From contig JBBSAP010000005.1 of assembly GCA_038252165.1 (NCBI GenBank), positions 61-64,060 on the forward strand: a stretch of 64,000 nt of DNA, read 5' to 3'. Positions 1-64,000 of the stretch are shown here, piece by piece (positions within the stretch are counted from its first letter, which is position 1; the number at the start of each line of letters is the position of its first letter). The position numbers and the translations under genes are program-made. This DNA is from Bacteroidales bacterium. GTDB lineage: Bacteria > Bacteroidota > Bacteroidia > Bacteroidales > VadinHA17. The notes below the pieces were generated by a model. That model saw only the letters and a list, made by a program, of their open reading frames with translations. It was not told the origin of the DNA and searched no databases.

Positions 1-167
1 GGGATGGCCATCGCGGCAAACCGGCCTGTTCGCTAAAATAGCCTACAAGGCTATTTCTTAACGCTCCAGCCTCCCCTTGGGGGAAAAAGAAAGGGGGTTT
101 ATTTTCTTGCGTATTTATAAGTCTCCTCTGAAGGTTTTCAGTGGTAAATAAGTATTATTTTTGAAAT

Positions 168-1427
168 ATGAATGCATTATTGGTCATAGTTCTGACAATG
201 ATCTTCTCGGCCTTTTTTTCAGGGATGGAGATCGCTTTCGTAACGTCGAACAAACTAAGGATTGAACTTGACAGGAAGCAGGGCGTATTCGGCTCAAAGA
301 TAATCCAGACCTTCACCAATAATCCGGGACAGTACATCGCAACAATGCTAATTGGCAATAATATTGCACTTGTCATTTATGGACTCTTCTTTTCAAGGCT
401 ACTCGGTCCTTTGCTTACACCACTTATCGGTTCCGACGTGGTTGTGCTGATCCTTAATACAATTATAAGTACAGGCTTAATTCTTCTTATGGCCGAGTTC
501 CTGCCCAAAACTGTTTTCATTATTTCATCAAATTTTTTTCTGAAACTGTTCAGCGTACCTGCCATGTTTTTCTATACTCTTTTTTATCCTGTAAGCAAGC
601 TGACTCTTGCAGCGGCAAATCTGTTAATCAGGCTCTTTTTCGGAATTAAAGGCGACAAAAAGGCACAGGAAAATCTTGTTTTCAGCAAGGTTGATCTTGA
701 TCATTTTGTGAATCTCAGCAGGCAGGGATCTGAAAAATCTGAGCCATATCATCAGAATATAAGGATCTTTCAGAATGCTCTCGATTTCTCCAGCGTGAAA
801 CTCAGGGAGTGCATGGTTCCCAGGACCGAAATTGACGCAGTCGAATCGAAAAGCGGAGTGGCTGAACTAAAGGAGAGGTTCATTCAGACCGGACATTCGA
901 GGATACTCATTTATCAGAGCTCTATCGACAATATTGTAGGTTACTTCGAGCTCAAGGATATCTTTAAGGATCCGTCTGACATAATATCATGTGTCAGAAA
1001 ACTGGCCATTGTCCCCGAAACAATGACTGCCAACAAGCTTCTGAAGCTATTCTTTGACGAAAAGAAAAATGTTGCTCTGGTTGTTGATGAGTTTGGTGGG
1101 ACCTCAGGAATGGTAACTATCGAAGATGTGCTTGAAGAGATTGTAGGAGATATTGAGGATGAGCATGATTATTATGAGCTCACCGAGAAAAAGATCAGCA
1201 ACAATGAGTTTATTTTATCAGGAAGGCTTGAGATCGATTACCTCAATGAGGAATACAAGCTCGGACTGCCTGAAGAGGATGACTATGAGACCCTGGCAGG
1301 TATGATCCTTTATCACCATGGAAGCATTCCCGGTGCCAATGAAATGATAAGGATCGGCAAATTTGTTTTTAGGGTGCTCAGGGTAACAACTACCAAGCTG
1401 GAGCTGGTAAACCTGAAGATTGAATAG
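168..1427 (+). CDS. CNNM/DUF21-CBS-CorC_HlyC family membrane protein (TlyC/CorC/GldE-like)
   Basis: 419-aa ORF. It has an N-terminal multi-TM region, a central CBS-pair-like region, and a C-terminal motif GGTSGMVTIEDVLEEIVGDIEDEHD typical of the CorC/HlyC transporter-associated domain. Confidence 0.85.
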   Translation: MNALLVIVLTMIFSAFFSGMEIAFVTSNKLRIELDRKQGVFGSKIIQTFTNNPGQYIATMLIGNNIALVIYGLFFSRLLGPLLTPLIGSDVVVLILNTIISTGLILLMAEFLPKTVFIISSNFFLKLFSVPAMFFYTLFYPVSKLTLAAANLLIRLFFGIKGDKKAQENLVFSKVDLDHFVNLSRQGSEKSEPYHQNIRIFQNALDFSSVKLRECMVPRTEIDAVESKSGVAELKERFIQTGHSRILIYQSSIDNIVGYFELKDIFKDPSDIISCVRKLAIVPETMTANKLLKLFFDEKKNVALVVDEFGGTSGMVTIEDVLEEIVGDIEDEHDYYELTEKKISNNEFILSGRLEIDYLNEEYKLGLPEEDDYETLAGMILYHHGSIPGANEMIRIGKFVFRVLRVTTTKLELVNLKIE

Positions 1428-1493
1428 ATATCTTCCTACCCCGATATCTATTGGGACCCTCCACCAAGAGGGAGGGACTTTAAGAATAATATA

Positions 1494-2228
1494 TTAAAGA
1501 CTGTTGTAAAACGAGATAATTTTCGCCAGGTCATCAACCTTCTTTAAATCAAGATTGTTAGCTTTAATAAAACTGCTTAATTTGCCGCTTTTATCAGGCA
1601 GAAAATCATGGAGGTCTTTTCTGTTATCGATCTTAGCAGCGCTTTTCCCTTCAGGTTGTACATAATATGTATCCCGTGTATGTATGAATTTTGCAGGGCT
1701 CCCTTCCTCCTGATAAGGTTTTGGAGGTGTAGCAGCCTGGAGCCTCAGATTCTTTTTGATCAACAACCTGCATTTCCCGTCTTTTTTAAGTATAAACCAT
1801 GAATTTTCGACTGAAGTGATGTCTCCGGGCGATTTAAGATATCCGGAATAAATAAACCTAAGGGTGTCAATCAGTACTGAAGAGATGCTTTCCGGGTTTA
1901 TAAGCGCATAGATCTCATCCTTCTTTCCGAACTGTATTTCCCCCTTAAAGATGTCATATCTGAAGTTCAATGGAATACTTTCTCCGGTTTTTAGTAAAAG
2001 GTTGCCCGGTGCAAAATCCTGATAAAGGAATGGATCTCCTTCAATTCTTTCATAGGTCACTTCTTCCCTGGCATTCATATTATGGTTAAGCCTGAGCCGG
2101 CTTAGCAATTCAAGATCGGACCTTTCAGTAGTAATAATTGTGCCTTCATTAAGCTGTCCGTATATTGCCAGAAAGCTAGAAACGATAATTATTATCAGGG
2201 AACTAATGACAATTTTAAGATTTTTCAT
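1494..2228 (-). CDS. hypothetical secreted or membrane-anchored protein
   Basis: 244-aa ORF with an N-terminal signal/anchor, MKNLKIVISSLIIIIVSSFLAIYGQ. No recognisable catalytic motif. Confidence 0.6.
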   Translation of the reverse strand: MKNLKIVISSLIIIIVSSFLAIYGQLNEGTIITTERSDLELLSRLRLNHNMNAREEVTYERIEGDPFLYQDFAPGNLLLKTGESIPLNFRYDIFKGEIQFGKKDEIYALINPESISSVLIDTLRFIYSGYLKSPGDITSVENSWFILKKDGKCRLLIKKNLRLQAATPPKPYQEEGSPAKFIHTRDTYYVQPEGKSAAKIDNRKDLHDFLPDKSGKLSSFIKANNLDLKKVDDLAKIISFYNSL

Positions 2229-2239
2229 TTATAAATTTA

Positions 2240-2860
2240 TTAGTAAAATATTGTCACAATCCAGGCGCCCGGGTTATTTATTGTCAGTCTCAATTCGCAT
2301 GTCAGTATTGCCGAATAAAAGTTATTCGGTGCAAAAAATTTAACATTCCCGTGAAACGGGAATTTCACATTCTCAAAACCGGTAAAGGCAGGTAACTGGT
2401 TTTCTGAGCCTGAGCTTCCCTGCATCAGCAGGCCGCTTATATTATTTGATTCGCCACCGTTTCGTGAAAATACATACTTTACATAAGGCCTGTCACCTGA
2501 TCTCATACATGATACCCTGCCGATTCCGTTGCGATATTCAATCACATATGGAGCCAGAGCTCTTTTACCGAGATATTTATCCTCTTTCCAAACCCCTTCA
2601 AGAAGTGAATCTCTGCTTTGATACTTATGAGAATATATTCCATAACCATCCCTGAGTCCTTTTTTCCACTCACCGTCATATGTGGCACCGTTGCTCCATA
2701 TATAAGTCCCGTTACCCTCTGGCAATCCTTTTACAAACTCACCTTTATAAAAATCCTCGCCTGTTGCATGCCCGATTCCGTCTGCCAGCCCGCGTTTACA
2801 ATCCCCTATGTAGCTTACCGATATGGCGGGCAAAAGAACCATGCATCCTGATTGCGCCAA
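2240..2860 (-). CDS. MORN-repeat protein
   Basis: Repeated YxGxxxxGxxxGxG units (FYKGEFVKGLPEGNGTY, YDGEWKKGLRDGYGIY) match the MORN repeat pattern. There is no clear signal peptide, so the start is uncertain. Confidence 0.65.
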   Translation of the reverse strand: MAQSGCMVLLPAISVSYIGDCKRGLADGIGHATGEDFYKGEFVKGLPEGNGTYIWSNGATYDGEWKKGLRDGYGIYSHKYQSRDSLLEGVWKEDKYLGKRALAPYVIEYRNGIGRVSCMRSGDRPYVKYVFSRNGGESNNISGLLMQGSSGSENQLPAFTGFENVKFPFHGNVKFFAPNNFYSAILTCELRLTINNPGAWIVTIFY

Positions 2861-3035
2861 AAATCAATTAGTGATAAGAAAAGATGCAAGAATTATCACC
2901 GGTAAAGCATTTCTTAACATATTCCGTGTACTTAAAGTTTATTTCTGATATCCAACCACAGCCAGATACATGCCTGAATATCCTGCGAATAATATTCAAC
3001 AAAAATCGCACCAATAAAGTTACGATAATATTATT

Positions 3036-3070
3036 AAAAAAAGAAAAGAGAGCCACGGGGACTCTCTTTC
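3036..3070 (-). terminator. intrinsic terminator downstream of the SusD-like gene
   Basis: An 8-bp perfect stem, AAAGAGAG (3045-3052) pairing with CTCTCTTT (3062-3069), with a 9-nt loop. On the minus strand it is followed by TCTTTTTTT. It lies 24 nt after the stop codon at 3093. Confidence 0.75.
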
Positions 3071-3092
3071 ATAAACAGTATAAATTTAAATT

Positions 3093-4766
3093 CTAATGTA
3101 CATCAGTTTCAACCGGAACCGGATTCTTCCTTGTATTCCACCATACCTGGCTTTCTGTGCCATTGGTGCTGAACATACCTTCATTTATCGACTCTATCTT
3201 CTGATCCAGACGTGCCTGAGCTACATTGCCGGTATTGTAAGTATCTTCGCTCAATGCATACTGAAGTCTGATTGGAAGACCAAGTTTCGGATAGAACGAT
3301 CCTTCAAGCTCATATTCGAAGATTCTTTCCGGGAAACCAGTCCTTCTTATCTCCGAATAAGCCTGGACACCTTCTCCATATATTGCTGCCCATCTCTGTT
3401 CACAGATCTTCTGGAATTTCTGAGCATCAGTTCCTCCCCATGCTACAAGTGGATGGGCCAGATATGTGGCATAGCTGACAGGGAAACCTGTTGGAGCGGT
3501 TGTGATAGTTGCTTTGCCATATGTCGGATAGACAGTTGAGCCATCAGCAAGACCCCATCTTGCCATTGAAGCTGCAATACCCGCTTCATAAGCATTTTTT
3601 GCCGGTCCATCATGGCCGCTGCGCATTTCATATTCAGCTATATTGAACATAACTTCATCAAATGTTAACACATAAAGCGGGGCATTTTCATCGAAGGCAA
3701 TTTTTGTCCCAAGAACCGAAATACTAGGGAAATTAGCTGATGTGATGCCTCGTCCATTCTGGAAACCTACATATTCAAGGGGAGGTGTTACAACAGAATT
3801 TGCTGTCGGCTGTCCATAGATATGAAGCCTGGGATCAACTCTTGCCTTGAGCCATTCTACCATCGTCTCGGATATCGCCTGATCTGCTCTTGTATAAAGA
3901 GTATTAAATATAGGATTCCTGTATGGAAGGCCAGGGTATGATATAAACGCATCATCATCAGTTGAATCGAAGATCGGGTACTGAGTCGGATTTCCAAGTA
4001 TTGCTGCAATCTGCGCATCAGCTGTTGCCAGTGCTGCAGGTCCGGGATTGGTAGTTACATCCGCCTGTGTGCCTGCCATATTGTAAGTAAATGTCCATGG
4101 AGTTCCCGCAACTCTGTTCAATATCCTGAGCTTGAGAGAATTGACAAATTTCCTCCATTTAACAGGGTCGCCTCCATAAATAAGGTCACCGCTTCCGAAA
4201 CTAACGGTCGTACCTGAAAGGAGGACATTGGCTTCTTCCAGTTCTGTAAGAAAAGCTGCATAAATGTCGGCTTGCTTATCATATTTGGGAGTCAGAGTAC
4301 CATCAATATCGAAACCCTGGAGTGCTTCTGAATATGGGATATCGCCCCATACATCGGTCACATACATGAACGCCCAGACCCTCATGGCCTTTGCAGCTCC
4401 TTCAAGGGATTTGTCTCCTGTTGTATTAGCTTTATTGATCACAATCGCGAGATTTTTAAGCTCGCGTGTAAAAGGAGCCTGAAATTCACCAGACATATCA
4501 CGGGGCATGTATTTGTCCTCATCAATGTACTGGACTTTGCACCACTGCTGGCACCATACTCCCAGATAGGTGTGCTGGATCCATCCGCCTAACTGACGGG
4601 AAACACCGTTCTGCACTGCATAAGTGAAGATATTAATGGCAGGAACATCAACCGGATTGTTCGGATTTGTATTAATTTCCTCAAAATCCTTGGTGCAGGA
4701 CCAAACCATGCCTGCAGCCAGGAACAATCCAAGAATTATTTTAGATGATTTTATTAAGTATTTCAT
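3093..4766 (-). CDS. SusD/RagB-family nutrient-binding outer-membrane lipoprotein
   Basis: 557 aa with a lipoprotein signal, LFLAAGMVWSC. It sits immediately downstream of a SusC-type TonB-dependent transporter, the canonical SusC/SusD pairing. Confidence 0.9.
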   Translation of the reverse strand: MKYLIKSSKIILGLFLAAGMVWSCTKDFEEINTNPNNPVDVPAINIFTYAVQNGVSRQLGGWIQHTYLGVWCQQWCKVQYIDEDKYMPRDMSGEFQAPFTRELKNLAIVINKANTTGDKSLEGAAKAMRVWAFMYVTDVWGDIPYSEALQGFDIDGTLTPKYDKQADIYAAFLTELEEANVLLSGTTVSFGSGDLIYGGDPVKWRKFVNSLKLRILNRVAGTPWTFTYNMAGTQADVTTNPGPAALATADAQIAAILGNPTQYPIFDSTDDDAFISYPGLPYRNPIFNTLYTRADQAISETMVEWLKARVDPRLHIYGQPTANSVVTPPLEYVGFQNGRGITSANFPSISVLGTKIAFDENAPLYVLTFDEVMFNIAEYEMRSGHDGPAKNAYEAGIAASMARWGLADGSTVYPTYGKATITTAPTGFPVSYATYLAHPLVAWGGTDAQKFQKICEQRWAAIYGEGVQAYSEIRRTGFPERIFEYELEGSFYPKLGLPIRLQYALSEDTYNTGNVAQARLDQKIESINEGMFSTNGTESQVWWNTRKNPVPVETDVH

Positions 4767-4784
4767 ATTTTAACACATTTAAGA

Positions 4785-7700
4785 TTAGAAATTAACCCTT
4801 AGATTAAATCCAAGCGATCTGGTGGAAGGGATTGCATTGGTTTCTGCCCCAACACTTGTATTACCGGCACTCTGGCTTACTTCCGGGTCAAGATCCGGAA
4901 TGTTCTTATGAATGATCCAGAGATTACGGCCGACAAGCGAAAGGTTAATGTCGCTCATCCCGATTTTATTCAGGAAACCGATTTTGTCGAATGAATATCC
5001 AACTGAAACCTCGCGCAGCTTGACAAAACTTCCGTCGAATAATGACAGTTCAGTCTTGGCATAGTGGTCATAACCGTAGGTATTGGCATCCACATAAGTA
5101 GTATTTGTAACCGGAGTATCAGTTACAGCTCCTGCTCCATCGGTAAAAGCAATAGTTCCATCAGTATTTACCTTTCCGTAGACGGCATCTTCTATAAGAA
5201 CACCTCCTCCTTCCAAAAGGGCGTCTCTTACATTTTTGCCATTGGCATTTATAGCTGCTGTCGGAGCAAGAACTCCTGTATACATGCCGAACATATGGCT
5301 AACTGAAAATATATCTCCGCCTTTTTTGAAGTCAACAAGGAAGCTTAGATTGAAATTCTTATACGTCAAGGAGTTATTAATACCTCCAAACCAGTCAGGA
5401 TATACATTACCGAGAGGGGTTCTCTGACCTGAACGTCTGTACCTTCCTGTAGGAGTTACAACAGGTCTGCCGGAATATTCATAATAAGCAAGCTGTGTTT
5501 TTGCTTCGTCATAATAGACCGGTTTTGCGTTTTCACGTACAACAGCATATCCATATACAGTTCCGTATTGTTTTCCGGGGAATGCATAAACGTAACCTCC
5601 CCAGCTTAAATCATAAAGGCTCAGATATTTCATGTCTTTGTATAGTTCCACAACCTTGTTCTCGTTCTTGGACCAGTTGAAGGTAACATCCCATGAAAAA
5701 TTATTTGTCTGTACCGGAGTAGCAGTTATCTGTAATTCAATACCAGAATTCTGCAGGTTGCCTGCATTGATTGTCTTTGATTGGAAACCTGTTGTATTTG
5801 AAACTGCGATGTTCATGATCTGGTTGACTGTATTCTCTTTATAGACACTTACGTCAAAACCCAGTCTGTTCTGGAAGAATCTGGCTTCCATACCAACTTC
5901 CTTTGAACGTTTTCTTTGTGGTTTAAGTCCTAGTGGCGGAATTGTTAAAGTGTAGCCCAGTGAAGGATTACCATTAAATGGCTGGTCTGCACTATACGTA
6001 CCCTGAAGCGAATATGGTTCAGCCGATCCGCCTACTTCTGCATAGCTTCCTCTCAGTTTAAGGAATGAAAGGAAATTAGATGTTATACCCAGAGCGTCTG
6101 TTAAAATAAATGATAGTGAAGCTGATGGATAAAAATAGGAATTGTTGTTTAATGGTAATGTTGACGACCAGTCATTTCTACCTGTAAGATCGAGGAAAAG
6201 GAAGTTTTTATAGCTGAAATTAGCTTGTCCGAAAATACTTTGCAGCTCGGTGTGTCTTTCACTGAGATCTGCGGTAGGAGCAACTGCAGCATTACTTACA
6301 GTATAAAGATCGGGTATAATAAGTTCTGCCACATTGATCCTCCGGAATTGCCCATTATAATGGTTATACTCAGCACCAACGCTTGCGTTTACCCCAAAGT
6401 TTCCAAATGTTTTATTAGCTTCAAGCCTGGCGTTGGCATTGATCTCCTGCCTGCGGTTTGAGTAGCTCCAAAAGCCCCCCTTAGGATAACCTATCCCAAC
6501 GTCTCCAATGGCAACACGCTCAACTATATCCTCAACTGAAAAGTCTGTTCCGGCCATGGCTTTGAATGCCAGCCAGTTGGTCAATTGCCACGACATGTTC
6601 ACGTTCCCAATCATCCTGTCCCTGTTCCTGGAGTTTGTATTTTTGTACATGTTCCAGTAAGGATTATTGTGATAACTGTGGTTCCAGCTGTATGGCATAC
6701 CTGTTTTTGGATCAGTGGTGTTCCAATTTTCCTTAAGAGCATTCATATCGACCTGACGACCGAACCACTGTCCCAGAGATTGCATCGGGTTACCTCCATT
6801 ATAGCCGTTCTCAGCTATATTATCACTTTTGTTGCTGATATATGATGCTGAACCTCCAAAGGTAATTTTGTCTGATAATGCAATATTACCTTTTAAGGCC
6901 ACATTGTTTCTTGTAAGGTCGGTATTCGGTATGATACCACTGATCTTCTGGTTAGATAGCGAAAGACGGAAATCGGCACCCTTTTTTGCACCCGCAATGG
7001 CTACCGAAGTAGTGCGTCTCATTCCTGTTCGAAAATAACTCTTTATGTTGTCAGGATGTGCTATCCATGGAGTGGCCGTGCGTGTATCGGTTTCAGCATC
7101 ATATGGACTGTCGAACTGTGGAATCAGTCTGCCGTCAAGGCGGGGACCCCAGCTTTCATCGACACCGTCATTGACACCGCCGTACATTCCATCAACATAT
7201 TCAAATTCATATTCCCCGGCTGCGGCATCTGAAGCAGATCCCTGGCCATAAAGGTTCTGATAATTAGGGATTACGAGAGGGTTTTCCCACATTACGTTTT
7301 CTTCAAGTGTCACACCGAGACCTGGTTTACCCAATCGTGATTTTCCTGATTTCGTGGTTATAAGTACAACGCCGTTAACAGCTCTTGAACCGTAAAGAGC
7401 AGCTGCACTTGCACCTTTCAGAACGCTGATATTCTCAACATCAGAAGGGTTGATATCACTGGAAGCGTTTCCATAGTCCCTCCCGCCATAAGAACCAGTG
7501 GAGCTCGTTGTGTTGTTGATAGGTACACCGTCAACAATGAATAGCGGCTGGTTATTGCCATCGGCGGAGAGTGAGTTAACACCCCTGATAAGTATTCTGA
7601 CACCCGATGAAACACCACCATCAGAGTTGGAAATCTGAACTCCTGCAAGTTTCCCCTGGAAGGCGTTTACAATGTTGGATACCTTTGCTTTTTCAAGCTT

Positions 7701-8093
7701 GTCACCTCCAAGGTCCTGCACTGCATAACCAAGAGCTTTTTTCTCCCTTGAAATACCCAGTGCTGTAACAACCACCTCATCCAGTCCGGTGATGTCTGAT
7801 TCCATTACACCATTGATTTCTGAGCGACCACCAATTTCAATCTCCTGTTTTTTCATACCGATATAGGTAAAAACCAGAGTTTTTGAATTTTGTGGTACAG
7901 GCAGGGTGTATTTTCCGTTAGCATCGGTTATGGTACCTATCGTGGTTCCCTTAACCTGAACAGTTACACCTGGGATAGGGCCTTCCCCTTCAATTGAGGA
8001 GGTCACCGTACCAGTAATTACTCTTGTTTGCGCAAACAAAGCCGTGACGCCTGCAAACACAAACAATACAATCAGCAGTAATAGTTTCTTCAT
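4785..8093 (-). CDS. SusC/RagA-family TonB-dependent outer-membrane transporter
   Basis: 1102 aa with signal peptide MKKLLLLIVLFVFAGVTALFAQ. The N-terminus has a carboxypeptidase-regulatory-like domain (ITGTVTSS..GPIPGVTVQVKGTT.GTITDANGKYTL) followed by a plug region (DEVVVTALGI). The protein ends LRVNF, an OMP-type C-terminal Phe. Confidence 0.95.
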   Translation of the reverse strand: MKKLLLLIVLFVFAGVTALFAQTRVITGTVTSSIEGEGPIPGVTVQVKGTTIGTITDANGKYTLPVPQNSKTLVFTYIGMKKQEIEIGGRSEINGVMESDITGLDEVVVTALGISREKKALGYAVQDLGGDKLEKAKVSNIVNAFQGKLAGVQISNSDGGVSSGVRILIRGVNSLSADGNNQPLFIVDGVPINNTTSSTGSYGGRDYGNASSDINPSDVENISVLKGASAAALYGSRAVNGVVLITTKSGKSRLGKPGLGVTLEENVMWENPLVIPNYQNLYGQGSASDAAAGEYEFEYVDGMYGGVNDGVDESWGPRLDGRLIPQFDSPYDAETDTRTATPWIAHPDNIKSYFRTGMRRTTSVAIAGAKKGADFRLSLSNQKISGIIPNTDLTRNNVALKGNIALSDKITFGGSASYISNKSDNIAENGYNGGNPMQSLGQWFGRQVDMNALKENWNTTDPKTGMPYSWNHSYHNNPYWNMYKNTNSRNRDRMIGNVNMSWQLTNWLAFKAMAGTDFSVEDIVERVAIGDVGIGYPKGGFWSYSNRRQEINANARLEANKTFGNFGVNASVGAEYNHYNGQFRRINVAELIIPDLYTVSNAAVAPTADLSERHTELQSIFGQANFSYKNFLFLDLTGRNDWSSTLPLNNNSYFYPSASLSFILTDALGITSNFLSFLKLRGSYAEVGGSAEPYSLQGTYSADQPFNGNPSLGYTLTIPPLGLKPQRKRSKEVGMEARFFQNRLGFDVSVYKENTVNQIMNIAVSNTTGFQSKTINAGNLQNSGIELQITATPVQTNNFSWDVTFNWSKNENKVVELYKDMKYLSLYDLSWGGYVYAFPGKQYGTVYGYAVVRENAKPVYYDEAKTQLAYYEYSGRPVVTPTGRYRRSGQRTPLGNVYPDWFGGINNSLTYKNFNLSFLVDFKKGGDIFSVSHMFGMYTGVLAPTAAINANGKNVRDALLEGGGVLIEDAVYGKVNTDGTIAFTDGAGAVTDTPVTNTTYVDANTYGYDHYAKTELSLFDGSFVKLREVSVGYSFDKIGFLNKIGMSDINLSLVGRNLWIIHKNIPDLDPEVSQSAGNTSVGAETNAIPSTRSLGFNLRVNF

Positions 8094-8249
8094 ACGAAAT
8101 TAGTTTTAGGTTTGAATTTAACTCGGCTAAGATACCGTTTTTTTTAAAAAAACAAATAAATACGGTTTTTTTATTATATAAATATCACTGAAATTTAAAG
8201 TTTTAACCACAGATTCTCACAAAGTCAACACTGAGTTATACATTTCAAT

Positions 8250-8289
8250 CACTATTGTCCGGGAAAACTAATAAAACGAGTATGAGATT
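8250..8289. repeat. 40-bp repeat module, copy A (CACTATTGTCCGGGAAAACTAATAAAACGAGTATGAGATT)
   Basis: It is the perfect reverse complement of 42190-42229. The surrounding 83-bp segment (8250-8332) is bracketed by an 11-bp direct repeat, TACATTTCAAT, at 8239-8249 and 8333-8343. Confidence 0.85.
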
Positions 8290-8520
8290 CTGAGCGAAGC
8301 GAAGAATCTCCTTCATTTTAACCTGACACTAGTACATTTCAATATATAAGCAGCTCAATAAATTACCCGGCACAACTTGGCGTTTCTCAGTGTAACAAGT
8401 TAGTTAACAAGGCTTTAATGGATTATGAATTATGGCTTATTGCATATTCACCGCTTCGTACCGGTATGGGCTTCCTCCCGAAAGCCTCTTCTGTTCAACT
8501 CAGTCTAACCTCCGTTTGAA

Positions 8521-9123
8521 TCAGTGGCTAAATCTCTTTGGGTCTCTTATAAGTTCTTCTGCTGCAATGCATAATTCATTATAAGTCTCCTCGCCAAGGA
8601 TTCCTGATAACGGAACTTTAAGAAACTCATAAACATATACACCTTCTGCCTTACCGCATCCGACTGCTGAATGGCAGATCGAAAGCTCCAGGTAATTAAC
8701 GGCCCTGAATCCGGAATACTGTTTTATCCTGGCCGGGAAAAGATGACACGAAACTGGTTTTTGAAATGATATCTTTCCCTCTGACCAGGCCTTTTCAATC
8801 CCGCACATAAAAACACCATTTTCAAGAATGGCATAAGCACATTCCTCATTCCCGATTAAAGGTGTAACTTTATCATTTTCAAAATCCTTTACACTTGTTC
8901 CTCTATTCTCTATCACCTCAATCCCTTCAGGCCGAAGGTATGGTTTCACATCGGGCAGGATCTCTTTCAGGGTGTCAACTTCCTCATCCGACAAAGGAGC
9001 ACCTGAATCACCATAGCGGCAGCAGTTACCCAGGCATAGGGGCAAGTCGCACTTGAATTTCTTTTCAAGAATGTCGAGGCTGAATATGGTGTCGCCGATT
9101 CTAAGCATGTTGTCGGGGGTCAA
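8521..9123 (-). CDS. Cys-rich protein (DUF3109-like, probable metal or Fe-S binding)
   Basis: 200 aa with cysteine clusters [26 protein letters not shown] and ICHSAVGCG. Its start overlaps the gpmI stop by 4 nt. The family name comes from memory of the N-terminal pattern only. Confidence 0.6.
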
Positions 9124-10640
9124 ATTAAAACTTTCCCCGTCATCTCCTTTGGAATCGGAACACCCATAATTGTCAGCAAGGTCGGTGCCACATCAGCAAG
9201 TATCCCCTCTTTAATTGATTTGTAATCGTCGCTTATAAGAGTACTTGGAACCGGATTGAGCGAATGAGCCGTATTTGGTGTACCGTCTTCATTCAGGGCC
9301 TTATCTGCATTCCCATGATCGGCCATTATAAGAATATCGTAACCCTTGCTTTTTGCTGCATTGGCAACTGCTCCTGCACATTCATCAACAGTAGCGACAG
9401 CTTTTTCAATTGCTTCATATACACCAGTATGTCCCACCATATCACCATTGGCAAAGTTGAGACAGATAAAATCATACTTCTCTGAGTTTATGGCTTTTAT
9501 CACTGCATCTCTTACGCCATAAGCGCTCATCTCAGGTTGAAGGTCGTAGGTTGCAACCCTGGGTGAAGGTATAAGTATCCTGTCTTCATTTTTAAATACT
9601 TCCTCGCGGCCTCCTGAAAAGAAGAATGTGACGTGCGCATATTTCTCAGTCTCTGCAATCCTGAGCTGTGTCTTTCCGGCATGTGCCAATACCTCCCCGA
9701 TTGTATTACCGGCGTTCTCCTTGGGATAAACTATATGCAGTCCCTTAAATGTGGCATCATAAGGAGTCATCGTACAATAGTGAAGGGGTAAGGTTTCCAT
9801 GCCGAATTCCGGCATGTCTTTTTGTGTAAGCGCCATTGTAAGCTCCTTTGCCCTGTCGTTCCTGAAGTTGAAGAACACTACCACATCGCCGGCTTTTAAC
9901 TTTCCAACAGCTTCACCTTTTGAGTCTACAATTACAATCGGCTTCATGAACTCATCAGTAACACCTTCATCATATGACTTTTGCATAGCACCCAGGATAT
10001 CCGTTGCCGGTGCTCCCTTTCCGTTAACTATCAGATCATAGGCTTCTTTTACTCTTTCCCACCGCTTATCACGGTCCATTGCATAATATCTCCCTATAAA
10101 AGAGGCTACCTTACCGTTAGAGATCTTCAGATGTTCGAGCAGGTTTTTCATGTATCCCATTCCGCTCCTGGGATCAGTATCACGGCCATCACCAAATCCA
10201 TGTATAAAGACCCTCTTCAGGTTATAAGCCATTGTCATATCGCATAACGAATAGAGATGTTTATCGAGCGAATGAACTCCTCCGTCGGACAGCAGGCCGA
10301 AGAAATGCACCTGGCTGTCATTATCGCGTGCATAGGAAAAAGCTTCTGTCAGGACGGTGTTTTTTCTTATATCACCTGTTTTGCATTCCTTATTTATTTT
10401 TACAAGATCCTGATAGATCACACGGCCTGCACCGATATTCAGATGTCCCACTTCCGAATTTCCCATCTGACCATCTGGTAATCCCACATCTTCTCCTGAT
10501 GCATGAAGCCTTGAATTCGGGTAATTGTTCCTGAAGTATGTAAGATTGGGTGTCGGAACCCGGCTAATCACATCGGCGACCGAACCGTCACCGATTCCCC
10601 AGCCGTCAAGTATCATCAGGAGTGTTTTTTTATTTTTCAT
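9120..10640 (-). CDS. gpmI: 2,3-bisphosphoglycerate-independent phosphoglycerate mutase
   Basis: The N-terminus [15 protein letters not shown] matches the iPGM start, and [14 protein letters not shown] and DGGVHS motifs are present. The ORF extends to 10670, but the ATG at 10640 gives the canonical N-terminus. Confidence 0.93.
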
Positions 10641-10778
10641 AATCAATTGATTTCGCCTACTGTTAAACACAAAATATGCTGCCCTTGTTCAGGGCACAGA
10701 ATTAACGGGGTCAAAAATAACTAAATTATGCAATCAGTGTTAATGGAAAGAGTTTTTCGCCTCTTAAATCCAGCCTTT

Positions 10779-13700
10779 TTATCTGATTTCCCTGATCTTA
10801 ATTTTATAATCAGCTCCCGCGCAGGTCTTTTCGTATGTAATATCCTTGCCGACATAGGCCAGCCACTCATCAGGTGTGAAATTTCTGGTCACATATGAGC
10901 AACCGTCGGCGGCGAAGGAATCGACAAAGGCAGGTCGTGCAGTAAGTTTTGGAAGGCTCCCGGAACTGCCAGAAAGGATCACTTCTCCGTCGGGACTGAA
11001 TTCAAATGCAATCACAAGCCCCTCTTTATCGGTGAAAGTGACAGGCGGACTTACCAGGTCATCAGTATCCCAGAGTTTCAGTGTTCCGTCGTTGCCGGCG
11101 GTGGCTATCTGCGAAAGCCTGCCATTGAACCGTAAATCATTTATTTCGCCCTCATGAGCCCGGAATTCCGATAATTTCTCTTTGCGTGCAACATCCCATA
11201 ATTCAACAATGCCGTCATCGTAACCTACAGCGATCATATTTTCACCAGGTTTGAATCTTATGTTCCTGATTCTTTTACCCTGAGATTCTATCCTGAAATT
11301 TTCGGAACTTTGTTCCGGGTTCCATACCAGTCCTTTTCCCTGGTCGCTTATTCCGGCAAGATATCTGTTGTTTGAGGAAAGGTCAATCGAAGTTATCTGC
11401 ATCATATCGGTTGAAAGGTCAATGAAAGTCTTTGCGGAGAGATCCCATTTGATCACTTTGCCATCGAGGGCGGCAGAATATAGGAATTTCCCGTCGAATG
11501 AGAAGACCAGTGATTTGATCCTTCCCGAATGCCCTTTCAGTTCATATTCCTGTCCGGTGTCGTTGACAGGGATCATCTTAATTGAACTGTTCAATCCGCC
11601 GCATGCCAGCCAGTCTGATCCCGGGCTGACAGCCATAACATCAATTACCTCGTTCCCTGAATATATGATCCTGAAACTCTTTTCCTTGTTGCCAAGGTCC
11701 CATTTAAGAACTTTACCCCGGGAATCAGAAGTAAAAAACTCATTTTTCCCCGGAACAAATGCAATACTTTTAACAGGGCTGTCGAAACCAGTGAAGGATT
11801 TAATTCTGCTGCTGCCCTTCTGTTTAGCAAGATTGTAAAGACCCGCGTAAATATCAGCATCATTTTTATTCCCGTTGTTCTTTTTGTTAAACAGATAACC
11901 CTGATAAGCAAGAAGAGCCTGGAGCTCACTCTGTTCCGGAACCTGAACGGACCTGAGAGACATGGATTTTGCCACAGAAATCATTCTGAGTCTCTGTGTT
12001 TCATTTTTAAGCCGGATCGCGGAATCTGCATTCATATTTGCCAGCATACTCGCCTGAATTGCGGATTCAGATTGTCTCCTGGCTTCATCAATTTCACCCT
12101 TGTCAAAAAGTATCTGATTTTCAGCATTCATCCTGAGTATTTTCTCCATTTGCTCCCTGCGTGAAGCTCCTAATGCCGCTGAATCGGACAAAACTGATTT
12201 TTTCAAAGCTATTGAAGCGTATTCATCCGATGCATTTTTCTGTGCTACAATATCTTCTTTTTGTTTTTCCGCTATCCTGCGGCGGTTATCTGCTGAAAGT
12301 TTTGAAACAAATGCTGCAACAGTAATAAGAGCAGCCACGATTGCAATTCCACCAAATATTGATGAGATGATCTTTATTTTCCTCAGCCTCCTCTTGTTAT
12401 GCCTTACTTTTCTCTCTTCAATCTCATTATGCTCCTTTTCACTGGTACGAAGGTAAACCATTGCCCTTTCGAAGGCAGGATTAAACTTCTGCGCCCACCA
12501 GATGGTAGGTTTATTTTCTTCGCGCCAGTTTACTGCAAGCTGAAGCTCGGGTTGTTTCAGGAGTCCTTTTTTCCCCTGCTGGTATAATGCTGAGGCTTCT
12601 GAAAGCCGGAGATACGTCTGAACAGATAATGATTCCTCATCAACCCATTTTCTAAGGCGTTCCCAGAGATGGATAATGCTCTCATGCGAAATATCAATGA
12701 CTGAACTTTCATCCAATCTGACTGAATATTGCGGAGTAAGTATCGATATTGAAGGATCACGGAATTTTTCAATGACCTCAATCAACTCATCTCCGCCGCA
12801 TCTGATGGCTGATCTTAAAGCATTAATATTTGAGGGATAACTTACGCCTTTATTGTCGGATCCTTTACCTGTAATGATCTTGAAAAGCCTTTCGCAGATT
12901 TTTTTTCTATCATGATTCAGCTTTTCATAAATTTCATCGGCATGCCGCGAAATGGCATCCCTCATGGTTCCGATGGAAAAATAATCCGAAAAGTCCAATG
13001 GTCTTTCGGTCTCATCAAGCTCTCTCCAGTGCATCCATGTCCTCATCAGGGCATGCTGCAGAACAGGAAGCTGATCAGTACGGTCATTTATTTCTCCGAT
13101 AAGAAGTTCAACAAGATCAGGATCGATCTCCGCACCTGCATTTCTCACAGGTCCTGTTATCGCTTCCCTGATGCATTCCCTGTTCATCTTTGAAACAAGG
13201 AAGTTGCTGTTATTTAAAAGATTTGTGAAACTTCTGTAATAAGAACATTCCGCTAACAGCTCGGACCTCAGGGCAATAACAAGGTAAAAGTCAGGATTGA
13301 CATGTGTGATTGCATTAGTAAGAAGGTTAATAAATCCGGTTATCTCAGTGCGGGATCCCGTTCCCGCCCCCGATGATCTGTTCCAGAACAATTCTTCAAA
13401 CTGATCGATGAACAAAAGAACCTTTCCGTTGATCCTGTCTGACTGTCTCCTCATAACCTCAGCAACACCTTCGGTACCCTCTTTGAGAAGATTCAGGATA
13501 TCGTTTTTGAATTCCTTTTTATGGTCAGTGCCAAAAAGATTATCAGCAAATGAGTCGGCAAGGTTACCAAAGGGATTATTGCCAGGTCGCATTGAAAGGA
13601 TCCGCCACTTCCCTTCTCCTTTTACAGAGAGTTCTCGTATTATGGGCAGCAACCCGCAAACTACCAGTGAAGATTTTCCGCTTCCGGATGCTCCTGTGAC

Positions 13701-13847
13701 TGCAATAAATCGGTTTTTCAGAAGCTTTGCGGCAATAACTTCGCTTTCATTTTCCCGTCCGAAAAAATATTCACTCTCATCCGGGGCAAATGGCCGCAAT
13801 CCCGGAAACGGACTGAATTTTTCTTCTTTTAATTTTACCGGAGCCAT
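10779..13847 (-). CDS. STAND-class P-loop NTPase with one TM helix, a coiled coil and a C-terminal 7-blade WD40 propeller
   Basis: - N-terminal motif: PFPGLRPFAPDESEYFFGRE.
- Walker A: GASGSGKSS (nt ~13671-13694).
- Walker B: VLLFIDQFEELF.
- Helical motif: ISHESIIHLWERLRKWV.
- TM helix: KIISSIFGGIAIVAALITVAAFVS (nt ~12303-12374), preceded by RHNKRRLRK.
- Seven WD-like blades, for example GKVLKWDL, DGKVIKWDL, GIVELWDV, DGTLKLWD. Confidence 0.85.
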   Translation of the reverse strand: MAPVKLKEEKFSPFPGLRPFAPDESEYFFGRENESEVIAAKLLKNRFIAVTGASGSGKSSLVVCGLLPIIRELSVKGEGKWRILSMRPGNNPFGNLADSFADNLFGTDHKKEFKNDILNLLKEGTEGVAEVMRRQSDRINGKVLLFIDQFEELFWNRSSGAGTGSRTEITGFINLLTNAITHVNPDFYLVIALRSELLAECSYYRSFTNLLNNSNFLVSKMNRECIREAITGPVRNAGAEIDPDLVELLIGEINDRTDQLPVLQHALMRTWMHWRELDETERPLDFSDYFSIGTMRDAISRHADEIYEKLNHDRKKICERLFKIITGKGSDNKGVSYPSNINALRSAIRCGGDELIEVIEKFRDPSISILTPQYSVRLDESSVIDISHESIIHLWERLRKWVDEESLSVQTYLRLSEASALYQQGKKGLLKQPELQLAVNWREENKPTIWWAQKFNPAFERAMVYLRTSEKEHNEIEERKVRHNKRRLRKIKIISSIFGGIAIVAALITVAAFVSKLSADNRRRIAEKQKEDIVAQKNASDEYASIALKKSVLSDSAALGASRREQMEKILRMNAENQILFDKGEIDEARRQSESAIQASMLANMNADSAIRLKNETQRLRMISVAKSMSLRSVQVPEQSELQALLAYQGYLFNKKNNGNKNDADIYAGLYNLAKQKGSSRIKSFTGFDSPVKSIAFVPGKNEFFTSDSRGKVLKWDLGNKEKSFRIIYSGNEVIDVMAVSPGSDWLACGGLNSSIKMIPVNDTGQEYELKGHSGRIKSLVFSFDGKFLYSAALDGKVIKWDLSAKTFIDLSTDMMQITSIDLSSNNRYLAGISDQGKGLVWNPEQSSENFRIESQGKRIRNIRFKPGENMIAVGYDDGIVELWDVARKEKLSEFRAHEGEINDLRFNGRLSQIATAGNDGTLKLWDTDDLVSPPVTFTDKEGLVIAFEFSPDGEVILSGSSGSLPKLTARPAFVDSFAADGCSYVTRNFTPDEWLAYVGKDITYEKTCAGADYKIKIREIR

Positions 13848-13860
13848 ATATAAATAAGAA

Positions 13861-15642
13861 TTATTCTTTGCAATTATCTATGTACTTAAAAATTCCGAAT
13901 GAACTTTCAGGATACTGGAAGTTAAACTCTCTGATAGTGTTTAAAGACAAAACATAACAGAAAAAACTGTTCATTCTCATGTCCCTGACGATTTTACCCG
14001 GATCGGTAATTTCATCGTGATTAATAAAGATTTCAGGGTCGCTTTTTTCGGAGGGGAACGACCATGCTATTGTATTGGACGGTTGCGAATAGATTCCCTT
14101 TTCATCATTCCTTTCAAATGACATTTTATCGGCCAGGAACAACAATTCATCTTCTTTTATTTCATTGAAACACGAAGCCAGAAATCTTACCTTTTCAAAA
14201 ACGAGTTCTTTTTCGGTTATTTCACCCGCCATTATTCTATCAAGCCGCTTCCTGGTGGCTTCAGGGATCCGTTCCGAGGCCGTCCTGTAAAGCTCTCTGC
14301 CTGATCGTGCCAGAAGCCGTGCTGACTCTTCACGAAGTAATTCTTCAGGGCTGAAGAGCAGAGCGACAACCGATTCACCAAGGTCCTGATCCCCGATCTC
14401 AGGAACCGTTCTGAGTGTGCATGCCTTGGTCCAGACATTTATAAGATTGTAATCGCAGTTAATTATATCTTCAAGCAGACTTTTTAAGGAGGGAACCTCA
14501 ACAGGGAAATACCTCTGAAGTTTTTTCAGCCTCTTTTTGTAATATCCCTGGTCAGAAGTTTTTTCAGCACCCTTATCTGAAGCGTTTCCGAAAATTATTC
14601 CAGCCAGTTCAGGAATCGGCTTACTGTATTCATCTCTGTCTTTCGGGGTTTTCCAGTCAGCTTCCGATACTTTTTCCCCATAGGTGAGGAACAGAAGATT
14701 CTGAAGATAATCCTTCCACCTGGAATATTCCTTATCCATTTCCGATGAAAGAAAATCATTGTTGCGGTTTTTCAGGCAAACCTGAGCTGCGATTATCCAG
14801 GTAAGTGTGCTGAAAGTCTCAAAAATGTTTTTATAAAGCTTCTCCTTTTCGATTTCTTTAACCTTGTATCCTGTATTTATAAGAGTATTAAGGCACATTT
14901 CCTTGATCAGTCTCGAGTTTGACCCGAGTCGTTCAACAATAAAAGACATATTTTCAGGAGGGTTAATCTGTGACAGAAGCCTTAGAAGGACCTTTCCCGC
15001 ACTTATATTTCCTGAGGCCTTCAGATAATATCTGCCGACCTCCTTCGCGGCAGCCCCTCCAAAACTCAGAAGCACTGAATATGCATCATCTTCAATTCCC
15101 TGAACACTAAGGCATTCACATACTTCCTGAATCATATCCGTCATTTTGAATTTCCCGATCAGGAATAGCGCAAGTCTCTTCAAATCAGGTGATTTATCCC
15201 TGAGGAGCCTCAGGATTTCTGTAGTATGCGGATATCTGGTTCCTGCAAGGGTCTCCCTTGCATTTTCAGCTTTCGCATATTCATCAAGGGCTGAGGGGGC
15301 TTTATGGTGGTCTTTATCGCTTTTAACCTGTTCTTCAATTTTCTCTGCAATTTCTGAAGACTTCTGACGCAGGCTCTCATCAAAATTTGCCGAACCTGCA
15401 ATTTTCTTCAGGGCAGGTAAGAGGTTTATATCCTTCTTAGTGCTTGAATAAGCAAACAGTTCCTCATAGAACCATTTGTTTTTAATCTCGTCAAGTACTG
15501 ACAGATCATCGGTCTCCAGGTAATAGAGATTTGACTTGAAAAGTGTTTTCCCCGAATACTTGTTTTTCAGATTTCCCCATTCATTTAAGTCCGGAGCTTC
15601 TTTCCTTTTCTGAACGGGGAAAAGATAAAGCCTGTTTCCCAT
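13861..15642 (-). CDS. hypothetical protein with HEAT-like helical repeats and a possible C-terminal cNMP-binding-like domain
   Basis: 593-aa ORF ending 13 nt upstream of the STAND gene. HEAT-like segments include ILRLLRDKSPDLKRLALFLIGKF and LLFSPEELLREESARLLARSG. The C-terminal pattern LVFEKVRFLASCFNEIKEDELLFLADKMSFE resembles the start of Crp-type cNMP-binding domains. The domain calls are tentative. Confidence 0.55.
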   Translation of the reverse strand: MGNRLYLFPVQKRKEAPDLNEWGNLKNKYSGKTLFKSNLYYLETDDLSVLDEIKNKWFYEELFAYSSTKKDINLLPALKKIAGSANFDESLRQKSSEIAEKIEEQVKSDKDHHKAPSALDEYAKAENARETLAGTRYPHTTEILRLLRDKSPDLKRLALFLIGKFKMTDMIQEVCECLSVQGIEDDAYSVLLSFGGAAAKEVGRYYLKASGNISAGKVLLRLLSQINPPENMSFIVERLGSNSRLIKEMCLNTLINTGYKVKEIEKEKLYKNIFETFSTLTWIIAAQVCLKNRNNDFLSSEMDKEYSRWKDYLQNLLFLTYGEKVSEADWKTPKDRDEYSKPIPELAGIIFGNASDKGAEKTSDQGYYKKRLKKLQRYFPVEVPSLKSLLEDIINCDYNLINVWTKACTLRTVPEIGDQDLGESVVALLFSPEELLREESARLLARSGRELYRTASERIPEATRKRLDRIMAGEITEKELVFEKVRFLASCFNEIKEDELLFLADKMSFERNDEKGIYSQPSNTIAWSFPSEKSDPEIFINHDEITDPGKIVRDMRMNSFFCYVLSLNTIREFNFQYPESSFGIFKYIDNCKE

Positions 15643-15696
15643 AAACCCGACAGTATTTATTTAACATCTAATTTAAGAAATTATACTCAATTATCA

Positions 15697-16218
15697 TTAT
15701 CTTATCTGTTTCTTAATCAGTGATAATAATTCTGATAAATTATTATTGACACCGTCAATTATTATTTCCGCCCTGGAATACCATTTTTCGCGTTCAGCAA
15801 GCTTTGAAGCTATGTATCCCTGAAGGTCTTTCCTGTCAATCTCCTTCAATAAAGGACGTCCTTCAGATGATCCCTCAAGCCGCTTTTTCAGGCTGGCGGG
15901 AGTCATCCTGATATAAATGGTAAGTCCGGAATTCAGCATGAAATTCATATTGTCGCCGAAACATGGAGTGCCTCCCCCCGTCGAAATAACCGTATCTGTC
16001 TCATTCTTCAATTCCTGAAGCGCCTTTGTCTCGAGCTTACGGAAATAGGGTTCCCCCTTAAGGGAAAAAATGTCAGGTATCTTCATCCTTTCCATTTTTT
16101 GTATCTTTTCATCAAGGTCGATAAATGACCATTTGAGATGAGAAGCGAGTTTCCTGCCAGCGGTGGATTTTCCGCTTCCCATAAATCCTATCAGGAATAT
16201 TCTGCTGGCCTGGTGCAT
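15697..16218 (-). CDS. aroK: shikimate kinase
   Basis: 173 aa with P-loop IFLIGFMGSGKST and a GGG motif (ISTGGGTP). The start overlaps the parC stop by 1 nt. Confidence 0.9.
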   Translation of the reverse strand: MHQASRIFLIGFMGSGKSTAGRKLASHLKWSFIDLDEKIQKMERMKIPDIFSLKGEPYFRKLETKALQELKNETDTVISTGGGTPCFGDNMNFMLNSGLTIYIRMTPASLKKRLEGSSEGRPLLKEIDRKDLQGYIASKLAEREKWYSRAEIIIDGVNNNLSELLSLIKKQIR

Positions 16219-18830
16219 TACAGCTCTAGTTTCATCTGTGCCGGATCAATATTCTTTTCGGGATGCTTCGGCTCATCATCCTCTTCATCTTCCTTTTCTG
16301 AGGTCGATTGCTTTATAACCACCGGCTCAATTTCCTGGATGTTGTCGACCATGAAACTGGTAAGTCGTTTCCCTTTGGCTTTATAACTCTTGACATTTAT
16401 AAACTCGGCCACTTCAATTATTTCATTCTCCCGGTCTTTATTTTTACCACCGAAATGTATTTCGAACCGGGGATATTCAACTTCAGTGATGCTTAGAAGC
16501 TTCGATTCCGGATCTTCATTTATGAAGCAAAGAGGCTTTTCTGATTCCTCAATTGTAAATCTCTTGACATAATAGAATTTCTGCTCTGCATCCCAGTAAA
16601 TAACCGAATAGACCTTGCCGGAACGAAATTTTTCTATGATAAGGATGTTATCTTCAAAATGGTTCGAAAGATCAAAGCCGGTAACCCTGAAATACCCGTT
16701 TTTGCTTATTACAATTATTTTATCATCAGCGCTGAACTCCCCGAGGAATAAGCCCCGGCCGTCAACATTCAGCCTGAATACCGCATCATCGAACCATATC
16801 TTCCTTCCCCCGAGAGTTGATAATCCTTTCTCCTTAAGCGCAATCTTATGAACCGGATTCTTTGTAAGGATATTTCCCATTGAGGATTTGCCCTTGATTG
16901 CAAGCTGTCCGAAATCAAATTCAAAAACAAGTTTTTTGAGTCTGGCCTTAGGTTTATGATGGATTCTTATTACCTCGGCCTCACCATTCGGATTAGCGCT
17001 GAAGTAGATTATCTTCGATCCCGTGGTTCCCCTGGTCAGAGTATATTCCTTATCGCGTGTCAGACCTGAAATCGCACACCTTTTCACATAAACCGGGCCA
17101 TCTTTCCCGTCCTGGTAAACAATGTTGTAGATCGTGCGTTCGTCATTCTTCAGGAAAACCTGGGCATAAATTATATCATTCCCCACAAAAACTTTATCGT
17201 CGACTTTTGTGATCAGGTAACCGCCGTCCTTTTTTATGACAATTATATCATCGATATCAGAACAATCACACACGAATTCGTCCTTCCTCAGCCCTGTGCC
17301 AATAAAACCCTCCTTGTAATTAATGTACAATTTGGCATTGATGGCCACAACCTTTGTTGCCAGTATAGTGTCAAAGCTCCTTATCTCGGTCTTCCTTTCC
17401 TTTCCTTTTCCGTATTTCTTTTTTATCTGCCGGAAATAATTTATTGCAAACGGAATTATGTTACTGAGATGATTCTTTACTTCTTCCAGTTCTGCTTCGA
17501 TGCCTTTAATATGCTCATCAGCTTTATTAGCATCATACTTTGATATCCTCTTGATTTTGATTTCAGTAAGAGCGATGATATCTTCGCGCGTCACCTCCCT
17601 CAGCAATCTCTTCTTAAACGGTTTCAGACCGTCATCGATAGCTTTTATGACCGACTCCCATGTCTCGCATTCCTCTATATCCCTGTAGATCCGCTCCTCA
17701 ATGAAGATCTTTTCAAGCGATGACATATGCCACTCTTCGCGAAGCTCATTCTCGCGGATTTCAAGTTCTTGAGTAAGAAGCTTAACTGTATTATCAGCGG
17801 AAAAGCGAAGGATATCGCCTGCACCCAGAAAGGCAGGCTTGCTGCCAGTTATAACGCATATATTCGGAGAGATTGAATACTCGCAATCAGTCAGGGCATA
17901 GAGGGCGTCGATAGTTTTATCGGGTGAAACCCCGGGCATAAGGTGAATTACTATCTCGACGTTTGCTGAGGTGTTATCATCAATTTTCCTGATCTTGATC
18001 TTGCCCTTCTCACTGGATTTGATTATAGATTCAATAAGGCTTGACGTCGTTTTACCAAAAGGTATCTCAGTAATTACAAGAGCTTTCTTATCAACCTTTT
18101 CTATTTTTGCCCTGACCTTAACAACTCCGCCCCTCTGACCGTCATTATATCTTGAAATATCGATCATGCCGCCTGTAGGGAAATCGGGATAAAGAATAAA
18201 TTCTTTACCCTGGAGATAATCAATTGAGGCGTCGATTATTTCGTTGAAGTTATGAGGAAGTATTTTTGAAGCCAGACCGACAGCAATGCCTTCTCCGCCC
18301 TGGGCAAGCAGAAGGGGAAATTTTACCGGAAGTGTTACTGGTTCCTTGTTCCTGCCGTCATACGAAAGCTTCCATTCGGTTGTTTTAGGGTTGAACACCA
18401 CTTCCAGTGCAAATTTTGACAACCTTGCTTCAATATATCTCGGAGCTGCAGCGCCATCGCCGGTCAGAACATTACCCCAGTTTCCCTGAGTATCAATAAG
18501 CAGATCCTTCTGTCCCAGCTGAACCAAAGCATCACCTATAGAAGCGTCCCCGTGAGGATGGAACTGCATTGTGTGCCCGATGATGTTTGCCACCTTGTTG
18601 TACCGGCCGTCATCCATCCTCTTCATGGAGTGAAGAATGCGCCGCTGAACAGGTTTCAATCCGTCGTTAAGATGCGGCACCGCACGTTCGAGAATTACAT
18701 ACGAAGCATAATCGAGGAACCAGTCCTGGTACATCCCCGACAAAGCCGTAACAGAATGCAAAGCAGCCGGACCAGGAGTAAGTTCACCTTTCCCTTCAGG
18801 TTTTTCCAATTCAAGATCCTGATCGTTCAT
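16218..18830 (-). CDS. parC: DNA topoisomerase IV subunit A (type IIA topoisomerase A subunit)
   Basis: 870 aa with YASYVILERAVP..DGLKPVQRRILH and the active-site region AAPRYIEARL. It is paired with a short B subunit, which favours ParC over GyrA. Confidence 0.88.
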   Translation of the reverse strand: MNDQDLELEKPEGKGELTPGPAALHSVTALSGMYQDWFLDYASYVILERAVPHLNDGLKPVQRRILHSMKRMDDGRYNKVANIIGHTMQFHPHGDASIGDALVQLGQKDLLIDTQGNWGNVLTGDGAAAPRYIEARLSKFALEVVFNPKTTEWKLSYDGRNKEPVTLPVKFPLLLAQGGEGIAVGLASKILPHNFNEIIDASIDYLQGKEFILYPDFPTGGMIDISRYNDGQRGGVVKVRAKIEKVDKKALVITEIPFGKTTSSLIESIIKSSEKGKIKIRKIDDNTSANVEIVIHLMPGVSPDKTIDALYALTDCEYSISPNICVITGSKPAFLGAGDILRFSADNTVKLLTQELEIRENELREEWHMSSLEKIFIEERIYRDIEECETWESVIKAIDDGLKPFKKRLLREVTREDIIALTEIKIKRISKYDANKADEHIKGIEAELEEVKNHLSNIIPFAINYFRQIKKKYGKGKERKTEIRSFDTILATKVVAINAKLYINYKEGFIGTGLRKDEFVCDCSDIDDIIVIKKDGGYLITKVDDKVFVGNDIIYAQVFLKNDERTIYNIVYQDGKDGPVYVKRCAISGLTRDKEYTLTRGTTGSKIIYFSANPNGEAEVIRIHHKPKARLKKLVFEFDFGQLAIKGKSSMGNILTKNPVHKIALKEKGLSTLGGRKIWFDDAVFRLNVDGRGLFLGEFSADDKIIVISKNGYFRVTGFDLSNHFEDNILIIEKFRSGKVYSVIYWDAEQKFYYVKRFTIEESEKPLCFINEDPESKLLSITEVEYPRFEIHFGGKNKDRENEIIEVAEFINVKSYKAKGKRLTSFMVDNIQEIEPVVIKQSTSEKEDEEDDEPKHPEKNIDPAQMKLEL

Positions 18831-18857
18831 CCCTATAATCGCTTCCTTTTAAACCGT

Positions 18858-20705
18858 TTAAACTTCTTCCTCTACCAGATCTTCCTCAACCCTCAGATTT
18901 TCAATAATAAAATCCTGTCTGTCGGGTGTATTCTTTCCCATATAGAATTCAAGATACCCGTTTACGGCATCGTTTTTCTTCATCCTTACCGGTTCAAGCC
19001 GGATATCCTTTCCTATAAAATGCTTGAATTCATCAGGAGAGATTTCACCAAGACCTTTAAACCTGGTTATTTCAGGAGCAGGTCCGAGTACTTTGATTGC
19101 TTTTGCCTTTTCATCAGGCGTATAACAATATCTGGTATCCTTCTTGTTCCTTACTCTGAATAGTGGCGTCTGTAGGATATAAACATGTCCCTTTCTGACG
19201 AGATCAGGAAAGAACTGAAGGAAGAAAGTCAGGAGGAGGAGCCTGATATGCATACCATCAACATCGGCATCTGTTGCAATAACAACATTGTTGTATCTCA
19301 GGTCCTCAATTCCATCCTCAACATTCAAAGCCGACTGGAGGAGATTGAATTCCTCATTTTCATAGACTATCTTCTTTGTCAGGCCATACGAATTGAGTGG
19401 TTTTCCCCTGAGACTGAAGACTGCCTGTGTTTCAACATTCCGCGATTTTGTGATAGAGCCGCTGGCAGAATCTCCCTCAGTTATGAAGATTGTGGAATCG
19501 AGGTTTCTCGAATCGTTAGTGTTGAAATGGATCCTGCAGTCGCGAAGTTTTTTATTATGAAGGCTTACCTTTTTTGCCCTGTCCCTGGCGAGCTTCTGTA
19601 TTGAAGATATTGCTTTCCTCTCTTTTTCTGAATCCTGAATCTTCTGAAGAAGGATCCTGGCTGTTTCAGAATTCTTATGCAGATAATCGTCCAGCTGCTT
19701 CCTGATGAATTCGCTGATGAAATTCCTGACTGACGGCCCTTCGGGTCCCATATCCTTTGATCCAAGCTTGGTTTTGGTCTGCGATTCGAAGATAGGCTCC
19801 TCAACTTTTATGCTGATGGCAGCAATAATAGAGGACCTTATATCAGCCGGCTCATAATCTTTCTTGTAAAAATCACGGACAGTTTTGACAAATGCTTCCC
19901 TGAAAGCTATGAGGTGCGATCCTCCCTGTGTTGTATTCTGACCATTTACAAAACTGTAATAATCTTCTCCATATGTCAATCCATGAGTAAAAGCGATCTC
20001 GATATCCTCTCCCCTAAGATGAACAATCGGATAGAGTCCCTCCTTGTTCATGTTTTCATTAAGAAGATCAACAAGTCCGTTTTTTGAAAAGAATTTGTTC
20101 CCGTTGAAATTGATTACAAGTCCGGCATTCAGGTAAACGTAGTTTTTCAGCATTGAATCCACGTATTCCGATATATAGTAATAATTGCCGAACAAAGCCT
20201 CATCAGGCTGGAATATTACCTCAACACCATTCTCTTCGGTGGTTGGCTCCAGGGGAGGATCCTTAATTGTAACTCCGTGAGCGAATTCACTCACCTTGAT
20301 CTGCCCGTCGCGGATCGACCTGATTATGAACCTGCTCGACAATGCATTAACCGCCTTGACACCAACACCGTTCAATCCCACAGATTTTTTAAATGCTTTT
20401 GAATCGTATTTAGCACCTGTGTTCATTTTCGAGACCGCCTCAGTCACTTTTCCCAATGGGATTCCACGGCCATAGTCGCGTACCCTCACCTCATTACCGT
20501 TGATCGCTACATCAATTTTCTTGCCGTAACACATCATATATTCATCAACGGCGTTATCCATCACTTCTTTCAGCAGTACATAAATTCCATCATCCTGCGA
20601 GGATCCGTCACCCAGCTTCCCAATGTACATACCAGGCCTTAACCGTATATGTTCCCGCCATTCGAGGGTTTTTATATGCTCTTCAGAATATCCGACAACT
20701 GTCAT
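18858..20705 (-). CDS. parE: DNA topoisomerase IV subunit B
   Basis: 615 aa with GHKL ATPase motifs ([23 protein letters not shown]) and Toprim motifs ([12 protein letters not shown]-like [21 protein letters not shown]). Confidence 0.9.
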
Positions 20706-20721
20706 TTTTAAGAATTTTGCG

Positions 20722-20729
20722 CAAATATA
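20722..20729 (-). promoter_or_regulatory. candidate Bacteroidota sigma-A -7 box (TATATTTG) for parE
   Basis: The reverse complement of 20722-20729 is TATATTTG, an exact fit to TAnnTTTG. It lies 16 nt upstream of the parE ATG. Confidence 0.55.
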
Positions 20730-20889
20730 GTTATTTAGGCATGGTCTCTCCTGTCAATTTTTCAACAATTGCCACGATTTTTAACCGCTTGAAAAAGGTA
20801 AAAAGCGAGGATCGGAAATATTTACCTGATTAATTGACTTTTATACTGGACTATATGCCTGGTTATAAATTGTTAATAAATGATAACAA

Positions 20890-22689
20890 TCAGGCAATAC
20901 CCATTTGCCTCATCAGTGTGGCCGCATTCATTTTACGGGTAATGCCGTCGCGTAACAGATAGTCAAAGTCTATTTTTTCCCCGTCAATTTCTATCTCAAA
21001 GCATTTATTTACAACATTTCCGGGATATTCCGCTTCCATTTCACCCAGAGATATATCGTGAGTGGCAATAAGGCCTGTTCCTCCGAGATCAATCACACGC
21101 CTTAGAAATCGTTTTGAACCAAGGCTTTTATCTGTTGAATTTGTTCCTTTCAGTATCTCATCCAGGATAAAAAAGATATCTTCACCTTTTTCCAGTCTTT
21201 CCTTCAGGGCTTTAAGCCTTTTAAGCTCCGCATAGAAATATGACTCATTATTGCTGAGGGAGTCCACTGTGCGCATACTTGTGAAAAGCTCTAAAGGCGT
21301 AAACCTCATTTTTTCTGCGCATACAGGAGCGCCTGCCATACCCAGAATCATATTTACAGCCACTGTGCGCAGAAATGTACTTTTCCCGGCCATATTGGCA
21401 CCTGTTATTATAAATACCTGTCCGCGCCGGAGGACTGAGAAATCGTTGCTGACCCTGGTTTCTCTCTTCAGAAGGGGATGCCCAATCCTGAAAGCTTCCA
21501 GGACAGGTCCGTCTTTAAGCACCTCCGGAAAAGAATTATCAGGATTGTTAAATGAATAATTTGCAAGGCTGATAAGCCCGTCAGCCTTACCAAGAAGATT
21601 GAGCCATACCGGCAGGCTTGATGCTGCCGACCTTCTCCACTTTTCAAGCCTCATGATGCAGTGAAAATCCCACATGAGTAATCCATTGAGAATCAACCCG
21701 ACAAACAGATTCAACCTGCTGTCAAATGCACTGATTATATTATTAAGTTCCCTTATTTCAGATGCCACGGAACTTTGTCCGGCACATAGTTTTTCCTTTA
21801 TGGCCGACATGACATCAGACTTAAATTGTTCTTTATCAAAAGAACCGACAAGCTGCTCAAAAGATGAAAGGAAAAGCTGTTTCCTGGAAACCATGGCGTG
21901 TATCCTGTTGCTCTTTTTCAGGAACCGACCAATCAGGGAAAGGTTGAAAACATACAGAATCAGAAAAATCATAAACGGAAGAACTCCTGCAAATACAAGA
22001 AAGAGTGTAATGATTGCAGCAAGAGGTAAAACACCGGATGAAATCCTCATAAGCGGAGATGAATAGGAATCATCACTTTCATTCAGCCATTCACGCAGGC
22101 TTTTAATTTCTTCATCATTCAATGGTTTATCAAGCCCGAAGGCCATGAATTGTTGTCGCCAGGCCAGCTTCCCTGCAAGCTCCCCGACAGCATCCTGTCT
22201 TTCGTTTATCTCTTTCCTCAAATCATATGGTTTGGACAGCCATCCGGCGAGCTGGGATCTGCCAGAACCTGTAACTGTCCGGTTAAGGTATCTGAATAAT
22301 GAATCTTCACCGAAAAGATCAATATCGCCAGAAAAATCATGCTTTGCATCTAAAAGGTCAGATCCCCCGTCAAATGCAGAATAATCACCATCAAGGCCAT
22401 TGATCTCATTGTCATTAACTTTGATCAGGTTTTTTGTGATAGTTATTTTACCGGAATAGTCCTCAAATTTTTTTATAAGAAAAAGGAAGAAAATGATGCT
22501 GGTCACCAGAGCAATTATTCCTCCAATTAATGTGTGACTGAATGCAATTACTGATAGAATGCCTCCCGCGATGAATACAATAAGTCGGAATAGTGAAATT
22601 AGCAGTTGCTGTTTCTTAAATACTGCAAGAAGAGCTTCATTCTCCTGCTTCAGATCCGTGTAAGTTTTTCTGATATCCCCCTGGTTCAT
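20890..22689 (-). CDS. membrane-anchored MutS-related ATPase (MutS domain V only)
   Basis: 599 aa. Two hydrophobic hairpins are present (LIVFIAGGILSVIAF..GGIIALVTSIIFFLFLI and LPLAAIITLFLVFAGVLPFMIFLILYVF). The C-terminal MutS ABC-ATPase signature is ITGANMAGKSTFLRTV..YFYAELKRL..FILDEILKGTNS..ATHD. No mismatch-binding domain I is recognisable. Confidence 0.85.
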   Translation of the reverse strand: MNQGDIRKTYTDLKQENEALLAVFKKQQLLISLFRLIVFIAGGILSVIAFSHTLIGGIIALVTSIIFFLFLIKKFEDYSGKITITKNLIKVNDNEINGLDGDYSAFDGGSDLLDAKHDFSGDIDLFGEDSLFRYLNRTVTGSGRSQLAGWLSKPYDLRKEINERQDAVGELAGKLAWRQQFMAFGLDKPLNDEEIKSLREWLNESDDSYSSPLMRISSGVLPLAAIITLFLVFAGVLPFMIFLILYVFNLSLIGRFLKKSNRIHAMVSRKQLFLSSFEQLVGSFDKEQFKSDVMSAIKEKLCAGQSSVASEIRELNNIISAFDSRLNLFVGLILNGLLMWDFHCIMRLEKWRRSAASSLPVWLNLLGKADGLISLANYSFNNPDNSFPEVLKDGPVLEAFRIGHPLLKRETRVSNDFSVLRRGQVFIITGANMAGKSTFLRTVAVNMILGMAGAPVCAEKMRFTPLELFTSMRTVDSLSNNESYFYAELKRLKALKERLEKGEDIFFILDEILKGTNSTDKSLGSKRFLRRVIDLGGTGLIATHDISLGEMEAEYPGNVVNKCFEIEIDGEKIDFDYLLRDGITRKMNAATLMRQMGIA

Positions 22690-22690
22690 A

Positions 22691-23467
22691 TTATAGTATC
22701 ATTGCTTCAACTTTGAAAACTGATTTCTTTCTGTAGTAATCCGACTTCCGCAGATCAAAATTCCATGTCCATTCCTCTTTTAGCTTTGATACAGGAAGAT
22801 CCGTTAACACAGAAGGATTTTCAGCGGTATTGCCGGAATTGTCTGTGATAATTTCTGAAATGTCCGTGATAAGCACTGATTTATGTTTTTTCAGGAATGA
22901 GATATGTTTTAACTGAACCTCTTTTCTGAACCGCTGAAAACCTTCTTCATTTTTCACAGATCTTTTTTTGATGAATTCAAGAGGCAGGTCTTCAAGCTGA
23001 GTGAGTATATTAAGCGATATCACCATTCCCGGATCAAACTGAGGCTGGTATTCAAATATCCTTATTTCATCAAGGGACCGGAGCTTGTTAAAAAATAAAC
23101 GGCGCCTTGTTTTCTGCCAGACTTCGCCTATCAATCCGCCGGAAACATCTTCTTCCCTCAGGATAACTTTTTTAAGATGTGCTGCCTGTTCCTTCACTTC
23201 AGGAGGATGAACAATATCGACCAGGTTAATTTCTTCAACTGCATCATTCATTTCTTTCAATGGGAGATCGAGCAACCAACCGCTGCCGAGAACAGTCACT
23301 TTTAAAGGCTTGTAAAAATCGAGCGCTTTCAGAATAAAATTTCTGCAGTTCTTCAAGTGGCTGTTCCAGCTTCCCTCCTCATCAAGGTGATGATATATCA
23401 GCCCGCGCTGATAGTTATAATAACCCATCCTGTTAAGGATCGTCCGGGATGACAGGTTGTGCGCCAT
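22691..23467 (-). CDS. hypothetical protein (possible Rossmann-like fold)
   Basis: 258-aa ORF packed between the acyltransferase gene (5-nt gap) and the MutS-like gene (1-nt gap). The segment VTVLGSGWLLDLPL...INLVDI only weakly resembles methyltransferase motif I and post-I. Confidence 0.55.
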   Translation of the reverse strand: MAHNLSSRTILNRMGYYNYQRGLIYHHLDEEGSWNSHLKNCRNFILKALDFYKPLKVTVLGSGWLLDLPLKEMNDAVEEINLVDIVHPPEVKEQAAHLKKVILREEDVSGGLIGEVWQKTRRRLFFNKLRSLDEIRIFEYQPQFDPGMVISLNILTQLEDLPLEFIKKRSVKNEEGFQRFRKEVQLKHISFLKKHKSVLITDISEIITDNSGNTAENPSVLTDLPVSKLKEEWTWNFDLRKSDYYRKKSVFKVEAMIL

Positions 23468-23472
23468 TTTTT

Positions 23473-24207
23473 TTATTTGCCACGTAATTCTTTAAGGGCT
23501 CCAGTCATAAAATTACTGAAATTCTGTGAGAGAACATATGGATCATCAGTGTTAAACGACTCAGGCATTACCGGGTCAAACACTTTGATCCTTATTTTGT
23601 GGCCGGTAGTGAATATCATCCCGTGCTTGGGAAGTACTCCGCCTGATCCGTCAAGGACAATTGGAAGTATTGGTATATTAGCATTTATGGCCAGCTGAAA
23701 TGCGCCTCTCTTGAAAAATCCAATCTCACAGTCGGCAGACCTTGTTCCTTCAGGGAACATCATTATTGAAGTTCCCCCTTTCAGGCACCGAAATGATTTC
23801 ACCATCATCTCTTCCTTGCTCTCGTCGTTTCCTCTGTCAATTATTATGTAACCTGCCATCCTGATATACCACCCCAGCACGGGAGCTTTCATGTTTTCGA
23901 TCTTTGAGATCCATTTGAGCCTGTAGCGAAGGCAGTTTATCAGAAGAATATCGAGTATTGACTGATGATTGGAAATAATTACAAAGGGAGTGTCCATTAA
24001 TCCTTTCTCCCTCCCTTCAATCCTGATTTTCCAGATTGGCAGAAGCCATACAAGAATCCGGCTTTGCCAGTTCAAAATCCAGTGAATGATTTCCCTATCC
24101 CTGTCAAATGGCAGAACCAGGAGCCAGATTACAAATGTTAACGGGAAAAACAGCAGCATGTAAACTATGCCAACAAACCAGACTACTAATGATTTAAGAA
24201 CATCCAT
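23473..24207 (-). CDS. 1-acyl-sn-glycerol-3-phosphate (lysophospholipid) acyltransferase family protein
   Basis: 244 aa with N-terminal TM helices, the HX4D motif NHQSILD and the FPEGTRS motif. Confidence 0.85.
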   Translation of the reverse strand: MDVLKSLVVWFVGIVYMLLFFPLTFVIWLLVLPFDRDREIIHWILNWQSRILVWLLPIWKIRIEGREKGLMDTPFVIISNHQSILDILLINCLRYRLKWISKIENMKAPVLGWYIRMAGYIIIDRGNDESKEEMMVKSFRCLKGGTSIMMFPEGTRSADCEIGFFKRGAFQLAINANIPILPIVLDGSGGVLPKHGMIFTTGHKIRIKVFDPVMPESFNTDDPYVLSQNFSNFMTGALKELRGK

Positions 24208-24223
24208 AACAAATAATTATTGC

Positions 24224-24346
24224 CTTCTGTCTCTCTGCGTTCCTCTGTGTTAGTTTTGCCCCCAACCCCCTAAAGCCTACCTGCCGGTAGGCAGGGGGGC
24301 TAATTATCAAACGGATTAATTGCCCCCCTTCAGGGAGAATGGGGGG
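24224..24346. repeat. composite intergenic element: CTCTGTG-rich arm plus a C5AAC5...G6 hairpin module
   Basis: The arm is CTGTCTCTCTGCGTTCCTCTGTG. It is followed by CCCCCAACCCCC (24259-24270), GGGGGG (24294-24299), ACGGATTA, CCCCCC (24323-24328) and GGGGGG (24341-24346). The module is collinear with the one at 28805-28877. Confidence 0.75.
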
Positions 24347-24386
24347 TGATTTCTATACAGACGACGTTAGAGACTATAAATATTTT

Positions 24387-25349
24387 TTAGAAGAAATTGT
24401 ATATATCAAATCCCTGCTTAAAGATATTCTCTTTTCTGAATAGATACTGCAAATCTTCGACCATATGCCTGCAACCGATAAGCTTATTTCCAGCCTGTTC
24501 AAGTTCCCCGGAACCCTTTATTTCAATCTTTCTTATGATCCCGTCCATAACATGCAGGCTGCAAAAAGAAACCGTCCTGTTGTATTCAAAGCTGGTTTTG
24601 AAATGATATTCGGGACCATAAGCATAGTTCCATTCCCAGGTTCTGTATTTTGTTTCAGCCAGGGATTTTATTTCCTCAATTTCCTTATCAGAAAGATCAA
24701 TTACTCCGGATCCCGGACTGTTATTCAAAAACCAGTCCAACATCAGGAGTCTGAACTCATGAATTGTATCAAAATGACTATCAGTGTTTTTTAATACTCT
24801 GGCCAGGTTAGTTACTGCAGAGGGGTTTGAGCTCACTGCTCTGGTTTCGTATTTCGAAGTATCTTTTCTTATTGCACCACTCATCAGTTCAAGATCACTA
24901 TCAAATAGCAATGTCCCGTGATGCAGTACCCTGTTTCTGTATACATGCTCGGCATTACCCGATATTTTGAGTCCTCCGGCCTTAAGGTCATTTTTACCTT
25001 CAAATTTCGCATCAACGCCGATTGATGCTAAAAAGCCAATCACCGGAAGAGTGTACTTTCTGAAGTCTATCTGCTTTCCCTCATTGCTGTTCAGGATGAA
25101 GGTGAAGTTCAGGTTTCCGGTATCGTGAAATACGGTTCCTCCCCCGGAAATTCTCCTGATCACAGGTATATTACATTCCGTAATAAATTTCGTGTTGGTT
25201 TCCCTGTGGGCTGACTGGTGCTTCCCGATTATTACCGATTTGTCATTTATCCCCAGGATAAGATATTCCCCACTTCTGTTTTTAAGCAGATATTCATCAA
25301 CTGCGAGATTAAAAAAGGGGTCGGTGGAAGTGAGTGAGAGGCAAAGCAT
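24387..25349 (-). CDS. lplA: lipoate-protein ligase A
   Basis: 320 aa with FNLAVDEYLL, RRISGGGTVFHD.GNLNF and the KISGNA lysine motif typical of LplA/LipB-fold ligases. Confidence 0.85.
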   Translation of the reverse strand: MLCLSLTSTDPFFNLAVDEYLLKNRSGEYLILGINDKSVIIGKHQSAHRETNTKFITECNIPVIRRISGGGTVFHDTGNLNFTFILNSNEGKQIDFRKYTLPVIGFLASIGVDAKFEGKNDLKAGGLKISGNAEHVYRNRVLHHGTLLFDSDLELMSGAIRKDTSKYETRAVSSNPSAVTNLARVLKNTDSHFDTIHEFRLLMLDWFLNNSPGSGVIDLSDKEIEEIKSLAETKYRTWEWNYAYGPEYHFKTSFEYNRTVSFCSLHVMDGIIRKIEIKGSGELEQAGNKLIGCRHMVEDLQYLFRKENIFKQGFDIYNFF

Positions 25350-25376
25350 TTTCCAGGTGAATAGTCGGGCGCGGAT

Positions 25377-25988
25377 TTATAATCCCTGCCCGTTGTCAGG
25401 GTCCGGCACGGATTGCAAATCAGTGCCAGCCTCTTTTTTCTTAAGAATCAGCTTATCGGCCAGTTCATATAATTTATAAACTCCCCATCCTATCAATATT
25501 CCAAGGAGAGCTCCGCCAAGGACGTCCCCGGGATAATGAACTCCGAGGTAAATCCTGCTGTAGCTGACGACTGCTGCCCAGATAATGATAAAGAGTGAGT
25601 ACCAGCTATTCCTGATGAGCAGTAAGCTGAGGAGTGCAACAGAAAAAGAGTTTGCTGCATGGGAAGAAACAAATCCGTACATACCGCCGCACTTCCCGTT
25701 AACCATATGCACGAGTCCCTGAAGTGATGATTCATGACACGGTCGTGGCCGGTCAAATGCATTTTTAATAAAAACCGATATCTGGTCTGATAACACAACA
25801 GCAAGAATTATAAACAGTATGATTACCCAGAATCTCTTTTTATACCTTATCCCCAGAAAAAAGAGTATGGCAAGGTACATTGGGATCCAAACCGCCACCA
25901 GACTCATGAAGTTCATCACTACATCCCAGAACGGGGAGTTGACAGAGTTAAAAAAAAGGAAAAGCCGGTGATCAAGTTGTCCGACCAT
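25377..25988 (-). CDS. PAP2-family phosphatase (undecaprenyl-diphosphatase-like)
   Basis: 203 aa and multi-TM. PAP2 motifs are present: KNAFDRPRP, SFVSSHAANSF and SRIYLGVHYPGDVLGG. Confidence 0.85.
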   Translation of the reverse strand: MVGQLDHRLFLFFNSVNSPFWDVVMNFMSLVAVWIPMYLAILFFLGIRYKKRFWVIILFIILAVVLSDQISVFIKNAFDRPRPCHESSLQGLVHMVNGKCGGMYGFVSSHAANSFSVALLSLLLIRNSWYSLFIIIWAAVVSYSRIYLGVHYPGDVLGGALLGILIGWGVYKLYELADKLILKKKEAGTDLQSVPDPDNGQGL

Positions 25989-25993
25989 AATTT

Positions 25994-26986
25994 TTAATAA
26001 TTATTAAGAACTTTCCAGATCATATCCTTCAGGGTGCTTATCCCGTCTCCTGTAACTGAAGAGAAAAAGGCACGAGAGACGTCGGGCAGTTCTTTTCTGA
26101 TTTCATTCTTGAGTTCCTCGTCGAGCAGATCTGATTTCGAGATCCCCAGAAGCCGTTTTTTATCAAGCAATTCGGGGTTATACATTTTCAGCTCATTCAC
26201 AAGGATCTCATATTCTTCCTGAATATTTTTACTGTCGGCCGGAACAATAAAAAGGAGCATTGAGTTTCGTTCAATATGCCTGAGGAATCTTATTCCCAGT
26301 CCCTTTCCCTCATGTGCGCCTTCAATGATCCCTGGAATATCAGCCATGACAAAGGATTTATCATCCCTGTATGATACAATCCCAAGGTTAGGCACAAGTG
26401 TAGTAAACGGATAGTCTGCAATTTTAGGTTTTGCAGCTGATACTACAGACAGAAGGGTTGATTTTCCTGCATTTGGAAATCCGACCAGTCCCACATCTGC
26501 AAGTATTTTAAGCTCCAGTATAAATGCCTCCTCAATGCCCCGCTCTCCGGGCTGGGCATACCGGGGGGTCTGGTTTGTCGATGATTTGAAGTGGGTATTT
26601 CCCTGGCCGCCGCGCCCTCCCCTGACAAGGATCTTTTCATCAGCATGGTCAGTAATCTCAAAGAGGATCTCATCTGTGTTCTCATTCCTGGCTATGGTAC
26701 CCAGTGGTACCTCAACAATCACATCACCTCCGTCGGCTCCTGTTGATTGCTGTGCACCTCCTGCTTCTCCGTTCCCCGCGAAAATATGTCGTCTGTATCT
26801 CAGATGAAGCAGGGTCCACATCTGATTGTTACCCTTGAGAATTATATGGCCTCCCCTTCCCCCGTCACCACCGTCAGGGCCTCCCTTCGGAATGAATTTC
26901 TCCCTCCGGAGATGGGCGGAGCCCGGCCCTCCATTGCCTGACCGGCAATAGATCTTTACATAATCAACGAAGTTCGATCCTGGCAT
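25994..26986 (-). CDS. obg: GTPase Obg/CgtA
   Basis: A Gly-rich Obg fold ([21 protein letters not shown]) is followed by G-domain motifs [18 protein letters not shown] and SKSD. Confidence 0.95.
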
Positions 26987-27053
26987 TTTTAAATATTGTT
27001 AGAATCCTCTAAAAAGAGCCCTATTCCCCCATTCTCGTCCTCTCCCACTCCTC

Positions 27054-27629
27054 TTAAAGAAGCTTTTTGATATACCCACTAAGACGTTCGAAGATATTTT
27101 CTATTGATCCCATTCCGTTAACGGGCTGATAGATACCTCTTTCCCGGCAGAACTCAATTATAGGCTCGGTTTTGGCTTTGTAAACATCGATCCTGTTTTC
27201 AATAACTGCATGATTCTTATCGTCGGGGCGGCCAGACTGTTCTGCCCTAAGGACCAGCCGTTTAACCAGTTCGTCGTGATCTACATCAAGGACGAGCATG
27301 CTGTCGATCTTCATCTTACGCCCATTAAGCATTTTTTCAAGTGCTTCGGTCTGGGCAACAGTACGGGGGAAACCGTCAAAAAGAAACCCTGATGATCCTT
27401 TAGTACTGTCGATCCTGGCCGCGATCATTTCGATAACGACCTCATCAGGGACCAGCTCGCCTTTCGACATTATTGAACTCATCTTTTTACCAAGCTCTGT
27501 TCCGGCTGCAATTTCAGCACGCAGCATGTCACCGGTCGACAGGTGAGTAAGATTGAATTTCTCAGCCAGTCTTACTGACTGTGTTCCCTTGCCTGATCCG
27601 GGAGGGCCAAAAATCAGAAAATTAACCAT
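27054..27629 (-). CDS. adk: adenylate kinase
   Basis: 191 aa with P-loop IFGPPGSGKGTQ plus LSTGDMLR and GFLFDGFPRT. It is the short form without a zinc lid. Confidence 0.95.
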   Translation of the reverse strand: MVNFLIFGPPGSGKGTQSVRLAEKFNLTHLSTGDMLRAEIAAGTELGKKMSSIMSKGELVPDEVVIEMIAARIDSTKGSSGFLFDGFPRTVAQTEALEKMLNGRKMKIDSMLVLDVDHDELVKRLVLRAEQSGRPDDKNHAVIENRIDVYKAKTEPIIEFCRERGIYQPVNGMGSIENIFERLSGYIKKLL

Positions 27630-27641
27630 AAGAAAATAATT

Positions 27642-28184
27642 TTAAAGCATTAATGTATAAACCGACGGGAGGTTACGTCCTTCACCGTTATAGTCGAGGC
27701 CGTAACCCACTACAAAATCATTTGGTATTTCGAATCCGATATAATCAATATGAATCTCCTTCCGGTAAGCTTCAGGCTTCAGAAGCAGTGTGACAATTCT
27801 GATTTCCCTTGCATCCCTGATAATAAGATTATCAACTGTATGCTCCAGTGTAACACCTGTATCTACAATGTCTTCTATTACAATAACTGATTTGTCTTTC
27901 AGATCCTCGTTCCATCCGATGAGTTCCTTTATTTCTCCTGATGAGGATGTACCTGTATAGGATGCAAGCTTAATAAATGTTATCCTTGCTCTGATATCAA
28001 GCCTCCTGAAGAGATCAGCTGCAAATATGAAGGCACCGTTGAGAACACCTATGCAGATCACATCTTTCCCTTCATAATCCTTGTTGATCTGGCTGGCAAG
28101 TTCATTTATTCTTTCCTGAATAGCGTGTTCAGGGATAAATTCCCTGAACCTTTTATCAAGGATCTGTACTTCTTTCATACCCAT
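27642..28184 (-). CDS. hpt: hypoxanthine phosphoribosyltransferase
   Basis: 180 aa with the PRPP-binding motif VIVIEDIVDTGVTL and the C-terminal motif VVGYGLDY. Confidence 0.9.
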   Translation of the reverse strand: MGMKEVQILDKRFREFIPEHAIQERINELASQINKDYEGKDVICIGVLNGAFIFAADLFRRLDIRARITFIKLASYTGTSSSGEIKELIGWNEDLKDKSVIVIEDIVDTGVTLEHTVDNLIIRDAREIRIVTLLLKPEAYRKEIHIDYIGFEIPNDFVVGYGLDYNGEGRNLPSVYTLML

Positions 28185-28229
28185 AGTTTTTGAATAAAGA
28201 ACGCCTGCGAAAATATGAAAATAATAGCT

Positions 28230-28237
28230 TATTTTTG
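28230..28237 (+). promoter_or_regulatory. candidate -7 box (TATTTTTG) for purE
   Basis: Fits TAnnTTTG and lies 33 nt upstream of the purE ATG at 28271. Confidence 0.5.
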
Positions 28238-28270
28238 TCCTTATCAGGAAGTTAAATTAAAATATTTTAT

Positions 28271-28777
28271 ATGGAACCAGTTGTAAGCATAATAATGGGA
28301 AGCACATCGGATATGCCTGTGATGGAGAAAGCTGCCCAGGTATTGAACGAATTCAGGATACCTTTTGAGATCAATGCACTGTCGGCACACAGGACTCCTG
28401 AAGAGGTCGGGAAATTTGCCAGGGGTGCTGCAGAGAGAGGGATCAAGGTAATTATTGCTGCCGCAGGGATGGCTGCTCATTTACCGGGAGTTATAGCTGC
28501 AATGACACCTCTTCCGGTGATCGGCGTGCCAATAAAAGCTTCTCTCGAAGGACTCGATTCAATTTTTTCAATACTTCAGATGCCTCCCGGAATACCGGTG
28601 GCCACAGTTGGCGTCAATGCTGCGCAGAATGCCGGAATACTTGCAGCCCAGATCATCGGGGCTGGTGACAGTGTAGTAATGAAGGAAGTCATAAAATACA
28701 AAGAAGGGCTGAAGAAGAAGATTGTGGAGGCTAATGAGGAACTGAAGAAGATTAAGTATCCCTACAAAACTAATTGA
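28271..28777 (+). CDS. purE: 5-(carboxyamino)imidazole ribonucleotide mutase
   Basis: 168 aa with IIMGSTSDMPVM, SAHRTPE, AAGMAAHLPGV and GVPI motifs. Confidence 0.95.
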   Translation: MEPVVSIIMGSTSDMPVMEKAAQVLNEFRIPFEINALSAHRTPEEVGKFARGAAERGIKVIIAAAGMAAHLPGVIAAMTPLPVIGVPIKASLEGLDSIFSILQMPPGIPVATVGVNAAQNAGILAAQIIGAGDSVVMKEVIKYKEGLKKKIVEANEELKKIKYPYKTN

Positions 28778-28804
28778 TTTCTTTTGTGTGTAACTAGCTT
28801 CTTA

Positions 28805-28912
28805 CCCCCAACCCCCCAATATAGGGGGGCTTAAAAAGAAATACGGATTTAAAGTCCCCCCTGGGGGATTTAGGGGTAAACTCCTGAGAAGCCACAAAGG
28901 GACACTAAGAGC
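28805..28912. repeat. composite intergenic element: C5AAC6...G6 hairpin module plus a CACAAAG/CACTAAGAG arm
   Basis: Contains CCCCCAACCCCCC (28805-28817), GGGGGG (28824-28829), ACGGATT (28843-28849), the CCCCCCTGGGGG hairpin (28856-28867), and then GCCACAAAGGGACACTAAGAGC (28891-28912). The skeleton matches 24259-24346. Confidence 0.75.
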
Positions 28913-28984
28913 TAAAAAAAATTAATTGATTCTGGTGACAGGATCATTTTTTTTTATATATTAGTAGTATAATTTGAAACAATT

Positions 28985-29803
28985 TTGTACTCGCTGCACA
29001 AAATAACTGTTTCGGTTTTATTTATTTTTCTCTTTTCTTCAGCCTCCGGCATTGATCCTTTTTTTACTGCGGCCGGCGCTGCAGAAGCGGGGACGAGCTT
29101 TTCATGCGTTATGGGACCTGGTTTCTGGTCATCATTTCACAACCAGGCATTGCTCCCGTTCAGAACTTCAGCCTCATTGGGTTTCAACTACCAGAACAGA
29201 TTCAATATAAGCGAGCTCGGAACAAGATCCGCAGGACTTGTCGTTCCCGCAGGGAAGGCAGGGCTGGGAGCAATCTACAGCAATTTCGGGTATAAGGATT
29301 TCATGCGCCACTCAGCGGGGCTTGCCTGCGGATTAAAGTTATCGGAAAAGATTTCAGGAGGAATCCAGGCTGATTTCTTCTATGAAAAGACAGCAGGAGA
29401 ATATCATGAAAGAAGGTCACTGAGCTTCGAAGCAGGACTCCTGATTATTCCTTCTGAAAAAATCAGGATTGGATTTCACATTTTCAATCCGATACCAAAT
29501 TCATTGAGGAAAAACTATCTGCCTTCATCCATCAGGGCAGGAGCAGGCATCTGGCTGAGCAAAGCACTTTTTGCATGTGCTGAGGCGGAAATGAGCACCG
29601 GAGGAAATCTGAACCTTAAAACAGGGTTTGAATACGAACCTTCGAAATTTATTAAGTTAAGAGGTGGGTTCTGCAGTGAAAATAATTCATTCAGTTTCGG
29701 GGTCGGATATGAAATGAAATTCGTGCAACTCGATATTGGCTTTGCAACTCACGACAGGCTGGGAGTAACTTCATCCGCATCGCTGATATTCCAGATAAAA
29801 TGA
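28985..29803 (+). CDS. hypothetical outer-membrane beta-barrel protein
   Basis: 272 aa with signal-like N-terminus ITVSVLFIFLFSSASG. It shows alternating hydrophobic beta-strand patterning and ends LIFQIK. The only in-frame start is TTG at 28985, so the start is uncertain. Confidence 0.5.
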   Translation: MYSLHKITVSVLFIFLFSSASGIDPFFTAAGAAEAGTSFSCVMGPGFWSSFHNQALLPFRTSASLGFNYQNRFNISELGTRSAGLVVPAGKAGLGAIYSNFGYKDFMRHSAGLACGLKLSEKISGGIQADFFYEKTAGEYHERRSLSFEAGLLIIPSEKIRIGFHIFNPIPNSLRKNYLPSSIRAGAGIWLSKALFACAEAEMSTGGNLNLKTGFEYEPSKFIKLRGGFCSENNSFSFGVGYEMKFVQLDIGFATHDRLGVTSSASLIFQIK

Positions 29804-29852
29804 AATTAAAAGTAAAAGAAAAATCAAAGAAAAATCAAAAGAAAAATCCATT

Positions 29853-29892
29853 AACCGCAAAGTACACAAAGCTGTCGCAAAGATCGCAAAGG
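29853..29892. repeat. CGCAAAG-rich short repeat tract
   Basis: The sequence is AACCGCAAAGTACACAAAGCTGTCGCAAAGATCGCAAAGG. It is preceded by a short tandem, (A)GAAAAATCAA x3, at about 29815-29849, and sits directly upstream of the GxxExxY fragment. Confidence 0.7.
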
Positions 29893-29928
29893 TCAATAGA
29901 ATAAAACATAATAAATAGACTAAAAGTA

Positions 29929-30072
29929 ATGAATGAAGATGAGCTTTCTAATAGGATAATAGGTTTAGCAATTGAGGTACATCAGTCTTTAGGACCCGGA
30001 TTGCTGGAAAGTGCTTATAAAGAATGTCTTTTCTACAGCCTTGTAAAAGAAGGTTTTGCGGTTAAAAAGGAA
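29929..30072 (+). pseudogene. truncated GxxExxY-family (PD-(D/E)XK-like) gene fragment
   Basis: The 48-aa sequence MNEDELSNRIIGLAIEVHQSLGPGLLESAYKECLFYSLVKEGFAVKKE matches the N-terminal third of ~125-aa GxxExxY proteins (GPGLLESAY). The remainder of the family sequence is absent. Confidence 0.65.
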
Positions 30073-32055
30073 TTCATAAAATATTTAATAATATTTTATC
30101 TTATATCCTTCAATTCTTCAATGGTTGTTAACTTATCAGCCCAGGAAGGAAAAATATCAGACATAATAGCTTCAATTGCAGAAGAGCTTGCAGATGATGA
30201 AACTGATCCGGAAGCCGCTGCCGTCTATGCTGAAAAACTGTATGACCTGACTGAAAAGCCAGTCAGGATAAATTATGCCGATGAATCAGAATTATCCCGT
30301 ATTTTCTTTCTTACCGACTTCCAGGTCAAAGCACTTGCAGAATATATCCATTCAACCGGTAAGATAATCTCACTGTATGAAATTGCTGCTGTCTCCGGTT
30401 TCGACCGTGACCTTACACAAATGATTACCCCATTTATATCGCTTGATACTGAAAAGACAGCTAGTTCTGAACCGGTCCGGTTCAGAACTAACTTACTCAC
30501 AAGTTTTTCAGCAAGGTTCCCTGCTTCAGCAACATCCTCAGCTGGTCCGCCCTGGAAATCATTAACCAGGTATAAATTTACGGCCGGAAGGGTTTCAGGA
30601 GGTCTAACTGCTGAAAAAGACGCAGGTGAAAAACTGCTTTCCGGAAAACCACCACTTCCCGATTTTTTATCAGCAAACATTGCATGGACAGGCAAAGGGA
30701 TCGTCAGAAAAGTAATTGCAGGTGATATCGGAGCACGATTCGGGATGGGAACAAGCATTAATACAGGCCTGAGGACGGGCCTTTCACTTACTCAATCGGG
30801 ATATTTATCGGGTGGTGATGAGATAAAACCTTACACTTCAACAGATGAGAACATATTTTTCAGGGGAGTTGCCACTCAGTTTCAAATAAGAAAAACAAGT
30901 CTCTCTTTCTTATATTCAATAAACAGGATTGATGCCAGCATCGATACTGCAATTAATGGATCAGAACCGTTCATCGAAACATTCCAGAGGTCCGGATTGC
31001 ATAATAATGCCTCATCGCTTGAGAAAAAAGATGCCGTTTCCGAATATTGCTACATAATAAACCTTTGTACCGATTTTAAATCCTTCAGAACAGGCATTTT
31101 ATGGACGGAAAGCAGGTTTTCTCTTCCTGTAACAAATACTGACCCTCGGCCTGAAGATATTTATGATTTTGAAGGGACCGCAAGTATAACGGCCACAGGT
31201 TACTATAAGGCCATTCTTGGTAAGATGTTATTTTATGGCGAGGTTTCCTCAAACCTGAACCAGAAACTTGCGATTGTCGAGGGAGTCTCATTCCGCCCTT
31301 CCGACAGATTGTCGCTGAATCTGTTGTACAGAGATTATGATCCGGGCTACACTAGCTTTCATGGAAAAGGGCTTTTCAGCACTTCAGCGGGTGACAATGT
31401 CAGGGGAGTATTCGGGAATTTCACCTTTGAGGCAGCCAGGCATTTGTTCATCAGTGCAGGATGTGACCTGCGGTTCTACCCATGGCTTAAATACAGGTGT
31501 AGTGCTCCCTCGGCAGCAGTAAGCAGGGAAGTGAGAATAAAATATCTTTCATCTGATAAATTAACTTTTGAAGCAGTCTTTAATCACCGGCAATCAATGT
31601 TAAACCGGGAAGAAACTGATGGAATAAAGAAACAGGAGAATTTTGCCGGCAGTTTAATAAAAGGTTCGGTCAGGTATTCCCCGCAGGAAAATCTGACACT
31701 GATGACACGAATTGATTATAAGGTCACCAGGCCTGGGAGAGGGCATGGTATGCTGCTTTTACAGGATTTGAGCTACAAGTTTGGGAAAATCCCCCTGTCA
31801 GTATGGTTCAGGTATTGCATTTTTAAAACAGACAGCTGGGATTCAAGACTTTATACCTATGAAAATGACCTTCTATACAGCTTTAGCATTCCTGCATTGT
31901 CGGGTGAGGGCAACAGGACCTATTTAATGGTTGACTGGAGAGCAGGAAAATTCCTCGACCTACGGATCAAATACGGGATAACTGAACTCCGGAAGGACAA
32001 CTATTCGTGCATCGAAACAGAAGAATTAAAAGTACAGGCCAGGATCTGGTTCTAA
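29929..32055 (+). CDS. chimeric ORF: GxxExxY fragment fused in frame to a secreted protein with a degenerate ComEA-like HhH domain and a large beta-barrel
   Basis: - After residue 49 comes a signal-peptide-like stretch, IKYLIIFYLISFNSSMVVNLSAQ. It begins at an ATA codon (30076), not a start codon.
- A ComEA-like pattern follows: VRINYADESELSRIFFLTDFQVKALAEYIHSTGKIISLYEIAAVSGF.
- About 500 aa of beta-strand-rich sequence then ends QARIWF.
- The true start is unresolved; the next ATG is at 30121. Confidence 0.6.
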   Translation: MNEDELSNRIIGLAIEVHQSLGPGLLESAYKECLFYSLVKEGFAVKKEFIKYLIIFYLISFNSSMVVNLSAQEGKISDIIASIAEELADDETDPEAAAVYAEKLYDLTEKPVRINYADESELSRIFFLTDFQVKALAEYIHSTGKIISLYEIAAVSGFDRDLTQMITPFISLDTEKTASSEPVRFRTNLLTSFSARFPASATSSAGPPWKSLTRYKFTAGRVSGGLTAEKDAGEKLLSGKPPLPDFLSANIAWTGKGIVRKVIAGDIGARFGMGTSINTGLRTGLSLTQSGYLSGGDEIKPYTSTDENIFFRGVATQFQIRKTSLSFLYSINRIDASIDTAINGSEPFIETFQRSGLHNNASSLEKKDAVSEYCYIINLCTDFKSFRTGILWTESRFSLPVTNTDPRPEDIYDFEGTASITATGYYKAILGKMLFYGEVSSNLNQKLAIVEGVSFRPSDRLSLNLLYRDYDPGYTSFHGKGLFSTSAGDNVRGVFGNFTFEAARHLFISAGCDLRFYPWLKYRCSAPSAAVSREVRIKYLSSDKLTFEAVFNHRQSMLNREETDGIKKQENFAGSLIKGSVRYSPQENLTLMTRIDYKVTRPGRGHGMLLLQDLSYKFGKIPLSVWFRYCIFKTDSWDSRLYTYENDLLYSFSIPALSGEGNRTYLMVDWRAGKFLDLRIKYGITELRKDNYSCIETEELKVQARIWF

Positions 32056-32087
32056 ACAAGCATCAGGTACCTGGTAACAACTTCTGT

Positions 32088-33806
32088 TTATTCTCTTTTA
32101 ATCTTAATATCCCTGATATTCAGCTGAAGGTTCCTGTTACCCCTGAACTCATTCATCTCGATTGAGTAGCAGATATCTATCGGGTTACCTCCCTTGATGT
32201 ATTCAAAATGCTCTGCCTGGCTGAAGGCAATAGCTGGGAAAATTTTCCGGCCTGTCGATTCGTGGCAAAGATCCAGCTTCAGGTGTTCGCCGCTTGAGCC
32301 TACCATCTTCGCCGTTCCGGCATCAAAAACATTTCTTGAAACGAAGACAGGAGACATGTTCTCAGGTCCGAAAGGCTGGAACTTATTCAGGAAATTGAAG
32401 AATTCCTCACTTATTTCTCCAAATGAAAGTTCGGAATCAACGAAAACTCTCGGAACAAGTTGTTCTTCTGTGATCGTATCGTTCACATACTGTTCAAAAC
32501 GTTCCATGAATGGCCTGATGTTCTCCTTCTTCAGAGTAAGCCCGGCAGCAAACATGTGGCCGCCAAAGCTTTCGAGCAGATCACTGCAAGCCTCAATTGC
32601 CTGGTAAAGATCATATCCCTGTACGGAACGTGCCGAACCTGTTGCAAAGCCATTTGATTCAGTCAGTATAACTGTAGGCCGGTAATATGTTTCGATAAGC
32701 CGTGAAGCAACAATTCCGATTACACCTTTTTTCCAGGAGGGATTAAAAAGGACTGTAGTCTTGGCATTTACAGTCCTCAGGTCCTCGGAGATCATACGCA
32801 TTGCTTCGGTAGTTATTGAGCGGTCGACATTTCGCCGTTCAATATTGAAACTGTTTATCTCCTTGCTTATTCCGGCAGCTATTTTTATGTCGCTTTCGAC
32901 AAGCAGTTCAACAACCTTGCTCCCTGTCTCCATACGTCCGGCTGCATTTATCCGCGGGCCGATCTTAAATACAACATCCTCAATAGTCATGGCCCGGTTC
33001 ACTTCCGCTTCGCGGATTATTTCTTTAAGTCCTGTACCCGGTGATTCATTCAGCTGTTTCAGTCCGAAGTAGGCAAGCACCCTGTTTTCTCCGGTAAGAG
33101 GTACAATATCGGAAGCAATGCTTACCGCCACAAGATCGAGATAACCGGCAATCTTGCTGAAGGGTATTCCATGAACCCTTGAATAAGCCTGCACAAGTTT
33201 AAATCCCACGCCGCATCCCGAGAGTTCCTTAAAAGGGTAGTTGCATCCGGGCTGTTTGGGATCGAGCACAGCAACCGCTTTTGGGATCTCATCACCGGGG
33301 TAATGATGGTCACAAACAATTACATCAATGCCTTTTGACCTGGCATATTTTACCTTTTCGACAGCTTTAATTCCGCAGTCAAGGGTGATCATAACCTTGA
33401 AATTATTCTGAAATGCATAATCTATCCCCACGAACGAAACCCCGTAGCCCTCCTTGTACCTGTCGGGTATGTAATATTCAACACTGGAAAACTGTTCTTT
33501 CAGGAATGAGTACATCAAAGCAACGGCAGTTGTGCCGTCAACATCGTAATCTCCATATACAAGGATCTTTTCGTTCTTTTTGATCGCAGCCGATATCCTC
33601 TCAACCGCGATATTCATATCTTTCATCATGAAAGGATCATGAAGATAACCCAGGTCCGGCTCAAAAAAGGCCAGGGCCTCTTCCGGCGATGTAATGTTTC
33701 TCTGAACCATCAGATTAGCAAGAGCTTCCGATATTTTAAGAGCACCTGCAAGCTGCCTGACAACTGCTGAATCACCCTTCTCCTTAATCACCCATCTCTT
33801 TTCCAT
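32088..33806 (-). CDS. recJ: single-stranded-DNA-specific exonuclease RecJ
   Basis: 572 aa with DHH motifs (VYGDYDVDGTT, ITLDCG, VCDHH) and the DHHA1 motif GGHMFAAG. Confidence 0.95.
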   Translation of the reverse strand: MEKRWVIKEKGDSAVVRQLAGALKISEALANLMVQRNITSPEEALAFFEPDLGYLHDPFMMKDMNIAVERISAAIKKNEKILVYGDYDVDGTTAVALMYSFLKEQFSSVEYYIPDRYKEGYGVSFVGIDYAFQNNFKVMITLDCGIKAVEKVKYARSKGIDVIVCDHHYPGDEIPKAVAVLDPKQPGCNYPFKELSGCGVGFKLVQAYSRVHGIPFSKIAGYLDLVAVSIASDIVPLTGENRVLAYFGLKQLNESPGTGLKEIIREAEVNRAMTIEDVVFKIGPRINAAGRMETGSKVVELLVESDIKIAAGISKEINSFNIERRNVDRSITTEAMRMISEDLRTVNAKTTVLFNPSWKKGVIGIVASRLIETYYRPTVILTESNGFATGSARSVQGYDLYQAIEACSDLLESFGGHMFAAGLTLKKENIRPFMERFEQYVNDTITEEQLVPRVFVDSELSFGEISEEFFNFLNKFQPFGPENMSPVFVSRNVFDAGTAKMVGSSGEHLKLDLCHESTGRKIFPAIAFSQAEHFEYIKGGNPIDICYSIEMNEFRGNRNLQLNIRDIKIKRE

Positions 33807-33813
33807 CCTTCTG

Positions 33814-34521
33814 TTAATTAATCCATTTCAGGTCAAAAGCTTTCTGAAGGTTATTCTTAACCATCTCTTTGACAGATTCAAAATCCTGTTTAAAGCCAAG
33901 TTCCTTTTCAAGTGATGTCACTCCCTTATCAGTGAATCCGCACGGGTTAATAAAATTAAAATAGGTCAGATCAGTATTTACATTGAAAGCAAAGCCGTGC
34001 ATCGTAACATATCTGCTTGCCCTGACCCCGATAGCGCATATTTTACGTGCTTTACCTTTTTTATCAGTATCAAGCCAAACCCCGGTTGCCCCGTCAAGCC
34101 TTGATCCGGGAATGCCAAATTGCGAAACGGTCGAAATAATTGCTTCTTCAAGCCTGTTAATATACTCTTTCAGACTGACTTTTAACTTCTCAAGATCAAA
34201 GATCGGATACCCGACTATCTGTCCGGGACCATGATAAGTAATGTCACCTCCCCTGTTGGTTCTGAAAAATTTTGCATCCTTTGTCTGAAGCTGGATATGA
34301 TCTATCAGCAGATTGTTCTCCGATCCGCTTTTACCAAGTGTGTAAACATGCGGATGCTCAACAAAAATCAACGTTCCGGAGTCAGAATTTTCCTCATGGG
34401 AATTACTCAGATGTTCATTCAGTTTATTCCCGACAAGCCTTCCGAAGATTTTCTCCTGCATCTCCCAGACCTCTTTGTAATCTCTTACTCCAATATCTTG
34501 ATATAAAACACTATAGCTCAA
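33814..34521 (-). CDS. lipB: lipoyl(octanoyl) transferase
   Basis: 235 aa with TNRGGDITYHGPGQ and the KICAIGV catalytic-lysine motif. Confidence 0.9.
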   Translation of the reverse strand: MSYSVLYQDIGVRDYKEVWEMQEKIFGRLVGNKLNEHLSNSHEENSDSGTLIFVEHPHVYTLGKSGSENNLLIDHIQLQTKDAKFFRTNRGGDITYHGPGQIVGYPIFDLEKLKVSLKEYINRLEEAIISTVSQFGIPGSRLDGATGVWLDTDKKGKARKICAIGVRASRYVTMHGFAFNVNTDLTYFNFINPCGFTDKGVTSLEKELGFKQDFESVKEMVKNNLQKAFDLKWIN

Positions 34522-34554
34522 TTCCTGCCAAGTCTGTTAATTATGACAATATAG

Positions 34555-35415
34555 TCATTTTAATCCAACCGCGATGTGTTTTTCAGCATGAAAAGATGAT
34601 CGAACAAGAGGATGGCACTCCACCATTTCAAATCCCTCTTCATAAGCCATTTTTTTATATTCCTCAAATTTCTCAGGACTGATAAAACCCACTGCCTTCA
34701 TATGGTTCAGTGTTGGCTGGAGGTACTGTCCAACTGTCAGAATCCTGCAGCCTGAAGCAAACAGATCATGCAGAGTATCTTTCACCTCACTTTCATTTTC
34801 TCCGAGCCCGACCATAAATCCGGATTTGGTCCTCATCTCCTTCCCTGAGATGTATCTCAGTACACTCAGACTTGTCTCATATTTAGCTTTCGTCCTGATC
34901 AGAGGAGTCAACCGCCGGACCGTTTCTATATTATGGGAAATAACATCTGGTCCTGCTTCAATTACACGCTGTATATTTTCTGCCCTGCCGTCAAAATCGG
35001 GAATTAAAGTTTCAATTGTTATTCCGGGATTTATTTCCTTTATTGTTCTGACGGTATCGGCCCAGAATGAAGAACCCCGGTCAGGAAGATCATCCCTGTC
35101 GACTGATGTTATAACACAATGCTTAAGCTGAAGCGTTCTGAGCGATTCAGCAAGCCGGAGCGGTTCTTCCCGATCGGGTGGAAGAGGCTTTCCGGTTTGA
35201 GTTGCACAGAATTTGCAAGCACGGGTGCATATATCTCCCAGGATCATAAAAGTTGCGGTTCCTGCATTCCAGCATTCTCCGATATTCGGACAATTTCCGC
35301 TTGTGCAGATTGTATGAAGGTGATTATTATCTATCAGACGCTTTACTCTGGAATAATTCTCCCCGCTTGCTCTCTGCATTTTAAGCCATCCCGGTAATCT
35401 TCTCCCCGTTTGCAT
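34555..35415 (-). CDS. lipA: lipoyl synthase
   Basis: 286 aa with N-terminal cluster CTSGNCPNIGEC and radical-SAM motif CTRACKFC. Confidence 0.95.
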   Translation of the reverse strand: MQTGRRLPGWLKMQRASGENYSRVKRLIDNNHLHTICTSGNCPNIGECWNAGTATFMILGDICTRACKFCATQTGKPLPPDREEPLRLAESLRTLQLKHCVITSVDRDDLPDRGSSFWADTVRTIKEINPGITIETLIPDFDGRAENIQRVIEAGPDVISHNIETVRRLTPLIRTKAKYETSLSVLRYISGKEMRTKSGFMVGLGENESEVKDTLHDLFASGCRILTVGQYLQPTLNHMKAVGFISPEKFEEYKKMAYEEGFEMVECHPLVRSSFHAEKHIAVGLK

Positions 35416-35456
35416 ATAAGAATTTGTGAATTGACAAAAGTACTAAAAAATCTTAA

Positions 35457-35572
35457 GGTCTTTGTATCACTTTGTGTCACTCTGTGAATTCTGTTTGTAC
35501 CTCTTTGCAGGTACTTTTTTGTTTCACAAAGATCCACAGAAAAGCACAGAGAAATACAGAGTGAAAACATCG
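35457..35572. repeat. MITE-like imperfect palindromic element (CTNTGTG arm / CACAGAG arm)
   Basis: The left arm is rich in CACTTTGTGTCACTCTGTG and the right arm in CACAGAAAAGCACAGAGAAATACAGAGTG. The centre holds a perfect hairpin, GTACCT-CTTTGC-AGGTAC (35497-35514), followed by T6. The whole element is flanked by the 8-bp direct repeat AATCTTAA (35449-35456 and 35573-35580). Confidence 0.7.
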
Positions 35573-35587
35573 AATCTTAAAAAAAAC

Positions 35588-35595
35588 TATATTTG
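35588..35595 (+). promoter_or_regulatory. candidate -7 box (TATATTTG) for fucI
   Basis: Exact fit to TAnnTTTG, 43 nt upstream of the fucI ATG. Confidence 0.5.
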
Positions 35596-35638
35596 TTAAC
35601 TGACAAAACCTTTTTGAAAAAACTAAAAACAACATAAT

Positions 35639-37441
35639 ATGGCTGAGAACGATTTCAAATTAAACCACAACTACAAGACTGTTATTGGTGATTTTCCAAA
35701 AGTCGGCATTCGACCGGTGATTGACGGACGAGAAAGAGGTGTCAGGGAATCCCTTGAAACCCAGACAATGAATATGGCAAAGGCTGCAGCTGATCTGATC
35801 AGGAAGAACCTTAAATACCCTGACGGAAAGCCAGTCGATTGTGTAATTTCCGATACCTGCATCGGCGGGGTTGCAGAGGCGGCATCTTCCGCAGAGAAAT
35901 TCCGAAAATCTGGCGTAGGCGTCAGTCTTACAGTTACACCATGCTGGTGTTACGGCAGCGAGACTATTGATATGGATTCCGTTACACCCAAAGCCATCTG
36001 GGGATTTAACGGAACCGAAAGGCCGGGAGCAGTATATCTTGCTGCTGCACTTGCAGGCCATGCCATGAAGGGATTGCCCGCATTCGGAATATATGGCCGC
36101 GATGTACAGGACATGGATGATAAGTCAATCCCCGGCGACGTAAGTGAAAAAATACTGAGGTTTGTGAAGGCCGGGTTATCCACAGCATTCATGAAAGGGA
36201 AATCATACCTGTCAATGGGATCTGTATCAATGGGTATTGCAGGCTCGATAGTACGGGAAGACTTCTTTCAGGAATACCTTGGCATGCGTAATGAATATGT
36301 CGATATGAGTGAATTCAGCAGAAGGCTGAATGAGGATATCTTTGATAAGGAAGAATTCAAAAAAGCCCTGGCCTGGACAAATAAATATTGCAGGGAAGGG
36401 GTTGATCTTAACGCAAAACCATCTTCAAGGACAAGGAAGGACAAAGAATGGGAGATAGTAGTAAAGATGGCCATTATTGCCCGTGATCTGATGGTAGGAA
36501 ATCCGAAGCTCAAAAAACTCGGATTCGGCGAAGAGTCAAATGGGCATAATGCTCTGTTATCGGGGTTCCAGGGACAGCGTCAATGGACCGATCATATGCC
36601 TAATGGTGACTTTCTTGAAGCCATCCTGTGTTCTTCTTTTGACTGGAACGGGATAAGGCCGCCCTACCTGGTAGCAACAGAAAATGACGCGATGAACGGA
36701 GTGCCCATGTTATTCGGATATCTTCTGACCAATACAGCACAAATGTTCTCTGATATCCGCACATACTGGAGCCCTGAGGCAATAAGAAGAGTGACAAAGA
36801 TAAAACCCGAAGGACTTGCTGCAAATGGAATTATTCATCTTATAAATTCGGGAGCATCAGCACTTGATTTTTCCGGTAAGCAGACAATAAAAGGAGAAGC
36901 TTGCATCAAGCCTTTCTGGGAGATAACAGGAAAAGATGCCACCGAGTGTCTTAAAGCAACAATCTGGTCTCCGGCAAGCACGGGCTATTTCAGGGGAGGT
37001 GGCTTCTCATCGCAGTTCACAACAAGAGATGTAATGCCTGTAACAATCTCCAGGGTAAACCTGGTAAAAGGAATCGGACCGGTCCTACAGCTTGCCGAAG
37101 GATGGACTGTTGATCTTCCTGAAAAAATGAATAAGATACTCACCGACAGAACTGATCCGGGATGGCCTACTACATGGTTTGCACCAAGGCTTACAGGACA
37201 GGGGCCGTTTAAGGATGTCTATTCGGTAATGGCTAACTGGGGAGCAAACCATTCTGCTTCAAGTTACGGCCATATTGGGGCTGATCTGATTACTTTGGCT
37301 TCAATATTGAGAATACCGGTGTGTCTGCATAATGTCCCGGAAGCTCAGGTTTTCAGACCAAGCTCCTGGAATGCATTCGGAATGGATAAGGAAGGAGCTG
37401 ATTACAGGGCATGCCTGACTTACGGGCCATTATACAGGTGA
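35639..37441 (+). CDS. fucI: L-fucose isomerase
   Basis: 600 aa. The N-terminus [32 protein letters not shown] closely parallels E. coli FucI ([30 protein letters not shown]). Confidence 0.95.
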
Positions 37442-37509
37442 TAAAGAAATAACATAGCATTTGATTCCAGTTGGAAATAAAACATTAAAAACTAACGCTT
37501 TAGAAAAAA

Positions 37510-37956
37510 ATGGAAACAACTTCCGAAGACAGGAAAATTGAAATAGGTCCTGAAATCCTTGATCATCTCAATTCCACCAGAAAATGGACCACATTTCTTG
37601 CAATTCTCGGATTTATTTTTCTTGGATTGCTTCTCATTGCCGGTCTGGCTACAAGTGTTTTTCTTACAACATTCAAGACAACTGAAGCCAATATAGGAAT
37701 ACCTGAATCGCTGATGATCCTATTATTTATTATTATCGGATTCATCTATTTTTTTCCGGTATTCTTTCTTTTACGGTTTTCCCGGAATACACGAGATGCT
37801 ATTCAAAACCTTGATAAGCAGAAGCTTCAGAAAGGATTCAGGAACCTGAGGCTCTATTTCACCTATATTGGAGTTTTGGTAATTGTTGTTCTCACAATCT
37901 ATGTAGTGGCATTGCTGTTCGCCGGGGCATCAATGTCATTCCTGAAAGGCATGTGA
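37510..37956 (+). CDS. small integral membrane protein of unknown function
   Basis: 148 aa with three predicted TM helices (FLAILGFIFLGLLLIAGLATSVFL, LMILLFIIIGFIYFFPVFFLL, IGVLVIVVLTIYVVALLFAG). It ends 3 nt before the fucK start. Confidence 0.6.
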   Translation: METTSEDRKIEIGPEILDHLNSTRKWTTFLAILGFIFLGLLLIAGLATSVFLTTFKTTEANIGIPESLMILLFIIIGFIYFFPVFFLLRFSRNTRDAIQNLDKQKLQKGFRNLRLYFTYIGVLVIVVLTIYVVALLFAGASMSFLKGM

Positions 37957-37959
37957 TTT

Positions 37960-39369
37960 ATGTCGCGTGATATAGTAATTGTATTTGATTGCGGAGCAAC
38001 TAATGTAAGGGCCATTGCCATTAACAGCAGGGGCGAGATCCTTGCTTCCGGGTCTTCCACAAATAACCCGCAGCCCGATCCTTTTTATCCTGAATACAGG
38101 ATATGGGATACCAGGGAAATATGGGATAAAATGTGCCTGTTGTCGCGCAAAGTAATCAGCCGGATCGACCCTTCACAGATATTGGGTGTTACAGTCACTA
38201 CCTTTGGTGTCGACGGCACCCTGTTCGATAAGCACGGACAAATGCTTTATCCTGTAATATCATGGCAATGTGAAAGGACAAAGCAGGTTATGGCTGATAT
38301 TGCCAAATATATTGCTCTGGAGGACTTGTATAAAGAGAATGGCGTTCTGCCTTATAATTTCAATACAATAAATAAGCTGATCTGGCTTAAAGAGAACAGG
38401 CCGGAGCTGATCGGAAAAAGCTTCAGGTTTCTTTTCATGCCTTCAATTTTCTCATTTTATCTGACCGGCGAAATGGTAAATGATATAACAATGGCCGGGA
38501 CATCGATGATGACAAGCCTTGCCTCGAGGCAATTTTCAGAGAATATTTTCAGAAGGACAGGATTACCTGAAGAGTTGATGGGATCGGTTGCAGAAGCCGG
38601 ATCGGTCTTTGGAGAAGTTACTTTAAAAGCGGCCGGAGAAACATCAATACCAATTCATACACCCGTCATCGCAACCGGACATGACACACAGTTTGCCATT
38701 TTCGGATCAGGTGCAGGGAAGAATCAACCGGTTTTGAGTTCAGGCACATGGGAAATATTTATGGTAAGAGCTGAAGACTATAAAACCGGAGCGGAACAGT
38801 TTGATCTTGGAATTACGACTGAACTGGATTCGAGGCCCGGCCTGTTCAATATCGGCAACCAGTGGATAGCTTCCGGAGTCATTGAATGGGCCCGGCGGAA
38901 CCTTTACAACGATATAAAGGATGACGTTTTTGAAAAAATGATCGCCGGCGCTGAACAGGTTCCTCCCGGCTGTAACGGGGTCAGGGTTATTCCAAAGTTT
39001 TACGAGGAGATGAGCGGCAAACCGGGAGGACAGATACTTGGACTTACAATGGAATCTACCAGGGATGAGATTTTCAGGGCAATCCTGGAGGCTTTGTCTG
39101 AAAGACTGGCTGAAGGGAAAAGAGCCCTTGAAAATGCAGGCGGATTCAAAGCTGACAGCATTTTATGTGTTGGCGGAGGGTCAAAAAACAGGCTCTGGAA
39201 CAAATTAAGAGCTCATTATACAGGTGTTCCGTTAAAAATCATCAGCCAGAAGGAAACAACTGTTCTCGGAGCTTCACTCTTCGTTCAGGCTGCATGCGGT
39301 AATTTTTCCTCACCCGAAGAGGCAAGAGGAGTCATTGATTATAAAAATGAAATAATAGAACCGGAATAG
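37960..39369 (+). CDS. fucK: L-fuculokinase (FGGY carbohydrate kinase)
   Basis: 469 aa. The N-terminus [23 protein letters not shown] parallels E. coli FucK ([23 protein letters not shown]). A second FGGY motif, CVGGGSKN, is present, and the gene is adjacent to fucI. Confidence 0.85.
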   Translation: [469 protein letters not shown]

Positions 39370-39457
39370 CCTCCCAGTAACCCCAAAGGTGGTAAAAAAG
39401 TAAGTTGCTATAAACATTATCAACATATAATCTGTTAGTTGTAAAAATAAATATAAA

Positions 39458-40312
39458 ATGGAGATTGCATATTTTAACGGAACATATATCCCTAAAGAGG
39501 AAGTCAGGATCAGTCCTGATGACCGTGGATTTCTTTTCGCAGAAGGCATTTATGAAGTTGTCAGGTGGTATAAAGGATTTTTCTATGATATGGATGGTCA
39601 TCTGGCAAGGATGAAAAGAAGTCTCAGGGAAACGCTTATTACGTGGCCCGAAGAGGATTCGTTTCCGGTTATAGCAAGAGAGCTTATCAGGTTGAATGAC
39701 CTAAAATTATCATCAGCCCTTATCTACCTTGAGGTTACAAGAGGTGAGGCAAAGCGGACTCACGCTTTCCCTTCTCCCATGGTAAGTCCGACAGTATATG
39801 CCTATGCAAGGGATTTTACCCCTGAAAATGATGGTAAGGAATCGGGAATTGGAATTATGCTTAAGGAAGATATCCGATGGAGCCGCTGTGATATTAAATC
39901 CGTGGCCCTTCTTCCAAATACTCTCTGCTTCCAGGAAGCTGTAGACAGGGGATTTTTTGAGTGTGCTTTTGTGAAGAATGGCATCATTACTGAATGTTCC
40001 CATTCAAATATTTTCTTTGTGATCAGGGGCATCCTTTACACACATCCCGAATCGGCCGCGATTCTGTCGGGCATTACCAGGAAAAATATAATTCGCGTAG
40101 CCAACAAGGCAGGGATTCTGGTAAAAGAAGAAGCTGTTGCTGAAAAAAAGCTGGGTAAGGTGCAGGAAATTTTTATTACAAACACATCAGGAGAGATCAC
40201 TCCGGTGATAAAAGTCGGTAATCTGGTTATAGGAGGTGGTTTACCAGGACCCGTAACCAGGATAATAAGGGAAAGATTCAACGATGAAATCTGCTCCCTG
40301 AAACATTCATGA
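39458..40312 (+). CDS. class IV aminotransferase (D-amino-acid / branched-chain family)
   Basis: 284 aa with DRGFLFAEGIYEV, a catalytic-lysine region (CDIKSVALL) and the ITRKNII motif. Confidence 0.8.
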   Translation: MEIAYFNGTYIPKEEVRISPDDRGFLFAEGIYEVVRWYKGFFYDMDGHLARMKRSLRETLITWPEEDSFPVIARELIRLNDLKLSSALIYLEVTRGEAKRTHAFPSPMVSPTVYAYARDFTPENDGKESGIGIMLKEDIRWSRCDIKSVALLPNTLCFQEAVDRGFFECAFVKNGIITECSHSNIFFVIRGILYTHPESAAILSGITRKNIIRVANKAGILVKEEAVAEKKLGKVQEIFITNTSGEITPVIKVGNLVIGGGLPGPVTRIIRERFNDEICSLKHS

Positions 40313-40341
40313 TCATCGTTCAAACGATGAGTGAATTTTAA

Positions 40342-40349
40342 TATATTTG
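40342..40349 (+). promoter_or_regulatory. candidate -7 box (TATATTTG) for lysS
   Basis: Exact fit to TAnnTTTG, 23 nt upstream of the ATG at 40373. It lies inside the GTG-initiated extension of the ORF track, which argues for the 40373 start. Confidence 0.55.
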
Positions 40350-40372
40350 CACAAATTTTAAACGACCGGCTT

Positions 40373-42097
40373 ATGATTTTAAGTGAACAGGAGCAGATAC
40401 GAAGGGATGCCCTGGCAGAGCTCAGAAAACTTGGTATTGATCCATATCCAGCCGCTGAATACAAAACAAATGTATTGGCCGGCGAAATCCTGAAAAATTA
40501 TGATCAGACAAAGAATAATTACCAGGATGTATGCCTTGCAGGCCGCATAATGAGCCGTCGGATCATGGGTAATGCCTCCTTCGCAGAATTGATGGATTCC
40601 TCAGGCAGGATCCAGTTCTATGTAAGAAGGGATGATATATGCCAGGGCGAGGATAAAACTCTCTACAATACCGTGTTTAAACATCTGCTGGATATAGGAG
40701 ATATTATCGGGATAAAAGGGAACATGTTCACAACCCAGACCGGTGAAATGACTGTACATGTGAATGAGTTCACGTTGCTTTCCAAATCAATAAGACCTCT
40801 TCCTATCGTAAAGGAAAAGGACGGCGTCGTTTTTGATGCGGTTACAGATCCGGAAATGCGTTATCGTCAACGCTATGTTGATCTTATTGTGAATCCCCAG
40901 GTACGTGATGTCTTCCGGAAACGAACTCAGATCATTCAATCGATGAGGGAATTATTCAATTCGCGTGGGTATCTTGAAGTGGAAACTCCTATCCTTCAGC
41001 CAATTCCGGGTGGAGCTTCAGCCCGCCCGTTTATAACTCATCATAACGCTCTCGATATTCCTCTTTACCTGAGGATTGCAGATGAACTATACCTTAAAAG
41101 GCTCATAGTAGGCGGATTTGAAGGTGTATATGAGTTTGCAAAGGATTTCCGTAATGAAGGGATGGACCGCACACACAATCCTGAGTTTACAGTAATGGAG
41201 ATCTATATTGCCTACAAAGACTATAACTGGATGATGAAATTTACCGAAGAGATAGTCTCAAAGGCAGCGATGGATCTCCATGGCAAAACGGAAATTCCTT
41301 ATGGTGATAAAGTAATCGACCTTAACCCTCCCTATAAGAGGATCAGCATGCTTGACGCAATAAAGGAAAACACGGGAATTGATATTTCAGGAGTGGATGA
41401 GGGATCACTCAGAAAAGTCTGTGATAAGCTTGATATTCCACATTCGCCTGAGATGGGGAAAGGGAAACTTATTGATACACTTTTCAGTGAGAAATGTGAA
41501 CACAATTATATTCAGCCGACTTTCATAATTGATTATCCGGCAGAAACATCTCCGCTGACGAAAATGCATCGCAGCAAGCCGGGTCTGGTTGAAAGATTCG
41601 AGCTTATGATAAATGGCAAGGAGATAGCCAATGCCTATTCCGAGCTGAATGACCCGGTTGATCAGATGGAGCGGTTCATGGATCAGCTGAAGTTATCTGA
41701 AAAAGGGGATGACGAAGCGATGTTTATAGACCTCGATTTCGTCAGGGCTCTCGAATATGGGATGCCTCCAACTTCAGGAATGGGAATAGGAATCGACAGG
41801 CTGACAATGCTGCTTACAAATCAGCCATCAATCCAGGATGTACTGCTTTTCCCGCAGATGAGACCAGTGAGCCAAAAGCTAAAAGTCGAAAGTCCAAAGG
41901 AAGAGTACCTTGAAATGGGTATTCCTGAAGAGTGGATCGAGCCTGTTAAGAAACTTGGATTTACAACTGTGGCAAAACTTAAGGAAGTTGAAAAAGCAGG
42001 GAAGCTTGCCAACGACCTGAACGGTTTCAACAAGAAAAACAAGCTTGGGCTGGCGGGCTTAAGTCCTCAGACTGTTGAAGAGTGGCTGAAGAAGTAA
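40373..42097 (+). CDS. lysS: lysine--tRNA ligase (class II) with a ~75-aa C-terminal extension
   Basis: Contains an OB-fold anticodon-binding region ([29 protein letters not shown]) and class II motifs ([34 protein letters not shown]). The start is moved from GTG 40331 to ATG 40373. Confidence 0.93.
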
Positions 42098-42189
42098 ATA
42101 GTACGGTTAGCGCTTAGATCAGAACCATCTGCAAGCATTATGATATCATATTTCTCCTGTTGATTGAGCGGGACGAGCTCACCGAAGGT

Positions 42190-42229
42190 AATCTCATACT
42201 CGTTTTATTAGTTTTCCCGGACAATAGTG
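42190..42229. repeat. 40-bp repeat module, copy B (inverted relative to 8250-8289)
   Basis: AATCTCATACTCGTTTTATTAGTTTTCCCGGACAATAGTG is the perfect reverse complement of 8250-8289. Homology ends sharply at the CAATAGTG end. Confidence 0.85.
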
Positions 42230-42387
42230 TTATTATTCAGTTAAATTTGCAATATCTGTCAAAAATTAAAACCTGCAGATACATTAAGAATGTGAAATAA
42301 AAAGTAATGATTGGCGTTTTTCAGTTAAGGAAAGGTGAACAAAATAATCCGTCTTAGGTTAATTCATTATTTATGGTACGATCCGGA

Positions 42388-43344
42388 ATGTCATTTTTTA
42401 AAAAACTATCTCTGTTTTTTCTTATTTTGTTTTGCTTTTATCCGTCCTTCGGACAGCAAATACCTTTTAATCCCATTTCTTACAGGATATACACCCCATT
42501 TATTATTAATCCTGCAATTGCCGGAAGCAAGGATTACTTTTCCCTGGATATGATTGCCGGATTCAATGGGAAATCATATTCACAGATTTTAAGCGGAAAT
42601 ACAAGAATATCTAAAAAAGTGCTTGGCTATCTTCCTTCAGGCAAAACATATAAGTATACAAATCTTGGTGTAGGGTTTTCAGGTTATAATGATTATAAGA
42701 CCAGCGATTCGACACACAATTCAGGAGTAAGTGCTGCAGTTGCTTATCATATACCTCTCAGTAAAAAGGCATTGTCGTTCCTTTCGATCGGCGCTTCGGC
42801 GAAGGGAATGTACCATTTTTATGAGGGTAACGCTGATAAAGGAATGCCCTATAAGGAATTTTATTTTCCGAATTTAGATGTCGGCCTTTACCTTTACAAT
42901 CCCAAAGCATATGCAGGCGTTTCTGCAACAAACCTGCTCGCTCCGCCTCTGGATACTGCCACCCTTACAAATTATGCCATTCCTCTTGGCAGGCGGTATA
43001 ATTTTATTGCAGGATACAAAATTGTACTAAGCCGCTCCCTGAACATTGTCCTGGAGCCATCCATATTAATCCATACCGACGATTCGCTTTCGTTTGATAT
43101 AAAGGAAAGTATTGAGCCTGCTCTTAAATTATATGCCGGTGATTTCTGCCTTGGAACGTATTTCAACGATTACAGTAAAATCTCTTTCTTCTTCCAGTAC
43201 AGGTATCCGTCATTTTATATCGGCACTTATTTTGCGTTACCCAAAGATTCACCATTCTTTAAAAAGGCATTAACTTCAGAAATTGCTTTTGGTATCAATT
43301 TTTCTCATAATAAATCGGGCTACACTAAAAACGGGCACTGGTAA
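42388..43344 (+). CDS. PorP/SprF-family type IX secretion system membrane protein
   Basis: Signal peptide MSFFKKLSLFFLILFCFYPSFGQQ is followed by IPFNPISYRIYTPFIINPAIAGS, which matches the family's conserved N-terminal QQ..F..Y..NPAxAG motif. The product is a ~300-aa beta-barrel-like protein. Confidence 0.8.
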   Translation: MSFFKKLSLFFLILFCFYPSFGQQIPFNPISYRIYTPFIINPAIAGSKDYFSLDMIAGFNGKSYSQILSGNTRISKKVLGYLPSGKTYKYTNLGVGFSGYNDYKTSDSTHNSGVSAAVAYHIPLSKKALSFLSIGASAKGMYHFYEGNADKGMPYKEFYFPNLDVGLYLYNPKAYAGVSATNLLAPPLDTATLTNYAIPLGRRYNFIAGYKIVLSRSLNIVLEPSILIHTDDSLSFDIKESIEPALKLYAGDFCLGTYFNDYSKISFFFQYRYPSFYIGTYFALPKDSPFFKKALTSEIAFGINFSHNKSGYTKNGHW

Positions 43345-43362
43345 ATATTTTTCATCAAAAAT

Positions 43363-44712
43363 ATGAAAAGAATACTCGGAATATTTATGTTTTCAGCTGC
43401 AGTAACCATTGCGGCTAATGGCTCTGTGACCGGAATCATGGTTCAGAATTCAGATACTCTCAATATAAATAAATTCTTAAAAGTGTACAAATTCGGTCTG
43501 GAGATCCTGTCCCCTTCTTCAGGTGTTCAGTTTTACCGCGATGGAATAGTATTTCTTTTCCAGACTAAAAGCGAGGCAAAAATGCTGGAAAGCCACACCT
43601 CATTCGGTGCAACCGAAGCTTACTATGGAGTTCTGAAAGACACTTCTGTAAGCAATCAAATCCTGTTTTCTCAATCTTTTTCCTGGACAGTTCCATGCGA
43701 AGCTATGACTTTTAACAGCGATTATTCGATAATGTATTACACAAAGCGGCCTTCAAACAAGGAACCTGAAAAGATATTTCAGGCCAGGTACCAGCTGGCT
43801 AAAAACGGGAAGCGTGAATGGATAAGCGACAGTAACCCTTTAAGCTTTTGTACAGATAAATCAGTTTATTCTCACCCGGCATTGTCAGCAAACGGTGAGA
43901 AGATGGTTTTTACAAGCAACCGAAGCGAAAGTATCGGAGGACTTGATCTGTTTATTTCGAACAAAGAGGCCAGCGGGTGGTCATCACCAACTAATCTTGG
44001 AAATTTAATAAATACCCGCGGCAATGAGTTATCGCCTTATCTCGATCAGGATAATAATTTGTTCTTCTCCTCCGACGGTATTGAAGGTTTTGGTGGATAT
44101 GATATTTATGTTTGCAGATATAATGGCCGGGGATGGGAGAAGCCTGCAAATCTTACAAAAATGATCAACACTAAGGATGATGAACTTGCTTTTACACTAA
44201 GCAGGCCCGACGGAAAATCGGCATTCTTTACAACAAGGTATAAGGCAGGTAACAGACCACCACAGTTGTTCAGGATTGCTTTCCGGGATCAGTATGCGCT
44301 TAAGGAAATGACAAATCTGTCGGATGCGTTCAAGTATATTGCCCATGCAGAATTGAAACCCGTGACTGAACCTGCTCAGCCACAGAAACTTCCTGAGGTC
44401 AAAAAACAGGAACCTGTTAAAACTGCCGTTAAAAAGGCTGCATCTTCAACCGGTAATATTGTTTTCCGCGTTCAGTTTTCGTCCAACACAAAATCAAAAG
44501 GAAGCTACGAGATAACCATCGGAGGGAAGAAATATAAAACTTTCGAGTATCTGTATAACGGGGCTTACAGGTCATGTGCCGGTGAATTCAGCACATCTGC
44601 ATCAGCGCATGGCCTCCAGAAGCAGTTAAAACAGGAGGGTTTTCAGGATGCATTCGTTATTGCTACAAAAGGTAAAGAAAGGGCAACTGATCCTGCCCTG
44701 TTTAAAAAATAA
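43363..44712 (+). CDS. secreted PD40/TolB-like beta-propeller protein with a C-terminal SPOR domain
   Basis: It has a signal peptide and PD40-like repeats (SHPALSANGEKMVFTSNR, GNELSPYLDQDNNLFFSSD, DDELAFTLSRPDGKSAFFTT). A Pro/Lys-rich linker follows. The SPOR-like C-terminus is VFRVQFSS...YRSCAGEFSTSASAHGLQKQLKQEGFQDAFVIA. Confidence 0.7.
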   Translation: MKRILGIFMFSAAVTIAANGSVTGIMVQNSDTLNINKFLKVYKFGLEILSPSSGVQFYRDGIVFLFQTKSEAKMLESHTSFGATEAYYGVLKDTSVSNQILFSQSFSWTVPCEAMTFNSDYSIMYYTKRPSNKEPEKIFQARYQLAKNGKREWISDSNPLSFCTDKSVYSHPALSANGEKMVFTSNRSESIGGLDLFISNKEASGWSSPTNLGNLINTRGNELSPYLDQDNNLFFSSDGIEGFGGYDIYVCRYNGRGWEKPANLTKMINTKDDELAFTLSRPDGKSAFFTTRYKAGNRPPQLFRIAFRDQYALKEMTNLSDAFKYIAHAELKPVTEPAQPQKLPEVKKQEPVKTAVKKAASSTGNIVFRVQFSSNTKSKGSYEITIGGKKYKTFEYLYNGAYRSCAGEFSTSASAHGLQKQLKQEGFQDAFVIATKGKERATDPALFKK

Positions 44713-47700
44713 TTACCAGGATGAGATCTCTTTTATTATAAGGAAGCTGGAATTCTTTACTCTTTTGCTTTTGTCAAATATTGAGAGTATTTTCTGTAAA
44801 ATGCTAAAATATAGAGCTATATAAAGCAAGAAAGATACAAACCAGATAACTGCCAGATTAAACCAGAAAGTAGGGATCTTTAAATTCCCAATCATCTTAA
44901 AAGGAGCACAAAAATGAGCCCTGCCGTTTTTTGCTCCTGGTGGCATAAAGACAGGCTCATATTTCCGGATTATGCGTTTTGTCTTTTCAACTGACTGATC
45001 CTGTTGATCGCCGTTCAGAACAAAAGTAGCCAATCCCTTATTGTAGTAATCAATCCTGAGACGATCAAGTTTTTCGCTGTCAATTCTGTTATTGGCAATT
45101 ACTCCATACAGCGAATCTTTTGAATGGAGTGCGCTTTTATAGTTTGATCTGAATTCCTGTTCCAGGAAAGCCAGGTATTTTCCGATCAGATTGAATGCTG
45201 AAGAATCGGGTCTTTCCGATTCAAAAAGCTTATAAAATCCATCTGGCAGCTCATAATTGAGTACATCAAACATCTCTGAAATGTTAACCTTTAATTTTAT
45301 CAGATCATTTTTAACTGTATCATTGATGGTCTTTGCCTTCTCACATACTTGAAGATCTCCTTTCAGGCTGTTCACAAGAAATCCGGCATACCAGTTATTA
45401 TTGCTTAATTCCACATCATAAGGGAAGAATAACCTTTCGTATCTGTTATTTTTAAACTGCTCAACGGCAAGAGCCTCATATGACCATCGGGCCGGCATAA
45501 ATTCTCCGATAAAAGGGACATATTCATATGAAGATGCCCTTTTGCTTGTGTGAAGCTTTTCATATTTCACAAGGACACCGCTGAACAGTAGCTGCGGAAT
45601 TATAATAAATGGGATCAGAATATAAATTGTTATGACCGAATTCAGGGCTGAAGAAAGGTTCAGTCCTATCATATTGGCACAGCAGGATGTTGTGAAAAGG
45701 ACCAGCCAGTAATGAAACGTAAGTCCTTTTATTTCAAGAATTGAGTTTCCCACAAGAATGAATGAAATCGTCTGAATTGCAGAAATCAAAAACATCAGAA
45801 CTATCTTGGAATTGATATAGCTCAGCCAGCTCAGGTTAAGAAATGATTCCCGTTTGAGTATCTTCCTGTCTTTCAGTATTTCTTCCGAACTGATAATAAG
45901 ACCCAGGAAGAGGGCTGTAATTATGCACATAAAAATATAGGCTGTCAGGTTGTCATTATCAATGAATCTGTAGGAATCGCCTTTTGAATATTTGGTAAAA
46001 TATCCCAGTAAAAAGGCAAGCGATGGGGCTCCAAGCATGCTTATGAGAATATATTGTCTGTTGGCAAACTTCGCTAACAAGTCCCTTGTGAAAAATATTC
46101 CCATTTGCTTCAGCCGTCCCGGTATACTGTAAATAATTTCAGGCAGTTTCTTTTGCCTTATATGTTCGATCCCCTTCTTATCCTTGTATTTCTGTCGAAA
46201 CAAGGCTGACCATTCTTCCGGAGCGGTTTTCCTGGTCTGTGTCAGCTTGCCATGCTCATTAACTATTTTTGCCTCGACTATCTGCAAAACCTGATCGGGA
46301 TTTATGTTTCCGCATTTGGCGCATTGATCTTCCTCCGGATTTGCCTGTTTGCTCAGGGTTTTGAAATGAACAACCGCAGCATTTGGGTTGCCGTAGAATA
46401 TCTGGTACCCTCCCTTATCAAGAATGATTATTTTATCAAATAATTTAAAAATGTCGGAGCCTGGCTGATGAATATTGACCACTACCAGCTTTCCTTTGTA
46501 GGTCTGTTCCTTAAGCAGATTGATAACTATTTCTGAATCGACCGATGAGAGACCTGACGTGGGTTCATCAACAAAAAGGATATATGGTTCACGCACCAGT
46601 TCAAGAGCGATATTGATCCTTTTTCTCTGACCGCCGCTTATAACTTTATCAAGAGGATTGCCTACCTTCAGATCCCTGATCTCCCACAGTTCCAGATCGA
46701 CCATTATCCTGCACACAATCTTTCTGATCTTTTTCAGGGGGAAATTACTAAGGCATAACCTGGCATTGTAATAGAGGTTTTGATAAACTGTAAGCTCCTC
46801 TATCAGAAGATCATCCTGCGGGATATATCCGATAATACCTTTAAGTCTGGTTTTATTCCTGACATTATTGATATCGTATCCGTTTATCAGGATGTTTCCG
46901 CTCTTAGGTTTAATATTACCATTCAGGATGTTAAGCAATGTTGACTTTCCGGTTCCGCTGACTCCCAGAATTCCAACCAGTTGACCAGACTCCCCGGAAA
47001 AATCAAAACCCTGAATACCGTTTTCACTGTTTGAGAAACGGAAGGTCACATCATTGGCAGTAAGGTAAATCTTAGACTCTGATCCGGACTCATTAAAGAA
47101 ACCGCTGACTTCTGAATAATAGAAGGTATTCAATCCCTGTCCCTTTATTGTTGATCCGTTATCAAATAAATATGATTGCTTCGGAAAGATGTGCTGACCG
47201 TCGAGGTAAAGATTTGTGTCGCCAGTATATCTTAAAATAAATGCTTTTGTGCTTGAAATACTAAGGAACATTAACTCGCCAGCCAGATTTGGATTATATA
47301 TATGTTTAATTTTACGGAACTTGCATACCGGATTACTGTTAACAAGAAGAAGTCTATCTTTTTCGTGAACTTTGGAAACAGGATCAATAATGAAGCTTTT
47401 TATGTTCTTATACTCATTCTCCGGAATGTTGAGGGCTAAGGCAACGGTCATAAGGAAATCCAGTTCATTTTCAGTAATTTCCTTCCCGTATGAGATAAAA
47501 TCAATAAGCTGAATTATTATATAGATCTTCTGCTTCTGGCGGAGTTCATTGTTAATCCGTTCACAGATCCGCTTTATTCGTATTATCTTAAGGGCCTGGA
47601 TCTCAATATCTCCCGAAGGCTCCTTAATTGCTTCCCTGTTTATGAATAAATCAAGGTATTCGTCAAAGATCCTGATATACTTTTCTATCAGTTCGCTGTT

Positions 47701-47823
47701 CAGATGACGTGCCAGAAATGATTTTACAACATCCTTTTCCCTGGTTGATATTTCATTTATGTTATCAATATCACTGACCAGGGCAAATAGCTGCATTAAG
47801 ACTCGCAGGATAGGCTCACTCAT
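44713..47823 (-). CDS. ABC transporter fusion protein (N-terminal accessory modules, then ATPase, then ABC-2-type permease)
   Basis: 1036 aa. The ATPase has Walker A GILGVSGTGKST, signature ISGGQRKRINIAL and Walker B ILFVDEPTSGLS. Multiple TM helices follow, with a large insert between the last helices. The N-terminal ~280 aa (a helical TerB-like segment, then a possible FHA-like beta segment) is only tentatively assigned. Confidence 0.8.
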   Translation of the reverse strand: MSEPILRVLMQLFALVSDIDNINEISTREKDVVKSFLARHLNSELIEKYIRIFDEYLDLFINREAIKEPSGDIEIQALKIIRIKRICERINNELRQKQKIYIIIQLIDFISYGKEITENELDFLMTVALALNIPENEYKNIKSFIIDPVSKVHEKDRLLLVNSNPVCKFRKIKHIYNPNLAGELMFLSISSTKAFILRYTGDTNLYLDGQHIFPKQSYLFDNGSTIKGQGLNTFYYSEVSGFFNESGSESKIYLTANDVTFRFSNSENGIQGFDFSGESGQLVGILGVSGTGKSTLLNILNGNIKPKSGNILINGYDINNVRNKTRLKGIIGYIPQDDLLIEELTVYQNLYYNARLCLSNFPLKKIRKIVCRIMVDLELWEIRDLKVGNPLDKVISGGQRKRINIALELVREPYILFVDEPTSGLSSVDSEIVINLLKEQTYKGKLVVVNIHQPGSDIFKLFDKIIILDKGGYQIFYGNPNAAVVHFKTLSKQANPEEDQCAKCGNINPDQVLQIVEAKIVNEHGKLTQTRKTAPEEWSALFRQKYKDKKGIEHIRQKKLPEIIYSIPGRLKQMGIFFTRDLLAKFANRQYILISMLGAPSLAFLLGYFTKYSKGDSYRFIDNDNLTAYIFMCIITALFLGLIISSEEILKDRKILKRESFLNLSWLSYINSKIVLMFLISAIQTISFILVGNSILEIKGLTFHYWLVLFTTSCCANMIGLNLSSALNSVITIYILIPFIIIPQLLFSGVLVKYEKLHTSKRASSYEYVPFIGEFMPARWSYEALAVEQFKNNRYERLFFPYDVELSNNNWYAGFLVNSLKGDLQVCEKAKTINDTVKNDLIKLKVNISEMFDVLNYELPDGFYKLFESERPDSSAFNLIGKYLAFLEQEFRSNYKSALHSKDSLYGVIANNRIDSEKLDRLRIDYYNKGLATFVLNGDQQDQSVEKTKRIIRKYEPVFMPPGAKNGRAHFCAPFKMIGNLKIPTFWFNLAVIWFVSFLLYIALYFSILQKILSIFDKSKRVKNSSFLIIKEISSW

Positions 47824-47930
47824 AAACAGGTTTTATTAAAAGGGGAAAGTCCGGTTTATTTGAGACAAGTTAAACAAAAATCTATTTCCATCATACTGAA
47901 TAATTGAGTTTCCTGATTTAAATTTCAGGT

Positions 47931-47938
47931 TATATTTG
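47931..47938 (+). promoter_or_regulatory. candidate -7 box (TATATTTG) for upp
   Basis: Exact fit to TAnnTTTG, 27 nt upstream of the upp ATG at 47966. Confidence 0.55.
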
Positions 47939-47965
47939 TTAATTAATTAACAATATCCAAGTCAG

Positions 47966-48586
47966 ATGCTTATTTTGCTTGAACACCCGTTGCTGACTCA
48001 CAAGCTCACTCAGCTTCGCAGAAAGGAGACAACTACAAAAGATTTCAGGGAAATAATGGAAGAGATTGCGGGACTGATGGCATATGAGGTCACAAACGAC
48101 CTGCCTTTAAAGAATGTGACTATTCATACACCCCTGGCCGAATGTCGGACCCGGGACCTTGCAATAGATATTGTTCTTGTCCCTGTTTTAAGAGCCGGGC
48201 TCGGAATGGTTGACGGAATAACAAGGCTGATACCGACAGCCAGGGTTGGACATATAGGTATGTACCGCGATCATAAAACCCTTGAACCTTTGACATATTA
48301 TGCCAAATTTCCTGATAAACTCGCTGACGCTATAGTTATGGTTCTTGATCCGATGCTTGCAACCGGAGGCAGCTCAGGGGCGGCAATCCAGGTGCTAAAG
48401 GATAACGGAGCAAAAACAATTAAACTTGTGTGTGTTGTGGGGGTGCCTGAAGGTGTCGAAAAAATCGAACACGATCATCCTGATGTGCAAATATACCTTG
48501 CTGCACTCGATGAAAAGTTGAATGAAAAAGGATATATTCTGCCGGGACTCGGGGATGCAGGCGACCGGCTTTTCGGAACATTCTGA
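47966..48586 (+). CDS. upp: uracil phosphoribosyltransferase
   Basis: 206 aa with HPLLTHKLTQLR, PRPP motif VMVLDPMLATGGS and C-terminal motif YILPGLGDAGDRLFGT. Confidence 0.95.
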   Translation: MLILLEHPLLTHKLTQLRRKETTTKDFREIMEEIAGLMAYEVTNDLPLKNVTIHTPLAECRTRDLAIDIVLVPVLRAGLGMVDGITRLIPTARVGHIGMYRDHKTLEPLTYYAKFPDKLADAIVMVLDPMLATGGSSGAAIQVLKDNGAKTIKLVCVVGVPEGVEKIEHDHPDVQIYLAALDEKLNEKGYILPGLGDAGDRLFGTF

Positions 48587-48598
48587 TAAAAGAAAAAT

Positions 48599-49579
48599 CT
48601 ATTCCAGGCCCTCAAGGGAATGTTTTATGTAAACATCGTTCAACGGACAAAAACCGTTCTTTTTGATGCCTGACTGCCCTTCGCCCAGAACATAATACAG
48701 GAATTCAACAATAACAGGATCGGTAGGTTTGCCTAACGATCCAAGCCTCAGTTCCCTGCAAAGCTGATCTGGAAAGAAGCCAAGCCATAAGCTGCGGTGA
48801 GCTTCTTCAAGATTTCTGAATGGAACCTCCAACCTGTCTATCTTATTGTCAAAATCAAGATCAATCGGAATTATCTGAATATCTTTCTTCCTCTCTCCTG
48901 TCGTAATATCAAAAGCGTATGATAAGTTACAGAAACCAATAGCGAGCGGATCTCCCTGAATACTTCTAATCATTTCATCATCCCCATTAATCCCTATTCC
49001 TTTGAGATCAGATGCTTTCTTGTACATTAATTCAGCCCATACTTCAGCCGCTCCCGATTCATCAGCCCTTGAATAAACGGTAACTTTGTCTCTTGTATTT
49101 GTATCGAGAATTTCACCCCAGGTTATTTGCTTTCCGGATAAAAACACGTAGATGAATTCATCAGGACTTATTCCCTGGTTCAAGAGCTTTTCAAGGTGCG
49201 GATTGTTCTTGTTTACAATGGGGGCAACACCATCCTTTGCAATTGAAACTATCCAGATCCCGGCTTTTTCTTCTTCCTCTGTCAGGGGTCTCGATATCAT
49301 GGCCAGCTGGCTCTTCCCCTCAAGCAGGCTCGTTATACCTTCGCCGGTACCTATTTTGGTAACCTCAATTTTTACACCTGGATGAATTGCCATAAAATCA
49401 TCAGCAAGTTCTAATATCAGAGGATAAAGAGCATAGGCTCCGGTAATGGAAAAGCTTCCATTGAGTTCTCTTTTAACCGCTTCCTTCGATTGAGTTAATT
49501 CTTTCCTGGTTTTTGGCGAATGACAGCCTGAGACCAAAGCAAGAATTAAAAACGGGATGATTATCTTTAAACGGATCAT
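48599..49579 (-). CDS. PstS-like (PBP type 2) substrate-binding lipoprotein
   Basis: 326 aa with lipoprotein signal LALVSGC and the pattern ITGAYALYPLI..LADDF...GTGEGI typical of phosphate-binding-protein-like domains. No pstCAB genes are adjacent. Confidence 0.7.
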   Translation of the reverse strand: MIRLKIIIPFLILALVSGCHSPKTRKELTQSKEAVKRELNGSFSITGAYALYPLILELADDFMAIHPGVKIEVTKIGTGEGITSLLEGKSQLAMISRPLTEEEEKAGIWIVSIAKDGVAPIVNKNNPHLEKLLNQGISPDEFIYVFLSGKQITWGEILDTNTRDKVTVYSRADESGAAEVWAELMYKKASDLKGIGINGDDEMIRSIQGDPLAIGFCNLSYAFDITTGERKKDIQIIPIDLDFDNKIDRLEVPFRNLEEAHRSLWLGFFPDQLCRELRLGSLGKPTDPVIVEFLYYVLGEGQSGIKKNGFCPLNDVYIKHSLEGLE

Positions 49580-49758
49580 TTTTTTCTTTAAAGTTATGAT
49601 TTTTTTTGTTTGATGTGAAAAATATCAGGTCAATATGTCGCTGGTGTAAGCGAACTTCAGTCTTTCGGATTACAATTTTAGTAAATTAGAAGCCCAATTT
49701 AATTTAACTATTTATAACCACAAGTGTTATTACTTTTATTGTAACTGTAAATAAACAA

Positions 49759-50484
49759 ATGACCAATCCGGTTATAGAGGTTAAAAATGTCTGGAAATCT
49801 TTTAAGACAGTTCAGGCTGTAAAAGGGATTAATCTTCAGATCCCAAAAGGCCAGTTTACTGCCCTTTTAGGCCCTAACGGGGCAGGAAAAACCACACTTG
49901 TCGAAATGATTGAAGGGATCCAGAAGCCTGACTCCGGGGAAATAACCATTACCGGGAAACACTGGAAAGGACACGAAGATGAGCTTCACCGGATAATAGG
50001 ACTTTCTCTTCAGGATACAAGGTTTATCGACAAGTTAAGGGTAACCGAGACATTGAGGCTTTTCGCAACCTTCTTTAATCTTGGGAAAGGAAGGGTCAAT
50101 GAAATAATTGATATGGTAGGGCTTGAAGAAAAGAGGAAATCATATGTTGTCAATCTTTCCGGAGGACAAAGACAAAGGCTCGCAATTGGTATAGCCCTTT
50201 TAAACTCTCCCGCAATACTTCTTCTTGATGAACCGACCACTGGACTTGACCCCAACGCAAGACGTGAGATATGGGATATTCTTCATAAACTGAGAAAGGT
50301 ATCCGAGACTTCAATGATATTAACAACTCATTACATGGAGGAAGCCGAAAACCTTTGTGATTATATTGTGATTATGCATAATGGGATTATTCTCCGTGAA
50401 GGCACGCTTGACCAGCTCCTCAGGGAAGCCAAAAATCTGGATGATCTTTTTGTATTGTTAACCGGGAGGAGGATCAATGAATAG
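49759..50484 (+). CDS. ABC transporter ATP-binding protein
   Basis: Walker A GPNGAGKTT, signature LSGGQRQRLAIG, Walker B LLLDEPTTGLD. Confidence 0.9.
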   Translation: MTNPVIEVKNVWKSFKTVQAVKGINLQIPKGQFTALLGPNGAGKTTLVEMIEGIQKPDSGEITITGKHWKGHEDELHRIIGLSLQDTRFIDKLRVTETLRLFATFFNLGKGRVNEIIDMVGLEEKRKSYVVNLSGGQRQRLAIGIALLNSPAILLLDEPTTGLDPNARREIWDILHKLRKVSETSMILTTHYMEEAENLCDYIVIMHNGIILREGTLDQLLREAKNLDDLFVLLTGRRINE

Positions 50485-51613
50485 AATATTCCGGTTAAAT
50501 CAGTTATGGCAGCTTACAGTGGCCTTGTTCCACGAAATAACCCGTGAACCGGGAGTTCTTTTCTGGGGGATAATATTCCCTATTCTTATGTCGCTGGGTC
50601 TTGGACTTGCTTTTACAAAAAAAGCCGACGTTGTCCGCAAAGTTGCCATCAGCCGGTCAGTTGAAATTTCTGATAACAGGACTTCCGAATTATCAAAGTT
50701 TCTTGAAACGGACTGCACAAAGCATCAGCCTGACTCAAAGGATTATTTCAGATGGCAGTATGAACTGAAGGATGGTAAGCTTGGAAACACGGTTTTCCTT
50801 TTTTATGAGCTCGACTGGAATGAGGCAATGGTAATGCTCAAGAGAGGAACAGTTAATCTTATTCTGCAAAGTAATAACGGACATACTGAGTATCATTTTG
50901 ACCCTGTAAATGCAGATGCCGAGCTAACGTACCGCAAACTCAGGAGCATAATAGGTGCAGGAGATATTTTTTATGCTGAAAATAGTTCTGAAATCAAGCC
51001 ACTGACTCTTACCGGAACCCGGTATATTGATTTCCTGGTTCCGGGCCTGATCACTATGGGAGTAATGATGTCTTCAATGTGGGGAATAAGTTACGGCATT
51101 ATCGAAAAGCGTTCTAAAAAGCTTCTTCGCCGGCTCGTGGCAACGCCTATGAAAAAATCGCATTTCCTGATCGCATTGATAACAGTCAGGCTGGCAATGA
51201 ACTTCATTGAAGCTCTGGCATTGATTTTGTTTGCACTGATTGTATTTAACATAACGGTCCAGGGAAGCATCTCCGCCCTCATACTCACTTTCATTGCCGG
51301 GAATATAGCATTTGCAGGTATTGCCGTGTTTGTCTCATCCCATACTTCAAATACCGAAGTCGGCAACGGCCTGATAAATGCAGTTGTCATGCCAATGATG
51401 ATTCTATCAGGTATATTTTTCAGTTACCAGAATTTTCCCGACTGGGGTGTTAAGATAATCAGGACACTTCCGCTTACAATGATGACCGACGGAGTCAGAA
51501 GCATATTCAACGAAGGAGCAGGTTACAGTGAAGTGGGAATACCAATTCTGTTACTCACAACTATCGGTATACTTTTTTTCACAGCCGGACTCAAAATATT
51601 CAAATGGCACTAG
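50477..51613 (+). CDS. ABC-2-type transporter permease
   Basis: 378 aa. It overlaps the upstream ATPase gene by 8 nt. It has one N-terminal TM helix, a ~150-aa extracytoplasmic loop and five C-terminal TM helices, which is the typical ABC-2 layout. Confidence 0.8.
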   Translation: MNRIFRLNQLWQLTVALFHEITREPGVLFWGIIFPILMSLGLGLAFTKKADVVRKVAISRSVEISDNRTSELSKFLETDCTKHQPDSKDYFRWQYELKDGKLGNTVFLFYELDWNEAMVMLKRGTVNLILQSNNGHTEYHFDPVNADAELTYRKLRSIIGAGDIFYAENSSEIKPLTLTGTRYIDFLVPGLITMGVMMSSMWGISYGIIEKRSKKLLRRLVATPMKKSHFLIALITVRLAMNFIEALALILFALIVFNITVQGSISALILTFIAGNIAFAGIAVFVSSHTSNTEVGNGLINAVVMPMMILSGIFFSYQNFPDWGVKIIRTLPLTMMTDGVRSIFNEGAGYSEVGIPILLLTTIGILFFTAGLKIFKWH

Positions 51614-51624
51614 GCTTATCCTGA

Positions 51625-53964
51625 TTATTCTATTTTCAGATCCCCGTTGAAGTTTAGGATTTCACCTTTTTTAGTTTCAGTAACAAAGGTTTTATCTCTG
51701 TACCTGATTGATAACGGGGTACCAGCTTTTGATAATACTTTAACAGACTGAAGCGCTCCTCCTCTCCACGAATATTCCAGTTCGAAACCACCCCGTGCTC
51801 TGATACCTTTTATATGGCCATCCGGTATTCCCTCAGGAAGAGCAGGTAAAACATCAATTTCACCGAGATGACTTTGAAGGAGTATCTCGGCTATTCCTGC
51901 AGCCCCCCCAAAATTACCATCAATCTGAAAAGGAGGGTGAGCATCAAACAGATTCGGATAAGAGCCTCCTCCTGCTGATCCTCCACCCTGAGCCTGTGAT
52001 AAAGATTGACCCTGGGGTCTTAAGAGCATCTTCACCATTTTCCATGCATGATCCCCGTCTGTAAATCTAGCCCAGAAATTTATCTTCCATGCCAGGCTCC
52101 AGCCTGTCCCCTCATCTCCCCGCGCAACAAGTGATGTTTTTGCAGCCTCCATCAGGTCGGGATTATCCTTCCGGTTAATCTCGCTGCCGGGGTAAACACC
52201 CCAGAGATGCGAAACATGTCTGTGCTTGTTTCCGGGATCATCTATATCAGTCATCCATTCCTGAAGCTGGCCGAACCTTCCTATTTTATAAGGGGCTATT
52301 GCTGGCAGTAATTGTTTCAGGGTGTCAGCAAAAGTCAGATCAGTTTTCAATATCCCGGCCGCTTCAATGCATGCCTTAAAAAGACTTTTAATAACCTGGT
52401 GATCCATTGTGGGACCTGATACCAGGCCTCCGTTTTCAGGAGAATTTGACGGGCATGAGACCAACCATCCTGTTCCGGGTTCACTTACGAGAAAATCCGC
52501 ATAAAACAATGCGGCATTTTTCATAACCGGCCATGCGATATTCTTCAGAAAAGAAGTGTCCCTGCCGAAAAGGAAATGCTCCCAGTAATGGTGGGCCATC
52601 CAACCACTTCCCGAAACCCATATTCCATGGTTTGAGGCATTTATGGGAGCAGCCCCCCTCCACAAATCAGTATTATGATGCAAAACCCATCCCCTGGCAT
52701 TGTAATGATTACTCGCAACTTTTTCACCGGCTGGCACTATCTCTCCTATCATCTTAAACAGAGCAGAATGACATTCGGCGATATTTAGCACTTCCACAGG
52801 CCAGTAGTTCATCTCGGTATTTATGTTTACAGTGTATTTGCTGTCCCACGAAGGATTAAGCTTGTCATTCCATATCCCCTGCAGATTGGCAGGATAGGTT
52901 CCCTCCCTGCTCGACGACAGAAGAAGATAACGCCCGTACTGGACATAGAGTGCTGCAAGGGAATTATCCATCTTTTCAGGTACTTTTAATATCCTGACAT
53001 CAGTAGGTAATCCTTCATTACCTGAAGTGCCGAGATCTATCGAAAACCTGTTGAAATATCTTTGATAATCAGTAACGTGCTCTTGCCTGATCTGTTTGTA
53101 TGTTTGTCTGCCTGCTGCTATATATTTGTTACATATTGCATCAGCGTCACCAGAAACATCTGAAGGACTTACAAAATTTGTTGCGGCGGAAAGCCTGATA
53201 GTAGCTTCATCAGCCTTTTCAATGTGCAATTTGCTACCATTTAAAGAGATCTCTCCACCTTTTACTGTCGCTTTGATTACAGCTGTCCCGCCAAGGAGAC
53301 CCTCCTTTATCCTGAACTTCATGCATATGGTTCCATCGTTACCTGGAACTGCAGTAAAACCTTCATGCAAAGCGGTTAAAGAGATATCAAAAGTCAGAGC
53401 TTTTTTCTTGTTGCATGCCAGATTGATTGCTATCAGATTGTCCGGATAACTTGCTATATATTCCCTTGTAAAAGCAGCCCCGTCGGCCTCATAAGAGGTT
53501 TTACAGACTGCGTTCGACAAGTCCAGCTCTCTCCTGTAACCTGTTGTTTTACTGTTCCCGGGGAAATTCAGCCATAAATCCCCGAATGGCTGGTATTTCT
53601 CCTGCCGGAGAGGAACACTCATAAATTTCTCAAGCGCCAGATCTTCAGCTTCTTTCTGCTTCCCCTGCCAGATAAGCTCCCTGATCCTTCCAAGGTATCC
53701 GGAGGCTCCTTTATTCGAGTAATCATGAGGGCCGCCGGTCCAGAGGGTCTCTTCGTTAAACTGTATGTGATCTTCAGCTATTCCTCCATATATCATTGCC
53801 CCAAGCCGTCCATTGCCGACAGGCAATGCCTCTTCCCAGCATGATGCGGGCTTTTCATACCATAACACCAGATCGTCTTTTTCCTGAACTTTGCAGCTGG
53901 CGGGAAGGAAAAACAATATTGCAATTATTAATGACTTTACTACTCTCCGCATCTCTGTTTGCAT
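51625..53964 (-). CDS. glycoside hydrolase family 95 (alpha-L-fucosidase-type)
   Basis: 779 aa with a signal peptide. The N-terminus WYEKPASCWEEALPVGNGRLGAMIYGG...FNEETLWTG is characteristic of GH95, as is the later pattern NLQGIWND..W.S.YT.NINT.MNYWP. Confidence 0.9.
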   Translation of the reverse strand: MQTEMRRVVKSLIIAILFFLPASCKVQEKDDLVLWYEKPASCWEEALPVGNGRLGAMIYGGIAEDHIQFNEETLWTGGPHDYSNKGASGYLGRIRELIWQGKQKEAEDLALEKFMSVPLRQEKYQPFGDLWLNFPGNSKTTGYRRELDLSNAVCKTSYEADGAAFTREYIASYPDNLIAINLACNKKKALTFDISLTALHEGFTAVPGNDGTICMKFRIKEGLLGGTAVIKATVKGGEISLNGSKLHIEKADEATIRLSAATNFVSPSDVSGDADAICNKYIAAGRQTYKQIRQEHVTDYQRYFNRFSIDLGTSGNEGLPTDVRILKVPEKMDNSLAALYVQYGRYLLLSSSREGTYPANLQGIWNDKLNPSWDSKYTVNINTEMNYWPVEVLNIAECHSALFKMIGEIVPAGEKVASNHYNARGWVLHHNTDLWRGAAPINASNHGIWVSGSGWMAHHYWEHFLFGRDTSFLKNIAWPVMKNAALFYADFLVSEPGTGWLVSCPSNSPENGGLVSGPTMDHQVIKSLFKACIEAAGILKTDLTFADTLKQLLPAIAPYKIGRFGQLQEWMTDIDDPGNKHRHVSHLWGVYPGSEINRKDNPDLMEAAKTSLVARGDEGTGWSLAWKINFWARFTDGDHAWKMVKMLLRPQGQSLSQAQGGGSAGGGSYPNLFDAHPPFQIDGNFGGAAGIAEILLQSHLGEIDVLPALPEGIPDGHIKGIRARGGFELEYSWRGGALQSVKVLSKAGTPLSIRYRDKTFVTETKKGEILNFNGDLKIE

Positions 53965-54098
53965 ATTAAGGTTTCATTACTAAGATACGAACTTATTTTT
54001 ACCTCCCAACCGGAAAAGTTTATTACGGAAAATGCAGCATTCATTTTTTCTTAAAGTCTTTATACCGGAATGAGTATAAATAAATAAAAAGATAGGAC

Positions 54099-54818
54099 AT
54101 GAAAAACCTGAAGTATTGTCTAATTATTTCATTAGCTCTTGTCATCACATTTTGTACTGATGGTCAGATACGGAGGACGGTTTATGGCAACAACCATGTT
54201 GTTAAGAAGGAAAGAGAGGCGGGAAGATTCACGGGATTAAGGGTCAGCAGCGGAATTGATGTATATCTGAAACAAACCGGCAATGAATCGATTGAGGTTG
54301 AAGCAGATGAGAACCTGCATGAATATATATTGACTGAGATCAGGGATGGCGTTCTGCATGTCTACACAGAGACCAATATCAGGGAAGCTGAAATGAAGAG
54401 AGTTTATGTTACTATGAAGGATATCAGCTCCCTTAAAACTTCCAGTGCCGGAGATATTATTGGTGAGACTCCGGTGAAAACTGATAAACTTGAATTATCA
54501 GCAACCAGCGCCGGTGATATCAAACTTGAAATCTATGTAAAAGAAGTTGAGGCAACCATAAGCAGCTCAGGAGATGTGACACTTACCGGGGAAGCTGATA
54601 TACTAAACGCGAACCTGAGCAGTGCGGGAGATCTCAATTCCTTTGGATTGGAGGTAAGGGAAGCCGATGTTTCTGCTTCGAGTGCCGGAGATGCTGATAT
54701 TAATGTCTCTGAAAGATTAAGAGCCAGATCCTCAAGCGCAGGAGATATTAATTACCGCGGGAATCCGAAATACCTTGATGCTCACTCATCAAGTGCAGGT
54801 GGTGTGCACAGGAAATAG
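54099..54818 (+). CDS. head-GIN / DUF2807-like beta-helix repeat protein
   Basis: 239 aa with a signal peptide and seven S(S/T)AGD(I/V/L/A) repeats at ~20-aa spacing, preceded by VSSGIDVYL. Confidence 0.7.
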   Translation: MKNLKYCLIISLALVITFCTDGQIRRTVYGNNHVVKKEREAGRFTGLRVSSGIDVYLKQTGNESIEVEADENLHEYILTEIRDGVLHVYTETNIREAEMKRVYVTMKDISSLKTSSAGDIIGETPVKTDKLELSATSAGDIKLEIYVKEVEATISSSGDVTLTGEADILNANLSSAGDLNSFGLEVREADVSASSAGDADINVSERLRARSSSAGDINYRGNPKYLDAHSSSAGGVHRK

Positions 54819-54850
54819 TCCTCATCAATATATATTACTCTCATTAATTG

Positions 54851-54882
54851 AGCCGGCTGGTATATACTGCCGGCTTTTTTTT
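54851..54882 (+). terminator. intrinsic terminator after the DUF2807-like gene
   Basis: AGCCGGC (54851-54857) pairs with GCCGGCT (54869-54875) and is followed by T8. Confidence 0.75.
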
Positions 54883-54889
54883 AACTTTG
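54882..54889 (+). promoter_or_regulatory. candidate -7 box (TAACTTTG) for pgi
   Basis: Fits TAnnTTTG, 36 nt upstream of the pgi ATG at 54926. Confidence 0.45.
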
Positions 54890-54925
54890 TAATATGACAT
54901 TGCAAATCTAATAATCATATTATAA

Positions 54926-56269
54926 ATGAAAGAAAATATCACTTTAAGTCTTAAAAATGCCGTCAGTTTTATTTCCTACGAAGAGATCATTGCCCTGGCC
55001 CAGCAATCGGTAAGGCATCTTGACAGCCTGAACAGCAGGACAGGAGCCGGCAGTGATTTCCTTGGGTGGCTTTCCCTTCCGGACGATATTCTGCCTCAGC
55101 TTGACAGGATAGACAAAATGGCAAAACATCTCAGATCAATTTCAGACATTACAGTGGTTATCGGAATCGGAGGTTCGTATCTTGGTTCACGAGCAGTTAT
55201 TGAGGCGCTTTCACATACTTTTTCTAGCTTTCGGAAAGAAAAGCATCACGAAATAATTTTTGCAGGCCAGAATATTTCTGAGGATTATATTGCCGATCTT
55301 CTTGAAATACTCGACACAGCCAGTTATTCGATTGTTATGATCTCAAAATCAGGGGTTACAACAGAACCTGCAATTGCATTCAGGATCCTTAAAAATCACC
55401 TTGAGAAGAAAGTGGGAAAAGCCGCAGCAGCAGATAGGATTGTAGCAATTACCGACAGCAAAAAAGGTGCGCTCAGACCTCTTGCTGATACAAACGGATA
55501 CGAAACATTCGTAATCCCCGATAACATCGGTGGAAGGTATTCTGTACTGACACCTGCCGGTCTTTTACCTGTGGCTCTCAGCGGACTAGATATAAGGCTG
55601 CTTGTAAAGGGTGCCAAATCGATGGAACAGATCACCCGTCAAAACAGGAATGCAGCCTCCAATATTGCCCTGCTGTATGCCGCTGCCCGGAATCTAATAT
55701 TGCAGACAGGAAAAACTACTGAAATAATGATAAGCTACAATCCCAGGCTTCACTATTTTGCAGAATGGTGGAAACAATTATTCGGGGAAAGCGAAGGTAA
55801 GGACGGAAAAGGAATATTCCCGGCAGCAGTTGATTTCACAACTGATCTGCATTCGCTGGGACAATATATCCAGGATGGCCAGAGAATAATGTTTGAGACT
55901 GTTCTCTCGGTTAAAAATCCAAAAAAGACAGTAACAGTTCCAAAGGAGAAGGAAGACGCTGACCAGCTTAATTATCTAAGCGGGCAAAGGCTTTCTCAGG
56001 TCAATCACAATGCTGAAGCCGGTACAATCCTTGCACATAACGACGGAAATGTGCCGGTTATGCACATTACAATCCCTGAACTTGATGAGTACTATGTCGG
56101 CCAGCTGTTTTATTTCTTCGAGTTATCCTGTGCTGTCAGCGGGTATATTCTGGATGTCAATCCTTTTGACCAGCCAGGTGTTGAAGCCTACAAGAAAAAC
56201 ATGTTCGCCCTTCTTAACAAACCCGGCTATGAGGAAGAAGGAAAGAAATTAAGGGAAAGATTAAAATAA
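54926..56269 (+). CDS. pgi: glucose-6-phosphate isomerase (short ~450-aa type)
   Basis: 447 aa with VVIGIGGSYLG, SKSG.T.EP, the pattern IGGRYSVLT and the pattern GESEGKDGKG. Confidence 0.93.
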   Translation: MKENITLSLKNAVSFISYEEIIALAQQSVRHLDSLNSRTGAGSDFLGWLSLPDDILPQLDRIDKMAKHLRSISDITVVIGIGGSYLGSRAVIEALSHTFSSFRKEKHHEIIFAGQNISEDYIADLLEILDTASYSIVMISKSGVTTEPAIAFRILKNHLEKKVGKAAAADRIVAITDSKKGALRPLADTNGYETFVIPDNIGGRYSVLTPAGLLPVALSGLDIRLLVKGAKSMEQITRQNRNAASNIALLYAAARNLILQTGKTTEIMISYNPRLHYFAEWWKQLFGESEGKDGKGIFPAAVDFTTDLHSLGQYIQDGQRIMFETVLSVKNPKKTVTVPKEKEDADQLNYLSGQRLSQVNHNAEAGTILAHNDGNVPVMHITIPELDEYYVGQLFYFFELSCAVSGYILDVNPFDQPGVEAYKKNMFALLNKPGYEEEGKKLRERLK

Positions 56270-56275
56270 ACGATT

Positions 56276-57355
56276 ATGAATATCGAACTAAAAAAAGATT
56301 TTACCTGGTCGCTGATAATTCCTTCCAGTATGGGTGTAAGGATAACGCCTGTCAATGGTCAGCCCGTCCATAGCAGTGATACCTTCCATATGCAGGTAAC
56401 CAGTGCCGAGACAAACGTGGCCAGCGTTCCATCTTATCTCGGACTGCCCGTAAAGGTTCTGACAACTTTTGTTAAGGATAGTCCTATAGCCCGCATGATA
56501 AAAGATAACCTTTCAGGCAGGCATATGGCTTATGAGGGCGTTGATGTTGAACAGGGAGGTCCGTGGGGTTATCGTCATCAGTTCAATATTGCCGACAGCG
56601 GTTATGGATCACGCGGGCCAAGAGTTCAGAACGACCGTGCGGGTGAAGTGGGGAGATCTCTCAGTGTTAAGGATTTTGACCTGAAGAGACTGTTTGATGA
56701 TGAAGGCGTTCAGATCCTGCATTTATCAGGACTGATAGCTGCTCTGTCGCCGGAAACCAGCAATTTCTGCCTTGAACTTGCAAGAGCAGCAAAGAAATAC
56801 GGAACCAGGATATCATTCGACCTGAATTTCAGGGCATCTTTCTGGAAGGACAGGGAAAAAGAGCTTTCAGCCACATTCAGGGAAATAGCAGGTATTTCTG
56901 ACATACTGGTGGGAAATGAAGAGGATTACCAGCTTTGTCTTGGAATACCGGGCCCTGAAGAGGGAGGAAAGGACCTTGCAGCAAAGATAGAGAGCTTCAG
57001 GGAAATGATTAAGAGAGTCAAAAAAGAGTTTCCTTCAACTTCTGTGTTCGCTACGACGCTTAGACAGGTTATAAGCACCAGTGAACATCTCTGGGGCGCA
57101 ATTATGCTTGAAGGCGACAAATGGCATGTTATTGAACCACGCAAAATACATGTCCTTGACCGTATAGGGGGAGGCGACGGATTTGTAGGAGGCTTTCTTT
57201 ATGCTGTGCTTAAAGGATGGGAGCCGGAGAAATGGATCCAGTTCGGTTGGGCGACGGGAGCACTGGCAACAACAGTTGTCACCGATTATGCCCAGCCTGC
57301 TGATGAAGAGCAGATATGGAGCATCTGGAAAGGAAATGCGAGAGTAAAAAGATAA
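56276..57355 (+). CDS. PfkB-family sugar kinase (2-dehydro-3-deoxygluconokinase-like)
   Basis: 359 aa with C-terminal PfkB motif VLDRIGGGDGFVGGFLY. The substrate cannot be assigned from sequence. Confidence 0.75.
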   Translation: MNIELKKDFTWSLIIPSSMGVRITPVNGQPVHSSDTFHMQVTSAETNVASVPSYLGLPVKVLTTFVKDSPIARMIKDNLSGRHMAYEGVDVEQGGPWGYRHQFNIADSGYGSRGPRVQNDRAGEVGRSLSVKDFDLKRLFDDEGVQILHLSGLIAALSPETSNFCLELARAAKKYGTRISFDLNFRASFWKDREKELSATFREIAGISDILVGNEEDYQLCLGIPGPEEGGKDLAAKIESFREMIKRVKKEFPSTSVFATTLRQVISTSEHLWGAIMLEGDKWHVIEPRKIHVLDRIGGGDGFVGGFLYAVLKGWEPEKWIQFGWATGALATTVVTDYAQPADEEQIWSIWKGNARVKR

Positions 57356-57485
57356 CATTCCTTGAGATCTTCATCTAAAAAGACTTCTATTCAATTTTAT
57401 TTATTTTCCGATAAAATCTGACATCTTTTCTAATGCGCTGATTAATAATTTGTTAAAATTATTACTATAATTTATTATGTATATA

Positions 57486-57502
57486 TATTTTTGTTATTTT
57501 TG
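57486..57502 (+). promoter_or_regulatory. two tandem candidate -7 boxes (TATTTTTG x2) upstream of the five-gene operon
   Basis: Boxes at 57486-57493 and 57495-57502 both fit TAnnTTTG. They sit in a 212-bp AT-rich intergenic region, 66-75 nt upstream of the ATG at 57568. Confidence 0.45.
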
Positions 57503-57567
57503 AATTAAAGGGGATTCCCTATAGTAACTTAAATCTTCGTCAAAACAATTCGATATCCTTATTCCTT

Positions 57568-59304
57568 ATGAAGAAACAATTAATGCTTCTGTCGGCGCTT
57601 ATTATCACTATTACTTGCATGTCCCAAAATGTCTCCAGTGCGGGCGAAAAAGTCAAAAAAAATCAGATTGCTTCTGAATATGATCGCAATTCCCTTACAT
57701 ATCTCCTTATAGATTTTGGAGATAATAGTATCAATGATTTATTGAAAGAATCATTTCAGGGCATAAAGGTTAATGATAAATTTGATGATAACAACATTGA
57801 CAAACGGTTTATAAAACCCCCTGTTTCCAGGGAAGAAATACTAAAATCCCAGTTCTTGACCCCATCTGTACATACTCTTGTAACAGACAAAATCGGAAAG
57901 GCATTGGTTGAAGGGAAGTACTCTAATGATGTTATTGCCAAATGGTTTTCAAGAAAACCTGATGGTGCGTTTGGAGTGGAACTCCTTCAGGAGCGTGGCT
58001 TGTACAATTCTACTGACGCAGATGTTAAAGCTGCCTCCTCAAGTAAACTTGGTATGACAAAACTGATGGATTCCGGTGAAAAACTTCTTAATAAAAGCTA
58101 TTTAATAGTATTTGATGTAAGTGATCTAATTACCAAAGAAGAGTATTACAACAGGCTGGACAAAAACAGTAAAACTCCTGTCAAAAGAGACAGAAATGGT
58201 TTTCAGACAAACATTAATGCATATATTTTCAAGATAGATTTCAATGACTCAATAAATGCGGTATTCTGGCAACAACTTTGGACAGATAAGACTGATCCCG
58301 GATTAAATGCAAGAAGAGAAGCTTTCAACGGTTTTTCATTCCCGGTAAAATATATTACCCGTCTTACAACAAGCACTGAATCAAGTCAGTATAATTCAGG
58401 GGAATCAGCAGCCCCAAAGGTCCAGAAAACAAATAAAGAATTAATGACAGATCTTCTTGCTACAGGAATGAATAATTCAATTCTTTTGCTTGAAAGGAAC
58501 ATTGAAGATTTCCGGGTAAAAACGACTCTATTTGCCACCAGACCTCTAAGAGCCAAAATAGGGTTTAAAGAAAATCTGAAAATTGATCAAAGGTATTTTG
58601 TATATGAAATGCGCCAGGGCGGCAATGGAAACATACAGGCACACAGGCAGGGTGTTATAAGGGCTACCAATAATATTACTGATAACCGTAAAATCGCAAC
58701 AGGTCAGACTGTACCCTCAGTATTTTACCAGGTTGCAGGGAAACGTCTTGACGCAGGAATGCTTTTACAGGAGCGCAATGATCTTGGAATTGCTTTGGGA
58801 GTGAGTTACAGTGCAGGAGGTATCGGTGGTTTTACCGGAAAGCTTGACATAAATATGTCGTCTTTTTTCAAGAAAAAAGCACCTTCAATGTTGAAACTCT
58901 TTCTTGAGGGTGGGTATGAGACAAAAAAAATACAGCTGACAATTAATTCCGTAACTGAAGATTATAATGATTTTTTACGGTTTGGATTGGGCCTCGGCAA
59001 AGAATTCTGTCTGCTCCGAAACTTCAGGATTCAACCATATGCATCCATCGGCCTTGAACAATTACCTAATAAAACAAACACTAAAAAATCTCTTTCATCA
59101 CTTTATGAGCACGCTGGTATTATGGCAGGTATAAATATCCTGCATAATTTGCAGCTCGTTGGTTCATACAACTATTACCTGATGAAGGGTAAAATTTCGG
59201 ATGAGGAAAAGGTCGATTATACTATTGATGGAATGTCAAAGTGGGGAGATGCATTTGGTAGGGGCGGAACTGCTGTTGACTTAGGATTAAGAATTGAATT
59301 TTAG
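57568..59304 (+). CDS. hypothetical secreted protein with a C-terminal beta-barrel-like domain (operon gene 1)
   Basis: 578 aa with signal peptide MKKQLMLLSALIITITCMSQ (possible lipobox Cys). The last ~170 aa show alternating beta-strand patterning and end LGLRIEF, an OMP-type terminal Phe. No family recognised. Confidence 0.65.
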   Translation: MKKQLMLLSALIITITCMSQNVSSAGEKVKKNQIASEYDRNSLTYLLIDFGDNSINDLLKESFQGIKVNDKFDDNNIDKRFIKPPVSREEILKSQFLTPSVHTLVTDKIGKALVEGKYSNDVIAKWFSRKPDGAFGVELLQERGLYNSTDADVKAASSSKLGMTKLMDSGEKLLNKSYLIVFDVSDLITKEEYYNRLDKNSKTPVKRDRNGFQTNINAYIFKIDFNDSINAVFWQQLWTDKTDPGLNARREAFNGFSFPVKYITRLTTSTESSQYNSGESAAPKVQKTNKELMTDLLATGMNNSILLLERNIEDFRVKTTLFATRPLRAKIGFKENLKIDQRYFVYEMRQGGNGNIQAHRQGVIRATNNITDNRKIATGQTVPSVFYQVAGKRLDAGMLLQERNDLGIALGVSYSAGGIGGFTGKLDINMSSFFKKKAPSMLKLFLEGGYETKKIQLTINSVTEDYNDFLRFGLGLGKEFCLLRNFRIQPYASIGLEQLPNKTNTKKSLSSLYEHAGIMAGINILHNLQLVGSYNYYLMKGKISDEEKVDYTIDGMSKWGDAFGRGGTAVDLGLRIEF

Positions 59305-59326
59305 AACAATTTAAATCTATATTGCT

Positions 59327-59833
59327 ATGAAAACCGTAAAACTTTCTATTCTTATTATCATTTTTATCATTTTCTCGGTTTCCGGTTACGGACAGAGAAA
59401 AAAGAATCCTGCCGCCTATTATGATATTGAGGTTGAATGCATGGGTACAGGAATGGACGGAACACAGCTGATTAAAGTCTGGGGATATGGTAAAAAACCA
59501 GATGATGCTATTGAACAGGCAAAAAAGAATGCTGTTCAGGCAGTAATGTTCAAGGGGATAACCACAGGTAAGCCAGGCTGTATGATGCGTCCGCTTATAA
59601 CTGATCCCGGAGCAGAACAGCAGCATCAGGATTATTTTGTTGCTTTTTTCAAAGAGCATGGCAAGTACCTGAATTTTGTTAACGTAAGCAATGATGGAAG
59701 TATTGATCCCAAAGACAGGCTTAAAGCCGGTAAACAATTTAAAATAGGGATTCTTGTTTCGGTATCACATAATGCTCTTCGCAAAGAGCTTGAATCTGCC
59801 GGTATCATAAAAGCATTAGGCCAGGGTTTCTAA
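59327..59833 (+). CDS. hypothetical secreted protein (operon gene 2)
   Basis: 168 aa with signal peptide MKTVKLSILIIIFIIFSVSGYGQ. The gap from gene 1 is 22 nt. No family recognised. Confidence 0.65.
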   Translation: MKTVKLSILIIIFIIFSVSGYGQRKKNPAAYYDIEVECMGTGMDGTQLIKVWGYGKKPDDAIEQAKKNAVQAVMFKGITTGKPGCMMRPLITDPGAEQQHQDYFVAFFKEHGKYLNFVNVSNDGSIDPKDRLKAGKQFKIGILVSVSHNALRKELESAGIIKALGQGF

Positions 59834-59853
59834 ATTAATTTAACCTGATAATT

Positions 59854-60801
59854 ATGAAAAGAATATTGTTTTTTTTATTTGCAGGGTTGTTTACATCAAC
59901 ATCATTTGGCCAGGCCAAGAAGCCTACAATAATGGTCGTCCCCAGCGATGTATGGTGCACACAGAACAACTATATGACAAAGTTTGATAACCAGGGTACC
60001 GAGGAGCGTATTCCTGATTATAAACGTGCATTGCAGAGTGATCCAAATCTGCTGCTGGTCATTTCAAAGATAAATACATTAATGACTGACAGAGGATTCC
60101 CTTTAAAGAATCTTGAAACTGTTTTGAAGGATATTGATCGCCAAAGGGCTGAAGATAATATGACTTCAAGTACAACAAGCGGGGCTTCTCTTGCAGAAAG
60201 CCCACTTGATATTATAAAGAATACTGCTAAAAGCGATATCATAATGCAACTTACCTATACAATTAACACACAGGGACCTAAAAAATATATAACTTTTATT
60301 CTTCAGGGTCTGGATGCTTACACAGATAAGCAGATTGCGGGTGCTCAGGGAAGCGGCCAACCTTCATTTTCAGCTGATCCTCCGCTACTTCTCGAAGAAG
60401 CTGTTCTTTCTCATATCGACAATTTCAATGCTCAGCTTCAGTCGCATTTTGATGATCTTTTAGCTAACGGACGTGAAGTAACTGTAAGGATTAGAGTATT
60501 TAACGGGTCACCTATTGATCTTTCACACGAATATAACGGGATCGAACTTGCTGAAATCATTGATAACTGGATGGCAAAACATACCGTAAATGGGCGTTAT
60601 AGCAACAGCGACGGGAGTGAAAACTTCATACTTTTTGAGCAGGTCCGCCTTCCACTTTATACCGAGACTAATAAAGCGATGGATACCAGACAATTCGTCA
60701 CTGAATTAAAGAAATTCCTCAACGCAGCGCCATATAATATTACATGTAAAGTAATGACTCAGGGATTAGGTCGCGCTACGCTTGTTATTGGAGAAAAATA
60801 A
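59854..60801 (+). CDS. hypothetical secreted protein (operon gene 3)
   Basis: 315 aa with signal peptide MKRILFFLFAGLFTSTSFGQ. The gap from gene 2 is 20 nt. No family confidently recognised. Confidence 0.65.
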   Translation: MKRILFFLFAGLFTSTSFGQAKKPTIMVVPSDVWCTQNNYMTKFDNQGTEERIPDYKRALQSDPNLLLVISKINTLMTDRGFPLKNLETVLKDIDRQRAEDNMTSSTTSGASLAESPLDIIKNTAKSDIIMQLTYTINTQGPKKYITFILQGLDAYTDKQIAGAQGSGQPSFSADPPLLLEEAVLSHIDNFNAQLQSHFDDLLANGREVTVRIRVFNGSPIDLSHEYNGIELAEIIDNWMAKHTVNGRYSNSDGSENFILFEQVRLPLYTETNKAMDTRQFVTELKKFLNAAPYNITCKVMTQGLGRATLVIGEK

Positions 60802-60818
60802 ATAAAAACGGAATTATT

Positions 60819-61790
60819 ATGAAAAAGTCAATTCTTATAATTTTCGCTTTAGCTGTTTGTATCCTGACAACCAAAGCACAGAACATTTTATCTAAATCCG
60901 ATGACCTGGCCAGGATATCTCTTACTCCTGTTGTACCAGAACAGATGGACGGAATGCCTGAAAATGCCCTCAGTGTCCTTGATAATAAGCTTCAACAAAT
61001 TGCAGCCAGCAATGGACTAGGCGCAATTGACTATAATCCAAGGTTCATTTTAACTTGTAAGGTTGTACTGGTTACCAAAGATATTATCCCGGGACCTCCG
61101 GCTATGCATGCTTACAATATGGACCTTACTCTCTATATTGCTGATTATTTTTCAAAAAATGTTTTTTCTACTACTACCGTCTCTGTAAAAGGTGCCGGTA
61201 CAAATGAAAATAAAGCATATATAAATGGAATCAGCAATGTCAACGCCAATTCAAATCAGTTCAAATCATTCATTGAAAAGGGGAAACAGAAAATAATTGA
61301 GTATTATAATTCAAAGTGCGACTTCATTATAAAAGAAGCATTGACTATGGCATCAACTGATAGATATCGCGAAGCTATATATAATCTTATGTCGATCCCC
61401 GATGTTTGTAAAGAATGCTATGACAAGGCAATGAATGAAGTTCCGGACGTTTACAAAAGATTCATAGACTATGTTTGTAACCAGAATCTGGCTGCAGCTA
61501 AAGCTGTTTGGGTTGCTAATCCAAACTCCGAAGGAGCAAACGCTGTTGCCGGGTTTCTTGCTGATATTTATCCGGATGCTTCCTGCTACGGAGATGCTCA
61601 AAAACTTATTAATGAAATAAGGAAAAAAATCCTGAAGGATGAAAACCGTGACTGGAATTTCATGCTAAAGGTCTGGAGCGATAATGTTAGCCTTGAAAGT
61701 CAGCGGATTAAGGCTATGCGGGATATTGGTGTAGCCTGGGGTAATCATCAGCCTCAGATAATTTATGATGTAAACTGGATTATTCATTAA
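60819..61790 (+). CDS. hypothetical secreted protein (operon gene 4)
   Basis: 323 aa with signal peptide MKKSILIIFALAVCILTTKAQ. The C-terminal half is Cys-containing and helical (CKECYDKA, YVCNQ, ASCYGDA). The gap from gene 3 is 17 nt. Confidence 0.65.
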   Translation: MKKSILIIFALAVCILTTKAQNILSKSDDLARISLTPVVPEQMDGMPENALSVLDNKLQQIAASNGLGAIDYNPRFILTCKVVLVTKDIIPGPPAMHAYNMDLTLYIADYFSKNVFSTTTVSVKGAGTNENKAYINGISNVNANSNQFKSFIEKGKQKIIEYYNSKCDFIIKEALTMASTDRYREAIYNLMSIPDVCKECYDKAMNEVPDVYKRFIDYVCNQNLAAAKAVWVANPNSEGANAVAGFLADIYPDASCYGDAQKLINEIRKKILKDENRDWNFMLKVWSDNVSLESQRIKAMRDIGVAWGNHQPQIIYDVNWIIH

Positions 61791-61805
61791 TTAAAACTAT
61801 TGAAC

Positions 61806-62402
61806 ATGCGTAATAAAATCACCCTTTTAATATTCCTTTTGGCAATGCCTTTATTGGCATCAGCACAGACTAAAATCGGTCCAACCGTAAGACTTGGATA
61901 CACATTCCCTGATAAAACAAGTAAAATCTATAATATTACAGGAGGCATATGTCCTGCTTTTGGAATTACAATGCAGAATGAAATAAATTACTGGTTATCC
62001 ATTAAATCTTCTTTGCGGTATTCATTCAGTCAGATAAAGACTGTTACAAAGCAAGATGAACTGAAAGATCAACTGAAAGGACAGTTCCTAGATCTGATAG
62101 TTGCAGGACGTTTCTCCGGGTTTGATGAATCTTCAAAATTACTGCCGTATGGAATAGCAGGACTCGGAAATTCTTTCAATCTGCTCACCAAAGGGGCTGA
62201 GTTATATCTCTCGGATACTAAATATAAAGGTTCTGTTCCATTTTTTACTGTTGGGGCAGGGACAGGAATAAAAATGTCCTTCTTTTCCGAATTTGATCTT
62301 TCTGTTACATTTAGCCGTTATCTGGCTCCGGTTTTAATTCTGGAAGACAATTCAGGAGTTAGAATGAACATGGTAAGTTTTGAAGTATCGGCACTTTTTT
62401 GA
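61806..62402 (+). CDS. small outer-membrane beta-barrel protein (operon gene 5)
   Basis: ~198 aa from ATG 61806 (the ORF track starts at TTG 61800). Signal peptide MRNKITLLIFLLAMPLLASAQ. It shows alternating beta-strand pattern and ends SALF. The size fits an 8-stranded barrel. Confidence 0.65.
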   Translation: MRNKITLLIFLLAMPLLASAQTKIGPTVRLGYTFPDKTSKIYNITGGICPAFGITMQNEINYWLSIKSSLRYSFSQIKTVTKQDELKDQLKGQFLDLIVAGRFSGFDESSKLLPYGIAGLGNSFNLLTKGAELYLSDTKYKGSVPFFTVGAGTGIKMSFFSEFDLSVTFSRYLAPVLILEDNSGVRMNMVSFEVSALF

Positions 62403-62420
62403 AAGAGGAATACAGCTTTA

Positions 62421-62454
62421 TGAAAAAGGGAGTTTACTAAACCTCCCTTTTTCA
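62421..62454. terminator. bidirectional intrinsic terminator between convergent genes
   Basis: TGAAAAAGGGAG (62421-62432) pairs with CTCCCTTTTTCA (62443-62454), leaving a 10-nt loop. The A-run and T-run flanks allow it to work on both strands. Confidence 0.75.
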
Positions 62455-62462
62455 TAAACAAC

Positions 62463-63806
62463 CTATTTCTTTAGCTTATATTTTTTCACAAATTCATCAA
62501 TTACCTGTGACAGGTTTGGATCACCAATTTCCTGAAGATCGTAATATACTCTTGTATTCGGTTTTTTAATCTTTATTATACGGTTCAGGTCAATCGGTGT
62601 AGCAATTATGACGCTGTCGCAATCAGTATTGTTAATTGTTTTTTCAAGGTCCTTTAGCTGCTGGTCACCATAACCCATTGCAGGAAGGAGTGTTCCGATA
62701 TTCGGATATAGCCTGAAGGTTTCGCTAAGCTTTCCGACCGTAAATGGACGGGGATCAACAAGTTCAGCTGCACCATATTTCCTTGCAGCAACAACTCCTG
62801 CCCCGATTTTCATTTCACCATGTGTAAGGGTTGGCCCGTCCTCAACGACAAGAACTCTTTTCCCCCTGATAATGGATGAATCATCAACTTTTATAGGTGA
62901 TGCCCCATCAATTACTATCGCTTTTGGATTTACTTTTTCAATGCTCTCCCTGACAATCTGGATAGCTTCAGGGGGGGCACTGTCCATTTTGTTTATAACA
63001 ACAACATCCGCAATGCGGAGAGTAACTTCACCAGGATAATACCTCAACTCATGTCCGGCTCTGTGAGGATCCGTAACTGTAACCATCAGATCAGGCTTGT
63101 AAAACGGGAAATCGTTGTTACCCCCGTCCCACACGATCACATCACAACCTTTCGGATCTTTTTCGGCTTTGCGAAGTATAGCTTCATAGTCGACCCCGGC
63201 ATATATGACGTTACCCCTTGCAACATGAGGTTCATATTCTTCCATCTCTTCAACGGTGCATTTATGTTTAGCAAGATCGCTGATCGCAGCAAACCGCTGG
63301 ACTTTCTGTTCTGTAAGATCACCATAAGGCATTGGGTGACGTACTGCCACAACCCTGAGTCCTTTTTCCATTAAAAGTTCTATTATCCTTCTCGAAGTCT
63401 GGCTTTTTCCGCATCCGGTCCTTATGGCTCCAACTGCAATTAAAGGCTTTGTGCTTTTAACCATTGTTGCAGCCGGACCAAGAAGAACAAAATTAGCACC
63501 AGTCGCATTCACCAATGCACTTACTGACATCACTTTCTGATATGTAACATCACTGTATGAGAAAACACAGTCATCGACCTTGAATTTCTCTATCAATTCT
63601 GCAAGCTTATCCTCGGGGAAGATCGGAATGCCTTTCGGATATAATTTTCCTGCCAGCACACCGGGATACTTCCTTCCAGCAATATCAGGTATCTGGGCCG
63701 CTGTAAATGCAACAACATTATAACTTTCATTGTCCCTGTAGAAAGTATTAAAGTTATGAAAATCCCTTCCTGCTGCACCGATTATAATTACATTCCTCTT
63801 TTGCAT
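62463..63806 (-). CDS. P-loop protein resembling cyclic 2,3-diphosphoglycerate synthetase family
   Basis: 447 aa. The N-terminus VIIIGAAGRDFHNFNTFYRDNESYNVVAFTAAQIP and the internal P-loop GAIRTGCGKSQT match my memory of the archaeal cDPG-synthetase-like family. The function in bacteria is not established. Confidence 0.6.
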   Translation of the reverse strand: MQKRNVIIIGAAGRDFHNFNTFYRDNESYNVVAFTAAQIPDIAGRKYPGVLAGKLYPKGIPIFPEDKLAELIEKFKVDDCVFSYSDVTYQKVMSVSALVNATGANFVLLGPAATMVKSTKPLIAVGAIRTGCGKSQTSRRIIELLMEKGLRVVAVRHPMPYGDLTEQKVQRFAAISDLAKHKCTVEEMEEYEPHVARGNVIYAGVDYEAILRKAEKDPKGCDVIVWDGGNNDFPFYKPDLMVTVTDPHRAGHELRYYPGEVTLRIADVVVINKMDSAPPEAIQIVRESIEKVNPKAIVIDGASPIKVDDSSIIRGKRVLVVEDGPTLTHGEMKIGAGVVAARKYGAAELVDPRPFTVGKLSETFRLYPNIGTLLPAMGYGDQQLKDLEKTINNTDCDSVIIATPIDLNRIIKIKKPNTRVYYDLQEIGDPNLSQVIDEFVKKYKLKK

Positions 63807-64000
63807 AGCTCCTCCTTAACCTGTTTATAATTTATTCACTGTAAAAACCGTTTATAACTAAAAAGTGAGATAACAAATTTATAATTTGCATACTTAAAAT
63901 CCGAACATATCAGTCAGTTTTTTAGAATACTGATTTTAAAGCATAATTCTCTGATTTACAACCTTTTTCTACGGATTTAAGGTTATTTTGAAAACATGTT

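Follow-up and report, generated by a model that had tools for sequence, protein, structure and literature searches.

Two adjacent genes in a Bacteroidales genome raise the question of whether a STAND NTPase with a membrane helix and its HEAT-repeat neighbor form a phage-defense system or a signaling module of the core genome. They lie within a 64,000-nucleotide stretch of DNA (the window), and both are on the minus strand. The first gene, p2 (13861..15642), encodes a soluble 593-amino-acid protein that combines a HEAT/ARM-like solenoid with a degenerate CNB-homology domain. The second, p1 (10779..13847), encodes a protein of 1022 amino acids with an nSTAND1 NTPase, a transmembrane helix, a linker, a seven-blade WD40 propeller, and a tail. 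The 13 nt from the end of p2 to the start of p1 (13848..13860, minus strand), read directly from the sequence, are TTCTTATTTATAT. A preliminary description of this DNA had reported the same two-ORF layout and a housekeeping setting with aroK and gpmI; both were borne out, and parC, parE, a mutS-family gene, and SusC/SusD are also found around the pair. The pair looks more like a core-genome signaling module than a phage-defense system, and we give about an even chance to the fuller reading that it is a vertically inherited, reduced transmembrane STAND signaling module of a Bacteroidales lineage.

The genes p1 and p2 are real and conserved, and chance ORFs are ruled out. In 78 of 80 GTDB species loci p1 follows p2, and the remaining two loci are cut by contig ends. 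The preliminary description had made its reading depend on co-occurrence outside this genome; the pair was found linked in all 78 assessable Bacteroidales species, always beside parE-parC-aroK. Nearly all window-type loci, those with a short p2, have a spacer of 6-26 nt. More than 380 p2 homologs were found, all unnamed. The two families are also linked at loci L086, L087, and L089 and at many metagenome loci, sometimes in a different gene order, and related pairs occur in the cultured Cytophagales Runella and Persicobacter. The partial correlation between p2 distances and those of the cytoplasmic portion of p1, controlled for ParC and ParE, is 0.74, versus 0.19-0.34 when the measure is taken against the neighboring aroK instead, although rate shifts common to the short-p2 and long-p2 clades and the non-independence of pairs may inflate this signal. 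Both genes are under purifying selection, the propeller included, with dN/dS values of 0.11-0.17 for p2 and 0.09-0.14 for p1, comparable to aroK.

The N-terminal part of p1 is an nSTAND1 module with intact ATPase motifs. Residues 13-426 (12570..13811, minus strand) cover the NTPase and a helical/winged-helix part and match Pfam PF20703 with an E value of 2.1e-87 and 294.7 bits, where the cut-off is 27.1. The PFPGLRPF..FFGRE motif sits at the N-terminus of the module. Walker A is GASGSGKSS (residues 52-60, nt 13668-13694, minus strand), which includes K58, and Walker B is LLFIDQFEE (residues 144-152, nt 13392-13418, minus strand). In an alignment of 72 orthologs, G52, G57, K58, S60, and D148 are 100% conserved and the Walker motifs overall 98-100%. 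Pfam detects no effector domain in p1, and just 12 residues precede nSTAND1, so the earlier reading of a STAND NTPase without an N-terminal effector is confirmed. No solved structure homologous to this NTPase could be detected by sequence beyond the P-loop. A juxtamembrane helical segment follows (residues 427-492, 12372..12569, minus strand) and is rich in Lys and Arg at its end. Residues 400-475, with 63-79% identity, are among the best-conserved blocks of p1 in the 72 orthologs, and the same region has many invariant columns in the alignment of distant homologs (A4).

The only hydrophobic segment of p1 is a predicted transmembrane helix of 23 residues. It spans residues 493-515 (12303..12371, minus strand; IISSIFGGIAIVAALITVAAFVS), reaches a Kyte-Doolittle maximum of 2.46 in a 19-residue window, and is preceded by the basic stretch ERKVRHNKRRLRKIK. 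The single helix of the preliminary description is conserved among orthologs and distant relatives: all 94 homologs of at least 540 amino acids have it, as do 75 of 82 metagenomic relatives. Its uncharged span is 19-25 residues long in 72 of 72 orthologs, and Kyte-Doolittle values of 2.0-3.2 are kept across hundreds of homologs.

The regions beyond the helix differ in conservation. The linker (residues 516-680, 11808..12302, minus strand) is Pro-poor and rich in Gln, Lys, and Glu. Residues 516-640 contain one Pro, two Gly, and 60% AEKQRLM, a composition that fits a long helix, possibly a coiled coil. Conservation among the 72 orthologs is 32-50%, which puts the linker among the two most weakly conserved regions of p1. 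The propeller occupies residues 681-965 (10953..11807, minus strand); strong Pfam matches to WD40 and beta-propeller families, together with seven repeats readable by eye from about residue 684 to 965, bear out the seven blades described earlier. At 50-76% it is among the better-kept parts of the protein. Its sequence matches in the PDB include 2ymu (5e-43), PkwA (3e-30), and the WD40 region of Apaf-1 (1.6e-23). The C-terminal tail (residues 966-1022, 10782..10952, minus strand) contains RNFTPDEWLAYVGKDITYEKTC and is 50-69% conserved over the final three blocks of the 72-ortholog alignment.

The charge distribution around the helix fits a topology with the NTPase inside and the propeller outside. 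The N-flank has a mean of 7.3 K/R per 15 residues and in 133 of 137 sequences its K/R count exceeds that of the C-flank. Mean net charge is +6.5 in the N-flank versus +2.2 in the C-flank for the 72 orthologs, and +5.5 versus +0.2 for 65 distant homologs. These charges agree with the earlier suggestion that NTPase and propeller lie on opposite sides of the membrane, and the propeller is probably periplasmic and the NTPase cytoplasmic. Alternatively, the helix could be a mere membrane tether or be buried in an oligomer, with NTPase and propeller both cytoplasmic alongside a HEAT adaptor, as in an ordinary membrane-associated STAND sensor of the cytosol. The C-flank is fairly basic in the Bacteroidales orthologs (4.5 K/R in 15 residues), which is odd for a translocated segment. 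By sequence, the propeller is closest to cytosolic proteins, which counts against a periplasmic location, and the Bacteroidetes O-glycosylation motif shows no clear enrichment in the putative periplasmic part. However, the conserved uncharged span could cross a membrane but is not long enough to form a re-entrant hairpin, its flanks show a consistent charge asymmetry, and in many relatives genes for envelope proteins, a barrel and a lipoprotein, lie directly downstream. An all-cytoplasmic p1 is therefore considered unlikely.

The protein p2 is a helical-repeat protein with a CNB-like C-terminus, as had been proposed. It has no hydrophobic segment, and its sole Pfam match is a sub-threshold HEAT_2 (E 2.6e-4), a family that its relatives match with E values of up to 8.5e-7 or 2.5e-14. 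The AlphaFold2 model (pLDDT 84.5, pTM 0.84) consists of a helical solenoid, residues 19-480 approximately (14203..15588, minus strand), and a small C-terminal alpha/beta domain. For the solenoid, all Foldseek matches are weak and point to the repeats of AP2, karyopherin, and PP2A-A (E about 0.02). The C-terminal domain (residues 481-593, 13864..14202, minus strand), modeled separately, has a pLDDT of 77.7 and about four strands. Its top 50 Foldseek matches in the PDB are all CNBD or CNBHD structures (HCN, PKG, SthK, EAG/hERG), the best with an E value of 9e-4, a probability of 0.99, and a TM score of 0.44. Pfam cNMP_binding does not match p2, while the positionally equivalent domain of the L086 protein matches it at 1.4e-10. 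Alignment reveals that p2 and its Bacteroidales relatives have a deletion where the phosphate-binding cassette would be, and the outgroup versions of the domain, though fuller, also lack the cassette arginine. Because of this loss, the earlier idea of a ligand-gated partner is unsupported.

The relatives of p2 reveal its origin. Long forms of 1001-1022 amino acids with 10-14 transmembrane segments are present in 30 of the 80 species, and full-length, intact short forms in about 50. Window p2 aligns to residues 450-1007 of the 1011-amino-acid long form at L058 with 41% identity (E 1e-135); in the 1095-amino-acid TLC-like/HEAT/cNMP_binding protein at L086, it aligns to residues 542-978. Matches to TLC, HEAT_2, and cNMP_binding are found in the L086 and L089 proteins. 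A profile of the long-form membrane domain matches chloroplast and bacterial ADP/ATP carriers (9j3j, 9j3n) at 1e-10, and Pfam TLC reaches 1e-10 in two of 25 members. The protein p2 is a truncated member of the NTT-HEAT-cNBD family, a fusion family that is known but uncharacterized (Major, Embley and Williams 2017; PMC5381601), and the NTT/TLC nucleotide-transporter domain, which is N-terminal in its more distant relatives, was lost in the lineage of the window.

The pair is also what is left of a larger gene cluster that is conserved in Bacteroidota. A TM-HAMP-PP2C gene lies between p2 and p1 in 16 species, and STAS and RsbW-like genes adjoin the Runella homolog. Genes for an outer-membrane barrel with a signal peptide and for a lipoprotein are found downstream of p1 homologs in many relatives. 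Directly upstream of nSTAND1-TM, most metagenomic relatives carry a gene for a DUF4062 protein, a TIR-like NADase used by the Swarozyc defense system. None of the candidate outputs (TIR-like protein, PP2C) is present in the window, nor are the outer-membrane partner genes. Neither the p2 truncation nor the origin in a larger cluster had been noticed in the preliminary description. Compared with related loci, the NTT domain and the phosphate-binding cassette are gone from the window, as are the TIR-like or PP2C gene and the outer-membrane genes; such losses would be expected if the pair were a decaying relic that has no function by itself. A relic is very improbable given the intact ORFs of the short-form species, a dN/dS similar to that of aroK, and the invariant catalytic motifs of p1.

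A defense function of the Avs or bNACHT type, in which the propeller would sense an invader protein, the NTPase would oligomerize, and p2 or an unlinked protein would be the effector, was weighed against the same evidence. The nSTAND1 clade was defined among counter-invader systems whose N-terminal effectors include TIR and caspase domains (PMC8195603), DUF4062 genes adjoin most metagenomic relatives, and nSTAND1 relatives are carried by plasmids of Streptomyces, cyanobacteria, and Cytophagales. However, p1 has no effector domain, p2 has no enzymatic domain, and the window has no DUF4062 gene. PADLOC, proposed earlier as a check, returned nothing beyond a match to WD40 repeats and P-loop noise. 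The locus holds an identical core-genome position in 80 species with no adjoining defense genes, dN/dS is low in both genes (0.09-0.17), and conservation is higher in the sensor than in the linker. No p2 was found in 2.9 million viral contigs or in 72,556 plasmids, and 391 of 589 prokaryotic STAND clades have been classed as non-defense (PMC13581612). The anti-phage or conflict role raised in the preliminary description is improbable at this locus.

For the preferred reading, a reduced signaling module, we infer the membrane topology, physical contact between p1 and p2, a direction of signaling, and the nature of ligand and output. One helix would anchor p1 in the inner membrane, with the NTPase and the conserved juxtamembrane helices facing the cytoplasm and the linker and propeller facing the periplasm. 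The propeller may bind a conserved envelope or periplasmic partner, and binding would be relayed through the helix to nucleotide-dependent switching or oligomerization of the STAND module. This module may then engage p2, the cytoplasmic HEAT-solenoid and CNB-homology remainder of an NTT-HEAT-cNBD membrane protein, as an adaptor or output scaffold. In relatives the p1-p2 core would be wired to TIR-like DUF4062 or a partner-switching set of PP2C and STAS, and also to the outer-membrane barrel and lipoprotein. The window would retain only the sensor-switch (p1) and the scaffold (p2).

A literature search found no paper describing the p1-p2 pairing or the NTPase/TM/propeller topology, and each part has known counterparts. 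The protein p1 matches the nSTAND1 model (PF20703; Kaur, Iyer, Burroughs and Aravind 2021) over its full length and shares the FFGRE-type motif, Walker A and B, and C-terminal repeats. In contrast, described members have N-terminal effector or adaptor domains (TIR, caspase, EADs) and reside in variable conflict loci rather than at a fixed core-genome position, and a transmembrane helix between NTPase and repeats is not mentioned in the literature searched. The HEAT and cNBD parts of NTT-HEAT-cNBD proteins are homologous to p2, and the orthologs in 30 of 80 species keep the NTT/TLC-like domain, whereas p2 has lost the whole transporter domain and the cassette; linkage to a STAND NTPase is absent from PMC5381601. 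Antiviral Avs and bNACHT proteins share the tripartite logic of NTPase switch and repeat sensor, but p1-p2 lacks their effector, defense island, PADLOC match, diversifying sensor, and membrane-free architecture. Like PknB-type Ser/Thr kinases, p1 would be N-in/C-out with a large C-terminal sensor domain, and the kinase-WD40 protein PkwA has a closely matching WD40 domain; the cytoplasmic module of p1 is a STAND NTPase, not a kinase, and its topology is predicted. EAG/hERG channels, among the Foldseek matches of p2, likewise keep the CNBD fold without a functional cyclic-nucleotide site, although the p2 domain is shorter still and is joined to a HEAT solenoid instead of a channel. Apaf-1, NWD1, NWD2, and TEP1 also place a STAND NTPase before WD40 propeller sensors, and the DUF4062-NACHT-WD40 order of animals is mirrored by the DUF4062 gene immediately upstream of p1 relatives. 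Unlike these proteins, p1 belongs to the nSTAND1 clade rather than to the AP-ATPases or NACHT, neither a CARD nor a DUF4062 effector is present in the window, and p1 has a membrane helix between the NTPase and a single propeller instead of two.

The gene for p1 encodes an nSTAND1 NTPase that lacks an effector and is followed by a membrane helix and a WD40 propeller. The two-gene unit proposed in the preliminary description is confirmed on the minus strand, where the gene for p2 (13861-15642, 593 aa) is followed after a gap of 13 nt by the gene for p1 (10779-13847, 1022 aa). The Pfam nSTAND1 profile (PF20703) matches residues 13-426 of p1 with an E value of 2.1e-87 and a score of 294.7 bits where the cut-off is 27.1, covering profile positions 1-375 of 379. 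Pfam finds no N-terminal effector or effector-associated domain, and just 12 residues lie ahead of the match, so p1 has no effector at this end. The Walker A (GASGSGKSS, with K58) and Walker B (LLFIDQFEE) motifs hardly vary among 72 full-length orthologues: G52, G57, K58, S60, and D148 are each 100% conserved, E151 is 98% conserved, and E152 is 94% conserved. The single prominent hydrophobic segment is at residues 493-515 (Kyte-Doolittle 19-residue maximum 2.46) and is preceded by ERKVRHNKRRLRKIK. The linker after the helix has 125 residues with one proline, two glycines, and 60% helix-favouring residues. Seven WD40 repeats can be read in the sequence at about 684-965, where Pfam WD40 and multiple propeller families match, and the propeller also matches the PDB sequence 2ymu at 5e-43. 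A conserved tail of 57 residues ends the protein. Across the 72 orthologues the propeller is among the better conserved parts (50-76%), compared to 32-50% for the linker. Pfam, PDB, and conservation thus bear out the architecture first read from the sequence, that of an effector-less nSTAND1 protein with a helix and seven blades.

Conservation in p1 peaks not in the P-loop region but in the helical segment just before the membrane helix, at residues ~400-475 (window 12372-12650), with the pattern ..ISHESxxxxWxRLxxWVDEE...PELQLAxNWRE...NPAFERAMVYL.., in which many positions are invariant even among homologues of ~40% identity. No solved nSTAND1 relative can be named; a PDB profile search with the NTPase module matched UvrA and ABC ATPases by the P-loop only.

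Charge distribution around the helix favours a predicted topology with the N-terminus inside and the C-terminus outside, so that the linker and propeller would be periplasmic. The uncharged span of the helix is 19-25 residues in every orthologue (23 in the window). The 15 residues on its N-terminal side contain a mean of 7.3 K/R with a net charge of +6.5 in orthologues, versus 4.5 K/R and +2.2 on the C-terminal side, and in distant homologues the net charges are +5.5 versus +0.2. Overall, the N-flank is more basic than the C-flank in 133 of 137 p1 homologues. The NTPase requires cytoplasmic nucleotide, and it is this need together with the charge asymmetry that argues for the arrangement. Alternatively, p1 may be a cytoplasmic sensor that the helix merely tethers to the membrane. 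In the Bacteroidales orthologues the residues after the helix are themselves unusually basic. The motif D[ST][AILVMT], the Bacteroidetes O-glycosylation motif, is an uninformative proxy for periplasmic exposure here and is not enriched (0.34 observed versus 0.35 expected per 100 aa). A periplasmic propeller, on the other hand, fits with the envelope genes found downstream of p1 homologues in relatives.

The helix is a feature of a much wider family. Residues 1-530 of p1 match more than 2700 relatives, and all 94 that are long enough among the matches listed have a basic stretch and a helix at ~490-510. In 80 metagenomic loci with more distant relatives, the helix is present in 75 of 82 testable proteins.

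Sequence comparison indicates that p2 is the HEAT-cNBD portion alone of the NTT-HEAT-cNBD fusion family, which was described by Major et al. in 2017 with no function assigned (PMC5381601). The protein by itself gives few clues. No hydrophobic segment was found in it, and the only Pfam result is HEAT_2, below threshold. An AlphaFold2 model built with 31 homologues (pLDDT 84.5, pTM 0.84) has a long helical-repeat solenoid and a small C-terminal alpha/beta domain. Foldseek with the whole model gave weak generic alpha-solenoid matches (E ~0.02) and low-probability HCN matches, and therefore a separate model of the C-terminal domain was needed. For the final 132 residues, a model with pLDDT 77.7 and only about four strands has nothing but CNB or CNB-homology domains among its top 50 PDB matches (HCN, PKG, SthK, EAG/hERG, and CNG); the best E value is 9e-4 with probability up to 0.99, but TM scores are only 0.3-0.49.

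The decisive clue comes from the domains of orthologues in relatives. Among 80 related species, 30 have a long p2 (1001-1022 aa), with 10-14 N-terminal membrane segments; the long-form profile matches the ADP/ATP carriers 9j3j and 9j3n of the NTT/TLC family at ~1e-10, and two members match Pfam TLC with an E value as low as 1e-10. In more distant loci the p2 orthologue has HEAT_2 (2.5e-14) and, where p2 has its C-terminal domain, a genuine match to Pfam cNMP_binding (1.4e-10). The window p2 is 41% identical over 568 residues to the long form at L058, a relative's locus, and it matches the TLC-like/HEAT_2/cNMP_binding protein of the outgroup locus L086 with an E value of 5e-11. It starts just past the end of the last membrane helix of the long forms, with aroK only ~54 nt away: a clean loss of the transporter domain.

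A cyclic-nucleotide-binding resemblance at the C-terminus of p2 had been taken to suggest a ligand-gated partner. The homology is real, while gating by cyclic nucleotides is unsupported, the region of the phosphate-binding cassette (G-E ... R-[ST]-A) being deleted in p2 and all Bacteroidales forms in an alignment with E. coli CRP and the outgroups. The outgroup proteins keep the Gly-Glu of the cassette and lack the Arg in the CRP alignment, and PF00027 (cNMP_binding) matches them at 1.4e-10 (L086) and 5e-4 (L087). This profile has no match in p2 at E values up to 1, nor in 25 long-form Bacteroidales members. Alignment of the p2 C-terminal profile with E. coli CRP by hhalign was not significant, with seven columns aligned.

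The genes for p1 and p2 are linked throughout the Bacteroidales. With each GTDB species represented by a single genome, 80 Bacteroidales loci were found to contain a p2 homologue of 37-87% identity. A p1 homologue is downstream on the same strand in 78 of these, and the other two are cut by a contig end, which extends the pairing well beyond one genome, the check that the preliminary description had proposed. Almost everywhere parE-parC-aroK is upstream of the pair. Three layouts occur: short p2 directly followed by p1, as in the window (50 loci); long p2 followed by p1 (14 loci); and long p2, a TM-HAMP-PP2C (SiaA-like) phosphatase gene, and p1 (16 loci). In the third layout an outer-membrane barrel with a signal peptide and a lipoprotein come after p1 in place of gpmI. 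In an outgroup-rooted neighbour-joining tree of p1 without support values, the window falls in one large short-form clade, and a second small short-form pair (L043 and L051) is found elsewhere. A single origin of short p2 is rejected since this tree, again without support values, needs at least two changes, so that the NTT domain was probably lost independently at least twice. The HEAT-cNBD half seems to have a role of its own, as it persists where the transporter half has apparently been lost, on two or more occasions. With ParC and ParE divergence controlled, distances of p2 and of the cytoplasmic p1 portion show a correlation of 0.74, while the matching measure against aroK is 0.19-0.34. 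This suggests co-evolution of p1 and p2, possibly inflated by rate shifts between short and long clades and by non-independent pairs.

The pair has a housekeeping setting in the window, as first described. It is flanked by aroK, parC, parE, and a mutS-family gene on one side and by gpmI, an Rv0495c-like gene, and a SusC/SusD pair on the opposite side; GC content is flat over the region. The ORF finder starts gpmI at GTG 10670 (516 aa), and its orthologues have 506 aa; a start at ATG 10640 (MKNKKTLL...) fits better. Upstream of gpmI, in the region 10630-10778, there are a Bacteroidetes-type TAnnTTTG box, TATTTTTG, at ~10715-10722 and a hairpin at 10680-10696. These elements make it probable that gpmI is transcribed from a promoter of its own and that this is where the p2-p1 transcript stops. 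A scan for sigma-70 promoters and terminators gave counts at or below shuffle expectation, and a sigma-70 scan is unsuited to Bacteroidetes promoters. Rfam has no match in the window. Other genes of the window encode a CNNM/CBS/CorC_HlyC protein (168-1427), a MORN-repeat protein (2240-2860), a SusD/SusC pair (3093-8093), a fused ABC ATPase/ABC-2 permease of 1036 aa (44713-47823), and a GH95 fucosidase-family enzyme (51625-53964).

Selection and genomic position argue against the pair being either a decaying relic or a defence system. The dN/dS ratios are 0.09-0.14 for p1 and 0.11-0.17 for p2, compared to 0.12-0.24 for aroK and 0.03-0.04 for parC, and on these values both genes are under purifying selection. 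Decay is contradicted by this selection and by the intact motifs. Several long-read MAG loci (L003, L005, L010, L074, and L086-L089) have many genes (parE, parC, gpmI, p1, and p2) split into several short ORFs, which resemble homopolymer frameshift artefacts more than pseudogenes. The preliminary description noted that STAND NTPases commonly act in signalling or in anti-phage and conflict systems. An anti-phage or conflict role is disfavoured by the absence of an effector, the fixed position in the core genome among housekeeping genes, the purifying selection on both genes, and the failure to find p2 in viral contigs or plasmids. PADLOC identifies no defence system here, giving only a match of the WD40 region to HEAT-ARM_XIII and P-loop-only matches, and the NCBIfam and PADLOC scans of p1 and p2 found nothing specific. 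No defence genes were seen in the window. The only viral matches to the nSTAND1 family are distant NTPases on two IMG/VR contigs (L171 and L172; 28% identity over query residues 10-277), and no p2 relatives were found in viral contigs.

What the window carries is a minimal, domesticated version of a wider Bacteroidota cluster that is just as uncharacterised. Recurring gene orders in the metagenomic loci were derived with HMMs built from neighbours. One order consists of NTT-HEAT-cNBD, a DUF4062 protein, nSTAND1-TM-repeats, an outer-membrane barrel, and a lipoprotein; a second lacks the DUF4062 gene, and a third has a PP2C gene added or substituted. The commonest arrangement is the DUF4062 and nSTAND1-TM pair alone. 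In the mostly soil-derived loci L113-L170 the DUF4062 gene is most commonly ~1.6 kb upstream of the nSTAND1-TM gene, and the nSTAND1-TM proteins range from ~800 to 2700 aa. DUF4062 has recently been shown to be a TIR-like NADase, and it acts in the Swarozyc defence system. A larger cluster is found at L058 (8654-19261) and also at L086, L089, L091-L106, L116, L119, and L129. This conserved cluster contains, in order, NTT-HEAT-cNBD, DUF4062/TIR-like and/or TM-HAMP-PP2C, nSTAND1-TM-WD40, an OMP_b-brl_2 barrel of ~350 aa with a signal peptide (16940-18004 at L058), and a repeat-containing lipoprotein of ~410 aa (18008-19261 at L058). At L086, L089, and L090 it is closely followed by giant genes with Por_Secre_tail (T9SS cargo). 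None of the extra cluster components, and no adjacent effector gene (DUF4062, PP2C, or other) such as relatives have, is present in the window. The label "Hat/HatR high-affinity carbon uptake" on relatives was treated as an uninformative legacy annotation, and a literature search on it yielded nothing usable.

Two cultured Cytophagales have related proteins. Runella rosea HYN0085 has WP_114070623.1 and WP_114070620.1, encoded on a plasmid (L173; NZ_CP030852.1, 58467-77897). Two STAS/anti-sigma-antagonist genes and a gene for an RsbW-like ATP-binding protein are directly upstream of the nSTAND1-TM homologue WP_114070623.1, and after it is a TonB-dependent receptor whose N-terminus resembles that of the outer-membrane barrel of the cluster. 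WP_114070620.1 (962 aa) is annotated as "MFS transporter" and is the NTT-HEAT-type protein. Persicobacter psychrovividus has WP_338398657.1 and WP_338398658.1; an NTT-HEAT-type protein (1048 aa) and an nSTAND1-TM protein (1013 aa) are encoded side by side on pPP2 (L174; NZ_AP025294.1, 267914-287302), flanked by genes annotated as contractile-injection-system or phage-tail components.

In relatives, PP2C, STAS, and RsbW genes are repeatedly associated with the system, so the output would be signalling rather than suicidal. The propeller of p1 may bind a conserved envelope or periplasmic partner, and the single helix and the highly conserved juxtamembrane block (400-475) could link this binding to the STAND nucleotide switch or oligomerisation. 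The p2 protein would be a cytoplasmic adaptor of p1. A wider reading is offered tentatively, with confidence short of even. It is that p1 represents a large unrecognised class of bacterial transmembrane NLR-like receptors, in which a STAND NTPase in the cytoplasm is controlled by an extracytoplasmic sensor of WD40 or other repeats on the far side of the inner membrane. These would be coupled in Bacteroidota to NTT-HEAT-cNBD proteins, and in the window lineage a minimal, effector-less receptor with its HEAT scaffold would have been domesticated for core envelope signalling. Both the topology and the tie to NTT-HEAT-cNBD proteins come as a surprise, and the whole of the mechanism is inferred.

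STAND/NLR proteins are regarded as intracellular sensors. With a conserved family whose membrane helix puts the repeat sensor outside the cytoplasm, this picture would widen to include transmembrane signalling. The persistent linkage to a STAND NTPase is also a first genomic handle on NTT-HEAT-cNBD proteins. The two-gene form of the window is the simplest version for studying the interaction of p1 and p2, and the fuller versions in cultured Cytophagales are open to genetic study.

Comparison with known systems places both proteins beside described families. A literature search found no paper describing a membrane-spanning STAND protein with an outside propeller or a linkage of NTT-HEAT-cNBD proteins to a STAND NTPase, in agreement with the early view that the pairing and topology are undescribed. 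A study of DGRs mentions in passing that some STAND targets are predicted to differ in localisation (PMC10907252). The p1 protein shares the profile and motifs of the nSTAND1 clade, but it has none of the effectors reported for nSTAND1 conflict systems (PMC8195603). NTT-HEAT-cNBD proteins have been known since 2017 from cyanobacteria, Chlamydiae, and oomycetes (PMC5381601); p2 is homologous to them in the HEAT region, but has lost the transporter and cassette features. DUF4062 is also found in animal NWD1 and TEP1, and the DUF4062/nSTAND1-TM pairs of loci L113-L170 are a split, membrane-anchored analogue of the DUF4062-NACHT-WD40 layout of these animal proteins.

Follow-up and report, generated by a model that had tools for sequence, protein, structure and literature searches.

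A conserved DUF6175-containing gene cluster of Bacteroidota and its possible role as an envelope scaffold

The window analyzed here, a 64,000-nucleotide stretch of a Bacteroidales genome, contains five closely packed plus-strand genes (g1 to g5), with an AT-rich promoter region upstream and a strong terminator hairpin downstream. Four of these genes, g1 to g4, belong to families that recur together across the Bacteroidota, with the DUF6175 protein g3 as their best-conserved core component. We consider these four most likely to form a periplasmic hetero-oligomeric scaffold, possibly ring-forming, which would be tethered to the outer membrane (OM) by small β-barrels or by a lipoprotein paralogue. 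To the proposal that g1 to g4 are subunits of one complex on the periplasmic side of the OM, with g5 as a lineage-specific extra anchor, we assign a probability of about 55%.

The operon and its products

The intergenic gaps measure 22, 20, 17 and 15 nt, in agreement with the preliminary description; the last shrinks to 9 nt if g5 starts at an alternative TTG at 61800, giving 200 residues, but an independent gene call of the contig takes the 198-residue ATG form. The promoter region upstream of g1 (212 nt, 57356..57567, + strand; function inferred from position only) has a GC content of 28-29%, compared to about 43-49% in the flanks, and a motif search located two Bacteroidota-type −7 boxes in it (TATTTTTG; 57486-57493 and 57495-57502, + strand), so that both the composition and the TAnnTTTG boxes are as first described. 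Since this motif is not enriched across the whole window (51 found versus 57 expected), only the position of the boxes counts as evidence. The bidirectional intrinsic terminator is a hairpin with a 16-bp stem and an A-run and a T-run on its flanks (62417..62458), beyond which a convergent gene (62463-63806, − strand) faces g5. With a ΔG of −20.3 kcal/mol (z = −5.5, or −5.47 to two decimals), it was matched in stability by none of 200 shuffled sequences, which bears out its description as strong.

All five products carry the expected signal peptide, a hydrophobic leader followed by a glutamine, with the cleavage contexts CMS/Q, GYG/Q, SFG/Q, TKA/Q and ASA/Q. A glutamine after the cleavage site is the 'Q-rule' of Bacteroidetes signal peptidase I (PMC5837995, PMC10653852), and this residue is invariant or nearly so in the family alignments of g1, g3 and g4. 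Judged from these leaders, every subunit is exported via Sec and signal peptidase I. The conserved cysteine pairs found in g2 and in g4 are in keeping with an oxidising compartment.

The first gene, g1 (57568-59304, + strand, 578 residues by ORF call), encodes a signal peptide (residues 1-19, cleaved before Q20), a periplasmic α/β part (residues ∼36-316, nt 57673-58515), a small, strongly conserved β-domain (residues ∼317-403, nt 58516-58776) and an 8-stranded OM β-barrel (residues 408-578, nt 58789-59301) ending in GLRIEF. Its confident AlphaFold2 (AF2) model (pLDDT 87.9, pTM 0.81) and Foldseek matches of the barrel to TtoA, Ail, OmpX, NspA, OmpA and OmpW (E 1e-6 to 2e-3) support the barrel with terminal Phe that had been read from the sequence. 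The non-barrel part has weak Foldseek matches to FlgT (3w1e) and the LPHT ring (8z5n; E 3e-4 to 6e-4). None of 113 g1 homologues bears a functional name.

The second product, g2 (59327-59833, + strand), is a small secreted α/β protein of 168 residues by ORF call, with a conserved cysteine pair (C38, C85) and no detectable relatives in Pfam or PDB. Most Bacteroidota have two g2 paralogues, g2a and g2b, the second often a lipoprotein with a lipobox. UniRef names one Pedobacter g2a a 'SPOR domain-containing protein'; Pfam reproduces none of the database names SPOR, LPP20 and TPR even at E ≤ 10. The fourth gene, g4 (60819-61790, + strand, ORF call), encodes a secreted protein of 323 residues with 1059 homologues and no Pfam family; its C-terminal half contains four cysteines (C167, C200, C220, C256) that are invariant in the family alignment.

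The third product, g3 (59854-60801, + strand, 315 residues), belongs to DUF6175 (PF19672, E 1.8e-120), a family from at least 571 species across the phylum that falls into at least 7009 clusters when grouped at 90% identity and has 1163 representatives at 50%. We found no paper that mentions this family; the earlier statement that none of the genes could be placed in a characterised family needs the correction that g3 belongs to a named, though uncharacterised, one. In the likewise confident AF2 model (pLDDT 84.7), an N-domain (residues 21-205, nt 59914-60468) is followed by a small α+β C-domain (residues 206-315, nt 60469-60798); the sole disordered loop spans about 12 residues and there are no membrane hairpins capable of forming a pore. 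Family alignments show no variation in the sequence QAKKPT at the mature N-terminus or in the C-terminal GEK, and identity across classes remains at 57-61%, which is consistent with many protein-protein interfaces. Together with rare caspase fusions (see below), this conservation could instead reflect a catalytic or regulatory role.

The last product, g5 (61806-62402, + strand), is a small OM β-barrel of 198 residues that ends in Phe, as first described, and is now supported by a Pfam OMP_b-brl match (E 3.5e-8). In none of the operon's products did we find an enzyme motif, a T9SS C-terminal domain, a pilin, a TonB box or a SusD signature, as had been noted before.

A four-family module across the Bacteroidota

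We clustered all ORFs of 82 DUF6175 loci to find recurrent neighbor families. Only four families recur, all on one strand: g3 (82 loci), g4 (80), g2 (78; 141 members) and g1 (75). There are no other conserved neighbors in these loci, whose flanking genes are unrelated. The loci span Bacteroidales, Flavobacteriales, Sphingobacteriales, Chitinophagales, Saprospirales and Cytophagales, and the module was seen only in contigs attributable to Bacteroidota. The order g2-g3-g4 is colinear across the phylum, with g1 nearby, and g4 lies directly downstream of g3 in 80 loci, the remaining two being cut by contig ends. The preliminary description had called the operon an orphan of five genes; neither term applies, as g1 to g4 are syntenic across the phylum and g5 is confined, among the 82 loci, to those of the closest relatives (L005-L008).

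The similarity of g1 proteins across the phylum is limited to residues 1-∼403, and in most lineages g1 lacks the barrel and has 405-480 residues. By these comparisons, the conserved unit is the N-terminal part of g1, one or two copies of g2, g3 and g4; the barrel fused to g1 is lineage-specific and g5 is a lineage-specific accessory outside the module. The arrangement with a barrel protein at either end is therefore no general layout. In Flavobacterium, a separate barrel gene (OMP_b-brl_2, E 1e-23) lies immediately upstream of a barrel-less g1, and its product is homologous to a barrel fused onto another g1-like protein. Bacteroidales clusters and locus L088 contain other small barrels as insertions. 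We detected no relationship of g5 to the g1 barrel or to the Flavobacterium barrel.

Natural gene fusions argue for a physical complex. Among 150 DUF6175 representatives, 18 are g2::g3 fusions, in which the C-terminus of g2 leads directly into the mature AKKPTIMVVPSD N-terminus of g3 without a second signal peptide, and one (P0391) is a g3::g4 fusion. These fusions and the phylum-wide synteny strengthen the earlier suggestion of a dedicated multi-protein envelope assembly. That the five genes encode functionally unrelated secreted proteins on a shared transcript, a reading to which the dispensability of g5 and the g1 barrel in most lineages lends something, is disfavoured as very improbable, given the colinearity of g2-g3-g4 with g1 close by and the recurrence of in-frame fusions.

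Fold-level similarities and alternative functions

Structure comparisons place the DUF6175 N-domain and the g1 N-terminal part, at the level of modeled fold only, among α/β folds of the CsgG/GNA1162/LpoB/PelC/FlgT class. The best Foldseek match of DUF6175 was GNA1162 (E 1.8e-4), followed by CsgG (1e-3), FlgT (1.5e-3), the C-terminal domain of LpoB (1.6e-2) and PelC (2.4e-2). These matches are modest (E 2e-4 to 5e-2 for the class) with low TM-scores (0.2-0.5), and we detected no relationship to these families at the sequence level. An assignment to curli-like or LPP20-type clusters, which by the preliminary description would count against its reading, holds for the fold alone: all tests of the module for curli, LPP20 or FlgT membership failed, each testable defining feature being absent.

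One alternative is a curli- or Pel-like apparatus, in which a DUF6175 ring guides or anchors an extracellular fibre or polysaccharide at the OM, as with CsgG, HfaB and PelC. The fold of DUF6175 speaks for it, as does the widespread, functionally obscure three-gene cluster of Proteobacteria that combines a CsgG/HfaB homologue with DUF4810-type and DUF799/GNA1162-type lipoproteins and affects PNAG, pili and biofilm in A. baumannii (10.1101/2021.05.19.444899). Like our module, this cluster is a small operon, and its exported products associate with the OM and have the same α/β fold. However, the module has no sequence similarity to it, comprises four different subunits plus small barrels and is made, except for some g2b paralogues, of signal peptidase I substrates rather than lipoproteins; g3 itself has no lipobox. 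DUF6175 also has an additional C-terminal domain and lacks pore-forming hairpins, and 8-stranded barrels are not channels. As Pfam matches to CsgG, Curlin, CsgE/F, LPP20 and DUF799 are absent, and the four families have no conserved neighbor that encodes an amyloid subunit, a glycosyltransferase or a polymerase, we regard such an apparatus as unlikely.

Equally improbable is an OM-anchored regulator or tether of peptidoglycan, which might activate a cell-wall synthase or hydrolase in the manner of LpoB, or act as an OM-peptidoglycan staple in place of Braun's lipoprotein, which is not known from Bacteroidota. An OM-tethered periplasmic layout would suit this role, and the DUF6175 N-domain shares its fold class with LpoB, the OM-anchored activator of PBP1B, and with PelC, which forms a dodecameric OM lipoprotein ring in Pel export; both work on the periplasmic side of the OM. 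Yet they are single-domain lipoproteins matched only weakly by DUF6175 (E 1.6e-2 to 6e-2), LpoB being among the weakest matches in the fold class, and LpoB is monomeric, in contrast to four co-conserved and sometimes fused subunits. Neither pel genes nor PBP or hydrolase genes are linked to the module, and the SPOR name of the Pedobacter g2a, which would speak for this role, is not supported by Pfam.

More doubtful still is a periplasmic platform for proteolysis or conflict, on which the scaffold positions a caspase-like protease, fused or in trans, for envelope-protein processing or defence. It is suggested by a Peptidase_C14 (caspase) domain with intact His and Cys motifs in 4 of the 150 DUF6175 representatives (E 1e-20 to 1e-23). 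In L088, the cluster around such a fusion is typical except that an unrelated protein takes the place of g4. Only ∼3% of representatives have the domain, however, and neither the window operon nor the 80 genome loci contain a protease. There were no PADLOC or PHROGs matches, and typical defence islands differ from the module, which shows vertical distribution and high conservation.

A candidate tethered scaffold

The Vibrio H-ring, a documented precedent in which FlgT and the small α/β lipoproteins FlgP and FlgO form concentric, OM-tethered rings without a pore (10.64898/2025.12.02.691832), resembles the module in two respects: both the g1 N-terminal part and g3 match FlgT (3w1e) and 8z5n, and a FlgT-like multi-domain protein is encoded beside small α/β proteins, one of them often lipidated. 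The differences are that sequence homology is lacking (TM-scores ∼0.2), that the H-ring has nothing equivalent to DUF6175 or g4 and that the module would be anchored by a barrel and not by lipid alone. Bacteroidota are not known to have flagella, and the 82 loci contain no flagellar genes.

The barrels of g1 and g5 are of the 8-stranded OmpA/OmpX class, although the domain order of g1, with its soluble part N-terminal to the barrel, is opposite to that of OmpA, and neither protein has the peptidoglycan-binding OmpA_C domain. Since the termini of 8-stranded barrels face the periplasm, the C-terminal barrel would hang the ∼370-residue N-terminal part of g1 directly beneath the OM; by these topology rules we place the complex in the periplasm and not on the surface. 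Units of g2, g3 and g4 may then bind the conserved β-domain of g1 and form a ring- or lattice-shaped oligomer. Ring formation is suggested by analogy with oligomers of the same fold class (CsgG 9-mer, PelC 12-mer, FlgT 26-mer). In lineages without a fused barrel, a separately encoded small barrel or the lipidated g2 paralogue could serve as the tether.

Near the module there are no genes for a partner machine or substrate. As its barrels are too small for pores and DUF6175 lacks membrane hairpins, it would be a scaffold or platform rather than a secretion channel, and such a scaffold may organise or stabilise something on the inner side of the OM.

The operon and its protein families

The five genes, g1 to g5, lie on the plus strand and encode proteins of 578 (g1, 57568-59304), 168 (g2, 59327-59833), 315 (g3, 59854-60801), 323 (g4, 60819-61790) and 198 residues (g5, 61806-62402), with intergenic gaps of 22, 20, 17 and 15 nt. 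For g5, which could also start at a TTG at 61800, an independent annotation of this contig uses the ATG. The 212-nt spacer upstream of g1 has a GC content of 28–29%, against about 43–49% around it, and a hairpin (62417-62458, 16-bp stem, dG −20.3 kcal/mol, z = −5.5) lies between g5 and the convergent gene. Two TAnnTTTG boxes are found in the spacer, at 57486 and 57495; as the window as a whole has 51 copies of this motif where 57 are expected, it is solely their position that suggests a promoter role. Each of the five products has a hydrophobic N-terminal signal peptide and, directly after it, a glutamine, which is invariant or nearly so in alignments of the g1, g3 and g4 families and corresponds to the 'Q-rule' of Bacteroidetes signal peptidase I (PMC5837995, PMC10653852). 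The preliminary description of five tightly spaced genes for secreted proteins is thereby borne out, as is its statement that T9SS C-terminal domains and SusD-like, TonB-box and pilin signatures are absent: to C-terminal sorting, SusD, TonB-box/plug or pilin domains, the five proteins had no matches in Pfam or NCBIfam.

The flanking genes (DUF2807, phosphoglucose isomerase, PfkB kinase, GH95, ABC transporters) are unrelated to the operon. The secreted DUF2807 protein (54099-54818, plus strand, E 6e-50), a 'putative auto-transporter adhesin, head GIN domain', is encoded about 2.7 kb upstream of g1 and precedes the phosphoglucose isomerase and PfkB kinase genes. Just downstream of the operon, a convergent 447-residue ORF (62463-63806, minus strand) is without a Pfam match at E ≤ 1e-5. 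The window contains no Rfam families or tRNAs.

In sequence searches, g3 matches the Pfam family DUF6175 (PF19672) over its full length (profile positions 1–293 of 293, 401.9 bits where the cut-off is 23, E 1.8e-120), and g5, whose C-terminus reads SALF, matches OMP_b-brl (34.3 bits, cut-off 28.7, E 3.5e-8). By these matches the operon belongs to the uncharacterized family DUF6175 and to the generic class of small outer-membrane (OM) barrels. For g1, g2 and g4, nothing rose above noise in Pfam, NCBIfam, PADLOC and PHROGs; we rejected a CodY-HTH match in g2 as spurious, since it reaches 23.4 bits at a cut-off of 27 and spans 25 residues of an exported protein. PADLOC returned no anti-phage defence system for the five proteins and PHROGs a single chance-level match (E 2e-3). 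As single sequences, the five had at most chance-level matches in PDB and NCBIfam, and family profiles of g1, g1-like, g2, g3 and g4 proteins found nothing among PDB sequences. Profile-profile comparisons of g1, g3 and g4 showed only signal peptides in common, so that we reject these proteins as detectable paralogues.

Clustered at 90% identity, DUF6175 forms at least 7009 clusters; at 50% identity, it is covered by 1163 representatives. We found 1059 homologues of g4 and 113 of g1, the latter from MAGs of Bacteroidales, Lentimicrobiaceae, Marinilabiliales and Tenuifilaceae and none with a functional name. Cluster look-ups for homologues in model organisms gave only MAGs and little-studied isolates, and literature searches yielded, out of 8.3 million papers, none under the name DUF6175 and nothing relevant on CsgG-like proteins in Bacteroidetes. 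Some related proteins, from loci L034 and L035, carry automatic names in UniRef or from depositors: 'LPP20 lipoprotein' for the DUF6175 protein and one of two g2 paralogues, g2b, in Dysgonomonas, 'SPOR domain-containing protein' for the other, g2a, in Pedobacter, and 'Tetratricopeptide repeat-containing protein' for g4. None of these names was reproduced by Pfam at E ≤ 10.

A module of four families

With one genome scanned for each species, DUF6175 occurred in at least 571 species, including Bacteroidales, Dysgonomonas, Tannerella, Paludibacter, Flavobacterium, Pedobacter, Chitinophaga, Saprospira and Cytophagales. When all ORFs of at least 80 residues in 82 DUF6175 loci were clustered, only four families recurred: g3 (82 loci), g4 (80), g2-like (78) and g1-like (75). 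Their genes all have the same strand and there is no further conserved neighbour. The g2-like family accounts for 141 proteins in its 78 loci, mostly two tandem paralogues. Among the commonest gene orders are g1-g2a-g2b-g3-g4 in Flavobacteriia, Sphingobacteriia and Chitinophagia, g2a-g2b-g3-g4...g1 in Bacteroidales, and g1-g2-g3-g4 as in the window. Wherever the contig extends far enough, g4 directly follows g3, and in one locus (L053, 6902-8901) the two stand alone, with g1 and g2 absent within 7 kb; g3 and g4 together make up the smallest invariant core. Upstream of the pair in L053 come genes for a protein of FecR-like or anti-sigma type and for a large OM protein.

Sequence identity with the proteins of the window drops very unevenly, to 57–68% for g3, about 40–47% for g4, about 35–50% for g2 and about 22–28% for g1. 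The g1 matches in other loci are confined to residues 1 to ∼403, and most g1 homologues are 405–480 residues long, have no barrel and end in a conserved FKGGxxFYPGMLIRQIK, while g5 occurs only in the four closest of the 82 loci (L005-L008). Since only four families recur, the g1 match stops at residue ∼403 and g5 is so confined, the conserved unit consists of the barrel-less N-terminal part of g1 (g1N), one or two copies of g2, DUF6175 and g4. The window operon is a local variant of it, with a barrel fused to g1, a second barrel in g5 and a single g2. What had been described as an orphan five-gene operon bounded by barrel proteins is thus one form of a phylum-wide, syntenic four-component module, and its two barrels are lineage-specific rather than a hallmark.

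Three MAGs binned as 'Ruminococcus flavefaciens', 'Flexilinea sp.' and 'Clostridiales bacterium' (L011, L041, L043) also contain the module, with g3 58–65% identical and the Bacteroidales-type gene order kept; they are likely mis-binned Bacteroidota contigs and not cases of transfer to Firmicutes or Chloroflexi. We reject an origin from mobile elements, as searches for carriage on plasmids gave no match and the single 'phage' record looks bacterial. This record (L090; MT836698.1, 1-9077, 'UNVERIFIED: Bacteriophage sp.'), a 9-kb scaffold from human faeces, has no recognizable phage genes and holds a complete bacterial module, with a WG-repeat protein, g1N, g2, a 191-residue ORF, g2, DUF6175 and g4, and in addition an AAA_14/DUF4143 ATPase; it is probably a piece of bacterial DNA that ended up in a virome. 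The WG-repeat protein adjoining the module there (568-2307; WG_beta_rep, E 1.6e-36) could be a lineage-specific accessory, as could a family of ∼221 residues whose genes, in loci of the Bacteroides type, separate g4 from g1 (L010, 9027-9689; similar in L011, L020-L022, L028 and L030), two members of which (L010, L020) had no Pfam match at E ≤ 0.1.

Fold-level similarities and known systems

The AF2 model of g3 (108 sequences, pLDDT 84.7, pTM 0.77) has an N-domain (residues 21–205) and a small α+β C-domain (206–315), and this monomer is compact, with a sole low-confidence loop at residues 105–116. In Foldseek searches, the N-domain had GNA1162/DUF799 as its best match (E 1.8e-4, 14% identity), followed by CsgG (E 1e-3, TM 0.3–0.4), FlgT (E 1.5e-3, TM ∼0.2), XCC0632 (DUF330, E 7e-3), the C-domain of LpoB (E 1.6e-2), PelC (E 2.4e-2) and, more weakly, HpaA. 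At 8–15% identity, these similarities are at the level of the fold and not of family membership; by them, the N-domain falls into a fold class of periplasmic, OM-associated proteins.

The model of g1 (64 sequences, pLDDT 87.9, pTM 0.81) comprises an α/β part (residues ∼36–316), a small β-domain (∼317–403) to which most invariant residues belong (G332, K334, E335, R342, F344, N373, G379, Y387, G391, G397), and an 8-stranded barrel (408–578). The barrel, which ends in RIEF and has no Pfam match by sequence, was matched by Foldseek to TtoA, Ail, OmpX, NspA, OmpA and OmpW (E 1e-6 to 2e-3, probability 1.00), whereas the remainder weakly resembles FlgT (3w1e, E 6e-4; 8z5n, LPHT ring, chain 0, E 2.6e-4; TM ∼0.2). 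The structure search proposed in the preliminary description, carried out for g1 and g3, thus added the barrel and fold-level similarities, but no family membership.

CsgG has a lipoprotein signal, and two transmembrane β-hairpins per subunit build its 36-strand pore. The signal peptide of g3 ends in SFG, followed by QAKK, with no lipobox cysteine and with Q20 invariant in 108 sequences, and its monomer model contains no loop long enough for such hairpins. The CsgG profile (PF03783) matched none of the five proteins at E ≤ 1, nor g3 at E ≤ 10, and a curlin-repeat subunit or CsgE/F genes were found neither by Pfam in the operon nor among the conserved neighbours in the 82 loci. What the module shares with curli secretion is fold likeness alone, and with profile, lipobox, membrane hairpins and CsgA/B/E/F all absent, we consider a curli- or Pel-like exporter or anchor unlikely. 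None of 54 g2-family members matched LPP20 (PF02169) at E ≤ 1, nor did the Dysgonomonas proteins of that name at E ≤ 10, leaving an LPP20/FlgP-like nature of g2 unsupported by sequence. Of a possible assignment to a curli-like or LPP20-type cluster, the likeness to CsgG stands, but the tested defining features are absent. For FlgT, Pfam detected no FlgT_N/M/C domains, PDB gave no sequence match even with profiles, and the 82 loci contain no flagellar genes; for DUF799/GNA1162, g3 has no Pfam or PDB sequence match and no lipoprotein signal. The module therefore lacks the tested defining features of curli, LPP20, FlgT/H-ring and DUF799. An LpoB-like role or a tether between OM and peptidoglycan also seems improbable to us. 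The SPOR name on Pedobacter g2a offers a lead, but one that Pfam does not reproduce.

In layout, the best-documented analogue is the Vibrio H-ring, in which three-domain FlgT (C26) and the small α/β lipoproteins FlgP and FlgO (C58) build concentric OM-tethered rings that form no pore (10.64898/2025.12.02.691832). The best match in fold is the CsgG/HfaB three-gene lipoprotein cluster with GNA1162 homologues, which is widespread, of unclear function, and affects PNAG, pili and biofilm in A. baumannii (10.1101/2021.05.19.444899). The module belongs to a kind already known, OM-associated periplasmic assemblies on a CsgG/TolB-N/LpoB-like fold. Its set of subunits is new; the module is restricted to Bacteroidota, and for three of the four core families Pfam has no model.

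Fusions, tethers and a possible architecture

Among the best 150 of the 1163 DUF6175 representatives, 18 are fusions of g2 to g3, one of them also with a caspase domain, and one (P0391) is a fusion of g3 to g4. In the g2::g3 fusions, DUF6175 begins with its mature N-terminus AKKPTIMVVPSD right after the C-terminus of g2 and lacks a signal peptide of its own, which confirms the predicted signal cleavage site. They occur within otherwise normal clusters, for example one with a barrel-bearing g1, g2::g3 and g4 (L085). Since such in-frame fusions of neighbours follow the gene order and recur over many 50%-identity clusters, classical evidence for physical, stoichiometric association, the products of g2, g3 and g4 probably associate. 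One further representative (P0368) has an N-terminal extension of ∼134 residues with hydrophobic segments that look membrane-spanning and no cleavable signal peptide, and may be an inner-membrane-anchored form.

Four of the 150 representatives (P0372, P0416, P0493, P0419; loci L084, L088, L089) include a caspase domain (Peptidase_C14) in which the His and Cys motifs, YAGHG and DACFSG, are intact. In L088, an unrelated 347-residue protein takes the position of g4, and the cluster also includes a 330-residue barrel at its head and a DUF4384-like protein. These variants would fit a protease platform, a reading to which we give a very low probability for the module. That unrelated genes merely share a transcript is contradicted by synteny and fusions and hardly credible.

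Both g5 and the C-terminal domain of g1 have the features of 8-stranded OM barrels, by HMM or structure and by their C-terminal aromatic residue. In Flavobacterium, an OMP_b-brl_2 gene (192–198 residues, E 1e-23) lies directly upstream of a barrel-less g1, and a homologue of its product is found as a fused barrel in another g1-like protein, L045:9173; some Bacteroidales have a barrel-like ORF of ∼245 residues between g2a and g2b, and many g2b paralogues have lipoboxes. BLAST detected no mutual homology between g5, the g1 barrel and the Flavobacterium barrel, so that we reject g5 as a paralogue of either, and conclude that the barrels were recruited independently. Because barrels and lipid anchors recur convergently in differing forms, we argue that the module needs an OM tether, the kind of which seems of little importance.

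The architecture we propose builds on what sequences and models show: every subunit has a signal peptide, g2, g3 and g4 are inherited together and at times fused, g1 bears a barrel, and there are folds of the CsgG/LpoB/FlgT class. Barrels of the OmpA/OmpX class have both termini in the periplasm and are not channels. The g1 barrel would sit in the OM and, since both its termini face the periplasm, the N-terminal part of g1 would hang beneath the membrane, where g2-g3-g4 units would dock and oligomerize. A scaffold or platform seems to us more likely than a secretion channel, because small barrels are not channels, the loops of DUF6175 are too short, and no substrate or biosynthetic genes are linked. 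To an OM-tethered periplasmic hetero-oligomeric scaffold we assign a probability of roughly 0.55. Closure of this scaffold into a ring is conceivable, though doubtful. Equally tentative is the proposal of a phylum-wide, unrecognized OM ring or disc machine, H-ring- or CsgG-like, assembled from g1N, g2a/b, DUF6175 and g4 and lacking a flagellum and any known cargo. Such a machine would be a structural novelty in the envelope of Bacteroidota and might, for example, encircle or stabilize a trans-envelope machine or control OM architecture and vesiculation, in some variants with a periplasmic caspase-like protease.

Bacteroidota are dominant members of gut, oral, soil and aquatic communities, and their envelope departs in many ways from the proteobacterial model, for example in its T9SS, SusCD systems and surface lipoproteins and in the absence of Braun's lipoprotein. 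The central subunit g3 is 57–61% identical across classes, which, together with its presence in so many species and 50%-identity clusters, implies that four co-inherited secreted proteins under such constraint have an important envelope role. Once reframed as a phylum-wide four-component set, the module is worth following up, and Pedobacter, Flavobacterium and Dysgonomonas are cultured carriers that could serve as experimental hosts. Defining it would add an entry to the parts list of the Bacteroidota cell envelope, would give a function to DUF6175 and to three families without a Pfam model, and may shed light on the proteobacterial CsgG/DUF799 lipoprotein clusters, which are no less obscure and share its fold.
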